Source: Amoeboaphelidium protococcarum X5 (taxonomy: Eukaryota > Fungi > Aphelidiomycota). Taken from it: a stretch of DNA of 64,000 nucleotides. Location: assembly GCA_023515725.1 (NCBI GenBank), contig JALDTO010000266.1, positions 929,042 through 993,041 on the forward strand, in the 5' to 3' direction. The notes under the pieces are model-generated. The model worked only from the letters and a program-made list of their open reading frames with translations, was not told the origin of the DNA and made no database searches. Each line of letters starts with the position of its first letter. Within the stretch, counting starts at the first letter, position 1. Of the stretch, positions 1-64,000 are shown piece after piece. Both the position numbers and the translations under genes were made by a program.

Positions 1-2868
1 AAATCGCGAAGCATTGGCTGATATACACACTTCATGGTTGGGAGGAGGATTCCTTTATCACCAAGACCATTATTCAGGATCAGATTAGCTCCAATAGCGG
101 CTGGGATACCGACAGTCTTTGCCATGGCTGTATGACCAGCTGGATCACCATACTCAATCATGGAGATGGTATGTCTCTCTCTGACCGAATCTCCCTTCTA
201 GATTGTAAAGTCATGATGAAGTATGACCAAATCTCTCTCACCTTCTTGGTATATCAACTTTTACTGTAAAACTTCACATAAAGCATCCAATTTGGAATTT
301 TTGTTCGTAATTTTAAGATCATTGTTGAACAGTCCAAGCCATTTGAAAGCATCCACCACAGAGACTCTCTGGTTATCATGGATCTTGTTGGCGAATAATT
401 GATCTAGCGACTAAGCATCTGCAGACTTGAGACAATAATCCCAGAATGATGTCCAATCTTGAACTGAAGATGGAAGACGCTTTTAAATGTCCAACATACC
501 CAAATCTCTCACGCCACGCATCAACTCGCTAAATCCTCTGAATCTCAACGTTCCTCTGAACATTGTGTCCAAGTCAGAATCAACCAGGCCATAAGTCTTG
601 ATATACTTCATACTATCTCTGTTAGGAAGCACTTCAAGATTGAAGCCCTTATACAATTCAATACCTTCCGCATAATCTAAAATCGCACCACCTTCCCCAA
701 TCTTGACCAATTCTCCATCCATTCTATACTACGCCGGATTAAGAGCTGCTAGTAATACCCCACGTGGAGACCAACTGAATTTGTATCCAAACGGATTATC
801 TGAGCACTCGGGTGCAGGTAGACCGCCACAGACCGACTTGAAAGATGTGATTTTGTATCCTTGAGCCTTCACAGAATCAAAGAACTCCATAGCTAGCAGG
901 TGATCAATACCAGGATCGAGGCCGACTTCATTAAGAACAGATATTCCAGCTTAATCAATCTCTCCTCTCTTGGACTCAATCTAAGGTGACAGATAACTGG
1001 CAGTCACCATATTTCTCTTTGCAGATATACAAGCATCAAGCACTTGCGGATGAAACATTGCAGGCACCAAACTGATTGCAATATCATGTCTGTGCACCAA
1101 ATCATGGAGTTCTTGTGCATTGGATACATCTAAACCAGCAATCTGAACATTCTTGTATGGCTGCACAAGTTTCTGAGCTTCTTCCTGATTATTACTTGCA
1201 ATAGTGATATCAACATCGCCTTATTACTATAAGTAGTCAATCACGGGAGCGCATACTCTTCCAGATCCCAATATCAGTGCTTTTTTGGTCACTTTAATGT
1301 TCAATGCAGAATCAACTAGAGGCTTCAAATTCTAAAATCTAGAAACCAACTTTCCATTTTAAGCAATAGTAGCATTCTACATCACTTTATTGCTGCCTTT
1401 AGATAGATATTCCATTAACAGAGGTGTCAAATGAGTACTGAAATGCTAAGTTGCTTCAAATGGCATTTCCGCCGGCAGATTATCAATGGACATGACTGTA
1501 AACCCATCTTTACCAATGCCTGGAGTCTATTTTATCGTTGGCTTTGATGCATCAACCGTAAAGAATGGCTCATCAATAGTGGAAGCATGATCCATAAACT
1601 CCAGAGGCCCAGAAATGTCACAAGATATATCAGCTACAGCCAACATCTTCAAAGGGGCTGACTTTTATAGTTGATGCAATTAAGCATTAGTCAAGAGTCG
1701 TGGATAATTTTCATCCCAATAAGCACCATTTACAAGAACTGAAGTATGGGGTACAACTTTCTCGTGGAATACAGATCGATACGCCTTAGTACCTTGTGTT
1801 AGATAATCCTGCATATCAAACCGCTTACCTTGAGTGTTCACCAGATAATCCTCAGGCTTCAGCATAACTCCATAAATCTTGTCTCGTTTCAATTGATCTG
1901 CACCAGTCTTTAATAGCTACTCCAACGTAATCATCTAATGAGGTAGTTTTTGAAAGATTTACAATGCTCCCTACACCTATTATATTAAACGATGTGAAAA
2001 CGAGGTACTTAATAGCTCAGAATATATAAAAGTACATATATACCTTGGTCACGTTGCCAGCACCGGTAAACATAAAGATCAGAGGAACAAAATCTTTAGA
2101 TAGTCCACCTGAGGCGATCAATCTACCAGCAGCGGCAACTTGCTCTTCAGCCTGCTTCAGCTCATAATGATTGTAAGCTCTGGATATGTTCACAAACGGC
2201 GTATTATATCCATGAGACAATAACTTTAGTCCGAGACCATGAAGAATATCAATCATACCAGCGTATCCAGCATATTATCCAAAAGCTACCAATCTTCTTT
2301 ACTACTAGTCGACCAACAGTTCATAATCCATTAGATGAATATTCTACAATGAATGAAGTAATTAAATATCCCATCACAATATGAGTGAGTGTAAACACAA
2401 CAACATACCTTTTCTAGAACATTCTTTAGGAGTGGCATATTGTGCTTCTATCCCTTGTGCGTATGACTAAAGAACATGTATTACTTATTAGGAATCAGTT
2501 GCTTGGTGGGAACCTCCTTGATACCCAATATCAAATCAGCATCACTCAAATCATCCCTAACAATTGCACCAGCCTACAAATTATCACTAATAAGAAAACT
2601 GATATATAATGTAATGATAACGAGGAATAAAAAATACCTTGGAATACTCTTGATCAGTGAAAATTCTCTTATTGCAAGGTTGAATGAGCACTTTCGAATG
2701 TTTACTCAATTCTGAGACAGCCTGAGGAGTCAGTGGTGAGCGCCGTTCCCACTTTCCCTTATCCTCCCTCCTGATACCAATAGATTTGAACCTCTTCTAA
2801 GAATACTGTAACTATTTCACTGCATTACCAGCATTAATTCGCATTGACAAGGATTGTTTCAACATCAT
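1..2868 (-). CDS. AASS: Bifunctional lysine-ketoglutarate reductase/saccharopine dehydrogenase (alpha-aminoadipic semialdehyde synthase); several short introns; 3' end runs off the window
   Basis: TAR=Gln translation gives [94 protein letters not shown] and [13 protein letters not shown]. Example GT-AG intron at 2574-2637. Confidence 0.92.
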
Positions 2869-3480
2869 GATGTATACGTCCGTTAGACACTGCTCGCCGA
2901 GAAGAATCAAGGTTCGGGAATAATGAACAGCCCAGATGGGCAAGTTTTAGGCGACAGTTGTCGTTCGAAACCACCGCCACTTCGGTCTATCTCTGTTTCA
3001 GCAAGCAAGACCTTTCCCGCCCGGGTAAAACATTGCTGCCGAGTATATGCGCCGCGCTGATCACAATCAACTACCTCCTCCCTGTTAGTTGTTGTGTCGG
3101 CACTTTTTATGCTGCAATTGAAGATCATCGCGTTGGTGTGTGTGTCATAATCTCGTGTGAACTTTGGTAGCCACTTATAATGTTCTTCTATTCAACTCTT
3201 ACGCGAAGTACATATATGTACACAGTATACATTTCTATATATGCTATGCAATGTACAGTAATTACTGTATGATCAAGCGCCGAGTCGGAAAATCAAGTCT
3301 AAAAATAGCCGCCACTACGCAATGCAGAAAAAAGCATATCATGATTACTGTACATCATCTGGCTGTTACAAGATGCATTGCCTTTACTCATATTATCTTT
3401 TCTTACTCATTGTTAAAAATAAATTGTATATAAAGTGCATATTTAAAACCCAAATACTGCTTCTGGTTTGTTGAAAGGGA

Positions 3481-6318
3481 ATGATCATCTAGAATTTCAT
3501 TGGGATATTATAGGCTCTTCTGTTGCTGGTAGTGAATGGACAATTTCCTGTAAACACTGGTGGAATCAGGACTTTATTTGCATCAAATGAAAGAGGGACT
3601 TTATATGGTGTTGCCATCACCTCTGATCAGTTGTTGGTAATGTCGGTCGATGCTATCACTGGGTCATTCAATATTATGCGTAATTTCCTTATCGGAAGCA
3701 ATACGAATGTGGCAATCCCCAATGTAGCATTAAATAAGAATGCTACAACTTTGTACGTCTTTGGCCATACAATCAATAAGGTAGACTCTCTATGTAATCC
3801 TGCTAATTGCGCAAGGAACAGTGTATTCATGATAATTATAGATATTGCGACGTTTAATAGCACTTTTGCTTATGGTCCCTCTGATAACCTCTCGTTAAAG
3901 TACACTGTTTATGGCGGTGCAGTTAACTCGGTTACCGATAACGCTTATCTGATCTATGGCTCAGAATCACTCTATTTTTTAATCTATTGCTATTTTAATG
4001 CAAGGATTCTGACTTATAGTCCTAATACTAAGAGCTATTCTAATGTTGGAGGGAAAAGTCTAATTACTGTATGCGGTTATGGGGGATCAGCTCTTATCAG
4101 TCAGACATCTTCTGATCAAATGGTGTATTACTTGTCTGTGTAAACAAATGAAGGTGAACTTCGTTATGATTTCATTTAATTTGACGGTAGAACTAGTAAT
4201 TAATAGCTCTCTGGCTCGCCACCATTTTTCACGGCGTTTGGTTATTCCTAGTATTTTAACTAATCGGTCGGCTTAATCTGGTAAAATGGTGCTAATCTGT
4301 TGCAATACTATGCTCCTAATAAGTATGAGCTGCGGTCAAATTTCTCTCTACCTTCATATTTGAATACTTCAGTAGTCCCATCATCCTTGTCCTATAGTGA
4401 AAAGTACGTCATATTTGCCAGTACTAATGGGTGGTTAGTTTTTGTAAATCAGACGGGCACCATTGGATATAATGTATCTACTGGACTTTCGAATATTATC
4501 TCTACTGCATATGACCCTGCTACAGGATTCATGTATCTATCCACTGTATCATAGATAGTCTAATTGCCTTTACCTGCATTGTTGATGGGTCCGAGGATTA
4601 TCACCACCACTACGCCGACAACGACAACTACCACCACGACAACTACCACCACGACAACAACAACTACTACTACTAGTACAAAGACTAGTTCCTCGACCAT
4701 CACGTCATCTACAGTAACACCTTCTACCGCGATGACGACTACGAAGGCATCTACGGCGACGACCACTACCACTACTACCACCAGCACAACGACTACTACC
4801 TCCACGCCTACTACTTCGACATCGACCACCACCACCACAACATCCACTACGACGACGACTATCTCAACTCTTACTAGCACTTTGGTGCTTACCAGTTCAT
4901 TATCATCTGTACTTCCGGCTACTAGCATTGTTATTTCCACATCATTGTACAATGTCAGTGATGTGTCTGCTTCCGTATATACTGGACTGGAATCTGTTAT
5001 ATCGCCCTCATTCAGAAAGACGTCTTTTATCACGTTCGCGTTAAGCCATACTCCTTATAGTTCTTCCTTCCTGGCTACCACGTCTCTCAATGAAGACGTA
5101 GCGGGACAAATCTAGCCTGGTACTTAGTTCTCTATGATGACATTATATATAATAGTTATTGCTGTAGTTTGTGTTGTAATCGTGGCACTGGTTTTGCTGA
5201 CTATGTATTGCATCAGGCGAAGATACATTAAAACTCGCATGAGATCATCCCAGGCACTGCTATCAAAGAATAATGGAGGTATGACTGATCAAGTATTTGA
5301 TACGGCGAATTTTTTGGTGACGTAAATTGGAGGTACAGCGCTGAGTGGTACAACCTTTATGAACACATCAATGGAAGTTGCAGTGCCTGCATATTTGGAG
5401 TTGAAACGTGATCTGAACTTCAGGATGGTACCTAACTCGTTTGTCAACAAGGGCGGATAAGCTGAGATTTAGATTGCTGATATATTTTATTATCCGCTTG
5501 GACATCCTTTTGCTGCGAGCGGTGAATAATTTGTGGCTGCTAAATGTTTCATTGGTGACATCAAGAGAGACAGTGTCAAGTAGGAGATTGCTTTAATATG
5601 GAGATTTAAAGATTACGATCAGATTGCAAAGTTGATAGGATTTGATAGCCAGCAGAACATATTGCTTATGATCAATTACTAACTAGGCTCTTTGGAATCT
5701 CTCATTCAAAGTCAGACTCAGTATGCTCAGTAAGTCGACTTCTCTTTCCAGTTGTAGTAAATTCTTTGCCTGGATGTTATCACAGCTTTGACTATCCTGC
5801 ACCAGAATGCCGTAGTTCACAATGACATCAAGTCTGGCAACTACTTATTGTATTAAGATGTCAATGGGTTTTTGCGGGCTGCTTTGACCGATTTTGGTAT
5901 TTGTACCCTCCAATCGCAGGCCATCTATGTTTAAGGCATCCAATGGAATAGGCTTCAAGGTCACTCTGTCATGTATGCTGCACCAGAAGTTTTGTCCAGA
6001 TCGTAGGTACCCGATTAGCTTCTCCCTGCTAGAGATGTTTATGCTGGCGCTGTGGTGATGTTTGAGATTTTGGCGCGTAGAAAGGCATGGGCTGGCTACA
6101 AAGCAGCTCAAGTCTCTGAAATGGTACTGAGTGGGTAAAGACCGGAAGCCAAAGTTCTGGATGATCGTGCACAAATGCTCCTTTAGGTGATTTAACTAGC
6201 CTGGGCTTAAGATCCTTCCATGAGGCCTTCCGCTGCATAGGTGGTTAGTGAGCTGTAGAATTTGCATAATTTTAAAAATAATGATGATAGAGTGATATAG
6301 TAATTAGATTATTAGTGA
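3481..6318 (+). CDS. Receptor-like protein kinase: signal peptide, ~360 aa ectodomain, Thr/Ser mucin stalk, single TM helix, TKL-type kinase domain
   Basis: One intronless frame under TAR=Gln. Leader MIIQNFIGILQALLLLVVNG; poly-Thr at 4600-4880; TM IIVIAVVCVVIVALVLLTMYCIRRR; kinase motifs VAAK, VHNDIKSGNYLL, TDFG, YAAPE, DVYA, DPSMRPSA; ends at TGA. Confidence 0.9.
4603..4880 (+). repeat. ACN-codon low-complexity repeat encoding the poly-Thr mucin stalk
   Basis: Runs of acc/acg/aca/act codons. Confidence 0.9.
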
Positions 6319-6344
6319 TTTTTGTGTGTTGGATTTAAACTATT

Positions 6345-6941
6345 TCATGATTGAATACGCAATTCATATGCATAATATCCATCTTTATCCATCAGAGAAT
6401 ATTCATTCCGAGCCATCTTGGATATCTGCAAACGATTGATAGACACTTCGCCCAACTCGAAATCTTTATGCAAAGTCATCAGTTCCGTAGCATCAAATGG
6501 CCTGTTGTCAGCGTACTTGACATTGATCAAAGTCATGTGCAGTTTCAGCTCTTCAAAGGCAAAGCGCGTCGCTAATCCTTCGCAAATGTACCGATTCAAC
6601 AGATCCTTTAACATGGTCTCTAACAATTAATCAGGACATTGTACATTCATATAAACAACCTTGGCAGATTTCATTGTTCCCTTCATTAGGTGAATACCCT
6701 GCAATTTAACGCAAATGTCAGCTGGTAGTTGAAACTCACGTAGTACGCGCTTACACCTTTCCAATTTGTCAGCATCTTGAAGATTAAACATCCCCAAAGT
6801 CAAATGCAATCTATTCCAAGGGAGAATCGCGTTATCAGGTACTCCGAGAGACTTCATCTAAGTCACCAGCTTACTATGGGACTCGGCAATGCAGTCATAA
6901 TTCAATGGAATAGAGAGAAAATGTGTCCATTATCTTCGCAT
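6345..6941 (-). CDS. 2H phosphoesterase, AKAP7/ASCC1-like
   Basis: WTHFLSIPL plus two HxT motifs (LHLTL, LHMTLINVKY); PFDATELM; start codon uncertain. Confidence 0.8.
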
Positions 6942-7161
6942 ATTTGACACTCTATATTTAAAACGACTTGCTGTGATAACAAAAGGATTAGTTTGGAATT
7001 AGATTTCCGTGTCATTCATTATCTAATGAAGATGCGATAAGTCAACGTTTCAGCTTTGTTCCAAGTACCATAAACGATAAAACAGACAAAAAGAGAACTT
7101 CGAGATGGCTAAAGATGCAATATATACTAATCTATAAACAAGCTACTATATGCAAGAACTG

Positions 7162-8925
7162 TCAAACGAATAGAATGGAAATCCTTCTAATCCAGTTGCC
7201 AAAACGGGCTGTGACGCCTTTAGTGCCTCCCAACAACTAATCCCTGGTCGTGGCACCAAATGTCTATGCCAATTCCTGATCACCTTCCAGAACGACGCGT
7301 AAGAGCCCATTCCGCGCCTTGTCAAAGTAGGTCACAGTAATGTATTGAAAATGCTCACTGAAAACCAATTATTCTCGTACTATAGACTCCCATTACTTGA
7401 TAATTTCTATGAACAGGTCCAGAGTCCATACTATGATATTGTATCGCTTTATAGGCAAGTCTAAAACTAATCTAAATTTCTAGATCCACTACTACCAAAT
7501 AACCATTTCTTTGCATTCCACCGACATATCCTCAAAAGGTAAAGCCTAGATACCTTATGGCAAACTTTTTATAGTATTCTTTATTTTCCACCTATTTACT
7601 TCGGCTTATTGAATATCCATAGAGCGAAACTTCAAATTCAACGGGGCAAGGCCATTTTGCAGAATCTCAGTCAAATAATGGTCAATCACTATGTCATTTT
7701 TTATTAGTCGCAGAAATCCATTCTGATCCAGTCTTTAGATAATAATAGTTTCAAACCCGTGGAAGTCAATAAAGTTATCGCGTGGAATAATATTACGCCA
7801 AAAATCCCCATAAACTGATCGGGCATGATCGACCCAATGCCTATCACTTAGATGATGATCATTAAATCGGAATCTAAATTCAAATCTAAACTTCAAGTCT
7901 TTCTCCAATGACAAAGACCGCAACTCAGCAACAAGCTTCTTTATTATTAAGGCATATGTCGCAGCATTTTTTCTATAAGTATTAAGAAACATCCACTGAA
8001 ATCTAAATCTCACCAATCTGGTATGGGAAAGCTGCGTACCCTGCTTAAATCTTATATTGCCATAATTGGAGTCCTAAGCTAAAGATTCTAGCATATATGA
8101 CGAGACTTCCAATTCCAAGACTCTATGTGATTCTATAGTTTAGAACTTATGAGATATAGGACTCAAAGACTACTATTTCAGCCAAAAAGCGTGCAGATTA
8201 CCTCGTATAATGGATCCCCAATTAGACGGATATTACTCATCTACATTGACACCCAAATAAGTAACGCCAGACTTTTGCTGGACAATATAGGTAGTTCCAA
8301 CTAAATCAGCTCTAAATATACGCTTCTGTCTAAATTACAACTAATCCAGAACGCGTAAATAAGACTTATCCTAACGCGACAATAAATATCCTTTGCATTG
8401 GAAGCTGACAAAAAAATCTTAATATGCTTCTGCTGGGAATTTCTTCGTGCTTTCAGACAATAGCTTTATAATTTAGATCTACAACTTAGTCAGAATACTG
8501 TTGTAAGAACCGTCACCCTAAGCTAGGATAGTTATCCTATTTTAAAGAATCAAATCCTATCCATACCGAGTAATGCTTTAGATTGGAGAATCATCCTAAG
8601 GCCAACGAATCTTGAACAGCAGCATATACACACTCGCTCTGAATTCCATAGACAGACACCACACTGACCAGTCCGGCTCTAATTATAACGATAGTCTCAA
8701 GGTGTTTTTATCAACAGAAAATAGGCGTCTGAGATGCCCACAATGCTATTTGACGCGATGGAAATAATGCAGTGGATCCTCAGTAGCTAGGAGTGTTGGA
8801 CGTCTCGGTATCACTCGTTGAAGAATATCGCGGCCTTAAGCATCATCAAGAAGTCGTAGATAAGTCTGAGAGCCCTTCACTAAATGAAGCAATAAGGCAA
8901 TGCATTTGACCAGCACTAGCCGCAT
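7162..8925 (-). CDS. Putative secreted protein of unknown family (587 aa)
   Basis: Open frame under TAR=Gln with leader MRLVLVKCIALLLHLVKG; the C-terminal block is shared with the adjacent paralog. Confidence 0.75.
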
Positions 8926-9102
8926 GTTGATAGCAGAAGATTAATGCGGCGCGGATGAAAGGAGGAAAACATCTGAATAAGATCCCCTGAGTAAAAAAGT
9001 TATTGTAAACAATATCTTCTCAGGTCACTCACTACTACTGCTCTATCAAAATTCTCACTATTGAAGAAGCACAAGAATTTAAAAATTTAACTCAGATAAT
9101 AT

Positions 9103-9844
9103 TCAAAAATTCATTATTGATCTACCCACGCGATATATCCAGCTTATCCAGCTTTCTGAATAAGGTTTAAACTCTTCTTCTTCAATAGCACCAAAATCGC
9201 CATGTAGATATTAATCTCTGGTGAGTGCACCGAACTGTTAAGCCAACTCTATGTCACCTTCCAATACGACGCGAAAATATCTATTCTTTTTCGTATCAAA
9301 GTGGCTCGCAATAATATATTCGAAGTGAGCACTATACGTCAACTAATCGCGCAATGCAGTACCCCATTCGGTAATTATTGTATTAAAATTGTCCTCACTA
9401 CCACTCACCACTATGTTATACCGCTTAATTGGGAGTGGAGTGATTAATCGCATTTGGCGACTCAAGCGTCTCCAAGTCGGCCCTAAGGGAAATTCAACGT
9501 ACATATCTTCAAATGGAATAGCTTAAGCCTTCTAAGGAAGCCTGTCTATAGCTCTCAACATTGATTATTAAAACTTTGTGACTTAATTGAATTTTACGAC
9601 GTTGGAATTACGCTTAATCTAGATGCTGTCATCCATTTATAATCGCCTCAAACTATAATCTTGAACTACATTTATCATTCGGGACATATTCGTAATGTCC
9701 GTTAGCAGTAAGTCTCTCGATGAACACGACTTCGTTCGTATTCACTTTCATGTATTTATCCTGCATGATAACATTAGATACAAAGTTTATACTGTATATA
9801 CTTTTTAAGCCTACGGAGACCTGAGTCTTACTCGCTTTGTTTGT
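9103..9844 (-). pseudogene. 5'-truncated, frameshifted paralog of the 7162-8925 secreted protein
   Basis: Shares LPQxxQAxPFEDMxVE, LPIKRYNIxV and RVVLEGDxELAQxFGAxTRDQ; +1 frameshift near 9670; upstream TGA at 9845-9847. Confidence 0.75.
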
Positions 9845-10099
9845 TCAGTGTGATTGGGTCCGATCGGTCTTGGGACTCGCCCAGCAAACTCGCGACTCGT
9901 CCTTGGTTTATTTAAAACAAAATCGTCGCGAAGCTATTGACCACTACTGTGGAAAAAAGTAGTTTGCAAATCGGGACGATTAGTGCTGCGCCACTATGTC
10001 ATCCTATCTCGCTGGTTGATTTAAAATCACCCCTTAGTTTCCTCAGTTGACATCCTTAGAAGATAATCTCTTATGGAACACAATGTTTCTATTCGTCAC

Positions 10100-11238
10100 T
10101 CATTTCAAATAAACCACACCTAGAAACCGCGGAAATAGGATCTTATCATGTCTCCGCAGCACCACGACTTGAGACGCAGTGCCGCTAAGTGGCTCGGAAC
10201 ACGATTGAATAGCTTTATAATTTCTTGTTACGGGTCCTTCAACTACATCATAATCTTCGGACAAAAAGGAGGATAGCCTATCTCTGCCCGCTTCTGATCA
10301 TTAAAAATGCAGATATGTTACTTAACCAATATCTTCCACGAATCCCCATACACGTGATAATTCTCCAAGTCATCTACTTGAGACCAATCGAACACCAGTA
10401 TTGCCTGTCCTCCTGACTTATATTTGCTTATATGCTTAAATACATGTTCTAAACTGTAAGAGCAATAGATTCCATCCCACAGCTCGTTGGGGTTTTCATA
10501 TTACGAAGACAAATACTAGAAACCATACCCCACCTATTTAATGACTAGCGCAGAATTCACAACACCATGATAAAGCAATTTAGATGAGTCTAATTCATCT
10601 CGCAATTGTTGAGTAACGGCGGAGATCTGTTTCAGATCTTGAGGGCATCGAATCGCGTGTATCGTCGTTTCGGCTCGATCTCCGCGTGCACCAACAAATA
10701 ACTCTCCCAATTTGAATGCCTTTAACTATGATGATACTGCGACAGGCACGAATCCAGATGGTATTTGTTTGCCATGTATTCCTCTTTCAGTAGCCATCTA
10801 AAAGAGGTGAGCATTTTCGTCGCGTCCCTCTGGGATAACCACCTCGACCATATCTTGTGCAAAAGCCAGAGCAACATCAGTTGACACGCGAAAGTTCTCC
10901 TGAAATAATAGCTAGATTCTTTACTTTCTTTATTATTATTATTATTAGTATGAATCCATATATAAAGAAATATTAGGAATGGATGTTATCAGAGCACCAT
11001 CTCCAGGCTCTTTCTATTCAGCACTCTTTGATTGGTTCATTTCGAAATGGATACAATCCAAGTTGAAACATTGATTGGTCAAAAGACTCGTAAATATTTA
11101 TTCTGGTTCCGGTTGAATTCCTCTGATTGCTAACACTGAAACAGACAATGGTGTCGTTATAAAAGATCCAAATTTATACCGTGCGCACTCAATTAATGGT
11201 GCTGCATATACAGTAGTATGAGACAAAAGTGGGAACAT
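10100..11238 (-). CDS. Protein with C-terminal ADP-ribosyltransferase-like (DUF3990-like) domain; apparent frameshift near 10265; start uncertain
   Basis: KLLYHGV...ELWDGIYCSYSLEH...ILVFDW...WKILVK, then after a 1-nt shift in an A-run SEDYDVVEGPV...SQVVV. Confidence 0.5.
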
Positions 11239-11368
11239 ATATCTTTCATAATTTAACTCGATAGCAATAAAAGCCTTCAACTTAAAGTAAAAGTGTTATT
11301 TAATGTTAATGCTAAATGAACATGGGAATATATATATATATATATGTATATATATATTTCAAGTAACT

Positions 11369-12829
11369 TCATTCAAAATTTACCAGTTTCCCCTTAACGT
11401 ACACATCTTTTATTGGAGAATCAACCATTTCATAGACAATATGGCGCCAATCTATGTGATCTACAACTACAAAATTAGCCCACTTGTCCTTTTCAATTGA
11501 ACCATGCAAGTCACTTTTATTGAGCGCGTATGCAGCATTGATAGTGCTGGCATTCAAAACCTCAGCCAGAGTCATACGCATAATCACACAAGACAAATTC
11601 ATAACAAACGGCATCGACAAACAGTGCTACATTAATAGACATTATGAATCAGAACGTAAGATTTAATGTATAGTTTACCGCATTAGGATTAAAATCGCTT
11701 CCCAGGGCTACGATGATACCGCGATCAATCATCGATCTGGCAGGAGGTGGTGTGATCCGCAGTATGTGAGCCGTTGTTGGTAGAAGTACTGCAGCGCAAT
11801 CAGACTTTGCCATTGCCTGTATACCATCTTCACTAATCTACATTCTCAAACAATAACGGCTGAACAATCATTGAAAAAATAATTTGAGTTCATTAAAACG
11901 TACTTACCTCCTCTAAGTGGCTAATAGCGCGAGAACCAATGGAGGCACCATATTCAGCAGCACCGACGTAGTTGAGCTCATCGCCATGAAAGTTCAACTG
12001 TAGGCCAGCTTATTTACCAGCCAGCAATAACTACTTAGCTTCATCACCTTCAAATACGTTTCGCTCCATAAAGATATCAAAGTTGTCGCATTACACTGCA
12101 CCGCTCTTGATTTGAGACAACAGTTGCGGTAGCTGCTTCTCAATGACATTGCGGGTGGCATCTTTACTAGTCAATCCTTTCGGGACAGAGTGGGCACCAA
12201 GAAATGTGGGAGATATTGCAATCTGATGCAACTGATTAGCTCTGGTCAAGACACGCAGCATTTTTAGCTCAGTCTCAGTCTCAAGACCGTAGCCACTCTT
12301 CGCCTCAACTAGCGTAGTGCCCTGCTTCAACATTCGATCCAGCCTGGGCATTAGAAGTTGAAGCAATTCATCCTCTGTAGCCTGACGCGTCTTCTCAACA
12401 GTGAATTGAATACCACCGCCAGCCTGATGTATGTCCATATAAGTCGCACCGGCAATCTTCATCTCAAACTCATGAACGCGATCACCAGCGAAAACGGGGT
12501 GCGTATGAGCATCTACCAAGCCTGGTATAAGGACTTTACCTCGCATATCCACAGTCTAATCAAAAGCAGCATTCATGTACCAGTCTTACTTCTGCAAATT
12601 AGCTTCAGTGTCCACAGCAAAAATCTTACCATCATTGTCCACCACCACTGTTGCATTCAAAAGCAGGCCCACCTACATTAACCAAGGTTACATGAATTCA
12701 ATTCGCCAATACAATTCACATCAACAAACATACATCATTCATCTCTGCTTTACCGCGCTTATATTATTTTCCATCGCTGCATATAGTCACTACTTGGTCA
12801 GCATTCCAAAATCTTAATGGGAACTTCAT
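11369..12829 (-). CDS. AMDHD1: Imidazolonepropionase (HutI/AMDHD1); short introns
   Basis: PGLVDAHTHPVFAGDRVHEF, GGGIQFTV, GTTLVEAKSGYGL, TFLGAH, FHGDEL, GSDFNPNAHC, TINAAYAL. Confidence 0.93.
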
Positions 12830-12960
12830 TTTACGGATGTTGATTGAATAAAAGTTTGAAGACGCGAGTGGTGAATCTACAAAAGTGCTACGTATGAAAA
12901 GTCAACAAGAAAATTATTGATCAATATACAAAGCCATTGTTTCAACTATTTCAAATGAAT

Positions 12961-15900
12961 TCAATCCTGTTCAAAATTAGTCTGCTAGTCGTAGTAAGCG
13001 TAACGCTACTTGATGCTTACCAGAGCTTAAATACAGGCCAGTCTCTTGGCAGCAGCACTGGTGTTGCTATAAGCCTGACACAACTGGTCGTCATCCAAGT
13101 AAATTTTACAAATGGACTGATTTACACCACTTTCGTTACACATAATCTTAACTCTATCCTGAGCTATACCGAGCTTGGAACATTCTTCATTAAAATCGCG
13201 CACAGGATTAGCCAACTTTGAATGGTCAGACTCGATACAATGCCGCTTGATAAATGGGACCAAGACGCTATCACCAATGATCTTCCAGACAGCGTGTAAG
13301 TTACAACCAGAATTTAAATACAATGCACCGACGAAGCTTTCAAAAACATCTCCAAGAACTTTAGGCGCCTCAAATGGCATCATATTAGGATGGATATTCT
13401 AATTTGCTTGAACTGCAAGCCATTGAGTAAACAGGTCAATATCCGTTTGCAGTTGCTGAGTTTCATGCCTAATATATTAGTGCAATCCTAGCTGACATCC
13501 CAATCTAGCGAACGAAGTATTGTTCACTATGACTTGACGAATATCGCTCATATCAGAAGATTAAGCCGTGGGGAACTAATCATGAATATACTTGGTCACA
13601 AGCCAATCTAAAACAGCATCACCAAGAAACTCTAATCTCTAGTAAGACAGCACACTACTATTGTTCTTGGACAAGTGAGTGAAAGCTTCAGCAAAGATAC
13701 CAACATTGATCATCTCAAAGTTCAATTGCTGCTCTAACGCACTGTACTTTCCACTAATCACTTTCTGTAATACTTATTTCTACGCAGTTACAGCAATAGA
13801 ATCCAACTCATGCTACTAAATAAATCCAATTCGAACCAAATACTTATTCACTGCATCAGCATTTCCAGCACCATCATCATCATTAAATGAAAAACAGTGA
13901 GCACCTACTAAACTCTCAAAGAAATCGGCAATCATCTTACTGCTCAACTAATTTTCAACTAGGAGGCGATCATCTCTGCCCATGGCTCTCTTCATACCGC
14001 ACCATCTCCACGTCTTGAGATTTAGGGGAGATGCAATGAGATAGCCAGGCAGCTCATTTTACACTGATAGCTCATACAGTTTGGCATTGCTAACTCTATT
14101 AGCACGCAGAGTACTAAGTCCGCCTTCATCAAGTTGAGGCTGCATTACGTACAGGATCGCAGTGACAATGTACTTCAAGTAAGAATCTCCCAAGGTCTCT
14201 AAGCGTTCATAATTGACATCCTCATTAGCATTAGGAGCAATGAAAGCAGGATATAGCTACTCAATGGATAAACTGCAATCAAACTTCTTCTTGAATTCTT
14301 AAATAATCAGCTGACTCTCAATCTTGTGCAAAACAGAAGGCACTAAAGAGAATAAAGACTGTACATCATCATAGAATTGGACAACATAGCACAACTCTGG
14401 AGGAAGATAGACAAACGCGCGACGTTCATCTTGCCGCTACACTAACCTCTTTGGACGCGAAAGGTTCCGCAGTCCTGGAGCATAAAGTGCCTGGATAAGA
14501 TTAAGATCTGGTCTTTTTAACTTAATTTTATACTTGTCCAGGTAATACTACTCGAATGTTCTGTCATTGACATTGATAAGATCTTCTTCCTATTCCACAT
14601 TGTCCTGATCGTCAATCTCTCCCTCCTCCACACTATCACTTTTCACCTTGTTGACATCAGCACCAATTTACACGGCAGACTAATTTTCCAAAGAGTCAGA
14701 CAACTTGGACTTTTAAGTAAAGTCACTCTTACCACATGATATATACTTGTTCATTGTATGCTGTGCAATAATGTATTAATCTCGCGTACGGTATTCAACA
14801 CATTCGGATAGGGGATGATCAGATGCTTTGTAACTGCAAACCTTTTCAATCGTATCAAAATCTATAGAATATCGCTATTACTCACTATTGTCACCATATT
14901 AATATAGCGATAGAGGAGCGACATAGTACCACTTCTTACCATGCATGGGCAAGGCTGTAGATAATCTATTAACACCATTAAACTAAGTGTCAACACTATT
15001 GATTAGCAGAGTAAATACTTTTAGATCGAATTCCAGAATTTACTAAAACTAAGTAAGCGAAAGCTGTGTCAACTCTTGGCCAGTACAGTCCACTGAGCAT
15101 TTTACAACCTGACCATCTATGTAGACACTAAAGTCACAAAGTTCCGCATCAATTTTAGCGAGAGTTAACAGTCCAAATACGCGACAACTCATACTATTTC
15201 CACCTTATTCATTTCCCATATTTTAATTGATTTTAATCACAGTGAGCCATCTGCACTCAGAAACATCATAATGTATCAGTGGGCGACCATGAACGATACC
15301 AGATAGAATTTCATTCAAACTGAGATACTGGACAAAGTCGACTTCAACGTGTAAACTCTATGCCACAACTTTTCTATAATATTTCACCTTTTTAACGTCC
15401 ATGAACACCTTCTTCTCCGACTTTATGGTGAGCTTAGCCTGCTGCTCTAGTTATTGAATCTATATGGCAGCCTAGTGGTACGCGCTTCTACGAGCAATCA
15501 AATTATTCAACCTCAATCCACCCAAGATTTCCCTAGTAGACAATAGGGATGGCTGAGGCAACTTGAGAGCTATCTGATGTTGTAAACAATCACTGCGAGC
15601 ATTATACTACAGAGGCTATATACTCTACCTTCGATGATAATTGTCCAAACTAAGATTGGAGCAATGTTACTGCACCACCTACATTGACTATTCTAAACTA
15701 AAATCGGCAAATCCCATCAGAGAGAAGATTTAAGAATACAACTCTGGGTCCATTTTTATCAACAAGCCATTGCGACTGTACTATAATCTCTTACTCTCCT
15801 ATTGCAACAGATATTCAACTAATGGCGACTAAATTTATGATGAATGATCATCTCCACTCTCAGTCTTAATAAAGAAGCATTACTGATTAGAAATTACATT

Positions 15901-17046
15901 CCAAAACTTGTTCATGTTCACACTCTCGTCAAATATAATCAATAGATCAACATGACTAAGAGGAGGCTCAGTGGATATAACGATATTACAATCTTGATTA
16001 TTTCCATTATAGTTGCACTTGATCTAATCCAACTTGAGACCATTAAAGAAATCACATAGCAGCTTTGCCGTTGCCTTTCTATCAACAGCAATTAACACTC
16101 TAGGTGGAACTTTACTTGTATCACTATTATCATTCACGGTAATTACTGCAGATTCATCAGTCACACCTCTATCCTATATCAACGATTATAAGATATTGAG
16201 TAGAGAGAACACTTTATCAGAAATGAGCCTCAGGTCTAAATCATTAATCAACTGAAGTAAATTAAGTTCAGGTAAAGCAGTCTTGAACAGCATCAACTAA
16301 TCCACACTACCGCCGCTATTCCCCAACTGCTAATGAGAAAACTCCACCATTTGGGGAATGGCCACTAATTTGAATACACCGTCTTCATCAACATGACTCC
16401 TCTTTAGATGAACTTTAGGCACGGACCGCTTCAAAGTGTTAATGTACTCCAGTGCCAATGCAGCCTAAAAGTATAGGCCCAACTCTTTCATATCATGAAC
16501 CATCTTAATCATTTTATTCATCTTATTGACGGCAGAGGTATCGCGTGCAGCATTATGTAAATTGACCAACAAGGACATATAATGACTATACGCGACATCC
16601 ACATCACAACCAGATTTTAATTAGAATTGGGGAAACTAATGATGAGCATTATTGGGAGAGTACAGCTGAACGGAACGCGTAATTGGTTCATCAATGTACA
16701 ATGTACGAGACTATTGTGACAGAGAGGATGAAGTGAAATTTACAACAATCACTTGCTTCTATGACACATACTTTCCAGGTACATTGGCAGCAGACTCATC
16801 ATCATCAATAACAATACACTTGACACTGTGGATCATGTCAGAAGGGGTTGAATTGAAAGATACCAGAGAAGTGTCAATGTAATGTACATAATCACCGGCA
16901 TTTCCATAGATAACGACAGATTTTGAGTACAGCTCACACAGAACTGCAATCAAAAATTATTTAAATTACAAACTGCACAGAACTCTATGTAGATCTTACT
17001 GCAATTTTTACACTACTTGCTACACAAACTATTGTATGGTGTCCAT
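12961..17046 (-). CDS. Dicer-like RNase III protein with degenerate helicase region, PAZ-like region, tandem RNase III domains and dsRBD (1361 aa, intronless)
   Basis: NYERLETLGDSYLKY, SKMIADFFESLVGA, SYQRLEFLGDAVLD, APKVLGDVFESFVGALY, C-terminal NPVRDFNE...AAKRLAC. Confidence 0.9.
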
Positions 17047-17140
17047 TTTTACTGTAGTTACCGAATTAATAATGATAAGAGAAAAGGAAATAAAACGCGC
17101 CCGGTTGACCAAGCGAGAGAAAATATTTCTTCGACTGAGC

Positions 17141-17173
17141 AGAGAGAGAGAGAGAGAGAAAGAGAAAGAGAGA
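17141..17173. repeat. (GA)n microsatellite
   Basis: agagagagag run upstream of the Dicer gene. Confidence 0.85.
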
Positions 17174-17391
17174 GGCTTCAAAGCTTTTTACTGTAGATCG
17201 CGTACTGAAAGTCAGCTAAATAGCGTAATAGTGTCCAGCATCTTGCCAAGTTTTAAATAAGAAAATAATCAGAAACAAAATTAAAACAATAGAAATTCAT
17301 AAAAAATAATCGACAAAGATACTTCATTCCATGCAACTATAGTTGTATCACACAAATGCACACACAAATTAGCACAGAGGAGAGTGAATCA

Positions 17392-18773
<1,382 letters not shown>

Positions 18774-19034
18774 CTTAAATCTTGAAGTTTTAAATTGATA
18801 ATAAAGTATATAATACCGGTGACGAGTATTACTACGAGAGCGTTAACATTAAAGAAAGAGACGAGAGACAAAGCAGTTTTGTTTCGAATTGGAATCGCCG
18901 CTCAAGAAAGATTTAGCTTCTAGCGCGACAACACACCAGGTCAGTCAGTCAGTCAATTAGAGGCAGAAATTTAGAATTCTCAAAGCAATGTTTTCATATA
19001 ATTTCAAAGAATAATACTAAAATATTAACAAAAT

Positions 19035-19703
19035 TCACATCTTGGACTACTCTGAGGATGAGGGGGATTTCTACTTTTTCTCCAAGCCCTCCTTGACCAA
19101 ATTACTGATGGATTTAAACTTGTCGTGTTTCGCATCACGAACCAGCTGAAACAAGAGAGAATCCGTCGTGCTCACAGTGACGCGATTGGATCCGTTCTGC
19201 GCCGAGGATCCATCGAGTTGACTCAATCTCTTTATGGCAATCTCCTTCTCATACAGCGACGAGGCGGATATGGCATCATGAGCCAGATTCACATTGTATC
19301 CCAATTCGAAGAGATCAACGGTAGTCTGGAGTATGCAAACGTGAGCCTCAATTCCAGTCAGAATAAAATGTTGGATATTTTTCATTTTCTGCAATTCATG
19401 TACAAACTGTGGAGTGACCATGGAGAAGAGCGATTTCTACTCAAAGTTTCTCACTTGCAACGTGTCCTTGTTCTACTCCATTATCTGCTTCAACTCTCCC
19501 ACTGTATTACCGAATGCCTTTGGGTATTGTTCACTTACAAACACCGGCATACTGAGTTCATTTGCAGCGTGTACTAGCCTGGATGCATTATAGATCATGC
19601 TGTCATAATTCACAATAGATGATCTGAATCTCTCCTGAATGTCACAAATCAATACAGCAGTATTAGAATGATGAGGTAACAGCTTGGACATTTTTCTCAA
19701 CAT
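19035..19703 (-). CDS. Isochorismatase-domain protein (ISOC1/2-like) ending in -SKM
   Basis: ICDIQERFR, SEQYPKAFGNTV, KSLFSMV, GIEAHVCILQT; the frame continues through TAG codons to SKM-TGA. Confidence 0.88.
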
Positions 19704-20015
19704 TTCACTAATTCTTTCTCTTTCTTAATAGTGGAATTGATCAGTGAGTCAGTAATAGTTACCCGAACAGAGTCTTCTGAGACAGATCGTATAAACTGAA
19801 TAACAACGACAATGTTTAACGCGAAGAAAGTTCTAACGCGGGCGGCTGTTGAATATAATGAGAAAACCCAATTCGATCAGTCCAGTTGACTGCTCTTATG
19901 AGTTATTAGAACATTAGATCTACTCAAATCGCTCAACTTCACAGCTAATCTTTACAAACATTCCATGAAATAATATAAAAGTATAAAGTCAGCGATAATG
20001 ATATATATCAAATAA

Positions 20016-20657
20016 TCAAGTTCCTTCACGCGATGTCAAAGTGTATAGTCCAAGTATGGCCAAAAGTCCAAACTTGAGCATTGGGTAATCATTCATCCAG
20101 ATGGTGAACATTCCAGCATACGGAATGTACCCAACCACTATTCCCATCATATCTTCGCGGTGCAAGTATTCCTACTTGGCATTGTACAGTCCGCGGTCAT
20201 CCACCGGGTTATTGTCTCCCTTAGTGAGGATGTATTGCTTTATACTCTTATCACCACCATTCTTGGGTGTAGCGTGTCTTAGCGATAGGAAATCAGTTAA
20301 CGAACCGACAATAGCCTTCTCATCTTCAACGGCACTTCCAGTAAAGTTTAGCTACTGATTGTGCAATTTTACTACTCTGTGCACTATCGGAATGTCTTTC
20401 CCATGTAGCTTGTACACTGTAACATCGCCCAACTTGATATCTCTGTGTCTAGGCAAGTGCAAGAATAGAATGTCTCCACGATAGAATAGCGGTTCCATCG
20501 ATCCACTCAGAACAACCACAATTGGACTTTCAGTATTTAGCACGACGGATGCGCCTTTCCATGCCATGTACGCTCCACTCACAACCAGTAATAAGTTGAC
20601 AAATTAAACCAAAGTCTACCGCAAGCTCTTTGTTCCCAATAATTTATTCAAATCCAT
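20016..20657 (-). CDS. SEC11: Signal peptidase complex catalytic subunit
   Basis: [53 protein letters not shown]. Confidence 0.96.
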
Positions 20658-20996
20658 GCCAAATGTGAAACTCGATATTCTTCAGTCTTACGGCAATGAT
20701 CAACAACAATAACAAAGTGAGATGTAAAATAGTGCAATTTTCTACTACAACAACTGGAGTGTGTGTTACAGTCCACAAGAAAGATGCAGCGCATTTAACA
20801 ACAGAAGCGCGCGAAGTTCTCTCTCTCGCGAGCGCTCTCTATTTAACAGAGAAACTCTTCGCGATCGAAACAGTAACTTTGCTGAGCGCTGCTGCCAATT
20901 GATCCAGTATAATTCTAGCAGATATTCGCCTCGCGTATATATTTAGAGTCATTAGTTAAGTGTGAGATTAAATATCGATAGTTTTAATTGATTGGT

Positions 20997-21389
20997 ATGA
21001 GTGCAAGATATAATCCAGAGTTGGTTCTCTGTAGAAAATAAACTGGAATTAGTGTTGGTAGATTGTGTGCAAGATGCGAGGGAAAGTGTGTAATGTGTGA
21101 TTCCTACGTACGCGCTCATACTCCTGTACGGATATGCGATGAGTGTAATTTCATATAATAGTAGTAACGAGAGACTTCAACATCAATTGCATCTGATTAA
21201 AGTAGTAGCGGTGGGAAGTGTATCATTTGCAACGGGCGAGGAGTATCAGACGCGTATTATTGCCGAAGTTGTGTCATTTTGCAAAGAGATCGTGATGGCT
21301 GTCCCAAAGTTGTCAACATCAGCACCTCTTATAAAGATTACTTTTATGAGAAGAAGGGTTCTGGCTCTGCATTCAACTATTACAATTGA
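20997..21389 (+). CDS. PHF5A: PHD finger-like splicing factor PHF5A/RDS3
   Basis: [28 protein letters not shown]...VRICDECNF...DAYYC...[10 protein letters not shown]. Confidence 0.93.
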
Positions 21390-21676
21390 TGGTGATTTCC
21401 CATGAAATTGATAGTCCTCCCGTTCCATTATCTCGTGGATTTTCCAATCTAGCTGTACGCGATAGGATATGCTACGCTTGATTTACATTTACACTTAGCT
21501 GTAATGTTTGTCTTTACATACATAGGAATTTTTGTTTAAAAGGCTTGAATTCATTCTTTTATTTCTCTTTAGCAACTATTTCTCTTTCTCTCACTCTTTT
21601 ACTCTTTGCCGATAAACTTTCAATTGATCCGCATTCAGCAGGTTAGTTCAGCATTGATAACTCTTGGTGTGCAATT

Positions 21677-23692
21677 ATGGACCCGGAGGATATATAACAA
21701 GTTATATAATAGCTGGCAGAAGACTAGTCTGCGGGTGAATTTATAAGCGATGATCAGCCGTAGAATTTGGACAATGATGAAGAATTTGGTAATAGCCATA
21801 ACAGCAATAAAGATGATGAAATGGACTTGTACGCTGTGCTTAACGTTCCACGCGACGCGTCATTGGATTAGATCAAAGCTGCTTATAAGCGTCTATCCAT
21901 GCTGTATCACCCAGATAAACATCATTAAAAGTCATCTGATGGGTAGAATAACACGGAATTATAGCAAGTGCATGTACTTGAGGACCAATTTATGCGTGTC
22001 AATACTTCTTATGAGATTCTCAGTGATTAATAGATGAGGCAAATGTATGATCTTCATGGTATGGATGGTGTTCATATGATGAGAAACTGGAAAGTGGGTC
22101 CTTAGTTGAAGACTGCATAGGAGCTATAGAACTATTATGAGTACAAGCGATTAGAGCAGAAGAAACAAGAAGTTGAGCAGCTGAATTCGACCATCGCAGG
22201 ACAGGTGGAGATGACTGTTGATGCTAAACGCGTATTCAAGTTTCTATCTGGTTCCACTGATGCGGATGATGATATGGATGGCTTTTAACCGTCTCTACCA
22301 TGGTAAGGAAGTTATTCCGAATCTGCGAATGATCTGATCCAACGACTAACACCGAAGGTTGAAAGTATAGTTTTACAGTCCAATAATGAAATTTCCATTT
22401 CAGACTCGGACACTGTAAGTGTGGGCGGTGTTCTGTTGAATAAAGGTATTCGAGGTGGTGGATATTCTCTCCTATCATGGAGGCGGTAGATGCTACACGG
22501 GAGGTTTGTGGAGAGTACTTTGCAATTAGGTTCTTAGTCTCTGCTTTCATTAGGATTTGGTGGTGTCCTAAATGTGAGTAAGTCTTTCGCATAAGTCAGT
22601 TCTAATTAGATGCAAATGCCAGTAATGTTCAATTGTGGATTGTAATTTCATCATTGGATCTTGGATTGTCCTCCTCACGTGGAAGTTACTCTTAGTCGAG
22701 CCATCAGTGTAAAAAGTGGAATCGTTGGCAGTCTTACGTACAAGTCTGGTGATTGGATTCTTGGCTAATGGGGTAGGGAGTTTTTTGGTGATAATCATCA
22801 ATTACAAGATTCTATCACCGCCTCCATCGAAAGATCTGTTCCGTAACTTGGCTCCACTTGGAACTCGTACGTGACTTTGGGGATGCTTGGAATGGAAGTT
22901 GGCGGTAGGTATTCCGTAAAGATTGCCAAGTAGGCATCAATATACACGTCTGTTAAAGTATCCTCTCTGAGTTCATCGTCGCTATCTATAGGATACAGGC
23001 AAACTGTGTGGGATCGATATCACTCAGTAAGCGTAAGTCTATCGCAACAGTTGGATGGATTGTCCATGATAAAGTTGAAGTTTACGCGTTATGCTTAATC
23101 TTTTGGGTTGCCAATTATTGTGAGTGATGAGTTTAATGTCGCAGCATTGCTCATAGCTGCTGGAGTTCCTTTAGTTGTGAGTGGCTTAGTTAGATAACTG
23201 TACATTTAGCCTGGTAGAAGGAAGCTTAAATAGTAGAAGATTATGGAATAAAAGAAGTAGATGCAAGAAAGTGTGACGTCAAAGTTTAATGATCTAAAAG
23301 TAACTGTGGAGGCTATGAAGTCCAAGTATGAAAGTGTTGTGGAGTATGAGTGCAAGAATAGTGGTTTGATCATTGAAATGGCTCTGTACGGCTATGGTTT
23401 AGATTAACAACTTCAACTAGGTGGTGAATAAAGTCCTAGTAGTGTCGACGAATGGTAGTATATCGATTGCACTGTGATGTTGCAACTACTCGTTCAAGAC
23501 TCCAAGTTGGTATTGGATAGTGGCGGATCAAAGTCAAAGCTTATGGGATTGTTTGATCCTTGCCCATGGTATGCTAAATCTTAACGTAAACAACTCTATA
23601 TCAAGTACACGTTTAATGATTAGCTTCATGTCGCGCTGTTTGAAGATAAAGAGTCTGTAATTTTGCCACAAAAACGTCATTTGATATTGTGA
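21677..23692 (+). CDS. DNAJC11: DnaJ subfamily C member 11-like protein
   Basis: J-domain DLYAVLNVPRDAS...YHPDK; C-terminal GLIIEMALYG, IDCTVMLQLLV, SKSKLMGLFDPCP...LPQKRH. Confidence 0.85.
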
Positions 23693-23928
23693 CGGAATGC
23701 GTAATATATAATAGACTGTTGATGTTCATCATTTGATGCTTACTTTAAGGGGTGCTCTGAGTGAAAGACGTAGTGGTTTATATGGCACGGCCGCCGCCCC
23801 TATAATGTCTCCGTTCAACCTCCGCCGCAGCTTTTACTTCTATTTAATTCTCTTTGCAACTAAAAGATTTATTTATTGCTTTGTATACTGCTTTTTAGAT
23901 TAGATTACTACTATTGAAGTAACAGTGT

Positions 23929-25373
23929 ATGGATTAGAGCGAATTACGTGCAAGGCTTTTGAATTTGAGGAGTCAACCCGGACTGGGCAATGATCAATGC
24001 GCTGATTGTGGTCAAAGCGGTAAGACTTTCGTCATAATGACGCGTTAATAATAGTATTAATTCATAAAATTTATATGCTTGTAGACCCAGATTGGATTAG
24101 CGTTAATATCGGTGCATTTATATGTGTCAACTGTTGCGGTACTCACAGACACTTGGGCACTCATGTCAGCAGGATTAAATCGATAAAGCTGGATGACTGG
24201 ACTGATTAGTTTGTGGAAAAGGTTGAACTGGCCGGTGGTAATTCGGCGGTGAATGATGAGTTTCTATGCAATCTTCCGCCGTACTGGAAGAGACCATAGG
24301 TGGGTGTGAATGATCCTGCGTATGTGCGCGAAGAGTTTATTATCAACAAGTACAAGCGACGATTATTCCATACGTCTAGTCCGCGTCCAGAGATGGTGCC
24401 TGTTAAGGGCGGCTTCTTGTGGAAAAAGTCAAGCAAAGATCAAGATTCTAATAGTAAATGGACTCAAAAGTTTTTTATGCTTAGTGGATCGCGCCTGGTG
24501 TGTTATAAATCACCGGATAATATTTAGAAGCCCATAGGAGAGTTCAGTCTGTATGACGCGAAGATTTACCTCGCTGATAAATTATGCGGACGAAAATTTT
24601 CAATCCACCTAGTGGCTGGTATCAATACTTAAGAATTGTAGTAGAGTGGTTCGGACAATATTCCTGCAGAGAGTTGGTTTTTATCAGCAGATAGTGGGCA
24701 ACTTGTACTGGAATGGCTCAATTTATTTCGACTGGCCAGATTTAAAGATTTTGCTGCTTTAAGCACACCTTTATATTAGCAAATTTGTTTTGATTATTAG
24801 CATTAAGGTCCATTGATTAAACTGAATGCTCTAATATCCATGTCTGAGGATAACACTGGTAATAATAGTCACGCTTCATCCACTGATAAATGGTACAATT
24901 ACAAGTCTTCGAAAAAAGTAAAGTGGGAGTCTTATTATGCATCTTTAGATAAGAATCATATTTTATTTAAAAAGACATACCTCAGTCATTATTCTTAAGC
25001 AATAATAGAGTTTAGCTCTGATTGTCGACTAGAAGCGGTGCCATTAGATCGATGGATTGTTGACACTTAGGAGTCCGTAGATTCGAGTAACTCTGAAGGT
25101 TCTGATCTATAATAGCTATCCCCATATGGTGTCAGCTAGGACTTGCTGTAATAACTTAGGAAACAGAAATAGTAAGCTAATAGTTTTGTGCTGAATATAA
25201 GTGGGAATTCAATAACTTTTGCAGATTATGGATTGAGTAAGCCTTCAAAGTAAATATTTACTCAGTTGACCTTAATTTTGGCGTGTGAATCCTCATCTGA
25301 TCAAAGTGGCTGGATGCAGGCAATCAATTAGTTAAAGCCATTGGAAAAGGAAGATATTGAGCTGGACCGATGA
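23929..25373 (+). CDS. ArfGAP with PH domains (ADAP/centaurin-alpha-like); intron ~24020-24084
   Basis: [57 protein letters not shown] motif [17 protein letters not shown]. Confidence 0.85.
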
Positions 25374-25440
25374 TATTAAAGTTGATTTGTGTTTTAATAG
25401 TATAGTATAGTTATATACATCTAATATGTAAGTATTTCAT

Positions 25441-26367
25441 TCAGTAAAATGCTATAGCGCGTTCTTTCTATCCAAAGTCTATCCAAATCTGAGCTGTTCT
25501 AAACAGATGTCGGAACATGTCTAGAATCTACTCGGTTTAATGCGCACCTCCTATTTCAAGTACTAATTTAGGAATTTGCCTGATATAAATGTCATTGAGG
25601 GGATTATCTAATTCAGCTTTAGAGACTGTAAACTATCCTAATGAGCGAGTTGAACAAGATTCTGACCCTGATTATTTCATCAATTCCAGTAAACGACGAT
25701 AATAAGACAATCCATCCTGATTGCTCACATTACCAGTAATAGCGCGTCTATCTTCCCATAATTTAACACTAGACTAAACACCACCATCACATACATCCGA
25801 GTAGTTGAAATCATTGTCTGATATGTAAGGCGGATTACAGACTATCAAATCAAATTTTCTACTGATATCATCGAGCTTTGACGTGAAGATATCTTGGACA
25901 CAGTACCGCACCCGCTTATCGAGACAAAGTTTGCGCGCATTCAAATTAGCAACTTGGACAGCACGGCGCGACACATCAACTCCTTTTACGTGCACTTGAG
26001 GTATGTAGTTAGCCAGGTGGAGCGATATACATCCGCTTCCACTGCAGACGTCCAAAACATTCAGCTTCGATTTTTTGTCGTAAAGCTTAAGATCCAGTTA
26101 GATGATGTTTCTAAGTACTAATGACCATTACTCCGTCTCTGGACGTGGAATGAGAACATCAGATCGTATAACCAGATCCTATGGCAATTCACCAAACGGC
26201 TGTGACTTGAGTATATATGCAAGCGGTTTATCCTTGACAAAGTGCTGATATTCCGCGAATTTTACGCGCTATGCCACAGTCATAATACTAGAACCACTAT
26301 GGTATCGATCATGATTAAAGTGCTCTCTGATCCACCGTTTAACTGCTGAGGACTTTTATAAGGACAT
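25441..26367 (-). CDS. HemK/PrmC-family release-factor glutamine methyltransferase (MTQ1-like)
   Basis: KPLAYILKSQPF, VLIPRPETE, LDVCSGSGCI, DLIVCNPPYI. Confidence 0.88.
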
Positions 26368-26534
26368 GAATCTCAACAGTAGGTAGGTACAGGAGGTGGG
26401 TGTCTGATCGTGAAGCAACACTCTGCGCAAAGAAATATACCACCAAAAATAAAAATTAATAATAATCAAGACTAAATATTAAGATTGTAATACTTTTATT
26501 CACGTAGATATGATGACATCTGTTCAGTCAGTGA

Positions 26535-26882
26535 TCATTCTTCCAGAACCTGAGTCTACAATCCCTTGAAAGATGTGACAGGGACAAAGCTGCAGACAAC
26601 GTACAACTTCTCTTTAGGATTCTCCTCCTCACTTCTCTTTCTGGACATCTGGACGCGTAGTCTGTTAGGCAAGTTCTTGATACCATTTGACCAGACAGCC
26701 TGATTTAAAGATGTGTCAATACGTACATCAGTAGTGCCCATCACTTTGGTGGCAAACTATTTAATCTTCTTGATTGCAGTAGGTGCACGCTTCTTAAACT
26801 ACTTTCCATAGGTCAGTTTGTGCAGATTGACTGTGTAAATACGCGATACAACGTCCTAAGCAGCGGATCTCTCAGTAGCCAT
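26535..26882 (-). CDS. RPL31: 60S ribosomal protein L31
   Basis: [50 protein letters not shown]. Confidence 0.96.
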
Positions 26883-27150
26883 TTTCTATCTATGTTTATA
26901 CAAACTAATGCAAGTTTTTAGGCTAAAGTCCTCAAAAGCGATTAAATTAGAGCAATGACGGACGTTCAGATTTGAAGGAAAGGTTAAAATTTTGAACGCG
27001 CATCTAAGGTCGGTTAGTTGAAGAGCCGCCCGCGGATTGACTCTCTCGCGTTACGTTTGAGATGAGAAGCAAGAAAGAAAGAAAGAAAAGCGGTGAAAAT
27101 CTGTCAAATTCTGATTGTATTACAGAAGGACAGTTACAAGGATAGGAATA

Positions 27151-27771
27151 ATGGCACCTAATATATTCATAACTGGAAGTGTTGGCACAGGAAAGTCTAG
27201 GCTATCTAAAAAGCTGTAAAGTCTATGTTAATCACAACTGGGCATAGATTATGAAATCCTGAATCTATCACAAATTGCGATCGAAAAATAATTCTATGAA
27301 GAATTCGATGAGCAGTTAGACACATATGTAGTTGATGAAGACGCGTTATATGAGTATCTATGTGAGTATATGCAGCAAGAGGACAAAAGTTTTATTGTAG
27401 ACTACCACTCTGCCTCCTCTATTCCTGAGAGTATGATTGATCTTATCGTGATTCTCCATTGCAACACTGAAACCCAATTTGATCGGTTACTTGCGAGGAA
27501 GTATAGCGAGGTGAAAATTCGATCTAATGTGGAAGCAGAGATAATGCAAGTTGTCAAAGAGGAAGTTTATGAATATTTTGGGCCTAAAGCTTGTTATGGA
27601 GAGCGTGATGATGATGATGATAATGGTAGCGATATTAGCGGTTGCACTTCATCGTCAGACGCTTCAGAATCGAATAACTGTATAATTGTCGAATTAGATA
27701 ATAACAATTAGGACGATCTCTCTAACAATCTTGATCGTATTATATCATGGATTGACTAAAATGTGAATTGA
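27151..27771 (+). CDS. AK6: Adenylate kinase 6 (FAP7/AK6)
   Basis: PNIFITGSVGTGKS, IVDYH, DRLLARKYSEVKIRSNVEAEIMQVV. Confidence 0.88.
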
Positions 27772-27873
27772 TGAAATTTGTAAATAGATTCTTTAATTGT
27801 TAAAGTCCCGATACTGATCTTTTCTCTCTCTCTTTCTCTCTCTCTTTCTCTTTCTCTTGCATTATAATTCAAA

Positions 27874-28288
27874 ATGGGTAAAACTAAAAAGTCGTAGTAG
27901 AAAGCGAAAAGCAAGTAGACTCTTATAACTGAGCAGTCGCATGATAGGATGAATTACTTGTCTCAATTGAGCTTATATGCGGCTGTTGACACTTCTAATC
28001 CGTAAATGTAATCTCTCAGCGCGTTCTATGCATAGTCGGCGTTTAAAACGTCGTTACGAACTCAATCTAAAGTGTATGAATTTATCCTTATGAATTTAAA
28101 TTTATTTATATAAATCTATCTGTAGAACAGCATCATATAAAAGAATTTATTGTCAGATATGCAGTTGTACACTGGTACAAGGAGTAAACTGTATTACGCG
28201 ATCTCATCCGCGTGCCAGCGTGAAATATTCGCGCCTATGCAATGGATGCAAATCGAAAGTATTCCCCTCTTTTAATAAGAAGAGCTGA
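27874..28288 (+). CDS. RNase P subunit RPP21/RPR2-like; one intron
   Basis: HDRMNYLSQ, KRIYCQICSCTLVQGVNC, CNGC zinc-binding pairs. Confidence 0.7.
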
Positions 28289-28570
28289 ATTGCTGAGCCT
28301 ATCTGCAAATTGCTTTACTGGATCATAATGTGAAGGCTTCTCAATAGCAGACTTATTAATGATGATGATGATGGTTAACCAATAGAATGTGTAACATATC
28401 AATGTGCAACGGAAGTAGGATATTTTTAGATCTGTCGCGACCATTTTGTGTTTTTGCTTGCCGACGGCCATTAAGAGATTTTCTCTTTGAAACACAGATA
28501 CTTTATCTTCAAGTCAACTGCTAGTCTAAGTGTATAAGACTGCTGGATTAATTATTAAAAATTTTGCAGA

Positions 28571-29695
28571 ATGTTCAAGAATGTAATGTTTATCATAATC
28601 TTTATAACATGTCGATAATTCATCATTGAGTGTAGTTAGTGCCGGCTTCGTTTTATGGAAAGCTGACCCTCATAATCGTGCTTTTACAAGCCATTATCGT
28701 CATAGTCTTAGAATCATATGTGGCCTCGGTCTTTTTACCTAATCAGAGTCAATTTGAGAATACTCCTGCTGTTGGCATCCCAGTTTATTTAATGATATTC
28801 CTTTTCTCTCAAGTGTTCTAGGTTGTTTTGTGTTTTGATGCTGTTTTGCATTAGAATACTATTCAAATTATTGCGTTTGTCATATTTGATGCTCTGGTAT
28901 TTGCCTACTCTCTCTTCCAATACTTTTAGTTGAAAGATGCGCTGGCTTTCGCCTCTGTGAGCACTGTGGTAGGAGAGGACAAGTTTAGTGGAGTGTTGAT
29001 TGCGATTAGTGTAGTCCTTGGTGTGTGTTTAATTGCATTTGTGTACTTGGCGTTCAAGCTGTACTTGGAGTTTGGCTGGAAGATCTACAAAAAGATTGGA
29101 GCCGATCCGCGAATGAAGAAAATGTACAGACTTTACCAGATTTTCTTGGCCATTCTGAAACTGGACTTTTTCTTCTTTCTGGCCTTCTCCATTCAGTTTC
29201 TGGTGCTTGTGCTGAATCCTAATGATCCAGAATACGCGTTAACTATCATTGCTGTGCCGGTCATATTCTTTATGCTAATGTTTGCAGTCTATGGTGTAAG
29301 TATTACGTCTTGATTCTTTTGATTTCTAATGCTATTATCTAATTTATGGTAAACACGTGTAGTTGAGATAAGAGAACAGAATTGTGATGGGTATATTCAT
29401 CGCTGGGTGTATGTGCGCGTGTGCGTACTTTGTATTTAAACTTGTCAGGATGTATACTCCGAGCCAGGAGTTCAAGTATTTGTACTCTAGAAAGTTTTTG
29501 ACTTTCTTTGCTCTGCTTAATCTGTTATTTGTACTGATAACTTTGGTGATCAGTGTTCTATGTCTGCTCAACTTTGACAAGGGATTGAAACAACACATCA
29601 ATAATCAGTCTAGAGGGCGTCAGTCTTAATCAGCTGCATAGGGAGGCTAAGAAATGACACAGACGGGTGGATCTGATGGTAAATAAGTAGTGTGA
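28571..29695 (+). CDS. Fungal-type multi-pass membrane protein (UPF0658-like); two introns
   Basis: QNTIQII, KLYLEFGWKIYKKIGADPRMKKMYRLYQIFLAILKLDFFFF, NFDKGLK. Confidence 0.8.
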
Positions 29696-29765
29696 AATGG
29701 CTGACTTTGCTTAATGAAATGATTTAGATTGTTGATCGGCTTTCTTCTTTTTGTAGATTTCGGAA

Positions 29766-30322
29766 ATGTTGTTTCACTCTATGGCTTTGATAATTGTGTG
29801 GATTTTTGCCGGAATTATATCCCAGGCTTGTGCCCAAGTCAGTAATACTTTACTATGTGGATTAAGAATTACTTCAACTTCGTATCACTACATGTAGACT
29901 ACACTTGCTAATCCGTTAGCAATTTGACATTTTGCCAACACATAAATTATAGCTCATATCTTCCTGCGACGGCTAATTTAACTGCGTTGGACTAGACTGC
30001 AAACTAATCTTTCAGTGCTCTCAAGTTTTCGCTGTACTAATTCAAGTGCTCAGATTCAGAGTCCTCTTTATTCTATAGCCTATTGAAGACATGCGAGGAT
30101 TGCACTGCTGCCTATAAGACTTGGATATGTGCAATAACGTTTCCTCGGTGCTCTGCTTCGTCTAATAACAGTAGCAATCTCTTGAAACCGTGTCAAAATG
30201 TTTGTTTCAACGTTGCGCGGAGTTGTCCGTCGTTCCTCAACTTTGTGTGTCCTACCTACTGGACTATTGACACTGACTACGGCACCCCACCAGATTGTAA
30301 TGACGCAGGCTTAAATAATTGA
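29766..30322 (+). CDS. Small secreted Mid1/NALF-like cysteine-rich protein; one intron
   Basis: Hydrophobic leader; CQSVSNLTFC..INYS; KTCEDCTAAYKTWICAITFPRC; KPCQNVCFNVARSCPSFLNFVCP. Confidence 0.72.
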
Positions 30323-30603
30323 AACAATGGAACAATATATTACTTTGTGCGTTAGATGTGTCTTTAAGTCCTTTATATTTATCTACTCTACACGTTCGTG
30401 GTACACGGGGAGAAATATACGACCTCGGATGACAACGAAGTGTATTTATAGACCATGGCAACCAAGTGGGCACCCTTAGTTACTAGTTAGTAGCGTAGGT
30501 GGGTGGTTCACATTGAATTCTATTCATAAAAATATCTCTGTATTCTGAACTTAATTTGACAAGTATCTCATTACGGCCAAGTGTTATATTCGCGTAATAC
30601 ACC

Positions 30604-32571
30604 ATGGGAATCTATCCAGAGGTTGACAACACTGATGAGGTTAGCAAAACTGTTCCAGACTCCAAGCGTGCTGCCTCTGCCGACTCAAAGTACAAAGGGC
30701 AACCTGGTCCGCAAGATAATCGCTAATGCAGAGACGTATTCTGGCTGATACTGTTCATCTTGTTTTGGTGCGGCATGTTTGTCATTGCGGGTTTGGCAAT
30801 TCAGCAAGGTAACTTGAATCGCTTGCGCTATGGTAACGACACTGAAGGCAATCTATGCGGTGTCAATAATGCTGGAGGCAGGGATCACACTAATGCCCCT
30901 TACTAGTATGTATTTGATCCAACTAATTGGGCTTCATACAGATAGTGCGTGACCCATTGTCCTAATCAAACTTTTACTCCTATTTGTCCGTATGATGTGC
31001 CAGTCCCAACTGCTTTCACCAACATCAACTTGACTGATTTCACTCTGTTAGCACAGTTGTACGCTAATGGAACCTTTGGTAACTGCACGTTCACTTACCG
31101 TACTATCATGGTGCTAAATAGGTGTTTACCTGATGTCAGCGCATTGGTATCGCTGAGCAACATTACCGGAGCTAATGGCACAATAGTTGATCAAGTCACC
31201 TCTACAGGCACGGAGATGTTCAGTGATGTGTACAATTCTTGGAAGATTATTCTGATCTGCTCAGCCATATCGCTAGTAATGTCTTTTATTTGGATGTTTA
31301 TGATGCAATACGCTTCCAAGTTTATGGTCTGGTTCACTGTGATCTTTGTTAATTTTGCTAGCATCGCCTTCACGGCCGTGATCTTTAACTACTGGAATCA
31401 AGTTCGCACTCAGAATGGCACTTTGCTGTCTTATAGCTCGGTCGGTTCTGCTAGTAACAACGAGAAGGTACTACTAGCTATCTCTATTTTAGCGGCGATA
31501 CTGACCTTTGTGCTGGTTATACTGACTATCACACTGAGATCGAGAATCAACTTGGCAATCGCTGTTATCGGAGAGGCAAGCAAAGCTATCAGAAAGATGC
31601 CGTTGATTGTCTTCTTCCCCGTGTTCAAGTATGTCCTGCTGGCTGGCCTTACTGCATGGATTGTGTACGTCTGGGCTTGCTTGGTAACATCCGGGTCCAA
31701 GGTTAGCGGCACAATTGGTGATTAGATCAGTAACAGAACTAGTGTCCAATTTACACCTAATGAGGCGTTCAATTACCTGACCATTTACTATGCTCTGGGA
31801 TACTTTTGGACCTTCAACTTTATAATTGCTATTGCGTAAACCACTATCGCTGGTGCTGTTGCCTCCTGGTACTGGTCGCGTGATAAAGCTAACCTGCCTA
31901 GCGCTGTGATCACGAGAGCTTTTGCGCGAACTATGCGTTATCACTTGGGATCTTTGGCACTGGGCAGTTTGATTATTGCCATAATTGAAACGATTCGTGC
32001 AATCGTGTTCTACTTTCAGTAGCAATTGAGAAAGCAAAAGGCATCCAAAGTTGCTCAGTGCTGTCTGGCCTGTGTCCAGTGTTGCTTGGCATGTTTTGAA
32101 AGATTTATGAAGTTCATCAACAAGAATGCGTACATTGAGATTGCAGTGTATGGATACTCATTTTGTTCTGCTGCCAAGGAGGCATTTGAGCTGTTGGTAC
32201 GTAATGCTATCCGTGTTATTGTAGTCGACCGTGTCTCTGACTTTTTGTTCTTCCTTGGTAAGGTGTTGATCACGGCGGTGGTTGCCATTATTGGTAGTAG
32301 TTTATTGCAGAATCCAGAGCAGCTTCCTGATGGCGAGACTCTCAACATTGGTCGCTTCTGGTCCGTGTCTCTGCTGATTATCATCATACTGAGTTATGTC
32401 ATTGCATCTTCTTTCATGGCGGTGTATGAAATGGCTATTGACACTGTGTTCTTGTGTTTCTGTGAAGATTCAGAGAGAAATGATGGCTCTGCATAAAAGC
32501 CTTATTACATGGAAGAGTCTCTGCGCAAGTTTGTAGACGATGCTAACAAGAAGGCTGCACCAAAGGTTTGA
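30604..32571 (+). CDS. Choline transporter-like protein (CTL/SLC44/PNS1 family)
   Basis: RQCRDVFWL, YGNDTEGNLCG, AGAVASWYW, RYHLGSLALGSLI, KFINKNAYIEIAVYGYSFC, AIDTVFLCFCEDSERNDGS. Confidence 0.93.
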
Positions 32572-32661
32572 AATTGATCAGTGAATGAATGAAAAGTGAT
32601 CCGGAAGGTTTAATGTGATGTAATAAAGAAAGTAAAGTCATGATATCCTCTTTATATTTTA

Positions 32662-33384
32662 TCACTTTGTCAACGCGTTTATGAGAGATGTGCCATATAC
32701 TTACAGCATCTTTTAACTTTAATCACTAGTCGCCTCCAACCTCTGAGCTGTATCAAGCGCTCGCCGAATAAACAACAAAACTTCCTCATATTCGTCATCG
32801 CTATCATTGACACCGACAGATTGGCTTTAAATATTCGCAAACATCGTGTCAGCACTAGCGTATATAGTGCTAGTAGCCAGCCGTCGAGTGTACCAGCGAG
32901 TATTGAACGAATCGTCACCAGAAATGTGACAGAGGTGAGTACTGAGATCATGAAGTTGTTGAGATCCAAATACGAAATTACTCGGTCGCGTCAAGATATT
33001 CAAAGCATCCGTCCATCGCGGTAATACATCTCTTTGTATCACTATACGCTAATATATAGCCTATTCCAGATTAAGGTAAAATTTGTCAGACTTCTGCACT
33101 GTATTCCATTTCTGATTAAACTTTTCATTACATTGCTCTGTGGCAAAACTGATTAGACTCAATTCCCCTTTAGGTGCAACTCCGGCGACGATGGAAGGTA
33201 AACCATTCATTTTAGCAGCTTCAGCCAATGCTAAACGCGACCATCCATACTACGGGACTAATTTAATGGCTTGTGATAATATGCGATTCCTCAACTCTTA
33301 CATCTGATTTTGGATGTTAACAAATGGTACACTTTATGTTTGAATAAGAAGCTGAGAAAGCGAAATCAAGTCGAGAGAAAACAT
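32662..33384 (-). CDS. COQ9: Ubiquinone biosynthesis protein COQ9
   Basis: ILSQAIKLVPQYGWS, WTDALNILTRPSN, ISGDDSFNTRWYTRRL..IYAS. Confidence 0.8.
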
Positions 33385-33588
33385 GATAAGTCTTGTATCA
33401 GTGATGTATTTTGATATTAACGCCAATTCCATACAGAAGTGGTAAATCACACCCATTACAATGTGCTAATAATCTTGTATTTGGCTTGAGCAGTCTGAAG
33501 CAAATGTACCAGATCAGAACAAATTTCAGACGCAAACCAATATAAATGTTAAAGCGGCCAGTCACTAATCGGAAATCCAATAACTCAT

Positions 33589-35490
33589 TCAGAATCTGGA
33601 CCAGATTTAAATCTTGTTCTCGCGACATGCCTGGATAATCTTTGGGAGGATAGTCGCCACTGTAATTTGACCATGTTGTTGAGCCGCGTAAAGCATACAC
33701 TCAACAAAGGAACGCGAATAGTCATCTAGTTGTACAACATTACCTTTATAAGGGCGCTTTTCATAGGCAGATGATATTTTCACACCAGATCCTCTTTTTA
33801 AATCCTCAATGAAATCAAAAGCCTGTTTGGACACCTTAGATTAAAATTGAGTTCTCCTAAAATCTTCATAGACTGCGATAGGCACATGGAGTACAATCTT
33901 CCCTAGTTCGATCAGCTCACGAATACGAGGTAAGTCACCAAACATCTCTTTACTTATCACCACTTGCGTGCACTACTCTTATAAATCATCAATCTTGAAA
34001 TCCTAGTTCATCTACTGAATCGAGGTTTGTAGTAGACGCAAAGCTGCTGCAGTGCTCTGCTAATTAATAGCTTGCCTCTAGGACTCACTATCAGCGGATG
34101 CCTGAGTGGCGGAAGGCTTCAACTACTAGCTAACAGAAGAACTTGAAACATCTCCCAATAACTTCGTACTAATTTTGGATCCTTGCACCCGAGATAATGA
34201 TGCAGATGCAGTTTCTGCAGGCTAAGGCTAAAATGGAGCAGCACTAATATTCAAAGCGCTTTTCTACAAAGCGTCATTGAACACCGCTATTCTCTAACTC
34301 AATAAATTGATAGCTTATTAATACTACTCCACCTGATAAGACAATTGCAACTCTAAAAATTCAACGCCATCCAAAATCTATAATAACGAAGAATCTTTGC
34401 TAAAATAGACACTTTAAAAATCGAAATCCAATAAAGCACCGCAGAACTGACTCAATTGCCGCTTAAAGTACTCGCGATCGGCCATAGCCAAAGCTGCAAT
34501 GTACTCCAATATCTTTTCGGCAATTCTAACGTTATCATTTAACCATGTAAGAATTAGCACTAGCTAAAATGATTATTCAATATTCTTATTCTGCTTGATG
34601 AAATGTTGAATTGTAGTGATGAGAGTGGTAAAGTTCCAAATCAATTGCCATTTAATCTTACCATCAGCCTCTTGATCAACCGCAGCATTATCCGCATTAT
34701 TAGCACCAATCTAAGATTGCTCACCAACACCAGCAATCTTATCCCAGACAGTCTTCACGGCAAAAGCTAATGCAATCAACAATTTTTCAATCTAATCAGA
34801 GTTGAAAGATTACTACGGAACACCAAGCAGCAGAGACTCGTATGATTGTAATAGCGAATGATCATCATATCCAGTGAACATTAACGATTGAAATAATAAC
34901 GCAAACACGTCAACTACAGAGTTCATATTAGACAAGGCGTACTTTTAATACGATTGCAGAAACTTTTATAGATTAGACATTGCGTCAGAAGCTGGTTACT
35001 TCTTACTGATGGCAACGCATGAATAGAATATAACATCCAATATAGTTGATCTGTTAACATCTTCAGCTTTAATACCTTTGACACTTTTACCATCTTTATC
35101 ACTGCGCGATTACTTCAATTATAATTACTAATGATGAGCAGTTATGATGGTGAATAGAGTCATTGCCATTCTGGAACAGGCCAGCGAAAATATTGGATAC
35201 GTCTAAGCGGCCTTCTAGTAAAAACTAAATGCATCTTCATTCCTTCCAGCATATCTATACACGTCTCCGATATAGTTCAAGACTTGATACACGTCTACAC
35301 CAGACTGCGGATCAATTGCACTTTCACAAAGGGCCAGGTTTAGATACGCCATCAATTCCCATAGCAGATTCCATCTCTCGCCATCCTTAAGCTGATGCTG
35401 CTATGATTGAGCACCCTTCTTACTAAGATTCAACCTTTTGTAATACTTCATAAATGTCATTTTCACTTGATCACGACCATACTGCGTCAT
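33589..35490 (-). CDS. EST1/SMG5-6-7 family protein: TPR/14-3-3-like N-terminus and degenerate C-terminal PIN-like domain
   Basis: YIGDVYRY..AFSFYQKAAQTYP; C-terminal VVISKEMF..IRELIE..LHVPIAVYEDF..KQAFDFIE. Confidence 0.6.
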
Positions 35491-36078
35491 GACACAAACA
35501 CACACACAATGCTTTTCTCCAAAGCGCGACTGGCAAAGAAGAACTTTTCGCCTTTCGTTCAAGATGAAAAATAGAAAGACCCGGCGGAATTTTTTCGCTT
35601 TCTGATCATCGTCGCGGAAATCGCAATCCGTGGCTCTCTCTGTAAAGAGTCTATACAAATGAAACAAGTTTTCCCGTAAAAATATATCACGCGTTTCTTA
35701 TTCATCTACTTTTTGTAAATAGAAATTGGAATAAAGTATCTTTATAATATCAGCCTTTTCAAGCCAGTCCAAATGTCTTCATAATGAACGCATCTGTCAA
35801 TCATATCAGCAGCCATGAAAATGATGATCGCCCCCGTTTGAACAAATCGTATTCATCGTTTTGGTTCGTTCGTTCGATCGTTGTTGTTCGTTCACGATTC
35901 AACTCTTATCGCGAAGACTCTTTAACAGTCAGTCACATATACACACACGCGGACGCTGTATTCATCGCCATCTCATACTGGTGATCATTAAAAGGTAAAT
36001 CTTGTTCGCTGTTCATTCCCTCTCTTATTGCATATTCATATTAACGTCCCGCTTTTGTGTATATCTATTGTTGATGAA

Positions 36079-37669
36079 ATGGTAGTTCTATTAAAGTCTG
36101 ATAGTAACCCACCGTAACAATCACTGTAATAGTAGCGACGCTCGCAACAAGATATGGAGAGATTGATAGTGATAAGTAATAGACTGCCAGTGTCCATGTC
36201 TAGGAATGCAGATGGCGAGTGGCAGTACAAAATGTCTAGCGGAGGTCTAGTTAGTGCATTGAGTGGTCTGAAGAAGGAGATGTCTTTCACTTGGATCGGC
36301 TGGCCTGGCGTTGAGATTCCAGAGGAAGAGCGTGAGGGTGTGCGCAAGTCTTTAATGGTATGTTTATTGCTCCGTACTCAGGTCGATTGAGTTGTTAATT
36401 AATCGCTGTTTTATTGTGAATTTGTAGGAGTAATATAATTGTTTGCCAGTGTTCATCAGCGATGATGTCGCCGAGTTGTATTATAATGGGTTCAGTAATA
36501 GTATTCTGTGGCCGCTGTTCCATTACCTACCTGGTGAGATCAATTTTAATGAAGATTACTGGCTTGCGTATAATGAAGCTAATCAGCTATTTAACGAAGC
36601 GGTAGGTGAGATTATTCAGGATAATGATATTGTATGGGTACAGGATTATCATCTGATGCTACTGCCTTCCCTGATTCGTGAGAGTAATCCGGGTAAGAAG
36701 ATCAAGATTGGATGGTTCTTACACACCCCGTTCCCTTCTAGTGAGATTTATCGTATCTTGCCGGTGAGGAAGGAGATTCTGTTGGGTGTGTTGAAGAGTG
36801 ATCTGCTTGGTTTTCATACCTATGATTATGCACGTCATTTTCTGAGTAGCTGTACTAGAATCTTGGATCTGCCAACTGTTCCGAATGGAGTAGAGTTTGA
36901 TGGTAGACATGTGCACGTGGGCACCTACCCGATTGGCATTGATCCCGAGAAGTTTACCAACGGGCTCAAGGATTCCAAGATTATTGATAGAATTGAAAAG
37001 TTGCGCGGTAAGTTCCAAGGATTGAAGGTGCTGGTCGGCGTTGATAGATTAGATTACATCAAGGGAGTGCCGTAGAAGTTGCATGCGCTAGAGGTTTTTC
37101 TGCAGAATCATAAGGAGTTCTAGGATAAGGTTGTGCTGGTGCAAGTTGCCGTTCCATCTAGAACCGATGTGCCAGAGTACAAGAATCTGTCTGCTAATGT
37201 TAATGAATTAGTTGGCAGAATCAACGGCAAGTATGGTAGCATTGATTTTATGCCAATTCACTTTATGAATAAGAGTGTAAACTTTGAAGAGTTGGTGGCG
37301 CTGTACACTATTGCTGATGCTTGTCTGGTGTCATCTACGCGTGACGGTATGAATTTGGTATCGTATGAGTACATCACTTGTTAGAGAGATAATCATGGCG
37401 TGCTAGTGCTTAGTGAATTTGCCGGCGCCGCTCAAAGTCTTAACGGCTCCATAATTGTAAATCCATGGAATACTGAGGAATTGGCCGAGTCTATTCACAA
37501 GGCGCTGACAATGTCTGAAGAGGATAAGAAGAGAAATCACGAGAAGTTGTTCAAGTATGTGAACAAGCACACTGCCGCCTATTGGGGTCTATCCTTTGTC
37601 AATGAGCTCAAGAAGGTGTCGTCAGCAATACCAACCATCACGAGAACTTTATCAAATGATAAATTATGA
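36079..37669 (+). CDS. TPS1: Trehalose-6-phosphate synthase; one intron
   Basis: RLIVISNRLP, SSGGLVSAL, YYNGFSNSILWPLFHY, FLHTPFPSSE, GVDRLDYIKGVPQK, RDGMNLV, SEFAGAAQSL. Confidence 0.97.
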
Positions 37670-37758
37670 AATATTTAGTTTATTGACACCTATTTCGATT
37701 TTAAGTTCATCCTTATTGGAACTTTCAAGTCAATTTTAGAATAGAATTTTGATGTAAA

Positions 37759-39279
37759 TCAGAACAGAGTTGGATTATCAATGACTGCGAAGCCAGCAGC
37801 AACACCTCCCTCGTTGGAGTCTGATGCTTTGGTGCGAAGTAAATGACCCCCAGCCTGGTTTAGATGAATTTTATAATCAGCACCTCCTGACTTTATAAAG
37901 ATTCCATATACTCCCAACTCGCACGCAACATCACGCTCCACCAACTCTCCATCTTTCAGCAATACATTTCTGTACAGTGGTGGTTGGATCATTTGCATCA
38001 ATATGTAGCCACTGCGTTCACTCCTGGACATTCTGGCAAGTTGAGTCTTTACATCTGGGCCATAAAAATTGTTTCCACCACCTTCTAGCTGGGGTTTAAG
38101 AACAAACTGCTAATCACTCCTTGAATTCAAAGCCATCTAAGCATTTCTATCACCATCTTCGTCCGCATCAAGTGAGTAAATACCAGTAAAGCATCGTCGT
38201 AACTGATCAATCTCTTTTACTGAGTGGACACCGTTCTAATTTGTATCTGCTGATTACGAAGAAGCTAGAAATCTTTCGAGAACACCAGGCTGTGCAAGTA
38301 CTTGTTACACCTTCTTGGCACCAACCAAGTGATACGCAATATTAGGACACTTGATCGCCATACTCTTTTCAATCTGGAGTCTGACATTCCACTCCTTGTC
38401 AGTGGGATAATCTTGAGGTACATAACCGGCTCTGTAATAAACAACGGCACATTCTATACCATCCACCAACAATGTGTTAGACTTGGAGTCCACCTGACAT
38501 TGCTTAATCAGCTCTGAGAAAGTACGCCGCAAAACTTTAATGTGATGCACCTCCATCAGCTGATACTCAATCCACCGCTGATCAAAAATATTCCTCTCAT
38601 TTGGTTGTACCACAAACAGAACGGCAGCCTTGGAATTCTTATACAATTAATGAGCCATAGCCAGGCCAGCAGCGACAGACTCTAAAGATAAGTTGCGCGG
38701 CATTGAAGATGCATAAATGTTCATTGTGCTCACGTCTTGATCATTAAAGTAGCCAGTACGATGCGCCAGGTATTAGTGCAAGTCCCTGGTCAGACTGGAC
38801 AATGACGAGAATGAGGACGCTATAGTATTCAATTCCACCTGCTAAACAATAGGCGAAGAATCAGACGCGCTTATCTAATGCAACATATAATCTGAGCGGT
38901 GAATTCCAATTCTTACAGTTTACGTATGAGATTATACACCTTGTTGAAGATCATAACATTCATTATAAATCTGAAACAGCTTGGCTTGGAACGGATCAGC
39001 CAAAGCTAGTTTTGAGAAGATTCCACACAGAAACTCATGGTCCTAACTGATAACATCCACCAACTTGTTCCACAATGGCTGTACTTCATATGCATAATCA
39101 AAGGCAGACTGTGGGAATGGAGAGGGCAGTAGTGATATGGGTGCATGTTGTATACTCTTCAGATCCTTGTTCTTCATGACCAAACCATGAGACAGTGCAT
39201 AATCCACAGCATGCTCTTTTAACTCTTTCAATTACAACTCAGTCAAAGTAGGCGGCCAATTACCATAGACTTTATTCAT
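37759..39279 (-). CDS. GSS: Glutathione synthetase
   Basis: HAPISLLPS, GIHRSDYM, QVELNTIASSF, ERNIFDQ, YYRAGY, KPQLEGGGNN, ELGVYG, EGGVAAGF. Confidence 0.95.
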
Positions 39280-39702
39280 ATTATTCCCCACACAATCTCT
39301 GCTTAAAACTTTTCAAATAAAATGAACCAAAAGGCTGTAGCAATAGTTGGAACCTTTCAAATCAAATAGGTCAAATATGGAATAAAGAAGAAACAGAAGC
39401 GAAAATTCACTGTCCAGAAAACAAGTTGTGTTTCAATGAATGATCACGTCAATAACATTATCTGGTATAAAGATCATAATATTAACATTCAAAAGAAATC
39501 AATCAATCAATCAACACTGAAATTCTCCGAATGACAGAGGAAACAACGCGTTTCAAGAATATTATTATCCATGAGTGAATGAGTGAGTGATTGACAAGGC
39601 ATTTACAGTAATCATCAACGCTAAGCAACTTGATGATCGATTCTGTGCACGTTCGTAAAGAAAGAGCGCGCTTCTTCAATCATTCATTCCCTCGTTTCGT
39701 TC

Positions 39703-39843
39703 TTTCGTTCGTTCGTTCTTTCGTTCGTTCGTTCGTTCGTTCGTTCGTTCGTTCGTTCGTTCGTTCGTTCGTTCGTTCGTTCGTTCGTTCGTTCGTTCGT
39801 TTGTTCGTTTGTTCGTTTGTTCGTTCGTTCGTTCGTTCGTTCG
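39703..39843. repeat. (TTCG)n tetranucleotide microsatellite, ~140 bp
   Basis: Direct reading, with a few TTTG variants. Confidence 0.95.
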
Positions 39844-40026
39844 GTGAAACACGTCGATTTCTTCTTCCTTTGAAGATCGCTTTGAGGCGTTTCCATTAAT
39901 GGTGTCGTCTTCATTCATTCATTCTTTCTTTTGCTGTATTTTTGGGAGGAAAATAGACTTTTATCTGAAATATTTATTCCCTCTTTTTTTTCTAGAAGAA
40001 TTAACTTTCATTCCCAGTATAAATTA

Positions 40027-41607
40027 ATGTCAAGTAGAAAAGTGTCCAAAGCTGTCGAAAAGTTCAATGTTGTCCAGGATCCTCTTAGTGATGAGGGGTT
40101 GGCCAATTTGAAGTTGTACAAGTACTCAAGTATGGATCTGTCACCTATAAGTAAGCACATTCTGCAACCATACTGGTCTTGGTGTGTAAACTTGTTCCCT
40201 TTGTGGATGGCACCTAATCTGATCACTCTGCTCGGTCTGTGTTTTGTTATTAGCAATGTGATTCTAATCTGGATTCTGAACCCGGACATGGATGTGAACA
40301 GTTAGGCACCTCGTTGGTTATGCTTCACCTCTGCCATCGGGCTATGGCTATACTCCACTTTTGACAATGTAGATGGTAAGCAGGCGCGTAGAACCAATTC
40401 AAGTTCTCCTCTGGGTGAACTGTTCGATCATGGCTGCGATGCGTTGAATTGCTCTCTGGGCGCCATATTGTAGATCTCTGCCATGGGATTTGGACATACG
40501 TGGACTGCTACGCTGATCCCCGCTATGGCTGTCGCGGCCTTCTACTTTTCAACTTGGGAAGAGTTCTATACCGGCACCCTTTGTCTTGGGTACATTAATG
40601 GGCCTACTGAGGGATTGATTATTGCTTGCGGACTGATGTTGATGTCTGGTGTCTATGGACCTGGTATCTGGCTTACACCTCTGGCCAAGTACGTATCTCC
40701 ATCTGTGTTGGCAAAGGTTAGTTTCACCATCCCAGTGTTGAACAAGACTCTGCTCACAATGACTCTGACGGATTGTCTGGCTGTTGGAATGGTTTCCCTG
40801 CTCATCTTCACCTAGATCCCATTCAGTGTGTACAATGTGTACAGGGCCATTACGGTTAAGGGCGCATTTACTCAGTACACTACGGAGCGTCATTACACGG
40901 CAAAGAGGAGTGAGGCGAATATGCTGCTCTTTAGAGCACTGCTTCAGTTGACCCCTATATTTGCCTACTTTGGATTGGCATTCGCATGGTTGAATGGTTA
41001 AGACTCTTGGATACTGTGGCGTATGGCTGGAAGTCGCGTAATTATTAACGCTGGTGGAATTGGAGGTGGCCACCTGATTGTATTCATCCTGACTCTTGGC
41101 CTGGTGTTTGGTAGAATCGCCACCAAGATTATTCTGGCCTATGTCACCAGATCCCAATTCCAGATGTTCACCTTTATGATGGCACCTCTGGCTGTTGGCG
41201 CAGCATTGGCCAATTCTAGGAGATTATTTGGCTAGTCAGTGTTTACTCATGAACGTGAGCTTTTGTATTTGCAATGTTATTTTCTATTTTGCCTGGTTGC
41301 CTATTTGAGATGGGCACTGATTGTGATTAATCGATTCTGTGCCACTCTGGGAATCAAGTGCCTCACTATTCCGTATGCTCAGAGTTCTCCTGTACGCGGT
41401 AGATCTATAGCGGCAAGTAATTCCTCTCGCAGAAAGGAGTCAGTAGATACGTCATCACGTACGCAGGCATTATAGTAAGAGGATGGTTCAATTTTGAACG
41501 ATGAAACACCAAAGGCGAGCAAAAGTGGAAAGGGACGCGCTCGCAGCAGCTCAAAGACCAGAACGCCGTCTGTAGCCAGGAAATCAGTCAAAAGTAAAGC
41601 TAATTGA
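40027..41607 (+). CDS. Choline/ethanolamine phosphotransferase (CPT1/EPT1 family)
   Basis: [59 protein letters not shown]. Confidence 0.94.
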
Positions 41608-41977
41608 ATTTACTGAGTCTGACTCTTTGAATTCTGTGAGCTTAATAAATATTGAAACAATTATGCATATCCTATATTAAATATCTCCTAATTTTGTTGT
41701 TGCAATCTCTAACCAGGCAGCCATCTCTTAATATCGGCGTCGGGATCATTAAGGTTGCCGAAACCCGTTCGCTTTGTGAAAACCTTGAAAAAATGTTAAA
41801 GATCTACAACGGCTCTCCTCGCATTAATTTCATCCGTTTATTAAGGTGTAGAGAAGAATCGCGATAGTTTCTATTGTAGATTCTATTCGCTCGCTTTAGT
41901 AAAATACTAGCTTCTTTAACTGATAATTGGTACTTGCATTATTCTGTTGGGTATTTGACATATATAGTTAGTGAGTT

Positions 41978-43171
41978 ATGAGTACATATTAGATTGCAAA
42001 AAATATAGTGAGCGTGGCGAGAGAGTATGCCAATGTTAATCAGACATAGGCGCGAGAGTACTGGGATTATGAGAATGCTGTTATTGAATGGGGAAGTCAG
42101 GATGATTATGAAATTGTGCGAAAATTGGGTCGCGGAAAGTACTCGGAGGTATTTGAAGGCGTCTGCGTCAATCCGGAGAGGATTCGAAAGATTAGGTAGA
42201 ATGATGACACTGCTAATAGGTAAGTGCAATTGTAGAATGCTAATCTATAGCAATCTCAATAGCAGCAACAGCAGCAGCAGTAAGTGGAAGATACAGCTGA
42301 AATGAAATGCGTGATTAAAGTCTTGAAGCCTGTGAGGAAGAAGAAGATTAAGAGGGAAATTAAAATCCTTTAGAATATTGCTGGTGGGCCTAATGTGATC
42401 AGACTGCTGGACGTGGTGCGGGATAGATCTTCGCGGACACCATCGCTAATCTTTGAACACGTCAATAATACTGATTTCAAAGTCTTGTATCCTACACTCA
42501 CACCCGATGATATCCGATACTATATGTATGAATTGCTTAAAGCTCTGGACTTTTGTCATTCACGCGGCATTGTGCACCGTGACGTGAAGCCACACAATGT
42601 GATGATTGATCATGAGCGACGAGAATTGCGCCTTATCGATTGGGGTCTCGCTGATTTTTATATCCCGGGTGTACTATTCAATGTCCGAGTGGCTAGTCGG
42701 TATTTCAAAGGTCCGGAATTACTTGTCGATTTCTAGTAGTATGATTACTCTCTGGACATGTGGTCACTTGGTTGTATGTTTGCCTCGATCATTTTCAAGA
42801 AGGAGCCCTTCTTTCAGGGCGATGACAATTATGATCAGCTGGTGAAGATTACCAGAGTTCTTGGTACTGAAGATTTGGTCTCGTATGTTCGCAAGTACAG
42901 CATTAATCTCGATCCGCATTACAATAATCTTCTGGTGCGTTGTGTTCGCAAGCCATGGAATAAGTTTATTAATGCATAGAATCAACAGTTTGCCTCTGAT
43001 GACGCGTTAGAGTTTCTAGATGGACTTCTAAAGTATGATCATGCAGAGAGATACTTGGCCAAGGAGGCGATGAAGTTAAAGTACTTTGACTCTGTACGAA
43101 CGTTATGTGAACAGAGGCATCAGCATCACTCGACTTAAAATGGGAATCCATAATCGTCCTCATAATCATGA
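41978..43171 (+). CDS. CKA1: Casein kinase II alpha subunit
   Basis: [68 protein letters not shown]. Confidence 0.96.
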
Positions 43172-43292
43172 CACTGATCATCGATCTATCTATAAACTTG
43201 GTTTTTATTATTGTACAACTTAACTTATAAATTCACAATTAAAGTGTTTTATAATCTTGATATACAAAGTCTATTTGATGAAATCATAATGA

Positions 43293-45146
43293 TCAAATCC
43301 TCAAACTTTGATTAGCTTAATGGTGAGGCACATCGTCATCTACAGATACAATAGCATCAGCATCGCCTAAAATATCTTTATCGATAGTATGATTATTTGA
43401 AAGAGCAATACTATCCATAGCAGATGAAGATGTGACTTCAGTAGGACGTTCTAACTAACTCATTTCAATTGTAGTAAAATGCATGTCGTCTTCATTATCA
43501 TAACTAGAGTTATTACGGTGTGCACCATTAGCGTCATCATTACTATGCAAGGAATCCTATTACGATTAAGACGACAGAGATGAAGCAGTAGATATAGATT
43601 ATCGACGCAGTGCACGCAGACTTGCCACAGGGAAGACATAGTTCAGAGATCGACCGAACCAATTATTAGACTAAGAGTTCTGCTACCGTTATTCATAGTC
43701 CTACTATTATTGCTACTAATGCTACTACTCAATATCTGACAGAGATCGGTCACGATGGATGATGCTCTAATCAAGTGGCAATCTATTAACATCTTGCTTA
43801 TCCCCAGTATCACGGACGGCCCAAAATTCTTGAGCAATATTCAATTTACACAGTGGACATACTCCGCTCTTCTCGCATAGCCACGGCTAAAGACAATCAG
43901 AATGGAAGACGTGACCGCACTAGAGCACCTTCAACTCATTTCCCTCTTCAAAATCATCAATACAAATAGAGCAATTGGTGGCCAGTCTAATCACACTTTA
44001 CCGAATATCATCCGGTTTATGATGGATGGTGCGCAATGAGGAAGACCGCTCTAGAGCAGTTTTGGAAGACGCTGCACTTTTATAATCACCAAGATCAATT
44101 TCACCATCTGATTGTGGACGCTTATATTACAATTACTACTTCTACTATTGAAATGGACTCATCTCAGTATCTCCCACGTCCTATTTGATATTCACATACG
44201 AATCAACATTATCATCATCGCAATCACCAGGTAAAGGCTTATAAAAGAATGTTGGTAGAGAATTGAATTCACTCTACGTCAGCAAATGCCTCTGCCTATC
44301 CACCTGAGTCTATTCCATATTACGTTAACGTATCTAATTACGAATCCTGTAGAGATGACAGTGCATTAGAATGGAGGCCACAAAACTGAGAGCAAGCAGT
44401 ACAACCACCACAATAAGCGTAAACTCAATCACACCATATGGACTTGTAGGCACCACATCCTGCGCAATAATCAATTTCACCAAACCGGGACTGAATTCGG
44501 GATTAGCCTTGGCTGATACTTGTAGATACTGTAAAATTGTATTACCAACCTCAAAATCAACCAATACCAGAGGCACAGCTGGATTCTAAATATCAAATCC
44601 TACACTGCCATTAGATGCTAGATACTAATCCAAATCTAGGCTATCTGAATCCTTGGTGTCATACACTAATACAATATCCACGTCCAGAGATAGTGATAAG
44701 TTGACCTTCTATTCCAAAGAGCATCCATCTCGCGAGAGAATTAGAGCCTAAAATTAATTTCTATCAGTAATCGTTGGTGTATTTATATTTTATGACGATG
44801 ATGATGGACTAGCACTGCCATTCGTCGCTGTCAATACTGAAGGTGTGACGTATGACTTGTTCACACTGCATCCAGTGGTATCGTCCAGGTATAGAAATCC
44901 AACAGCATTCACCCCTTTTTAGAAATTGAGTACATTCTCACTGATAGCCGGCTGACTACTATTATACAGAATTTTAAGTGCAGGTGTCTAAAATAATCGT
45001 GGCGATAGATTCTAAGTACTCTGGTACGCATCAATTTAAATGTAATTCAAATAGTGTCGTTATTTGGCACTCATTCCCGTCAACCACGCATTAATTAGGA
45101 GTATATCCAGCAGACTAAAATTAATTAAGAGCCTAAGCACGTACAT
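43293..45146 (-). CDS. PA-domain transmembrane RING-H2 E3 ubiquitin ligase (RNF13/RNF167-like)
   Basis: Leader peptide; PA-like ALILSRDGCSLEQKV; TM LIVVVVLLALSFVASILMHC; RING-H2 CSICIDDFEEGNELKVLQCGHVFHSDCLQPWLCEKSGVCPLCK. Confidence 0.88.
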
Positions 45147-45487
45147 TAGACTATTATTATAATTCTTTAGTACAATATTTTCAAATTTAATTAACAGAAT
45201 TATAGCAATAGTAATAATAATGATAATGATAATAACTCCACCTGTAATTAACAGTGAAAAGGGAAAACGCGCGTTGGAGCGAAATGGTCACAGCCGCGAA
45301 AGATTAAAGTTGATCGAGCCAATCAGCAATGTCCACTCGCTCACTTGTTACTGCCAGCGTTAATGATCATAGGTTGTAGTGACAAATAGCAAAGTGATTG
45401 ATGGATAAAGAATTTTGGTGATATGCAATGAGCTGCTTATTGATTATAAAAATGACAGAGTTAAGTATTCAGACTGTACAGTAAAGT

Positions 45488-45692
45488 TGTTAGGTGGGTC
45501 ACTCGGCACAGAGCAGTGAGAACACCAGAAGAGTAAGGAACACAGCCCCAATGGACATAAAAAGTCCTAAGGAAAGACACAGCTTCACTCATAATATTCA
45601 TGTTGATTAATCGTTCTCTGACAGAGGCGCGGCTCCTTGATCTCTCCGCGATGAAACCATGGCGACTTTCGACACTCACCAGTCGTCTAACA
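45488..45692 (-). repeat. 3' LTR (205 bp) of a Ty3/gypsy element
   Basis: Minus strand starts TGTTAG and ends CTAACA (6-bp inverted termini); immediately preceded by a purine-rich tract AAAGCAGCGAGGAGA (45693-45707). Confidence 0.7.
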
Positions 45693-46250
45693 TCTCCTCG
45701 CTGCTTTAGGTGAAAGCCTACGGAGGATATACGGTAGAATCTAACAACTAGATTTAAATCTTTGCACCAGATCAGCGAACTTCTTCTCCAATAACTCCTT
45801 CGAAATCCAGGTGTCATCCTCAGAAGTTGATTTTCGGAAACATACCAAAGGAACGACTTCTTTCCATTTACATTCGAGATGCCATTATCATTTCAATCTC
45901 CATAAGCATTTCTCACTCGCATTCCAATGACAAATTCTTATTACCAAGCTCTGCATACAACTTCAAATTCTGGATATTAATGAATTGGTCATGCTTAATC
46001 TGCGGTGGCACGTTAATCCAATGTGCATTTAGAATGATTACATATAGAACTTTAAATGGCCATAATTCCTTGGATAGAGCGTCTTTGGGACTCCATCACA
46101 TTATTAAAATGATTCAAAAGCTAATTGGACATCATAACCAGGTCTCCTTGATGGAAGAGTTAATTGGCAATAGGGTCCTCATTGAACAGCGACGCGTTGA
46201 AATTTCTAAGATTCTCCTGGGCCTAATTATATTACCTTCCTACTTACAAT
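45488..46250 (-). mobile_element. Decayed chromoviral Ty3/gypsy retrotransposon 3' end (integrase GPF tail, chromodomain, PPT, LTR)
   Basis: Frameshifted peptides FHQGDLVMMS, LYPRNYG/PFKV, FINIQNLKLY, EIEMIMASR, GKKSFL, EDDTWIS. Confidence 0.72.
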
Positions 46251-46439
46251 GTAGGTACCTACCTATTTATTTTGTAGATATATATATATATTGCTGTTTT
46301 CTTATCGGAAAATTACATTTGAATATACCATTTTATGTTCTGTAGAATCTGCCACTCACATTAAAGCCAAGTTACCTTGGCGTTTCTGTGCTACTCAAAA
46401 ATAAAGTGATTGGATTGGATGATTTTGTACCACCCTTTA

Positions 46440-47203
46440 ACTTACCCAACGACATGTTAGCAATGTCAACTGTGGTACGGCCACTCTTCGCGCGGTCGTT
46501 GATAGCCCATCAGACACCTGCAATTGCCGCAGATAAAGTACATTAGCCTTAATAATCGCAAACTCTTATAGATACAATATCAGCTTATTTAGCAACTCCG
46601 GATAAGTTGCCTCCAACAGTAGTACCCACATGAGTTCCATGGCCATTTTAATCACCTTTATCACCACCATAAACAAAGCTTGTATCAAAACGAGCATTAA
46701 CAGTTCCATTTGCTTTTTTAAATTCAGAATGTTAAGTATCAACAACCTGTGTCAATGATGTAGACTGTTGTTCCGTTCCCAGCGTGATCAGGATACGTGA
46801 AAATCGTTTGGCCAGAAATCTTGGAACGTTAAGAACTACGGATCAAACCCCAATTTCTAGGACTGTGCTATTCAGCAAAAATGTGGGCAATGTAGTTGGG
46901 TTCGACAACATCGACTTCGGGCATAGCGCGCACCATCTCAACCAACTAATCATCCATCTTTGCAGCATAACCGAAGCTGTAATTGTGCATAACAGGGTTA
47001 TGGGATGACTCGGCGGATGCAATCAGACCAAATACACGGTTCAAATGTTCATCGATAAAGCTCTCAGATGAGGACACAGTGGCAGGCACATTCAAAGCCA
47101 CAATAAATTCTCCTGCAGCCACTGCAGACGCGTACTTCTGATTAGTAGAAACACAGCTAATAGAATCTACCAGACAGACACCAAATAATATAGTGTTTAT
47201 CAT
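46440..47203 (-). pseudogene. Subtilisin-like S8 protease (proteinase K type) pseudogene, 3'-truncated
   Basis: I9 prodomain GYAAKMD...VEPN; WGL; VYIIDTG followed by a +1 frameshift (~46745); NGHGTHVG; in-frame TGA at 46510-46512; ends at ANMSLG with no catalytic Ser region. Confidence 0.85.
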
Positions 47204-47380
47204 CTCCAAAAATGTTACGTTGAAGAAGAAGAAGAAAGTAAACGAGCGGCGTAATAAATAGGGGAAATTGATCTGATTACATAACATACAGTACTGTGTT
47301 TACCCACAAAATAAGCGAATAAGGAACAGCAACGGGATATTCACCGCCAATCAGACTGTTGCGCGCGGAGCCTGGACTGA

Positions 47381-47960
47381 TCATTATTGAGGATGTGGAG
47401 GATCGTACCGATATGGAGCCGGCCTTTCACCGCCATCGCAATTCCTTGCCATAAAGATGTAGCGAATGTTACGTGCAGCATTCACGTCACGGTGTCAGAT
47501 AGCTAAGCAATTGTTATTAGGACAATGCTTAGTTCTCCAGACGCGTGACTAGCCAAGCACACATTCACTGTTACTACATCTTTAACTGGTTCAGAACTCG
47601 GGCACCAAACGGACTTTGCAAAGTTTGTTCAGTTCATACAACAAAAGCTTGTTCGGAGTAGCTGGATAACCCGGGGAAGCGGTGTCAAAATTGCCAGCAC
47701 CATACGCAATATTGGTTTTGGGGTCAAACTTACCATCTTATTTCAGAGTAAGCGTACGTGCCAAATTGTCATAGGCCCGTTAGCGTTTGCTGAACGCCTA
47801 CCTCCTCAACTTTTGCCATTTATCAGGACGGTAGAAGCCAATGAAACCGTCTCTATGGTGCAGCACGTAACGCAGATGCTAGATGATCCCCAGGAATAAA
47901 GTTGATTTGGCGGAAGGAAATGTAGGTCATAGCATTAACTATTGCCGGAACCTGAGCGAG
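47381..47960 (-). pseudogene. Fanzor (eukaryotic TnpB/IS200-605-like RNA-guided nuclease), C-terminal half
   Basis: PSAKST..YVL..FY..KLRRQAFSKRQRAYDNL..IAYGAGNF..PGYPATP..VRLVPEF*TSQRC (RuvC-II), CPNNNC zinc finger, *HRDVNAARNI (RuvC-III), GERPAPYR; in-frame TGA at 47591 and 47495; RuvC-I not found. Confidence 0.85.
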
Positions 47961-47979
47961 AAAACTGCCGAAAAATATT

Positions 47980-49691
47980 GCACTTATCCTCCGCTCACCG
48001 TTTGACCTTATCTCAACCACATCTGGAATTATCTGTTGATTTGACTGTGATTGATGATCTCCAGATGTACGCGTTTCTGGAGCATTGTCAGCACCATCCT
48101 AAGATTATAATGTAGTGATCAAAAGCAAGTTGTCTTACGTAGATTAGACTTTACTCTATTATGTATATGCATCAACAACTCTAGGTGGGAATGAAGCGTG
48201 GATTCGGTGAGATAAGGCATCAACTTGCTATAATCGCTGCACAATTTTCCCCCATCTATCATTCATCCGTTAGGCCAGAACAAGCTTCGAACTCCAAACA
48301 CCAGGCTAAGAAACTGATTTAAATAAGTCAGCTACAATAACTATCTAAGATTTGATTAACTATAGACTCATGTATACAAAGTAACAATTCTTCAAGGCAA
48401 CGCTATCTGGCATGAGCAAACTGTCGGAGTTGCATAGTATCATCATTAACCTGAGCTATAGAACGAAAGTTGCCATGAAGCAAAGGCGTAAACTTCGGTA
48501 AATCTACAAAATCAATAAAATCCTCGCCGTAATCCAACTTAATTTTGAAAACCAACTCATTGAATTATCGAACCAACTTAGCAATGTTTACGCCTCTGGA
48601 CTTCAGAGCTCTTTCGAAAACCTTCTTCTTGAACTAACTGGAAGTCTACTTCGATTTATAATCTAGAAGAACTCTCATCTCAACTAATTCACTCTAAATA
48701 GATTCTAAAACAACTCGAAATCTCTTATTTGTGAATGCGATTTTGGTCACCTTATACTCAGGGTTCCCCACTGTCCATCGATTTGCTAGATTAATACCCA
48801 ACTAATTCTCCAATCTTTAAACTTGTATGATTATGTTCGAATTATAAGGGCTCTCTTACAAATCCTCCAGATACTTAATATACAATTCATAACGCGTCCA
48901 TTATTGCTGACCACCTGAGCGGCCAAGATCGGCAGGAGTTCTTTATAAAATCTCTATGCATTTATAGTTAACAGAAACGTCTTGAGATTACAGTGATGGA
49001 TGTGCGTAAAGATATTCTTCTAGAACAAGAAGTTCTTACTCCGCGTTCTCGTATCGTTGAATAATTTACATAACGGTCTTATCATTGAGCTCTTAGTTGT
49101 AGCTTTAAAGAACAAACTCAAGAATCTCTTCACGAGTGGCCAACGAGACGTTCTTCGTGATGTATCCGAAGTTTCCAATCACTGACCAAAGGCTCTCATC
49201 AGATCTCCAGCAGTCTTTCCCGAACGTAAAGAATACTTGCTGGAGTAAACTTCCTGGCACCCGCTGTGGTGCGCATATAGATGGAGCGCCGGAACCAACG
49301 ATTCTACACCGCTAGTATCGATATCAACGCGGCGAGCAGAATTCTTTATCCACTAACACCCCACGTCGTAATAATTAGTTGGATCTCTTGTGGGACGCTT
49401 TCTCTTAAAAGACTTTCTTAAGGTCTTCTTCCCTCTTCTTTCAATAATATTATCACCAGGACGTGCGTTAATATCGATCCAACCATCATAGTCCGCCAGC
49501 TAGTAGATATCGTGATTGAGTAGATCTTCAAACTAATCCACGTGTTATCTCCCAGCCGGAACGACTCCCGCTTTGGCATCTTGGACAGTATCAAATTTAA
49601 GACGAATTAAATGCTCAGGTGCTACAGGGATATCTGACATCAATATCATAAATAATAATATGAGGAGTTTGAAAATTACATATAAACGCAT
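47980..49691 (-). mobile_element. Decayed Kyakuja-Dileera-Zisupton (KDZ) transposase, internally deleted and frameshifted
   Basis: YYDVGCQW..VPALHLYAHHSGCQ..GKTAGD/SDESLWS..TKNVSLATREEIL; LENQLGINLANRWTVGNPEY; RALKSRGVNIAKLVRQFN; RQRCLEEL. Confidence 0.75.
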
Positions 49692-51198
49692 TCTTGAATT
49701 TACCTTAATCCTTCCCAAAGTCTGAAGATGTATTGCTAGATTTTATTTAGGATATTCCATCGACTGTTTCTTTAAGAAAGCATTTAATGCTTTTATGTTT
49801 GGAGAAGAAGTATTTGAAATGCATTGATATACGCCCTCTTAACTGCGTGCACTAGAAAATGCGTGCAAGCACGGTCATATGGTCTTTAGTGTGAGTAAGC
49901 ATATTCCACACGTAAACTTACATCTGAGATTGACTAATGACTGTAGAGGAAAATGTCACCAAAAAAAAATTGAAATAGAGATAGGACACGTCAAACAACC
50001 AAGTTGCAGTGTAACTACACGAGACTTCCAAAACTTCTTTTCAAGAGCAATATATAAGCGCTAACTTTAAAGTAGATGCTTGCGAAAGTATGAGGAGCCA
50101 CCAATATAGCAAACAATCTGAGAACGACGCGGCGAATCCAGAGGCAGTACATTTTGACTTATTTAATAAAGACACGTACAACTTGATGACATCCAGCTAT
50201 ATAGCGTATTTTGGCTACTTTGCTGTACCGGAGACATATCCAAGCGTCAGCAAAGCTTTGAACAATCCATACTTCTTTGATGTTATATGTTTGCAAATTT
50301 CGAAATCGCGGTCAGCAACACCATTAGAAAACAAACATAATTTAACAGAATGCATAGACTTTGTGCAACTAAAATCTACAGAGGATGCAGACAAATTTAT
50401 ACCGCACTTATATTCTAATTGATGCGATCTTAAGCGCTGATACAGGTGGAATTACTTGTCGCGATGCACTTCAACAAAGCAATCTTTACAGAACTATAGA
50501 CAGTCATAACATGTAAGACATCTGAGTTAAGAAAGTCCTTTATCACACACAGAACAGCCGATATCAACGGCACAGTCGTGATGCTTGAAATAGAGCTTAT
50601 CGTTACAAGCCTCCACGCAATCACGAAAAGTAATGGTGGGATCAGGTCTGGCATTTCTCCGTCTAAATGACTAGCTAAACCCCCTGGCTTTCTTCTATCT
50701 TTTATTCTCCCTCTTATTCTCCGCCATTTGGTCACCAGTTACACGCTAAACACGTCAAGACCAAGCAAATCGTTCAACTCAAGATCAGCCATCTAGTCCA
50801 CTCCACCTTCATTGGGTTATAGCTAATTACTGTGGCGTTTAAATCGGAGCAGATGATCAGGTGTTACAAGTAAATGATATCAATCTTCATGTTTAAACAT
50901 TCGAAAGTGGACTCTTACAGAAAACAGCATTATTGAATTTGTTCGCTGGCGATGGCGTTTTCATAGCAGGCACAGCTTTACTCTTGATTTAAGAAATCTT
51001 CTTAGATCCATATTTCTCATAAACAGACACTTTATATCGTCGATGTTGCTTTCTAGGTATCTTTATTTTAGTCATGACTGTATAATTGTCAAGCGAAACG
51101 ATCTAAAAGGGAAGAAATAGTTTTTCACAATTTTCTTCGTTTCAGAAACAAAGCTCATGATCGCCGCGCGAAAAAATTGTTAGTTCACCACTACTGCA

Positions 51199-52875
51199 AT
51201 GCCGCCAAGCCATGCACACCCACTACTACTCGGCACGTCCGACTTTGACAAGATTATTGAAAAGGATGCTCTATTCATTGACAAAAGTCTCTTTATAAAG
51301 GAATTCATGAATGATGGCTCCAAGGTCGTTGCCATTCTTCGTCCGCGTCGATTTGGCAAAAGCACCAATCTGTCAATGCTCAAGTCATTCTTGTCATTGA
51401 ATGCCCAATCTAGTCATTTTGATCGCTATCTCATCGGCAAGGAGAGTGAAATTGTATAACAGCATTGTGGTAAATATCCTGTTGTAATGCTTGATCTCAA
51501 GGACTGCAAAGGTGATTCATGGGAGCAGATGTACAGCTCTGTTTGGCTCTGTATTCGCTAAATGGTTTTGCGTCATCGACACGAATTGGCCGAAGCAATT
51601 GCACTACTCTCAAGAGATATGGACTTCACAAGAATGACTACTCACGCTAGCGAAGTCGTTGTCGGTTCATCACTTAAATGGCTTACCCGCGAGTTGAATG
51701 AAAAGTACGGCAGGCGTGTTGTTGTATTGGTGGATGAATATGACGCGCCTTTAAACCATGCATTTCGTCAAGGTTACTATAATAAGGCCTCAGAATTCTT
51801 TGGTCTGCTGTACTCTTCGGCGTTGAAAAGTAATGATGCTCTGGAGAAAGCCTGTTTAGTGGGCATTGTAGAAGTTCGAGGCGCTGGTATTCTATCTGGT
51901 CTTAATAATATTCAAGTTTACTCGGTCGCTGATAGAAGATATTCAGCCTTTTTTGGATTCTCAATGGATGAAATTGGCTCATTGGTTCCTGAAGAATCGA
52001 CTAAGAAGAATGTCAAAGACTGGTATAATGGATACTGTATCGGGAATGATTTGCTCATCAACCCTTGGTCGTTTATGTGTTGGTATAGCCGTGATTTTTT
52101 TGATTCCTACTGGGCTGGCTCGTCATATACGGAAACTATTGCTACAATTCTCAAACCACATTTAAAATAATCCTTAATGGAGATCTTTGCATTGCTATAC
52201 GATCAGAAGCAGATGAAAGTGTCTAAACTCAGCTCTCAGGTTAATTACTCAAACGAGGATTGGGATACCGATGGGATTATTCATTTTCTCATCCACACTG
52301 GCTACCTGACTTATCGTGTAATTGATGATGATTCATTTAGATCTGGCGTAGCTTGGATTCCTAACAACGAGATTCGTAGTAATTGGGAGTCAAATATTAA
52401 GGATCTCTTGCGTTAACAATTCGTACCTCAATTTGGGTCTCGTATTGAAGAGGTATTTACTGCAGAGACTCCGAATATATCGGATTTGCAAAATGTGATG
52501 CAGGATATGTTGATGTTTTGCTCTTCACACGATTTAACGAAGAAGTATGAAAATTCGGGCCACGTTTTCTACTTTGGGGCATTTCTTTCCATATTGCATT
52601 ATGGAGTGAACATCACAGTGACATCGAATCTCGAATCTGGTCTTGGCAGGCATGATATCCGTATCCGATTTCTTCATTTGAAAAGGGTTTTCATATTTGA
52701 ATTCAAGCTTTCGAAGCGTGAAAGTGATCTTCAGGAGGATGCTGAAACGGGCTTGAAACAAATCATTGATAGGAATTATGTAGCCGATTTGCGCGATTGT
52801 GAATGCTTCCTAGTTGGCGTTGCTTTTTACGGCAAGAAGTTGTCTGAGTTGGCAGTCAATAATATCCAAGTATGA
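51199..52875 (+). CDS. AAA-ATPase-like plus PD-(D/E)XK nuclease protein (AAA-ATPase_like/PDDEXK_9 architecture), intact and intronless
   Basis: GTSDFDKII..FIDKS..RPRRFGKSTNLSML, VLVDEYDAP, SGLNN, WYNGY, NPWS, GYLT, IPNNEI, SNLESGLGRHDI..IFEFK..QIIDRNY. Confidence 0.9.
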
Positions 52876-53100
52876 CATAAACATTGGTTAACTTTATTGT
52901 CTTGTCCTTCTAATTTCTCCTCTATCGGGCTCTATTTCTTCCCTTTCACATATTCTCTTTTCCGCTTAAGAAGTAATATCTTGTATCTGACTCTTTTAAA
53001 ACAAATAAAACGCTTGTTTTCTTTTGCACCGGTAGTGTTTTGCACCTTGCACCCGGAGAAACGCACCGAACTCGCTTTGTTACAATCTCGACCGTCTCGC

Positions 53101-55533
53101 ATGTCTGGCAGGAAGCGTTCTAGAGCAGTGTAGAGTGACTCGTAGCCATCTGGAGGTGGTATCACCACCTCCAACAGTAGTACTGGCATCCCAGCCGTTG
53201 ATGAGTGTGCTGGTGTTGGCAGTAGTGTCGGCGTATCCGCCTCCTCAAGTTCTGGTCTGGCTGGGTGCGAGGCTGAAACAAGTGTTGTTAGCATGAATCA
53301 AACTGCTGATATCACTTCACAAAGTTCTGCTCAAGTCAGTGCTGCTTTCAATAGGTAGCTGGAGAATGAAGATGAAGATGACGACGACGATTACGACTCT
53401 GATGATGGTCTGGATGATGAGCAGTTGGCGAAGAAGGTGAAGAGACGCAAGAAGTCGGAGAACAGCCATGTGTATCGCATTGAAGCGGCGTACAAGTATA
53501 AGCTGGATGAAGGCATTGGAGAGACGTTGAAGCTGCTGAGGTTGACTCGATCCGACGTATCTGTGCCACTCACTGGCGGTAGGCCTTTGGCTGTGAATAG
53601 TATGTAAGCCTACTAGAAGCATTACAGAGGATTGCGGTACTTTTTTGCGCTAATTGGTGACTACAGCTCGAGTTTAATGCTGCTTCCTAACCCCCCGCAG
53701 TACACACCGTCAATGAACGCCAAGAGCATCATTTTGTTTATCAAGTTCAAGCGTAATGAGAAGGGTTCTTTGCTAAAAGACGAGAATGGCAACGCTGTGA
53801 AATGTGTCTATGGGCACGATATCAAGTGCTAGGGTGGTTGGAATATGCCACAGAATGTTGACCAGTTGTTATCGGCTGTCTCTGTGCTGCATGATAGTCG
53901 TAATTAGAGGGGGGAGTACAGAGATATCTGCGAAGAGTGCATCCAACGTTCTGAGCGTGGTGATAGATCTGGCTGTCGGTTCCATCCGATGGCTCCTCGT
54001 ATTTGGCTGGGTGGAGATCCAAAGAATTCTTCCCTCATGACTAACATGTAGAGATTGAACTCCCGCGATGGATGCAGCTACGTGTCCGAAGGCAGCTAGC
54101 CGCTCACACCTTGGGAATTACTACGTCTCCGCGAGTATTTCATCTCGAAAAATGATGCGAAGTCATTCATGATGTGGACGATGATTATCGTTAGTATCAA
54201 GCTATTTCTGCGCAATGATGAAGTCACCGATTTGAAAATTCATGATCCTAGGCTGGAAAATTGTCTCAACAAGGATCTTGCGACCTTTCAAAGTGATGGC
54301 AGTATATCTTCCCTTGCTTTCTACATTAAAGGCAAGTCTGATCGTGTTAGAGTGTGCTTGACTCTTTGGACGGATTATGATGTGCCCGAATTGTGCCCGG
54401 TTCGTGCGCTTTTGACGTGGATTTTTATTTCTGGGATTAGAACTGGATTCTTGTTCCCTCAAGAGAGTACACTGGATGCTGTGAAGCAAGTTGGGCATGC
54501 GGCGTACAACATCTCTTACGTATCTTATCATAGGCAGTATCAGAAAGCTTGTAAGATTGCTACCGGCAATCCCGATGGTAAATTTGGTACGCACACTAGT
54601 AGGAAGACTGGCTATTTGCTTGCTGTTTGGGGAATGGGATCAGAGATTGACATCACTAAGAGTGCGCGACACGCTTCGTCCGCTAATGCCGCATTGTATA
54701 AGAAGGATGCTAGCTATTTGCTAGAATTAGCGAAGACTAGACGTTTGGACGTGTCTTCCGTGGTAAGCAAATTCAGATCAGCCTACTGTGAGTAGCTATA
54801 GATGGCTCGCAGTCTGAATGCTGCCCATTCTAGAGGCAATTTTTGTCTGCAGCAGGTGAGTCAAGAGATTGTTCGTAGCTTATGTGGATTATCTGATGTT
54901 GATGCAGTTGGTGGACCTAGAGTGATTTACGATGCACTTCTCCAGTTGCAGAAGAAAGAGACTGTGCTGCAGCTTATTGAGGCAAAGTTGAAAGAAATTG
55001 CACCTAATGCCACTCCGGAGGAGATTAATGAGCTGCGTAGGATGCTTGAGCTTTATGCGAATGGATTGATTGCTGCCACTCAATCAGCTAAGTTGAAGTA
55101 GCCAAAATCTACTCTGACTTCTCAATAATCTTCTTCCAGATAGTTACGTGAACAAGCTGCGGTTCACTCTGATGATGAACTCTATGAATCCGATGAAGAA
55201 GACACTGACGTAGCTGATGTTGTACCTGCCATCACAGCTGTTCAGTAGGATGAAGTTGTGAATGATATGCCTGGGAGAGAGAAAGTGAGAAAAGCGAAGA
55301 CTGCCATGGCGAAGTTGGAGGCCATTCTTGCAGTGGATGATCCTGGCTCAACCGTCGGGTTATCAGCTGGCGCCAAATCATTCTACGTGAAGCAATACTG
55401 CCCGATCATGAAATGTCTGAGAAAGCACTTTGGCGGTGATTTGGATAAGTTCATCGCACATTGGGGGAACTTCAAACCAACTAGCTTCAAGACAAACAAT
55501 TGCTCTGGTACCATGGATGAGTGTAGTATTTGA
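53101..55533 (+). mobile_element. Crypton-type tyrosine recombinase transposase (810 aa), intact
   Basis: Catalytic residues FLRNDE (R), KGKSD (K), GTHTSRKTGY (HxxR), SARH (H), ALYKKDA (Y); LCPVRALL; Cys/His cluster CEEC..GCRFH..GDP. Confidence 0.85.
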
Positions 55534-55674
55534 ACAAGACAGATAATATGGAGACTGAGATTGAAAGTGGATTTAATACAAAAAGTTTAATGCAAAATCA
55601 TTGAGGATTTGTTTGAAACAACTGACTTGTCTGTTTTCTGCGAGATCACCGTCGCGCGCTCGATCGCTCGCGCA

Positions 55675-55994
55675 TTCTTCCAACGTCAACCTTAACGGTT
55701 TCCGTTTTTGCACTTTGCACTTTTAACAATAAGAGCATTTTATTCATCTCAAGCTTTCTTTCATTTCTATAATAGTTTTTACAACTTGGTAAAAAAAGTG
55801 AGTAAAATGTAGTTTATAAAAAGAAGTTCTAAAACTTTGTATTTAGAACTCAAAATTATTTAGACTAACAAGACTTCAAGGATTTACCAGCTTTTTACAT
55901 ATCAATGTAAAACTAATACGATGAATTAATAACTGGTAATCCGTATATAAAAAGATGCTTGATATTCAAATGTTTGTAGATACAGGAAGGTTGA
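55675..55994 (+). pseudogene. 5'-truncated small two-TM protein (SLATT-like) at the viral junction
   Basis: ILPTSTLTVSVFALCTFNNKSILFISSFLSFLQQFLQLGKKSEQ...YDELITGNPYI; no upstream in-frame ATG. Confidence 0.4.
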
Positions 55995-56031
55995 TTAAAA
56001 AATATTATCTTGTAAAGAAGTAAAGACTAAA

Positions 56032-56766
56032 ATGGAAGGTATTACTGAGAAGCAAATAGTGTATTTACACTCTAAATTTAGAGATTAAGGTAGCATTTCG
56101 AATCCTCAGTACATCTTAAAAACTCCAATCACTTAAGCAAAACGTGTGAAAATTAAGAGACTTCTTATTCCACTAAGTTTGTACACCTTTGACACTCGTA
56201 ATTAAAAGTTTAGTATTCAAGAAGAGACTTCAGCCACTGTTTTCAACTTTACAATTCCTCAAGGATTTTACAGCAGCACGACACTTCCAGATGTGCTGGA
56301 AACTCTTATAAATGCATCCACCACTGGAGTGTTCACTATAACTTACAATACACTTACAAACACTTTCACCTTTTCAAGTACTGAATCGTTTAGATTTGTA
56401 AGTGTAAGTTAAAATGAAGCTTACTATGAGTTGGGTATAACAAGTGATTAGATAGGTGGAGTTTACAGTACAACAGTCACAGGACAAGACTAAATAGATT
56501 TGTCAAGTTCATGTAAACAACTTTACATATAGTCAAATGTAGGAATTGCAAAAGTTCATAATACACAGAAGAATATAATGGCCTGTATAAACATCCCTTA
56601 AAGTAGTGTAAACATTGGGTTTTATTAAGATGACGGTGGTGATTATATGGACATAAACTAGTCTCAAGTTTCCACATTGGACTTTACACTTTACGACTCC
56701 CAATTCAGACCTATTGTTTCAATGTTCAAAGATTGGAGCATTGATATTATATTTGAACAAGAATGA
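56032..56766 (+). CDS. Minor capsid (penton, single jelly-roll)-like protein
   Basis: Beta-rich 244 aa with the pattern YLHSKFRDQG..LIPLSLYTF..FTIPQGFYS..L..LIN..TYNTLT..ELG..IDL..LYIQSN..LDFTLYD..DWSIDIIF, typical of PLV/virophage/NCLDV pentons. Confidence 0.72.
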
Positions 56767-56782
56767 AACTGAAGTTTACACT

Positions 56783-56817
56783 TCAAAACATATCAAAGTA
56801 ATAGTCTTATTTTTAAA

Positions 56818-56856
<39 letters not shown>

Positions 56857-57373
56857 GCTGCTGCTGCTGTGGCTCTTCCTCTTCTTCTTCTTCTTCCACT
56901 TTTTCAACCTTTTACTTTTTTACAGTCTTTACAGGTTTCTTACGAACCACTTACCTCTTTGGTTGTTGAGGTGGCTCAGGTTTCAATAAGTTTGATAATT
57001 TAATAAGACTCTTTTTATCAAGTTATACTTTTTACTTACTTGGTTTAACAAGCACCTTCTTCTTCTTCTTCTTTTTATTCACCTTTTCACTTTTAACACT
57101 TTCAATTGAAGAATCACTTTGACTTTCACTTGAACTGGAACTACAGGAACTGGAACTGTCAGTATCACTAGATTCACTTTCACTTTCACTTTCCTGTTTT
57201 GGTTTTGTTTTTTGTTTTGGTTTCTATTTCTGTTTCTTCTACCTTACAATTTCAGGCTTTTTCTTTGGTTATACAGTTTTAAATTTAGGTTCAACTTCTT
57301 ATTAAGCTCCACAATATCCACAAAACTCCACTTTTTATCCAATCTTTTTAAAACAACTTTCACACACTTTCAT
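56783..57373 (-). CDS. Viral zinc-ribbon protein with Lys/Ser/Glu/Gln low-complexity tail
   Basis: MKVCESC..FCGYCG; poly-Q encoded by (CAG)5(TAG)12; ends at TGA. Confidence 0.7.
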
Positions 57374-57500
57374 TTTAACTTGTCTTTGATTTTACTATAA
57401 TGTAAGAAAATAATTTAAAAATTGATTCATATATCAATTCAAATTAAAACGAGCTCAGTTTGATTTAAAAAATAAAATCTAAGTATAGTAATAATAAAAA

Positions 57501-58541
57501 ATGACATATTAAAACTTTTTGGCTGACAGGAAAAGCGCGTCAAGCAAATACAATGCCGAACAACTATGGGATTTCCTTGGAGATGACCTTTTAAATCTGA
57601 AGACTTTGGAGGACAAGGAACGCGTGAAGAACAAGATTTTAACAAGCGACACTTTAAAAGACACTGTTAAAAAGAGTTTCATTTCAACCTTGAACGCTTA
57701 CTTAAAAACACCAGCTTTGAACCTGTACGAACACACAGATAGAGATTTGACGATTAGATTAAATGAAGAATACTAACAGAATAAAGAACCAAAAAATGTT
57801 CATGAACACACTTAGTTAAATGAAAAGTTTTAGTAGTATTGTCATAATTTAATGAACAGAGAAAAGGTTGGTTATAGTGAATATTCACAAGCTCTTTTAA
57901 TAGCATTGTGCTTGACACAAGCCCCGAAAAGAACAGCGGATTACTTCAACTTGTAATGGAAACACATTGATATTAAAAATCAAATTATTAATTGGCCTGA
58001 GCTTTCAAAGGTGTAAAGAGAAGCTGAGCCGTAGAAATATAAATATAATACTACGATACACCAATTAATTGAAAAGATTAATTAGAGATTTGATTTGGAA
58101 AGTGAACAGTTTGTGATTGAATACTAGGGAAATCGTCTTGATGACAACGGAGGGTATGTAAAGTTTCTACGTAGAGCAAGTTAGAAGATTTTAGAATAGT
58201 CCTTGACCGGTAATGATTTCAGGAAGATTTGGGTGTGTAAAGTTCACTTTGAAAATATGAAAAACCCAAAAAAGTTATACGATAAATTACAAGAGACAGC
58301 TAAAGACATGGGAAACAGTTATAACACACTACAAAAACACTACAACATTCATAATCCTGAAACAGAAGTTGAAGCTGAAGAAGCTGCGGCTGAGGTAAGT
58401 ATTGGAACACAAACAGAGCCTTGTAAACTTGAAAACTATTTGAATCAAATAGAATCTGTGATGAAAAGATTCAATATAACTGACCCTTTCAAAGCACGTG
58501 AATTTCTGCTTCTTTGTAAAAATGACGTCACAACTCAGTGA
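57501..58541 (+). CDS. Viral tyrosine recombinase/integrase
   Basis: QAPKRTADY (R), LSK (K), TGNDFRKIWV (xxxR), AKDMGNS, LQKHY (Y). Confidence 0.78.
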
Positions 58542-58546
58542 TTTTT

Positions 58547-58570
58547 CGATTATCGTGTTTTCGATAATCG
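58547..58570. terminator. 9-bp perfect hairpin between convergent viral genes
   Basis: CGATTATCG-tgtttt-CGATAATCG in the 40-bp gap between two TGA stops. Confidence 0.4.
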
Positions 58571-58581
58571 TTTTTTTGATT

Positions 58582-59490
58582 TCAGACTGTTTTGAAAATA
58601 GCTGTAAACAAGTGAATTAATACATCTACAGCCATACTATTACCAGCTTGTTTATACATTTAAGAGTCGCTAACTACTTGTTTGAAAGACGGGGAGAAGC
58701 CTTGTAAGTTTAAACATTCTCTGGGCAATAAGAAACGATTAAGTGTGGTATAATAGTATCTATTACAAAACGTAACCAGCGTAGGACATATTTTATAACC
58801 TTATACTCCCCAGTTAAAATCAGTAACTATATAATCTTTCTAGTAATTGATTTAATCCAAGTTTTTCAATAGAGTTTTATTCTTTCTATCAGTACTAGAA
58901 TTTCCTTTAAAATTTTTACACATCATGCTTTCCAATGACGTCATTGGAATTTTAGGAGGTGTTTGATAATCGGTAATCTAAAGTGATTTCTTGATTCCAA
59001 AAATAAACAGTCTTTTTCGATTTTGCGGTAAACCGTAATCTTTAGCGTTCAAAATCTCAGTGTAAAGGTTGTAAACCTCGTCTTTTTAAAGCTCTGTTAA
59101 AAGGTAATTATACGCCGTTCCATTCTATGATTTTACAAATCTTGGCACATTTTCAAGTATGAAAATATTTGGTTTAATAGTTTGTATTGTCTTGATACAC
59201 TCTTTCATCACTTCAGCTCTTGGGTCGTCAAAACCACGTCGCTTCCCGAGCGTGCTGAATGATTGACATGGGAACCCACATACGTATAAATCAATCTATG
59301 GAAGTTTTGAATGGTCTCTTGTTAAGATATCATCATAGAAATATTCTGGTTCGTAATTAGCTTGAATACTTTTCTTAACAAATTTATCCACGTCGCAGCT
59401 GAATACATGTTTAAATGGAATCTCCATTCTTTAAAGAGCTTATATCGGAGCTTCAATACCACTACAGTCTGTTCCAATTCTTAGAACCAT
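58582..59490 (-). CDS. C5-cytosine DNA methyltransferase (prokaryote/virus type)
   Basis: TDCSGI (motif I variant), DLYVCGFPCQSFS (IV), ILENV (VI), YGLPQNRKRLF (VIII), YKQAGNSM (X). Confidence 0.93.
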
Positions 59491-59578
59491 CTTTAATCTA
59501 AAGTAGTGGAAAAATTTGTTTGAACAATCGAATGGATTGAAAATAATTTTATTATTAGTAGTAGTAAAGTAAAACAAA

Positions 59579-61114
59579 ATGGGTAAGGTTATTAACGTTT
59601 ATCACACTTCTTGGAGTAATTATGGAAGAAATTTTCAAGTTGCTGATTTAGGCAAGTAGATAGATGCGGGCGTTAGTGATGTGTCTTACGCGTTCTTTAA
59701 TTTAGTGTAAGAAGCAAACGGTTGGATTATAAAGAGTGGTGACGAATGGGCTGAGTTTTAGAAGACTTATGGAACTGATGGAAAGGCTTCTGTAGGTAAA
59801 CCTGACACGTGGGAAGATTCATCCGCTAACAACGCCGGAAATTTTGGACAACTTAGAAAGTTGAAGGAGGCTGGGAAACAATTTAATCTTCATCTGTCTG
59901 TGGGCGGATGGACATGGAGTAAAAACTTTTCACTAGCTGTAAGAACTCCAGAGTCTAGAACAACTTTAGTCAGTTCAATAATCCAATTCTTTAAAGATTA
60001 TCCAATTTTTAATGGAATAGATTTCGATTGGGAGTATGTAAGCAATGACGGTAAGAATTATGGTAACGAAGGGAATATAGCACACCCTGACGATTCTAAA
60101 AATTTTCAATTGTTTTTGAAATAGTTGAGAACTGAAATGTAAACCAACGGGTTTGGAAGTTACATTATTGGTATGTGTGTTGTTGCAGCCCCTGAAAAAG
60201 CTGTGTTTGATATTGAAAATGTACATCCGCTTGTTGATGAAATAAGAATTATGACTTACGATTTTCATAGTGGCGGTTTCGGTGAAAAAATTACAAGACA
60301 TTAAACAAGTACAAGAAAATCACAGTTTAGTAATTATTCAGCTGAAGAAGCGGTTGATTTTTACCTTTCTAAAGGTGTGCCGTCTGAAAAGCTTTTAATA
60401 GGCGTTGCTTTTTACTCTAGAGGGTTTTCCAATTCTCAAGGTTTGGGTAAACCTGCTGATGGAAACAGCCCCGACTTTCAGTTTGCTGAAGAACCCGGTG
60501 TTGTGCCCTATCATATGTTACCACGTCCTGGTGATACTGAGCTTTTTGACCCGGAAGCACAAGCAGGGTATTCTTACAGTGAAACTAGAAAAGTCTTCAA
60601 TTCATACGATACTGTTGAATCTGTAAGGGCGAAATGTAAATTAGTAAAAGAGAAGAACTTGAAAGGTATAATTGTTTGGGAATCTGCAGGTCATACTAGA
60701 GATGTTGGAGGTCCCCGTTGTTTGATTACAGCTATGAGAAATGAGTTTTCTGGTTAATCACCTGTTAATCCTCCGCCTGTAAATCCTCCTCCCGTTGTTA
60801 ATCCTCCTCCGCCTGTTAATCCTCCACCTGTAAACTCTCAGGTTTCTTAGTGGAATCCTTCAGATTTTTACAAAATTGGTGAAAAGGTTGTCTATAACGG
60901 TAAGGTGTATGAATCTTTGAATAGTTTTTAGAGTATTTCTGTGTGGACTCCTGATACAGTTCCAGCACTCTGGAAACTTGTAAGTGATAATACCCCTTCA
61001 CAGCCAATTGAAAAACCTGTTGAAAACCCCGCTGACCAATCAGCTGAGAATAAATATTTGAGATTTATTTAAGAATTACTTAAACAAATAACTGATTTTT
61101 TAGAAGACAATTGA
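59579..61114 (+). CDS. GH18 chitinase with Pro-rich linker and CBM5/12-like chitin-binding module; no signal peptide
   Basis: SVGGWTWS, FNGIDFDWEY (DxDxE), MTYDF, GVAFYSRG, SYDT, IVWE; VNPPP repeats; WNPSDFYKIGEKVVYNGKVY..WTPDTVPALW. Confidence 0.93.
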
Positions 61115-61184
61115 AAATCAATAATTGAAAAATGAAAATCAATAATCAAAATTGATTTAACCAAATCAATTGTGTGAAAACACA

Positions 61185-61466
61185 ATGAATCAAGAAAATA
61201 TTGAGAAATTGGTTAAAACACTGTCAAAAGACTTTAAAGTTTGTAAAGAGATTAACACTTATAACGGTAAGGAATTTAAGAGAGTACTTTACAAGTAATA
61301 TAACGACGAATTCATTAAAGACCATTCCAAGAGGATACTGTAAGAATATTTACACCGCTGGTTAGAGTTGTACAGTATCACTTTTAAGTTTAAGAAGGAT
61401 TATAACGAATTACTTAACCAAGTTATTAACAAACTTGAAGAGATTGACGAACCTTGTTCAATTTGA
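61185..61466 (+). CDS. Hypothetical viral protein (93 aa)
   Basis: ATG-to-TGA frame open under TAR=Gln, filling the gap between the chitinase and HNH genes. Confidence 0.55.
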
Positions 61467-61468
61467 TT

Positions 61469-61972
61469 TCAACCTTTAGGAAATTCAAGAATGAAACGAT
61501 GCCCTTAACTATTTAATTCTTCCATTGTTTAGTTTCTTATAATTACTGCGTCTTCAAAGTGTTCAAAACAACCGTAAGATTTTTTTTAGCGGTTTATATA
61601 AAAATATACCCGCCATTTCCCAGATTATTTACACCAACTGATATTACATTCCCCTGAAGTATTGTTCTTTTATTTTCCACGGTATTGATTATTTTGTTAG
61701 GGTGTAACTATTTCTAAATTGTCTAATCTGTTATCATCTTTAACTCCGTTGATGTGGTTTATATGCATACCTTCAGGTATTTCACCTACAAACATTTCGT
61801 AAATTTTGCGGTGAACTAAAACCGTCTTTTTCACATTAGTATCCCAAAATTGTAAATATCCCCGGTTATGTAAGCTCAGCTTTTAAAATTACCCCTATTT
61901 TTTATTAAAAATCTAACCATTAGAAAAATACCAATAAAAGTCGTCTTCAATACTTATAACACCTTAATTCAT
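61469..61972 (-). CDS. HNH endonuclease with C-terminal AP2-like domain
   Basis: RGYL..VHRKIYEMFVGEIPEGMHINHINGVKDDNRLDNLEIVT..N, NNTSG..ISW..GKWRV..YGCF..AVIIRN. Confidence 0.88.
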
Positions 61973-62019
61973 TTTTATCTTTAAAATACCTTAAAGATAA
62001 AACTTTAAATTAAAATATA

Positions 62020-62352
62020 TCACTTAACTTTCATAAGTATACCTCTCTACTAATGACCGTCAATTTTTTTCATTTTGATAGCGTATTTACCTTCCAACAT
62101 TTAACTAAATGAACAAGTAAATATCTTCCTTGGTAGATTAGAAGCAGGGTTCACTCTTTTATGATATTCATATAAGTCTCTAAAAGTTATAAAAACATAA
62201 TCTTTGTCTTTGATACTATATTACTACAAACTTTGTTTGTTTAACTCTATTAACTCTAGAAACCCCTGTAAATAAATCTACGCTTCTTTCACTCTTTTAT
62301 CGTAAAACAACTGGTAAGCGTTTTTAAATGCGTCTTTTACTTGTTAATCCAT
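62020..62352 (-). CDS. Hypothetical viral protein (110 aa), possibly winged-helix like a D5 C-terminal domain
   Basis: ITFRDLYEYH..IFTCSF..KKIDGHQQRGI. Confidence 0.5.
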
Positions 62353-62489
62353 ATTTTTGTATCTTTTAATTACAGTAAAATATATTCAATTCTTTAAATT
62401 ATGTTTAAGATAAAAATATTTTCTATTTGTTATAATTAAACTAATATATATCAATTTAAAGATTTCAAAATATATAATATTAAAACAAA

Positions 62490-64000
62490 ATGGTGAATTC
62501 AAACTTGGATTAAAAACTGGAGAATTTCTTTAACAACCAACCTTTTCAAGATACCAAAAGTAAGATTGAAAAGGTTAATGTGAAGAAATTAAACTACTTA
62601 CTCAGTAATAAAGATATTGATTAAAAGCACTTGGAACAGTTGAAAAAGTATCAACAAAAAGTTAAAAACTCCAAGAAAAGTGTGAGTTATTGTTACGCTA
62701 AGGATAGAACAAAAAGTGGTTTTGAGAGACTTTACGCGAGAGACGGTCAAAGTCTTCAAATGATGGAGAAAGAAATTAGAGGTTTTTTAGCTGATGACAA
62801 TTACTATGACGTTGATATCTCTAATAGTCACCCGATGATGGTTTACAATCTGTGTAAGTCTCTAAGTATAAATAGCCCTTTGATACAAGATTATATTGAA
62901 ACTAGAAGCGATTGGATATAAATGGTACAAGATGATAATTAACATTTGGAACCGTATTAGTGTAAAGCTGCTATACTTGGTGTTCTAAACGGTATGAGTC
63001 TGAAGGGAAATGAGGAGATTGAGGGAGATTTTAGTTGTTTGAAAGACTTTAAAAGTGAGGTTGACAATATTAGAAATTCCATTGTAAACTTCCAACAATT
63101 CAAATTCATTACTAGAAAATATAAAGAAGAATCAAACTTGACCAAGTTTTCAAGCGTAGTAAATCACTATGAAAGAAAATTGTTGATGAAATTACAAGAA
63201 GAGTTTACAGCCTTACATTACAATGTAGACGTCTTGATTCATGACGGATTTTTAGTGGACAAACACAAGAAAACGGAAGAGTAGTTGTAAGCTGACATTT
63301 AGAGTGTAGTTCAGAAAATTAGTGAAATATACGACTTGAAATATCTTGAACTCAAAATAAAGCCTTTTGAACACAGTTTCAGGGACTACAATGAAGAAGA
63401 GTAGAACGAAGAGAAAGAGTATAACTTTTTCAAAATGGCAGACAAATTCATAGAACTTTATGGCGATAGATTTTGTATTAGTGGAGGTATCTTATTCTAC
63501 AAGAACGATGACGCCTTTTGGATTGAAGACTCAGAATAAGGTTATCTCAATTCTTTTTTGACAAAATCCAAATTTTACAAAGAAGTGAATGAAGATTCTT
63601 AGGTGTTTGAACATTTAGTAAATTGTGATAAATTTTACCAACAACTTAGAAACAAGATGATTATAAAGTAAAAGGATAGAGTGTTTCAACCAAATCAACA
63701 GCTTTTAAAAGATAACGAAATCAATACTTTTCCAGGATTTACACATCCTACTAATTTACAAGTAAATTCAAGTGAGATTCAAGAATTCATTGACCTTGTA
63801 ATGAACTAAGCTCAAGGTGATTAAGAAAGATTTGAGTTTTTAATGAAATGGTACGCCAACGTATGTAAAGGTAATAAAAATGAGACTTGTATCATACTGT
63901 TTTCCGATACTCAAGGAACTGGTAAATCTTGTGTGAGTCAATATATTGGAGAAAAACTTCTACCTCAATTCTTTTACTAGACAAGTAATATGGAATCTGT
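62490..64000 (+). CDS. TVpol (PolA-family primase-polymerase) fused to SF3/D5-like helicase; partial at window end
   Basis: RLYA..SLQMMEKEIRGFLA..YYDVDISNSHP (motif A), CKAAIL..LNG (B), VLIHDGF (C); INTFPGF..FLMKWYA..ILFSDTQGTGKS (Walker A). Confidence 0.85.

Follow-up and report, generated by a model that had tools for sequence, protein, structure and literature searches.

A probable Polinton-like virus written in the genetic code of its aphelid host, with possible traces of a giant-virus helper

PgVV (Gezel-14T), a virus with a haptophyte host, a known helper and isolated particles, carries the motif AAAATTGA ahead of its tyrosine recombinase (Yrec), TVpol and homing endonuclease genes (10.1101/2022.07.28.501842). 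Integrated, chitinase-bearing Polinton-like viruses (PLVs) of zoosporic (chytrid) fungi have also been published (PMC7805220). Among them, the S. punctatus group has a minor capsid protein and, in 11 of 25 cases (VC_60), a GH18 chitinase proposed to dissolve fungal walls. The Chi group of the same study (VC_45) has a chitin-binding gene and, according to its Table S6, a V13-like helicase (14/25), a recombinase (8/25), an HNH gene (8/25) and a C5-methylase (4/25); that study found neither an integrated member nor a host for it. Both groups are defined by a capsid cluster (PC_0050 or PC_0076), chitinase being common in them and not universal. Endogenous viruses that use translation table 6 are likewise on record (PMC10120064): those of the oxymonad Streblomastix strix, which fall in the Metamonada capsid group, use their host's TAA/TAG=Gln code. 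That survey excluded Fungi, and its three supplements contain no aphelid names. What is new here is a likely PLV in a host phylum for which the literature we searched gave no such report, together with a testable hint of a helper giant virus. Aphelids are the sister group of fungi, and few DNA viruses are on record from fungi or from the lineages nearest to them.

The window, i.e. the whole 64-kb stretch of DNA that was analysed, contains no N. Its host is, by the identity of a proteasome ATPase encoded there (100% to three A. protococcarum records, 85% to A. occidentale), Amoeboaphelidium protococcarum, which agrees with the aphelid proposed in a first-pass annotation. The AT-rich, intronless block of that annotation was also recovered: from 55738 to the window end there are nine intronless single-frame ORFs, 91% of the sequence is coding, and GC is 0.319, against 0.399 in host DNA (1-47000). 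The block had been placed from 55675; the virus-matching sequence starts at 55738, right after a high-copy transposon. Eight of the ORFs are complete, each opening with ATG and closing with TGA; the ninth continues past the window end. Translation with table 6, which the annotation had advised for the flank beyond 64000, leaves the viral ORFs in the window open, and table 1 breaks them. TAA and TAG make up 0.38-0.79 of the Gln codons in the nine viral ORFs and 0.28-0.75 in nine host genes. The viral genes are written in the host's TAA/TAG=Gln code. We identify the block, with high confidence, as about 8 kb of a PLV of the aphelid, and give a probability of roughly 0.6 to the explanation as a whole, namely a PLV present in several diverged copies, probably endogenous, likely helper-dependent and using the host code. 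Its features and surroundings are the following.

52981..55729 (right end approximate), + strand: high-copy transposon with a probable tyrosine recombinase, left neighbour of the virus (read depth, dispersed copies)
55663..64000, no strand: GATC-free zone over the whole viral block (4-mer counts)
55730..55737, no strand: 8-nt spacer between transposon end and virus-matching sequence (the X16 record ends at 55729, the X3 record starts at 55738)
55738..56031, no strand: non-coding stretch of the virus ahead of the penton gene; in the deep-coverage copy it lies inside the virus
56032..56766, + strand: 244-aa penton, a minor capsid protein with a single jelly roll (profile, fold, relatives)
56783..57430, - strand: ORF of 215 aa that has a CxxC pair resembling a zinc ribbon and ends in a tail of low complexity (sub-threshold DZR and zinc-ribbon matches, Pfam)
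57418..57425, + strand: AAAATTGA, an early-promoter motif of giant viruses; the recombinase starts 83 nt further on
57501..58541, + strand: probable tyrosine recombinase, 346 aa (sub-threshold PF00589, motif positions)
58582..59490, - strand: C5 cytosine DNA methyltransferase, 302 aa (Pfam E 3.9e-58)
59579..61114, + strand: GH18 chitinase with Pro linker and CBM5/12, 511 aa (Pfam E 2.2e-61)
61148..61155, + strand: AAAATTGA, 37 nt before the 93-aa ORF
61185..61466, + strand: 93-aa ORF, no family match (Pfam, PHROG)
61469..61972, - strand: HNH endonuclease, 167 aa (PF13392 E 9e-19; PHROG 99 E 3.9e-43)
62020..62352, - strand: 110-aa ORF, no family match (Pfam), containing AAAATTGA
62060-62067: AAAATTGA inside the 110-aa ORF, 95 nt before the HNH start
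62490..64000, + strand: replication protein, 3'-open, with PolA-like (TVpol) motifs followed by a D5/SF3-type primase-helicase region (PHROG, motifs)

The penton-like gene of the first-pass annotation has 778 relatives in sequence searches, a profile match to PBCV-1 P1v1 (E 2.2e-16), a confidently predicted structure (pLDDT 95) and a Foldseek match to the mavirus penton (E 5e-11), and its assignment is upheld. A virophage in the strict sense (Lavidaviridae) would fit the lead, by E-value, of the mavirus and Sputnik pentons in Foldseek and the TVpol fusions of Sputnik. However, the TM-scores are 0.40-0.50 to virophage pentons versus 0.79-0.84 to the best viral models (0.79 for proteins of Tetraselmis viridis virus S1), and structural alignment gives Z 11.7 for mavirus (rmsd 6.2, 228 residues aligned) and Z 10.9 for Sputnik (rmsd 6.2, 229 aligned) versus Z 18.4 for PBCV-1 (rmsd 3.0, 238 residues). 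The penton has the same fold as those of mavirus and Sputnik but resembles the pentons of PBCV-1 and PLVs more strongly. We therefore regard a Lavidaviridae virophage as very improbable, and favour the first half of the annotation's joint label of PLV or virophage. The PBCV-1 match itself speaks against a PLV and for a piece of some endogenous giant virus, Mycodnaviridae-like or from the Imitervirales, as do the best relatives of the methylase (viral enzymes at 45-53% identity, many of them in giant-virus MAGs), the presence of a methylase-chitinase pair in such MAGs, and a GATC-free comparison locus (L019) that resembles a giant-virus fragment; zoosporic fungi do have giant viruses, some with polinton-like integrases. 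Yet none of the nine ORFs is a core gene (RNA polymerase, PolB, giant-virus capsid, VLTF3), the penton is minimal in size, and on locus L103 a relative of P0013, a member of the penton family, with 39% identity to it, adjoins an A32-like ORF, probably a small ATPase (Pox_A32 E 0.033). The recombinase and TVpol-type helicase form a pairing of PLVs and virophages, and relatives of P0002 and P0006 were not found in 103 loci. A giant-virus fragment is hence improbable, and a PLV remains our identification. DUF5901 is matched by 40 of 134 penton family members. As the annotation had stated, no gene for a major capsid protein or packaging ATPase is among the nine ORFs; neither are protein-primed PolB and RVE integrase (Pfam), and sequence searches found no related locus with flanks in which to seek a double-jelly-roll capsid gene.

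The remaining genes were assigned with varying firmness. The C5-methyltransferase and GH18 chitinase of the first-pass annotation were both confirmed, the latter with an intact DxDxE motif; the closest methylase relative (locus L061) adjoins a GH18-CBM gene. The annotated tyrosine recombinase gains R/K/R/Y-type motifs, picked out by eye, while its PF00589 match is below the Pfam cut-off (E 0.0048) and PDB, NCBIfam and phage profile searches gave zero matches. For the proposed TVpol-SF3 fusion, the helicase half is supported: residues 301-488 match PHROG 1156 primase-helicases (E 3.5e-7), and residue 476 marks a Walker A. For the N-terminal part, a probable TVpol by its motifs, there were zero profile matches above cut-off and a single-sequence fold prediction of pLDDT 37. 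From the HNH-AP2 call the HNH_3 domain is retained, and no AP2 domain was detected by Pfam.

This gene set agrees with those of published PLVs, in support of the identification, and overlaps the described systems in different ways. With PgVV (10.1101/2022.07.28.501842) the aphelid virus shares a probable recombinase, a TVpol-type helicase, a homing endonuclease and a penton, and both have AAAATTGA before the recombinase and endonuclease; unlike PgVV it has a chitinase and a methylase and lacks a sense AAAATTGA before the TVpol gene. Its chitinase is of the GH18 type, as is PC_0214 of PMC7805220, whereas the chitinase cluster of the Chi group is annotated as a carbohydrate-binding protein. The S. 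punctatus group has pPolB (16/25) and a VLTF3-like gene (24/25), where the virus described here has a TVpol-type helicase, a probable recombinase, the table-6 code and an aphelid host (PMC7805220).

The left neighbour of the virus is a 2.75-kb transposon with an 810-aa ORF (53101-55533) and ends that form a 4-nt inverted match. Its read depth is about 3500, compared with 70-190 in the flanks, and its left edge lies at 52981 in runs X3, X16, X7 and X10. Its protein occurs exactly on at least 12 contigs and at 99-100% in 10 further records; the ORF weakly matches a PHROG integrase (E 0.013) and has recombinase motifs, and we presume the family to be Crypton-like. Comparison of this recombinase with that of the virus revealed no relatedness. 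The 8-nt spacer may represent a recombinase overlap sequence. On an X3 contig (3,117 nt, depth 265) the stretch 55738-56772 is present with 16 differences, preceded on its left by 2,082 letters that differ from the window, so the left edge seen here is not the virus's own end. The virus thus extends over at least 8.3 kb in the window, and a different copy adds some 2.1 kb on the upstream side; no matching terminal repeat was found within the window, which shows neither virus end.

The annotation's recent integration was not confirmed by this comparison: integration at this site is unproven, because the junction crosses a repeat whose protein occurs on 12 or more contigs, and because the sequence next to the virus is not the same in its other copies. 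The same PLV could have been joined to host DNA by an assembly chimera through the transposon, while residing elsewhere in the genome or as an episome in the culture. This would agree with a junction at the end of so deep a repeat, with the foreign left side of the deep X3 contig, with a second chitinase copy (93% identical) on an unplaced contig of 1,741 nt (P0286), and with near-identical viral pieces in a sediment metagenome (X5) in which the transposon is barely covered. No contig bridging the junction is among the matches listed. A chimera is nonetheless doubtful: the window is free of N, the window copy differs by 1-8% from the deep contigs, as expected of a distinct minor copy, and the loose ends in X1 and X16 are adapter-like, presumably mate-pair junction adapters, so that mate-pair libraries could span the repeat. 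We consider a real junction likely and hold with good confidence that the virus is endogenous somewhere in the host genome. Viral contigs of runs X1 and X3 are 92-99% alike. Among the matches listed, besides which 598 and 645 more rows exist, 27 of 38 substitutions in viral ORFs fall on the third base of a codon (P 2e-6); all three short coding indels that were checked keep the frame, so that the variant copies look, at the sequence level, to be under purifying selection. The recombinase gene carries an in-frame 33-nt duplication in other copies, and the target-recognition region of the methylase (about 58719-58928, residues 188-258) varies among copies, with a joint in X1 and X3.

Two features bear on a possible helper. 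AAAATTGA, which was noticed first and tested afterwards, lies upstream and in sense of three of the nine viral genes and of none in antisense (shuffle P 0.004), although its count across the window (9 versus 7.6 expected) is not above chance. GATC is the sole 4-mer absent from the viral block: 0 sites are present versus about 21 expected (Markov) and 11.8 by codon shuffle (0/2000 shuffles), with an upper bound of 0.14 on the observed/expected ratio (O/E), while host DNA has 31-42 per 8.3 kb. It is lacking in all three reading frames, and where Asp precedes a C-codon, viral ORFs use GAC every time (8 of 8), against GAT in 81 of 132 elsewhere (P 7e-4). GATT/AATC take up most of the deficit (136 versus 99.7 expected), an excess that also fits methyl-cytosine decay. 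In pandoraviruses a palindromic 4-mer, AGCT, is likewise wholly absent from a eukaryotic DNA virus, and there the void was reportedly not explained by restriction (10.1101/712018); the aphelid virus is small and its void is read over only 8.3 kb. Giant viruses encode GATC-cutting enzymes, as in the restriction systems of Melbournevirus and PBCV-1 (10.1101/2019.12.21.884833), and the most likely reading of the void, at about even odds, is restriction at GATC by an enzyme that either the helper or the virus encodes. The first-pass annotation mentioned neither the void, nor the giant-virus-type promoter motif, nor the transposon at the left edge.

An autonomous PLV that replicates in the nucleus on host RNA polymerase, with AAAATTGA a chance occurrence or relic and GATC lost through its own methylase, would suit the full adoption of the host code, the GATT/AATC excess expected of C-to-T decay, the ordinary window-wide AAAATTGA count and the lack of mention of an aphelid giant virus in the Mycodnaviridae paper. 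It is unlikely, since the gene classes before which AAAATTGA is enriched are those of PgVV, and erosion by the methylase, taken by itself, is a less likely cause of the void than restriction: DNA around L061 has a GATC O/E of 0.97, and although strong depletion of one 4-mer or another (O/E <=0.2) is common where this methylase motif occurs (22 of 81 loci, 8 of the 22 being near-duplicates), only L019 is GATC-free. We therefore lean towards a helper-dependent virus, as PgVV is, in which AAAATTGA would act as a giant-virus early promoter. In the mechanism we propose, a helper giant virus would infect and its RNA polymerase would read the AAAATTGA promoters of the recombinase, HNH gene and small ORF; a circular form of the virus would enter and leave the genome by the action of the recombinase; priming and unwinding during replication would fall to the TVpol-helicase; packaging of the DNA would need the penton together with capsid and ATPase genes, which are expected to lie beyond the window; and the host cyst or spore, whose wall contains chitin, would be opened by the chitinase. 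The window copy was probably joined to host DNA via the transposon, either because two transposon copies recombined or because the virus inserted at the end of one. A more tentative extension sees a living helper-dependent aphelid PLV whose genome records the giant virus through early promoters, GATC loss escaping the helper's enzyme and swapping of methylase TRDs, with chromosomal entry via young transposon copies. If this were true, the TAA/TAG=Gln code would be a hurdle that the helper must overcome, and all three partners could be grown in culture with a parasite of algal ponds.

The void and the early-promoter motifs predict a giant virus of aphelids and offer a concrete test of giant-virus restriction enzymes aimed at small parasites. 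The host parasitises pond algae, and its viruses therefore bear on natural control. A. protococcarum can be cultured. An intact chitinase-bearing PLV in this host would thus allow a direct test of the fungal host range and the wall-opening role proposed for such viruses (PMC7805220). Restriction against small parasites was not supported in Acanthamoeba mimiviruses (10.1101/2019.12.21.884833). The chitinase record sits on a 2.51-Mb scaffold, a 20-nt deletion in other copies ends just before AAAATTGA at 61148, and the poly-Q of the 215-aa ORF is encoded by TAG.

The GC content along the window is ~0.40 over the host portion and drops to 0.32 beyond 55.7 kb, and 91% of the interval 55738-64000 is covered by nine table-6 ORFs (TAA/TAG read as Gln), each in a single frame, in agreement with the AT-rich, intronless block described by the first-pass annotation. 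TGA is the stop codon of all eight complete ORFs, the ninth being open at the window end, and translation with table 1 fragments the nine ORFs. The share of TAA and TAG among Gln codons is 0.38-0.79 for the viral ORFs and 0.28-0.75 for nine genes of the host, a similarity which implies that the virus is written in the code of its host. We assign the block to the Polinton-like viruses (PLVs) with a probability of about 0.85. The features discussed below are:

48300-50750, minus strand: fragments of a KDZ (Kyakuja-Dileera-Zisupton) transposase (PF18758, E 1e-9; CxC1 weak)
51043-52875: AAA-ATPase-like and PD-(D/E)XK nuclease gene (PF09820, PF08011), with diverged paralogues in the runs
52981-55729: high-copy transposon
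55738-64000: viral block
56032-56766: penton gene
58545-58570: perfect short hairpin in the gap between recombinase and methylase
58719-58928: part of the methylase between motifs VIII and IX (residues 188-258)
61971-61997: perfect short hairpin in the gap between HNH gene and 110-aa ORF

Among the genes proposed earlier, the penton is upheld by both profile and fold. It has 778 relatives, mostly of ~240 aa, and a profile built from 134 of them matches the P1v1 variant of the PBCV-1 penton (E 2.2e-16) as well as a penton of EhV. Its structure model has a pLDDT of 95; Foldseek places the mavirus and Sputnik pentons on top by E-value, and a structural aligner gives PBCV-1 a Z of 18.4 (rmsd 3.0, 238 aligned) vs 11.7 and 10.9 for the virophages. 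Proteins of Tetraselmis viridis virus S1, which we take to be a PLV, are among the best viral models (TM 0.79). In a 2.6-kb contig (L103), a penton relative adjoins an A32-like ATPase; this PLV-like fragment (L103:1-2638) is binned in a Bacteroidota MAG of a prokaryote genome collection. A word-indexed homolog search with the penton returned no relatives. The C5-methylase, the GH18-CBM5/12 chitinase and the HNH nuclease all pass the Pfam cut-offs, as the first-pass annotation had them. The tyrosine recombinase it named is probable, with a sub-threshold Pfam match (E 0.0048) and motifs identified by eye; PDB and phage searches gave no match and NCBIfam no relevant one. As for its TVpol-SF3 helicase gene, the primase-helicase part stands, since residues 301-488 of the last ORF match PHROG primase-helicases. 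The TVpol label is our assumption from characteristic motifs, because structure prediction from the single sequence gave no usable model and nothing was found in PDB, NCBIfam, phage or plasmid searches, or among longer proteins in a word-indexed homolog search. Scans for related loci used back-translated peptides, which may overlook TAA/TAG codons; with this limit, they found nothing in viral_contigs for seven predicted proteins (P0006, P0012, P0001, P0004, A3, P0282, P0011) and nothing in metagenome_contigs for the penton (P0001) and the last ORF (P0006). Neither a major capsid protein nor a packaging ATPase is among the nine ORFs, as was also noted at first, and no Rfam RNA lies within 45-64 kb of the window.

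The kind of virus is already known; what is new is a likely PLV in a host phylum for which we found no earlier report. A proteasome ATPase of the host (17392-18591) shares 100% identity with three records from Amoeboaphelidium protococcarum and 85% with A. occidentale, and NCBI places the genus in the Aphelidiomycota. The virus works like a PLV of the PgVV type, the helper-dependent PLV of a haptophyte, with a chitinase of the chytrid-PLV type: it resembles PgVV in its overall working and the chytrid PLVs in its chitinase. Earlier work describes a PLV integrated in the chytrid Spizellomyces punctatus along with two PLV groups rich in chitinases (PMC7805220), frequent TVpol fusions in these viruses (10.64898/2026.10.13.758929), and PLVs with methylases and HNH genes alongside a giant virus for which restriction systems are predicted (PMC6459981). 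Table 6 is also the code of endogenous viruses in Streblomastix strix, according to a survey that left out Fungi and whose three supplements hold no aphelid names (PMC10120064). A 2026 preprint added PLV ATPases from many chytrid genomes; its main text makes no mention of aphelids, and its supplements may list aphelid ATPases (10.64898/2026.06.19.733378). Giant viruses exist in zoosporic fungi, aphelids being unmentioned in the accessible part of that source (PMC13533422). The literature searched, mostly without subscription papers, yielded no report of a polinton, endogenous virophage or viral capsid from Amoeboaphelidium or aphelids, nor of GATC avoidance in virophages.

On its left, the virus borders a unit of 2.75 kb (52981 to ~55729) whose 810-aa ORF resembles tyrosine recombinases. 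In run contigs the unit reaches a depth of ~3500 vs 70-190 in the flanks, figures that are not copy numbers, and its left edge is the same in four runs. The exact protein occurs on at least 12 contigs, 10 further records are 99-100% identical, and several gene models are fused by annotation to unrelated sequence. Near-identical copies (99-100%) are found in both locus-tag series of the species, with 0-2 differences in four runs. The unit is thus a very young, high-copy transposon, likely with a tyrosine recombinase and presumably Crypton-like. Kinship of its recombinase with the viral one was rejected. In run X7, a contig has a poly-A loose end at 55597 that may be the end of a transposon transcript, and X7 may accordingly be RNA. 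Further left, contigs of runs X1 and X3 have a joint that skips 49552-51013, which together with the KDZ pieces indicates a transposon-rich, variable patch. The gene at 51043-52875 is of a type common in bacteria and is possibly a horizontal transfer.

The first-pass annotation began the virus at 55675, and this did not hold: virus-matching sequence begins at 55738, 8 nt past the transposon. A 3,117-nt X3 contig, whose depth (265) resembles that of the remaining block, aligns with 55738-56772, and 2,082 different letters precede this match, so that 55738 is itself unlikely to be the virus's own end. The junction may stem from recombination between two transposon copies, from insertion of the virus at a transposon end, or from an assembly that joined two loci via the repeat. 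No contig among those listed spans it; the window is free of N, and a 2.51-Mb scaffold carries the record of its chitinase. In run X16 (same organism label, other sample), the transposon is covered and the virus almost uncovered, a contig gap that proves nothing by itself and may reflect strain polymorphism. Overall, we consider this virus-host junction rather likely to be real, and the virus to be endogenous with good confidence.

Variant copies of the virus are present in the run comparison, which covered X1, X3, X5-X7, X10, X14 and X16. Viral contigs in X1 and X3 are 92-99% like the window, a second chitinase, 93% identical, lies on a 1.7-kb contig, and related pieces occur in X5 (a sediment metagenome), X6, X7, X10 and X14. 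Third codon positions hold 27 of 38 listed substitutions in viral ORFs (P 2e-6; at least 38 in total), and the reading frame is kept in each of three short coding indels that were checked (33, 15 and 3 nt). Contigs of X1 and X3 match on either side of 58719-58928, with unread letters in between; there, X7 has a divergent contig and X5 coverage drops. From the general domain layout, we take the affected methylase residues to be the target-recognition region, and we infer a swap of methylase specificity between viral copies.

The window has its last GATC at 55662, and the following 8.3-kb viral block has none: GATC is its sole absent 4-mer and is avoided in all three frames. Trimer frequencies predict about 21 sites and synonymous shuffles give 11.8 +/- 2.8 (0/2000 GATC-free); pieces of host DNA of the same length contain 31-42. 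AT-richness was rejected as the source, the AT-richest 8.5 kb of host having 43 sites. GTAC is also scarce (O/E 0.38); avoidance of TGCA and TCGA was rejected, both being low against the codon shuffle but at the level that the Markov model predicts. The deficit is mostly shifted to GATT/AATC (O/E 1.36), which fits both methyl-cytosine decay and selection in AT-biased DNA. GATC is the most under-represented 4-mer of the transposon too (12 vs 19).

As a yardstick, we took 102 viral loci carrying the methylase's first motif; the scores come from the 81 loci of 3 kb or more, a redundant set with many giant-virus MAGs. Their median GATC O/E is 0.76; one is GATC-free and 22 have some 4-mer at O/E <=0.2, so that such voids, uncommon for GATC itself, are nothing exotic. 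The GATC-free locus (L019:1-10406; 0 vs 20 expected), a giant-virus-like contig with an SNF2-like helicase, GT25 and a 2002-aa fibre-like protein, could be related to a giant virus with a fungal host; its methylase is 59% identical to the window's over 132 aa. Further palindrome voids occur in viral loci L055, L025, L011 with near-duplicates, L057 and L001 (CTAG O/E 0.0, CATG 0.04, TCGA 0.07, GGCC 0.10). The closest methylase relative (L061, 53%) lies in DNA with a GATC O/E of 0.97, a weak point against a void caused by the virus's own methylase. In that giant-virus MAG (L061:8431-10924), the methylase directly follows a GH18-CBM5/12 chitinase gene, a pairing as in the window, with only distantly related chitinases. 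The literature shows that pandoraviruses can lack one 4-mer completely (10.1101/712018), that the genomes of Melbournevirus and PBCV-1 include genes for enzymes cutting at GATC, and that an anti-virophage role of such restriction systems was proposed and not supported in Acanthamoeba mimiviruses (10.1101/2019.12.21.884833).

All three copies of AAAATTGA, a giant-virus early-promoter motif, in the viral block lie 37-95 nt upstream of a same-strand start (recombinase, 93-aa ORF, HNH). The enrichment in the nine upstream regions (P 0.004, dinucleotide shuffles; none in antisense) is a lead, because the motif was noticed ahead of its test. The count across the whole window is ordinary. In PgVV, transcription is helper-dependent and AAAATTGA precedes Yrec, TVpol and a homing endonuclease (10.1101/2022.07.28.501842). 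Three extra signals point to an unseen helper virus, and we lean slightly towards helper dependence. Beyond what is shown (the gene identities, at the strength given for each, the code, the GATC void, the motifs and the variant copies), a cycle can be proposed. The recombinase would integrate and excise the virus via a circular form (cf. PMC4642659), a helper giant virus would carry out early transcription, the TVpol-helicase would prime and unwind, the penton with unseen capsid and ATPase would package, and the chitinase would open the wall. Loss of GATC sites and a changeable methylase might shield against restriction. Mimiviruses have polyadenylation hairpins, and the two intergenic hairpins could be of this kind.

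On the host side, a Dicer-like gene (12961-17046, minus strand) has PAZ and two RNase III domains, no helicase domain being detected, so that the host likely retains RNA interference. A long TTCG tetranucleotide microsatellite (39664-39871) lies 5' of a phosphotransferase-like gene, and two neighbouring, related-looking ORFs without a Pfam family (7162-9741, minus strand) are possibly a lineage-specific tandem family.

Follow-up and report, generated by a model that had tools for sequence, protein, structure and literature searches.

Is the virus-like DNA lodged in the genome of an aphelid written in the reassigned code of its host, and did it come to use this code as a virus or only after insertion? 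Aphelids are the sister group of Fungi. The species concerned is a fungus-related parasite of algae that grows inside standard-code algal cells. The aphelid Amoeboaphelidium protococcarum is a known case of an organism that reads TAA and TAG (hereafter TAR) as glutamine (PMC5304391). The window analyzed here is the whole stretch of 64,000 nucleotides. Its last 8.3 kb are virus-like and run on past the window end (64000). Judged from its sequence, this DNA belongs to a multi-copy element integrated in A. protococcarum, likely a Polinton-like virus.

Gene Content and Left Junction of the Element

Read with translation table 6, positions 56032–64000 contain nine non-overlapping ORFs covering 94% of the stretch, and no frameshift was found across these neighboring ORFs. 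The DNA is AT-rich, compact, and multi-copy. The first ORF (56032–56766, plus strand, 10 TAR), which is under purifying selection, encodes a beta-rich protein of 244 aa, a candidate minor capsid (penton) protein that we take to resemble single jelly-roll minor capsid proteins. Sequence searches with it gave no homolog; its single-sequence structure model has a pLDDT of 35, and the fold search returned no meaningful match. The second ORF (56783–57430, minus strand, 26 TAR) is of low complexity and rich in Lys, Ser, Glu, and Gln, with N-terminal zinc-ribbon-like CxxC pairs. Its zinc-ribbon matches fall below the cut-off and no family match is significant. It probably starts at Met20 (position 57373), which leaves 24 TAR codons instead of 26.

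The third ORF (57501–58541, plus strand, 346 aa, 12 TAR) encodes a putative tyrosine recombinase, likely an integrase (Pfam Phage_integrase, E = 0.0048, below the cut-off), without similarity to the recombinase of the neighboring transposon. It is followed by a C5-cytosine DNA methyltransferase (MTase) of the Dcm type (58582–59490, minus strand, 302 aa, PF00145, E = 3.9e-58, 10 TAR), 46–53% identical to its best 120 homologs, and by a GH18 chitinase with a CBM5/12 chitin-binding module (59579–61114, plus strand, 511 aa, PF00704, E = 2.2e-61; PF02839, E = 7e-10; 10 TAR). An HNH endonuclease of 167 aa (61469–61972, minus strand, PF13392, E = 9e-19; phrog_99, E = 4e-43; 11 TAR) lies between a 93-aa ORF of no family (61185–61466, plus strand, two TAA) and a 110-aa ORF of no significant family (62020–62352, minus strand, 7 TAR). 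The last ORF (62490–64000, plus strand, 15 TAR in 503 codons), cut by the window edge, encodes a fusion of TVpol (family A polymerase/primase domain) with a superfamily-3-type helicase. In Foldseek, the structure model of its residues from about 25 to 300 matched DNA polymerases of family A (best E = 1.3e-5, prob 1.00). Behind the polymerase fold lies the helicase part with a Walker A-like GTGKS; the C-terminal part matches primase PHROGs. TVpol has three homologs, all distant, the closest being 27–30% identical, and the homologs bear PF19263. The presumed catalytic motifs can be read in the translations: GFPCQ, ENV, QNRKR, and GNS in the MTase, DFDWE in the chitinase, and YYDVDISNSH and IHDG in the polymerase.

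The TVpol-helicase is a replicase of one of the types required of Polinton-like viruses (pPolB, TVpol-S3H, or AEP-S3H). Among the nine ORFs of the 8.3 kb seen, neither a double jelly-roll major capsid protein nor an A32/FtsK-like packaging ATPase was found, and an RVE integrase is likewise missing from this part. Membership among the Polinton-like viruses is unproven, as genes for a major capsid protein and a packaging ATPase are missing from the window. The viral identity proposed in the initial annotation likely holds on the TVpol-helicase and the gene content, and does not extend to a proven capsid gene.

At its left side, the virus-like DNA meets a neighboring tyrosine-recombinase transposon at a 7-bp overlap, TTTTATT (55738–55744), a junction that is not a proven viral terminus. 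Before 55738, contigs of runs X1 and X5 join a different sequence, which is near-identical between the two runs, and three X1 contigs depart from the window behind 55744/55745. Other copies of the element extend left of 55738; their viral upstream sequence was sought in the window and not found. No long inverted repeat is present in 45000–64000 and no tRNA gene in the window. Polinton-like viruses have genomes of about 15–40 kb bounded by TIR or att sites, whereas the part of the element seen here measures 8.3 kb. In run X13, which has the same species label as X1 and comes from a different sample, the neighboring transposon is covered and 56071–64000 is practically uncovered; no contig spans both, and absence of the element from that sample is therefore unproven. 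Runs X9 and X10 contributed to 55450–56800 only one and two short pieces, respectively. Most of the element is covered by contigs of run X5, a sediment metagenome. As X5 contigs also fall on a host-type AAA gene, this run is no demonstration of a free virus. The runs listed as carrying the DNA included none of RNA, which has no bearing on expression.

The same code use in the same host could also belong to a TVpol transposon that lacks a capsid, or to a piece of a larger giant-virus insertion. The 8.3 kb without major capsid or packaging ATPase, where the minor capsid protein is only a candidate, would fit such an origin, as would the extension of the element beyond the window and, in other copies, left of 55738. 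The close relationship of the chitinase and MTase to giant-virus-like loci (see below) points the same way. Against it, TVpol-helicase, tyrosine recombinase, and Dcm methyltransferase are components of Polinton-like viruses listed in the accessible part of PMC4642659, and the DNA is 94% coding, AT-rich, multi-copy, and under purifying selection. Also against a giant-virus fragment, no Nucleocytoviricota core gene (such as PolB, RNA polymerase, VLTF3, or large MCP) lies in the 8.3 kb seen. We consider such an origin unlikely and retain a Polinton-like virus as the preferred reading.

In-Frame TAR Codons and TGA Stops

All nine virus-like ORFs contain in-frame TAA or TAG, 103 in total (56 TAA and 47 TAG) in 2491 codons, next to 90 CAR codons. 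By contrast, no TGA occurs in frame in these 2491 codons, against about 66 expected from the off-frame TGA density. TGA terminates the eight complete ORFs; the ninth leaves the window. In four related standard-code loci, TGA accounts for 2 of 28 stops (8/8 vs. 2/28, p = 1.5e-6). The MTase has no C-terminal extension. As the initial annotation had maintained, every viral ORF carries in-frame TAR and each complete one ends in TGA.

Could these TAR codons be real stops created by nonsense decay or by assembly errors? Assembly artefacts often underlie stop codons in protist viral insertions, according to the portion of PMC10120064 available, and several TAR sites fall on non-Gln alignment columns. 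However, random nonsense mutation would make about 21% of the new stops TGA, and the probability of observing none among 103 is about 2e-11 (1e-8 when the poly-Gln ORF is excluded). Moreover, frameshifts are lacking, contigs of two runs have no listed difference at the TAR codons of ORF 56032–56766, and the column test described below favors Gln and leaves Tyr and Trp near zero. This explanation is refuted, and the claim that the ORFs are intact and free of post-insertion decay stands.

The same annotation had singled out the poly-Gln tract (CAG)5(TAG)12, which lies as claimed at 56819–56869 on the minus strand, inside ORF 56783–57430, as the clearest case of reassignment. It does not deserve this place and is weak evidence: the tract is a microsatellite, its ORF is of low complexity and without a significant family match, and similar TAR runs exist in host genes.

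TAR Codons Map to Gln-Type Positions

Nineteen of the 20 TAR sites of the MTase and chitinase were placed in homolog columns. For this, TAR was replaced by X during the searches, and the alignments were made blind to TAR and CAR alike. The log-likelihood for TAR was 12.1 for Gln, the next residue being Glu at −4.3. The mean Gln frequency was 0.199 at TAR columns and 0.026 at non-CAR columns drawn at random, a difference reached in none of 100,000 permutations, and six codon groups used as controls each recovered their own residue. Tyr (0.006), Trp (0.000), and Leu (0.059), the residues that the initial annotation had named as the signature of decay, are not what TAR columns contain; since Gln fits these columns best, nonsense decay is not the explanation. 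Taken alone, TAA is well separated (Gln 5.6 vs. −5.6) and TAG weakly so (Gln 6.5 vs. Glu 4.3). The expectation that TAR would map to Gln in the MTase and chitinase was borne out, weakly against Glu for TAG, and TVpol, with its three distant homologs, was uninformative.

Other features of these columns weigh against the Gln reading. Gln ranks first in only three of the ten MTase columns with TAR and shares the first rank in one of nine chitinase columns. At some TAR sites a different residue prevails in the column, namely Asp (0.88), Lys (0.78), His (0.70), Pro (0.63), or Leu (0.55). CAA encodes each of the four Gln that are invariant in the MTase, and strongly conserved Gln columns hold 2 of 19 TAR and 7 of 18 CAR sites (p = 0.06). 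On the evidence of the sequence, it is confirmed that TAA and TAG are to be read as Gln in these ORFs, with TGA as sole stop, as in the host.

Codon Usage and Copies of the Element

The virus-to-host comparison of TAR and CAR proposed earlier gave equal shares: TAR makes up 103 of 193 Gln codons in the virus and 349 of 662 in the host (53% in both, p = 0.93). Conversely, 13 of 18 codon families differ between virus and host at p < 0.01, GC3 is 0.31 in the virus and 0.42 in the host, and the Gln third positions have an A bias of 0.70, as in the virus's own Lys and Glu codons, compared with 0.47 in the host. T occupies the first position in 50% of Gln codons and in 80% of Leu TTR/CTR codons; at two-fold third positions the values are 0.63 (virus) and 0.69 (host), compared with 0.50 and 0.53 for Gln. 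The idea that viral TAR use lies below mutational equilibrium was dropped, these two-fold positions revealing no virus-specific deficit.

Between the window copy and the X1 majority copy of ORF 56032–56766, eight of nine differences are synonymous (p = 3.5e-5) and none is listed at its 10 TAR codons; in X5, three of eight changed codons are non-synonymous. Copies a few percent apart have their TAR codons in common. Another A. protococcarum assembly has an annotated chitinase that is 93% identical and shows Gln at six of the seven covered TAR positions. As virus-like codon usage persists and the copies differ mostly at synonymous sites, recoding likely predates insertion at this site.

These data also bear on a scenario of ancient integration by a virus in the standard code, whose Gln codons turned into TAR by drift within the chromosome, the host then copying the DNA by domestication or passive amplification, so that an infectious TAR = Gln virus never existed. 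The TAR share, identical to that of the host, would agree with it, as would the lack of a free table-6 relative in the collections scanned. However, the other synonymous sites should then have moved to host usage, and 13 of 18 families still differ; Gln third positions keep the viral bias; all eight stops are TGA, without extension of the MTase; and the nine adjoining ORFs are free of frameshifts, in copies that differ by a few percent and share their TAR codons. We regard this scenario as very improbable.

Relatives of the Chitinase and Methyltransferase

Close relatives of both the chitinase and the MTase occur in giant-virus-like loci. For the chitinase, the nearest relatives found are in standard-code, giant-virus-like DNA, and one of them (L001) has CAA or CAG at five of nine aligned chitinase TAR sites. 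In a quick tree (57 of 59 candidate rows kept, two short rows dropped), the chitinase groups with standard-code giant-virus-like chitinases.

The free table-6 Polinton-like viruses that the initial annotation had hoped to find in metagenomes did not turn up among the viral contigs and the metagenome collection scanned, a blank of little weight since the scans relied on back-translated short exact peptides, which distant or TAR-bearing relatives would escape. Scans of viral contigs with TVpol, the TVpol alignment, the chitinase, ORF 56032–56766, P0001, and the recombinase returned nothing. With the MTase, 57 loci were recovered, a single stop lying within the match in one, and none shared another gene of the element. 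The chitinase scan of one metagenome collection gave 12 loci with no stop within any match.

A Model for the Recoding and Comparison with Known Systems

The explanation that we favor, and hold to be quite probable, is that host-like code use in a multi-copy, likely Polinton-like element reflects long replication in TAR = Gln cells. Its starting point is the observation of intact ORFs with TAR at Gln-type positions. Genes derived from standard-code viruses, in which TAA is the usual stop, would first have gained a TGA stop under selection, as the host reads through TAA and TAG. Silent drift from CAR to TAR would have followed, Lys and Glu codons being one step from Gln, until about half of the Gln codons were TAR. 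The outcome would be a one-way ratchet: every ORF stops between codons 3 and 38 in standard translation, which supports truncation of all nine genes in standard-code cells, and, as a side effect, only TAR = Gln hosts would be left open to the virus. The recombinase may integrate the element, the TVpol-helicase may prime its replication, and the chitinase may target the chitin wall or cyst of the host.

The lineage had been described as adapted. This probably suits the switch to TGA stops, likely the selected step, and not the change from CAR to TAR, which is silent in the host, needs no selection, and was probably neutral. Similarly, the proposed limit on host range would shut out standard-code cells; it does not cover other TAR = Gln protists, and it gives no sign that the lineage ever infected algae.

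Code matching between virus and protist host is already published. As far as the accessible text of Bellas et al. (2023, PMC10120064) goes, endogenous Maverick/Polinton-like elements of the oxymonad Streblomastix strix use the TAA/TAG = Gln code of their host, from which the authors infer a long-term association. The element described here is likewise integrated, likely a small DNA virus, and written in the code of its protist host. It differs from the Streblomastix elements, as described there, in its host, an aphelid and hence a fungus-related opisthokont whose code is of independent origin, and in its TVpol-helicase replicase, putative tyrosine recombinase, and chitinase. Novelty is limited to the host group. 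From the portion of Yutin et al. (2015, PMC4642659) at hand, Polinton-like viruses such as PgVV combine TVpol-S3H with an OLV11-like tyrosine recombinase. Our element resembles them in its TVpol-helicase fusion, putative tyrosine recombinase, Dcm methyltransferase, compact genome, and protist integration, and departs from them, as presented in that portion, by code 6, a GH18 chitinase, and the lack of major capsid and ATPase in the window. Other eukaryotic viruses have ORFs that depend on a protist code in which stops are reassigned: a giant-virus genome of family IM_12, which code 6 reads best (PMC13524828, accessible part), and cruciviruses (PMC7468197) and RNA viruses (PMC7508674) in ciliate code. 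In these cases, as far as the sources at hand describe them, hosts are inferred from the code only. Here the host is known, as the element sits in its chromosome.

This element provides a further, independent case of a eukaryotic DNA virus that matches the reassigned code of its host, and this host is related to fungi and known, not guessed. A metagenomic virus in code 6 does not, then, have to come from a ciliate, and standard-code gene calling is blind to such elements. Its genes can be dated against standard-code relatives, so that the recoding can be followed. As the parasite lives within standard-code algal cells, the system offers a clean test of a reassigned code as a barrier to viral hosts. 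More speculatively, and with rather low probability, the element may be an active aphelid Polinton-like virus that excises and reintegrates, breaks the chitin wall of its host with a chitinase from giant viruses, and is code-locked into the parasite, unable to be expressed in the alga. If so, a giant virus of aphelids that acts as helper and itself uses TAR = Gln would await discovery, and the element would be a natural enemy of a major pest of algal ponds.

A Virus-Like Element Open in the Host Code

Amoeboaphelidium protococcarum, an algal parasite of the fungus-related Aphelidea, reads UAR as glutamine (PMC5304391, accessible text), and the first 47 kb of the window carry ordinary eukaryotic genes that are open under table 6 only (TAA/TAG as Gln, TGA as stop). 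Of three host proteins looked up, the CK2 kinase shares a 90% cluster with three further proteins, all bearing the name A. protococcarum; the protein collection had no exact match to the remaining two. Under table 6, nine non-overlapping ORFs cover 94% of the virus-like DNA at 56032–64000; the standard code gives fragments only, its first stop falling between codon 3 and codon 38 of each ORF. The 2491 viral codons comprise 56 TAA, 47 TAG, 69 CAA, and 21 CAG, with no in-frame TGA. As the initial annotation had proposed, in-frame TAR codons (TAA/TAG; 103 in total) are thus combined with TGA ends, found in all eight complete ORFs. The (CAG)5(TAG)12 tract that it placed at 56819–56869 on the minus strand was confirmed there. 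Host poly-Gln runs, in TAA only or in mixed TAR/CAR (CAR, CAA/CAG), occur at 10105–11238 (−), 41978–43171 (+), and 43293–45146 (−), so a tract of this kind is nothing unusual for the host. The comparison of TAR/CAR between virus and host suggested at that stage gave the same share, 103/90 versus 349/313 in 20 host ORFs (Fisher p=0.93; p=0.65 without the poly-Gln ORF). GC content is 32% in the element versus ~40% in the host part.

TAR Codons at Glutamine-Type Positions

Homologs of the methyltransferase (MTase; 58582–59490, −) and of the chitinase (59579–61114) were searched with TAR masked as X, and the alignments, built from the best 120 of 2739 MTase homologs and the top 30 of 150 chitinase matches listed, had both TAR and CAR masked. 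Nineteen of the 20 TAR sites of the two genes were tested, the remaining one being without cover. As anticipated, these columns score best as Gln, with a summed log-likelihood of 12.1 versus −4.3 for Glu and −13.7 for Asp. Mean Gln frequency is 0.199 versus 0.026 in random non-CAR columns, a value matched by 0 of 100,000 permutations, and each control codon set (CAR, TAY, GAR, AAR, TTR, TGG, and TCR) recovered its own residue. Random placement on conserved Tyr, Trp, or Leu, named initially as the refuting outcome, was not observed; the mean frequencies of these residues are 0.006, 0.000, and 0.059.

Most individual TAR columns are variable. Gln is the top residue in three of the ten MTase columns (0.51, 0.78, and 0.94), Asp, Lys, Glu, or Pro leading the others, and in the chitinase one TAG lies on Leu (0.55) and one TAA on His (0.70). 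Taken alone, TAG scores 6.5 for Gln versus 4.3 for Glu. CAR columns are equally mixed (Mann–Whitney p=0.35). A 57% identical chitinase from L001, a standard-code, giant-virus-like locus, has CAA/CAG at 5/9 aligned TAR sites and at 3/10 aligned CAR sites. The polymerase–helicase ORF, with three distant homologs, adds no information to the test. CAA encodes each of the four Gln residues that are invariant in the MTase, and conserved Gln columns account for 2/19 TAR versus 7/18 CAR sites (p=0.06); this distribution could mean either that the gene was acquired recently or that TAR is avoided where Gln is critical.

Selection versus Decay

Random nonsense changes would yield ~21% TGA, versus 0/103 observed (P about 2e-11). 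In the ORF starting at 56032, eight of the nine differences between the window copy and the majority copy of sequencing run X1 are synonymous (p=3.5e-5), as are five of the eight changed codons in X5, a sediment metagenome; the differences listed in X1 and X5 leave its TAR codons untouched. The four indels and the single duplication among the rows listed for the viral part, from a table with 67 further indel rows, either lie between genes or have a length divisible by three. ORF 56032 is therefore under purifying selection, in this one gene. The absence of TGA and the mostly synonymous copy differences rule out nonsense decay as the source of TAR, and the initial view that the element had not decayed after insertion holds.

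Gene Content of the Element

The last ORF (62490–64000) is a TVpol-S3H fusion, in which a helicase part follows a polymerase fold of family A (Foldseek best E=1.3e-5; model pLDDT about 70–90 over most of residues 25–300). The element also encodes a Dcm methyltransferase, an HNH nuclease, and a putative tyrosine recombinase (57501; E=0.0048, below cut-off), and this combination agrees with the genes listed for Polinton-like viruses (PMC4642659, accessible text). None of their defining capsid and ATPase genes was found within the window. ORF 56032 resembles a minor capsid protein and is a candidate for one; sequence searches, a structure model, and a fold search brought no confirmation of this identity.

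In a quick tree, the chitinase clusters in a nine-row group (SH-aLRT 100) with chitinases of AT-rich, standard-code loci that encode TBP, TFIIS, DNA ligase, and ribonucleotide reductase. These loci look like giant viruses. Two standard-code metagenome loci, L005 and L006 (around L006:2380–8595), show, in the neighborhood of the related chitinase, an A32-like ATPase match, another GH18 gene, and a small-subunit ribonucleotide reductase that is split. As chitin-related genes are upregulated in the host during infection (PMC8657485, accessible text), a role of the chitinase on the host wall is plausible. NCBI nr already contains this protein as an exact table-6 translation; an exact-sequence look-up in the protein collection found 7/8 complete viral ORFs absent.

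The motif TTGA[AT]T is present in the 90 nt preceding 5/9 viral starts (56032, 57501, 61185, 62352, and 57373), at −33 to −41 in four of them (shuffle p=0.004, motif picked post hoc), and is a possible viral promoter. AAAATTGA, the motif of the mimivirus early promoter, occurs upstream of 2/9 starts.

Left Edge and Neighboring Mobile DNA

The element is preceded by a separate, high-copy transposon ending at ~55744, which we take to be Crypton-like. Its intact 810-aa tyrosine recombinase ORF (53101–55533, +; GC 46%, 15 TAR, 24 CAR) shows no sequence relationship with the viral recombinase. Its depth in X1 is about 3000, X6 (organism B) and X13 (another sample under the X1 species label) contain nearly identical pieces, and its protein cluster has 11 members. 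At the junction, 7 bp (55738–55744) are shared between the transposon and the virus-like DNA, possibly an attachment site or insertion target. Contigs of X1 and X5, from other copies, have a common but different sequence ahead of 55738, in which the 9-mer directly after the overlap recurs. Either the element normally runs further left and was truncated here by the transposon or by a rearrangement, or these contigs represent joined ends, with the overlap as attachment core.

Further upstream lie an AAA-ATPase-like and PD-(D/E)XK nuclease gene (51043–52875, +; PF09820, PF08011), of which the host runs contain several diverged paralogs, and ORFs (48328–50727, −) whose weak CxC1 match (E=0.0019, below cut-off) suggests a KDZ-type transposon. 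With the transposon and the virus-like DNA, they form ~16 kb of nested mobile DNA.

Origin of the Recoding

Codon usage differs between virus and host in 13/18 families (p<0.01), although the TAR share is at the host level. GC3 is 0.31 versus 0.42, and 70% of viral Gln codons end in A, as do viral Lys and Glu codons, versus 47% in the host. TGA stops, 8/8 in the element, end 2/28 ORFs in four related standard-code loci. The MTase tail, 20 residues long, is within the 16–33 residues of 112/120 homologs and thus shows no read-through extension. Summed contig depth in X1, which is not a copy number, is mostly ~290–640 across the element, falling to 139 in a single repeat-rich bin, versus 64–83 for exact flank contigs, and suggests several copies. 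Pieces of the element are 83–100% identical in X5 and 84–98% in X6. The annotation of another A. protococcarum assembly includes a partial chitinase with 93% identity, which has, at the protein level, Gln at 6/7 covered TAR positions.

Viral elements of Streblomastix strix written in the TAA/TAG=Gln table of their host (PMC10120064), a giant-virus genome for which code 6 gives the best reading (PMC13524828), and cruciviruses (PMC7468197) and RNA viruses (PMC7508674) in the ciliate code are described in the accessible parts of these sources. Our literature search found no paper describing a host-code virus-like element in aphelids; the main text of bioRxiv 10.64898/2026.10.13.758929 mentions neither aphelids nor the genetic code, and the readable parts of the supplements of PMC10120064 and PMC13524828 mention neither Amoeboaphelidium nor aphelids. 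A virus-like element in the TAR=Gln code of its aphelid host is well supported as real, and the phenomenon is known from other viruses.

In this element, TAR codons occupy Gln-type positions, TGA is the only stop, and the ORFs are intact. We infer that the recoding arose in a replicating lineage, before insertion of this copy. Selection would have switched the stops to TGA when the lineage entered a TAR=Gln cell; CAR would then have drifted neutrally to TAR, closing off standard-code cells by a one-way barrier. The initial annotation regarded the virus as adapted to a TAR=Gln host and restricted in range. A restriction would follow, the standard code truncating 9/9 ORFs by codon 38; the barrier is a consequence, not necessarily an adaptation, and leaves other TAR=Gln protists open as hosts.

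Follow-up and report, generated by a model that had tools for sequence, protein, structure and literature searches.

In the parts of the survey by Bellas and Sommaruga (2021, PMC7805220) considered here, a chitinase is recorded in 52% of the 27 polinton-like viruses (PLVs) of the S. punctatus group, for which dissolution of the fungal wall was proposed, and in 78% of the 32 PLVs of the Chi group. The portion of its tables covered includes a GH18-type chitinase in 14 of the 25 clustered S. punctatus-group genomes (PC_0214 in 11, PC_0947 in 3). GH18-type matches are given there for this first group only and not for the Chi group, whose chitinase cluster (PC_0099) matches a chitin oligosaccharide deacetylase and a carbohydrate-binding domain. 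GH18 genes are also known from giant viruses, according to the part of PMC11265010 considered. Chlorovirus and baculovirus (ChiA) chitinases are further virus-encoded GH18 enzymes linked to the breaking of a host barrier. The baculovirus ChiA is an enzyme of the secretory pathway. The zymocin-like killer plasmids are virus-like elements of fungi that also carry a GH18 chitinase with chitin-binding domains, in this case a secreted toxin subunit of the C-II subgroup encoded on capsid-less pPolB plasmids (PMC13348850). No report of a virus in aphelids was found in the open literature searched or in three supplements of PMC10120064, a survey that excluded NCBI's Fungi, where Amoeboaphelidium protococcarum is filed; such a report may be in print elsewhere.

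The locus described here is an intronless GH18 chitinase gene of A. protococcarum (59579..61114, + strand, 511 amino acids), located within a viral element in a 64,000-nt stretch of DNA, hereafter the window. The first-pass annotation considered a chitinase unusual cargo for an element of PLV size, which was overstated because the S. punctatus-group PLVs already carry one (PMC7805220, in the parts considered). Those PLVs resemble the aphelid element in being tied to a zoosporic fungus, in their GH18-type chitinase and in the wall-dissolving role proposed for it. However, they encode pPolB in 16 of 25 genomes and no tyrosine recombinase in the part of the table considered, whereas the aphelid element encodes a probable primase-helicase fusion and a probable recombinase, and its host is an aphelid with a reassigned genetic code. 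The best matches of their chitinase clusters are from Chlorella, Methanolacinia and E. coli ChiA (same source and parts), which suggests, in a comparison by annotation only, that they belong to other GH18 lineages. In the same parts of PMC7805220, the Chi group includes genes for a helicase-primase, a tyrosine recombinase, a C5 methylase and an HNH protein, and no integrated member of it was known. Assignment to a PLV group rests on the major capsid gene, which is located outside the window.

GH18 proteins from giant-virus metagenomic contigs fall in the same clade as the aphelid chitinase (40-57% identity) and mostly have the same arrangement of GH18 domain, linker and carbohydrate-binding module (CBM) with no signal peptide. 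The aphelid protein differs from them in being encoded by a small penton-encoding element, in having Asp at position 148 (Ser in 76/120) and in its amphipathic tail. The best viral matches in fold searches were GH18 proteins labelled Mimivirus AB-566-O17 and Marseillevirus LCMAC201 (28% and 23% identity). The chlorovirus chitinase vChti-1 (11%) and the nucleopolyhedrovirus chitinases (24-25%) are distant in fold matches, so that the comparison with chloroviruses and baculoviruses made in the first-pass annotation holds as an analogy only. A killer-plasmid chitinase of the zymocin type was ruled out by the lack of a signal peptide and by the penton gene nearby.

The viral element and its genes

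The visible part of the element (55738..64000) comprises about 8.3 kb, is 91% coding and continues past the end of the window. Its GC content is 0.32 versus 0.40 in the host flank, and the GC content at third codon positions is 0.27 in the chitinase gene, 0.27-0.37 in the element genes and 0.36-0.50 in 21 ORFs of the host flank. The observed/expected CpG ratio is 0.68 in the element, which encodes a C5 methylase, and 0.82 in the host flank. All eight complete ORFs of the element are open and end in TGA. A. protococcarum reads TAA and TAG as glutamine (PMC6299283, in the part considered), and these TAR codons make up 10 of the 23 glutamine codons of the chitinase gene, 103/193 in the element and 401/727 in the host flank. 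The similar use in element and flank argues for long translation of the element by a host with this code.

A minor capsid protein of the penton type (56032..56766, + strand, 244 amino acids) is encoded about 3 kb upstream of the chitinase. Its structural model (pLDDT 94.9) had the mavirus penton as best Foldseek match (E 3.7e-11), followed by Sputnik and adenovirus pentons, and the best VIA match was a PBCV-1 capsid chain (Z 18.5, rmsd 2.9, 238 aligned residues). This protein, with 778 relatives, agrees with a single jelly-roll penton; word-based searches for penton relatives found none. Next to it is a low-complexity ORF rich in Lys, Ser and Gln (56783..57430, - strand, 215 amino acids), with a zinc-ribbon match at E 0.005, below the cut-off. 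A probable tyrosine recombinase (57501..58541, + strand, 346 amino acids) is suggested by a Phage_integrase match in Pfam that is also below the cut-off (E 0.0048), and it had no match in PHROG or NCBIfam. Within this ORF, at 58357-58380, contigs of sequencing runs X1, X5 and X6 have an identical local rearrangement with respect to the window.

A C5 cytosine DNA methyltransferase gene (58582..59490, - strand; Pfam E 4e-58, TIGR00675 above cut-off) is divergently oriented to the chitinase gene, which is followed by a 93-amino-acid ORF with no family in Pfam or PHROG (ORF93, 61185..61466, + strand), an HNH endonuclease gene identified with Pfam and PHROG (61469..61972, - strand) and an ORF of unknown function, also searched against Pfam and PHROG, of 110 amino acids (ORF110, 62020..62352, - strand). 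The last ORF, cut by the window end (62490..64000, + strand), probably encodes a polymerase/primase-helicase fusion, with a PHROG DNA primase match (E 3.5e-7) over residues 301-488 and no match in Pfam, NCBIfam or PDB. By eye, it contains what we take to be PolA-like and Walker A motifs. Word-based search detected no longer forms of this protein, and IMG/VR, searched with the chitinase, the primase-helicase and the penton alignment, returned no relative.

No major capsid protein, A32-like ATPase or holin-like partner was identified within the visible 8.3 kb, and no terminal repeat was found at the left end of the element. Such a gene content agrees with what is described for PLVs (bioRxiv 2026.06.19.733378, in the part considered), and judging from its genes the element is likely a penton-encoding polinton-like or virophage-like virus, the virophage alternative being kept because the major capsid and ATPase genes are outside the view.

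Host flank and insertion junction

The host flank uses the same genetic code and contains genes for a proteasome subunit 7, a protein kinase, glutathione synthase and a PAZ/RNase III protein, with a Pfam family found for 11 of the 15 flank ORFs scanned. Several features of this flank were recorded on their own account. A Dicer-like ORF (12961-17046, - strand) combines a PAZ and two RNase III domains, and a receptor-like kinase ORF (3481-6318, + strand) has a hydrophobic N-terminus, a Thr-rich stalk, a likely membrane span and a kinase domain. A long tandem array of TTCG is located at 39664-39871. A gene with AAA-ATPase-like and PD-(D/E)XK nuclease regions (51043-52875, + strand), of a type usually found in bacteria, has TAR in just 4 of its 19 glutamine codons from 51199 on.

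Between the host DNA and the viral part there is a mobile element of 2.76 kb (52980..55737, + strand), delimited by contig depth and loose ends, with an ORF of 810 amino acids. This ORF had no family match; it is presumably Crypton-like, with tyrosine-recombinase-like motifs. The mobile element reaches a depth above 2000 in run X1 and is nearly identical across runs X1, X6 and X13. A single foreign flank in X1 joins position 52980 as well as position 55738, which indicates that there are copies in which viral DNA continues leftwards with no transposon, and copies in which the transposon is inserted at that point. The order host-transposon-virus in the window may be due to recombination between transposon copies or to the assembly, and the mobile element may have mediated the insertion of the viral DNA at this site.

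Domain organization of the chitinase

Under translation table 6 the chitinase ORF contains 10 TAA/TAG codons read as glutamine and stops at TGA; the standard code splits it into 11 pieces, each of 150 amino acids or fewer. The GH18 catalytic domain comprises residues 6-368 (59594..60682, + strand; Pfam Glyco_hydro_18, E 2e-61), and it was also recognized by the model, the fold search and residue conservation. An AlphaFold model obtained from a 13-row alignment (pLDDT 75.9) shows a barrel, a disordered linker, a small beta module and a helix at residues 487-510. All PDB entries listed by Foldseek for this model are chitinases (best E 1e-28), confirming the TIM-barrel fold.

The intact DxDxE motif described in the first-pass annotation is present in the stretch FNGIDFDWEY (60020-60034), with D148, D150 and E152 all kept. 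The active-site residues M225, Y227, D228, R281 and W367 are also conserved. Among the 120 best relatives, D150, E152, M225, Y227, D228 and R281 are kept in all and W367 in 118. Residue N145 occupies the place of the first Asp of the longer DxxDxDxE motif, and Asn is also the commonest residue there (65/120). Position 148, Asp in the aphelid protein, is Ser in 76 of these relatives and Asp in 30. The replacement of the first Asp of DxDxE by Ser (within P0003-P0121) is a clade-wide variant of the GH18 motif.

The VNPPP linker noted earlier consists of four units (residues 396-419; 60764..60835, + strand), and one extra unit of 15 nt, in frame, is present in the copies from runs X1 and X6. The CBM5/12-like module was borne out at residues 424-466 (60848..60976, + strand; CBM_5_12, E 7e-10), with a Pfam score of 39.2 bits against a cut-off of 26.2, and its closest solved match is the chitin-binding domain of chitinase A1 (1ED7; E 1.4e-8, 43 residues). 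The module keeps W425, W456 and W465, the Trp residues being aligned with those of 1ED7, and differs from it at the His of PHTS, which is Phe450 in the aphelid CBM; of the 70 relatives that are not gapped at this position, 62 have His.

The C-terminal amphipathic helix (residues 487-510; 61037..61108, + strand; AlphaFold model, moment 0.74) was absent from the first-pass annotation. It is found in 7 of the 10 full-length proteins of the nearest subclade and in 2 of the other 111 proteins, and is typical of this subclade.

The absence of a signal peptide, also claimed earlier, was confirmed by three observations: the most hydrophobic 11-mer among the N-terminal 35 residues scores just 0.09, the first beta-strand of the model begins at residue 4, and no Met is found in frame upstream of the start back to the preceding stop codon. 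A hydrophobic N-terminal 11-mer scoring above 1.8 is present in just 2 of the 121 proteins of the set, so the absence of a signal peptide is a family trait. The layout is that of an endolysin-like enzyme, with a catalytic and a wall-binding domain and no signal peptide. No second GH18 gene was found in the 64,000-nt window.

Relatives and phylogeny

The searches gave 706 matches. The best one, at 93% identity, is an incomplete protein encoded on a 1.7-kb contig of A. protococcarum; it does not differ from the window protein over residues 1-123 and shows 27 differences in residues 124-375, none of them catalytic. Among the best 120 matches, the 119 non-aphelid relatives show 38-61% identity and are nearly all metagenomic. 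Solved fungal chitinases show 25-31% identity in fold matches, and six matches in phage records about 29%. A recent transfer from bacteria was rejected, since the best of the 80 prokaryotic loci kept reaches only 34% identity.

A FastTree phylogeny was built from 176 of the 290 extracted domains, after removal of duplicates within clusters, most bacterial-like loci from metagenomes and two thirds of the loci from prokaryotic genomes, and 136 rows formed one clade on a long branch. With 50 chosen rows, IQ-TREE separated a 42-row clade from bacteria (support 100/100) and recovered the aphelid chitinase (P0001) within a subclade of 12 rows (100/99) that has no internal resolution; genomic settings are available for its four rows other than P0003-P0009 and P0011. 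Members of this subclade include L010, on a PLV-like contig, and L009, on a giant-virus-like one. Grouping of P0001 with the two named chytrid proteins was rejected (p-AU 2.4e-5, for a group chosen after seeing the tree).

Flanking DNA was available for 15 clade members, and those that could be placed are mostly on giant-virus-like contigs, with one on a PLV-like contig. L003 carries an NCLDV major capsid gene, and L009, L011, L012, L013 and L001 carry genes that are frequent in giant viruses (D5 helicase, RNR, NUDIX, TFIIB, MSV199). Except for L015, which was given no label, the remaining contigs were called giant-virus-like by eye, on the density and content of their genes. The PLV-like L010 encodes an A32-like ATPase along with a lipase, and its 8.8 kb contain no capsid gene. 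On this contig, at 3186-7985, two unrelated GH18 genes and a subtilase gene are found beside the ATPase and lipase genes, a possible wall-degrading cassette. The IMG/VR contig L002, from the same chitinase clade, encodes at 1-787 a protein of the GH7 cellulase family (E 1.5e-70).

All named cellular organisms with a member in the clade, five in total, are zoosporic fungi or aphelids (Amoeboaphelidium, the chytrids Blyttiomyces and Cladochytrium, Amoeboradix and Sanchytrium). The proteins of the sanchytrids Amoeboradix and Sanchytrium (P0113 and P0120) are sister proteins of this mostly viral clade (100/99), short and with no CBM annotation, and fall outside the subclade of P0001; they could represent a domesticated viral gene or a source lineage. 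In this tree, which contained no aphelid housekeeping GH18, fungal rows branch close to the clade's base at low support, and the sequences are compatible with a start of the clade in fungi or in viruses, with transfer in either direction.

Copies in other sequencing runs

Part of the element is present in 12 of the 15 listed runs, from six studies. Four runs, X1, X5, X6 and X13, were compared by contigs, none of the runs being listed as RNA. Run X1 is a possible source of the window DNA and hence provides no independent evidence. In run X6, with a different organism label and from a different study, contigs span 59214-59991 and 60812-61457. In run X5, a sediment metagenome, contigs cover 59520-60171, where 83 of the 567 bases aligned differ, and 60759-62106, joining the 3' end of the chitinase gene to ORF93, the HNH gene and ORF110. 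In this way, contigs of independent runs bridge the chitinase gene with the methylase, ORF93 and HNH genes. The first-pass annotation had named absence of the gene from other copies of the element as evidence against its proposal; the gene is found in the copies of X5 and X6.

In run X13, with the same species label and from another study, the host gene and the neighbouring transposon are covered and the element is not. Contigs prove presence and not absence, so this gap is only a hint, and the same applies to depth ratios. Depth in X1 is about 83 on the host contig and mostly 200-650 on the element, and in X6 it is 49 on the host versus 0-28 on the element, which hints at several copies in one sample and less than one per genome in another, depth being no copy number.

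Role of the chitinase

That the gene is viral and not a host gene, as first annotated, is supported by its context, third-position composition, tree position and presence in other copies, with the reservation that the tree lacks aphelid housekeeping GH18 proteins, and the chitinase gene is almost certainly viral cargo. The protein is very probably an active enzyme. The reading preferred here, to which an even chance is given, is that of a lysis enzyme that would open the host chitin wall from inside for the exit of virions; egress, that is release from chitin-walled cysts or spores, has a similar, roughly even chance of being its main role. After reactivation of the element, alone or with a helper giant virus, the enzyme would collect in the cytosol, having no signal peptide, and would come to the wall on membrane failure, where the CBM would anchor on chitin and the GH18 domain would cut. 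The amphipathic tail is probably membrane-binding or oligomerising. The targets would be the walled stages: the cyst, including its germ tube, and probably also resting spores.

The chitinous cyst wall assumed for the host lineage in the first-pass annotation agrees with the part of PMC6299283 considered, in which chitin is reported in cysts of Paraphelidium and not in zoospores or trophonts; calcofluor stains the cysts of two other aphelids (PMC3975115, in part), so that the evidence on cyst chitin comes from aphelid genera other than Amoeboaphelidium. A. protococcarum itself makes thick-walled resting spores (same source, in part). The aphelid feeding stage, located inside the algal wall, has no chitin wall, which speaks against egress, as the chitinase would be useful only in short walled stages. 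Some giant-virus hosts also have no chitin wall, according to the part considered of a review (PMC11265010). The replacement of the conserved His of the CBM by Phe450 is a further point against this reading.

An enzyme with no signal peptide would reach the wall only upon membrane failure or aboard the virion. An unlikely alternative to egress is a virion component for attachment and entry, with the tail docked on the capsid, the CBM bound to the chitin of the cyst or germ tube and the GH18 domain drilling in. Conservation of the tail in the nearest subclade (7/10 against 2/111) points to a conserved interaction surface, and the long Pro-rich linkers fit a tethered enzyme; however, L009, in the same subclade, has no such helix, and the wall-less zoospores and trophonts offer an easier way in. 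Naked stages can be entered with no chitinase, a point made for the giant viruses of zoosporic fungi (PMC13533422, in part), but a walled stage would hold the virus in. In the part of PMC8145301 considered the PBCV-1 chitinases are active and not packaged in the virion, as is the case for all five characterised polysaccharide-degrading enzymes of that virus (0/5 packaged). Egress is favoured over entry because zoospores and trophonts are chitin-free and the PBCV-1 chitinases are unpackaged. It is rather improbable that the element depends on a giant virus from which the gene was taken, serving joint release or being recent, little-selected cargo. The giant-virus-like contigs of most placed relatives and the Mimivirus- and Marseillevirus-labelled fold matches would agree with such a source, as would the mosaic pattern of the two A. 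protococcarum proteins (identical to residue 123, divergent up to 375), which points to gene exchange. But adaptation of the gene to the code of the host and the base composition of the element is complete, and its identity to any non-aphelid relative is at most 61%, which indicates that the acquisition was not recent; no giant virus of this host has been seen.

Improbable as well, and slightly more so, is a provirus enzyme that alters the host with no lysis, by loosening of the cyst wall or germ tube or by release of GlcNAc, or whose domestication has begun. Aphelids employ chitinases in their own cycle (PMC6299283, in part), and the short sanchytrid proteins with no CBM annotation would fit domestication elsewhere, but a protein with no signal peptide would not ordinarily get to the wall while the cell is alive, the viral composition and neighbours are kept, and X13, with the same species label, does not cover the gene, a weak point. 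The least probable reading, for which very little credit is left, is a host chitinase placed beside or captured by a decayed element, or a misleading assembly junction. The left junction does pass through the 2.76-kb high-depth repeat, a different flank adjoins 55738 in other contigs, and the tree included no host GH18 paralogues; against this, independent runs bridge the chitinase gene with the methylase, ORF93 and HNH genes, solved fungal chitinases are at 25-31% identity whereas the 119 listed non-aphelid relatives are at 38-61%, and the eight complete ORFs of the element are open and end in TGA.

Implications

Chitinase genes in PLVs had already been reported, so that the gene belongs to an ordinary enzyme family in a known context. 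What this locus adds, going by the literature searched, is an aphelid host fixed by the code, a connection with a GH18 clade of giant viruses, and a conserved C-terminal tail. The wall-dissolution proposal made in 2021 for PLV chitinases rested on metagenomic genomes and one chytrid insertion (PMC7805220, in the parts considered), and no test of it was found in the literature searched. In the present case the rare host code firmly ties the virus to its host, which parasitizes pond algae and can be cultured, and there are samples that contain the element and others that apparently lack it, which makes the idea testable. A broader picture, put forward tentatively and itself unlikely as a whole, would be that of a first aphelid virus, a still mobile PLV or virophage tied to its host by the code, with a one-protein lysin that opens chitin-walled cysts, its amphipathic tail acting on the membrane where other systems use a holin, and a chitinase that marks an entire clade of viruses of zoosporic fungi, both giant and small. 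Since among named cells the clade is found only in zoosporic fungi and aphelids, this chitinase may mark the hosts of the many unassigned giant-virus-like contigs, and a lytic virus of Amoeboaphelidium would bear on the crashes of this parasite in algal cultures.
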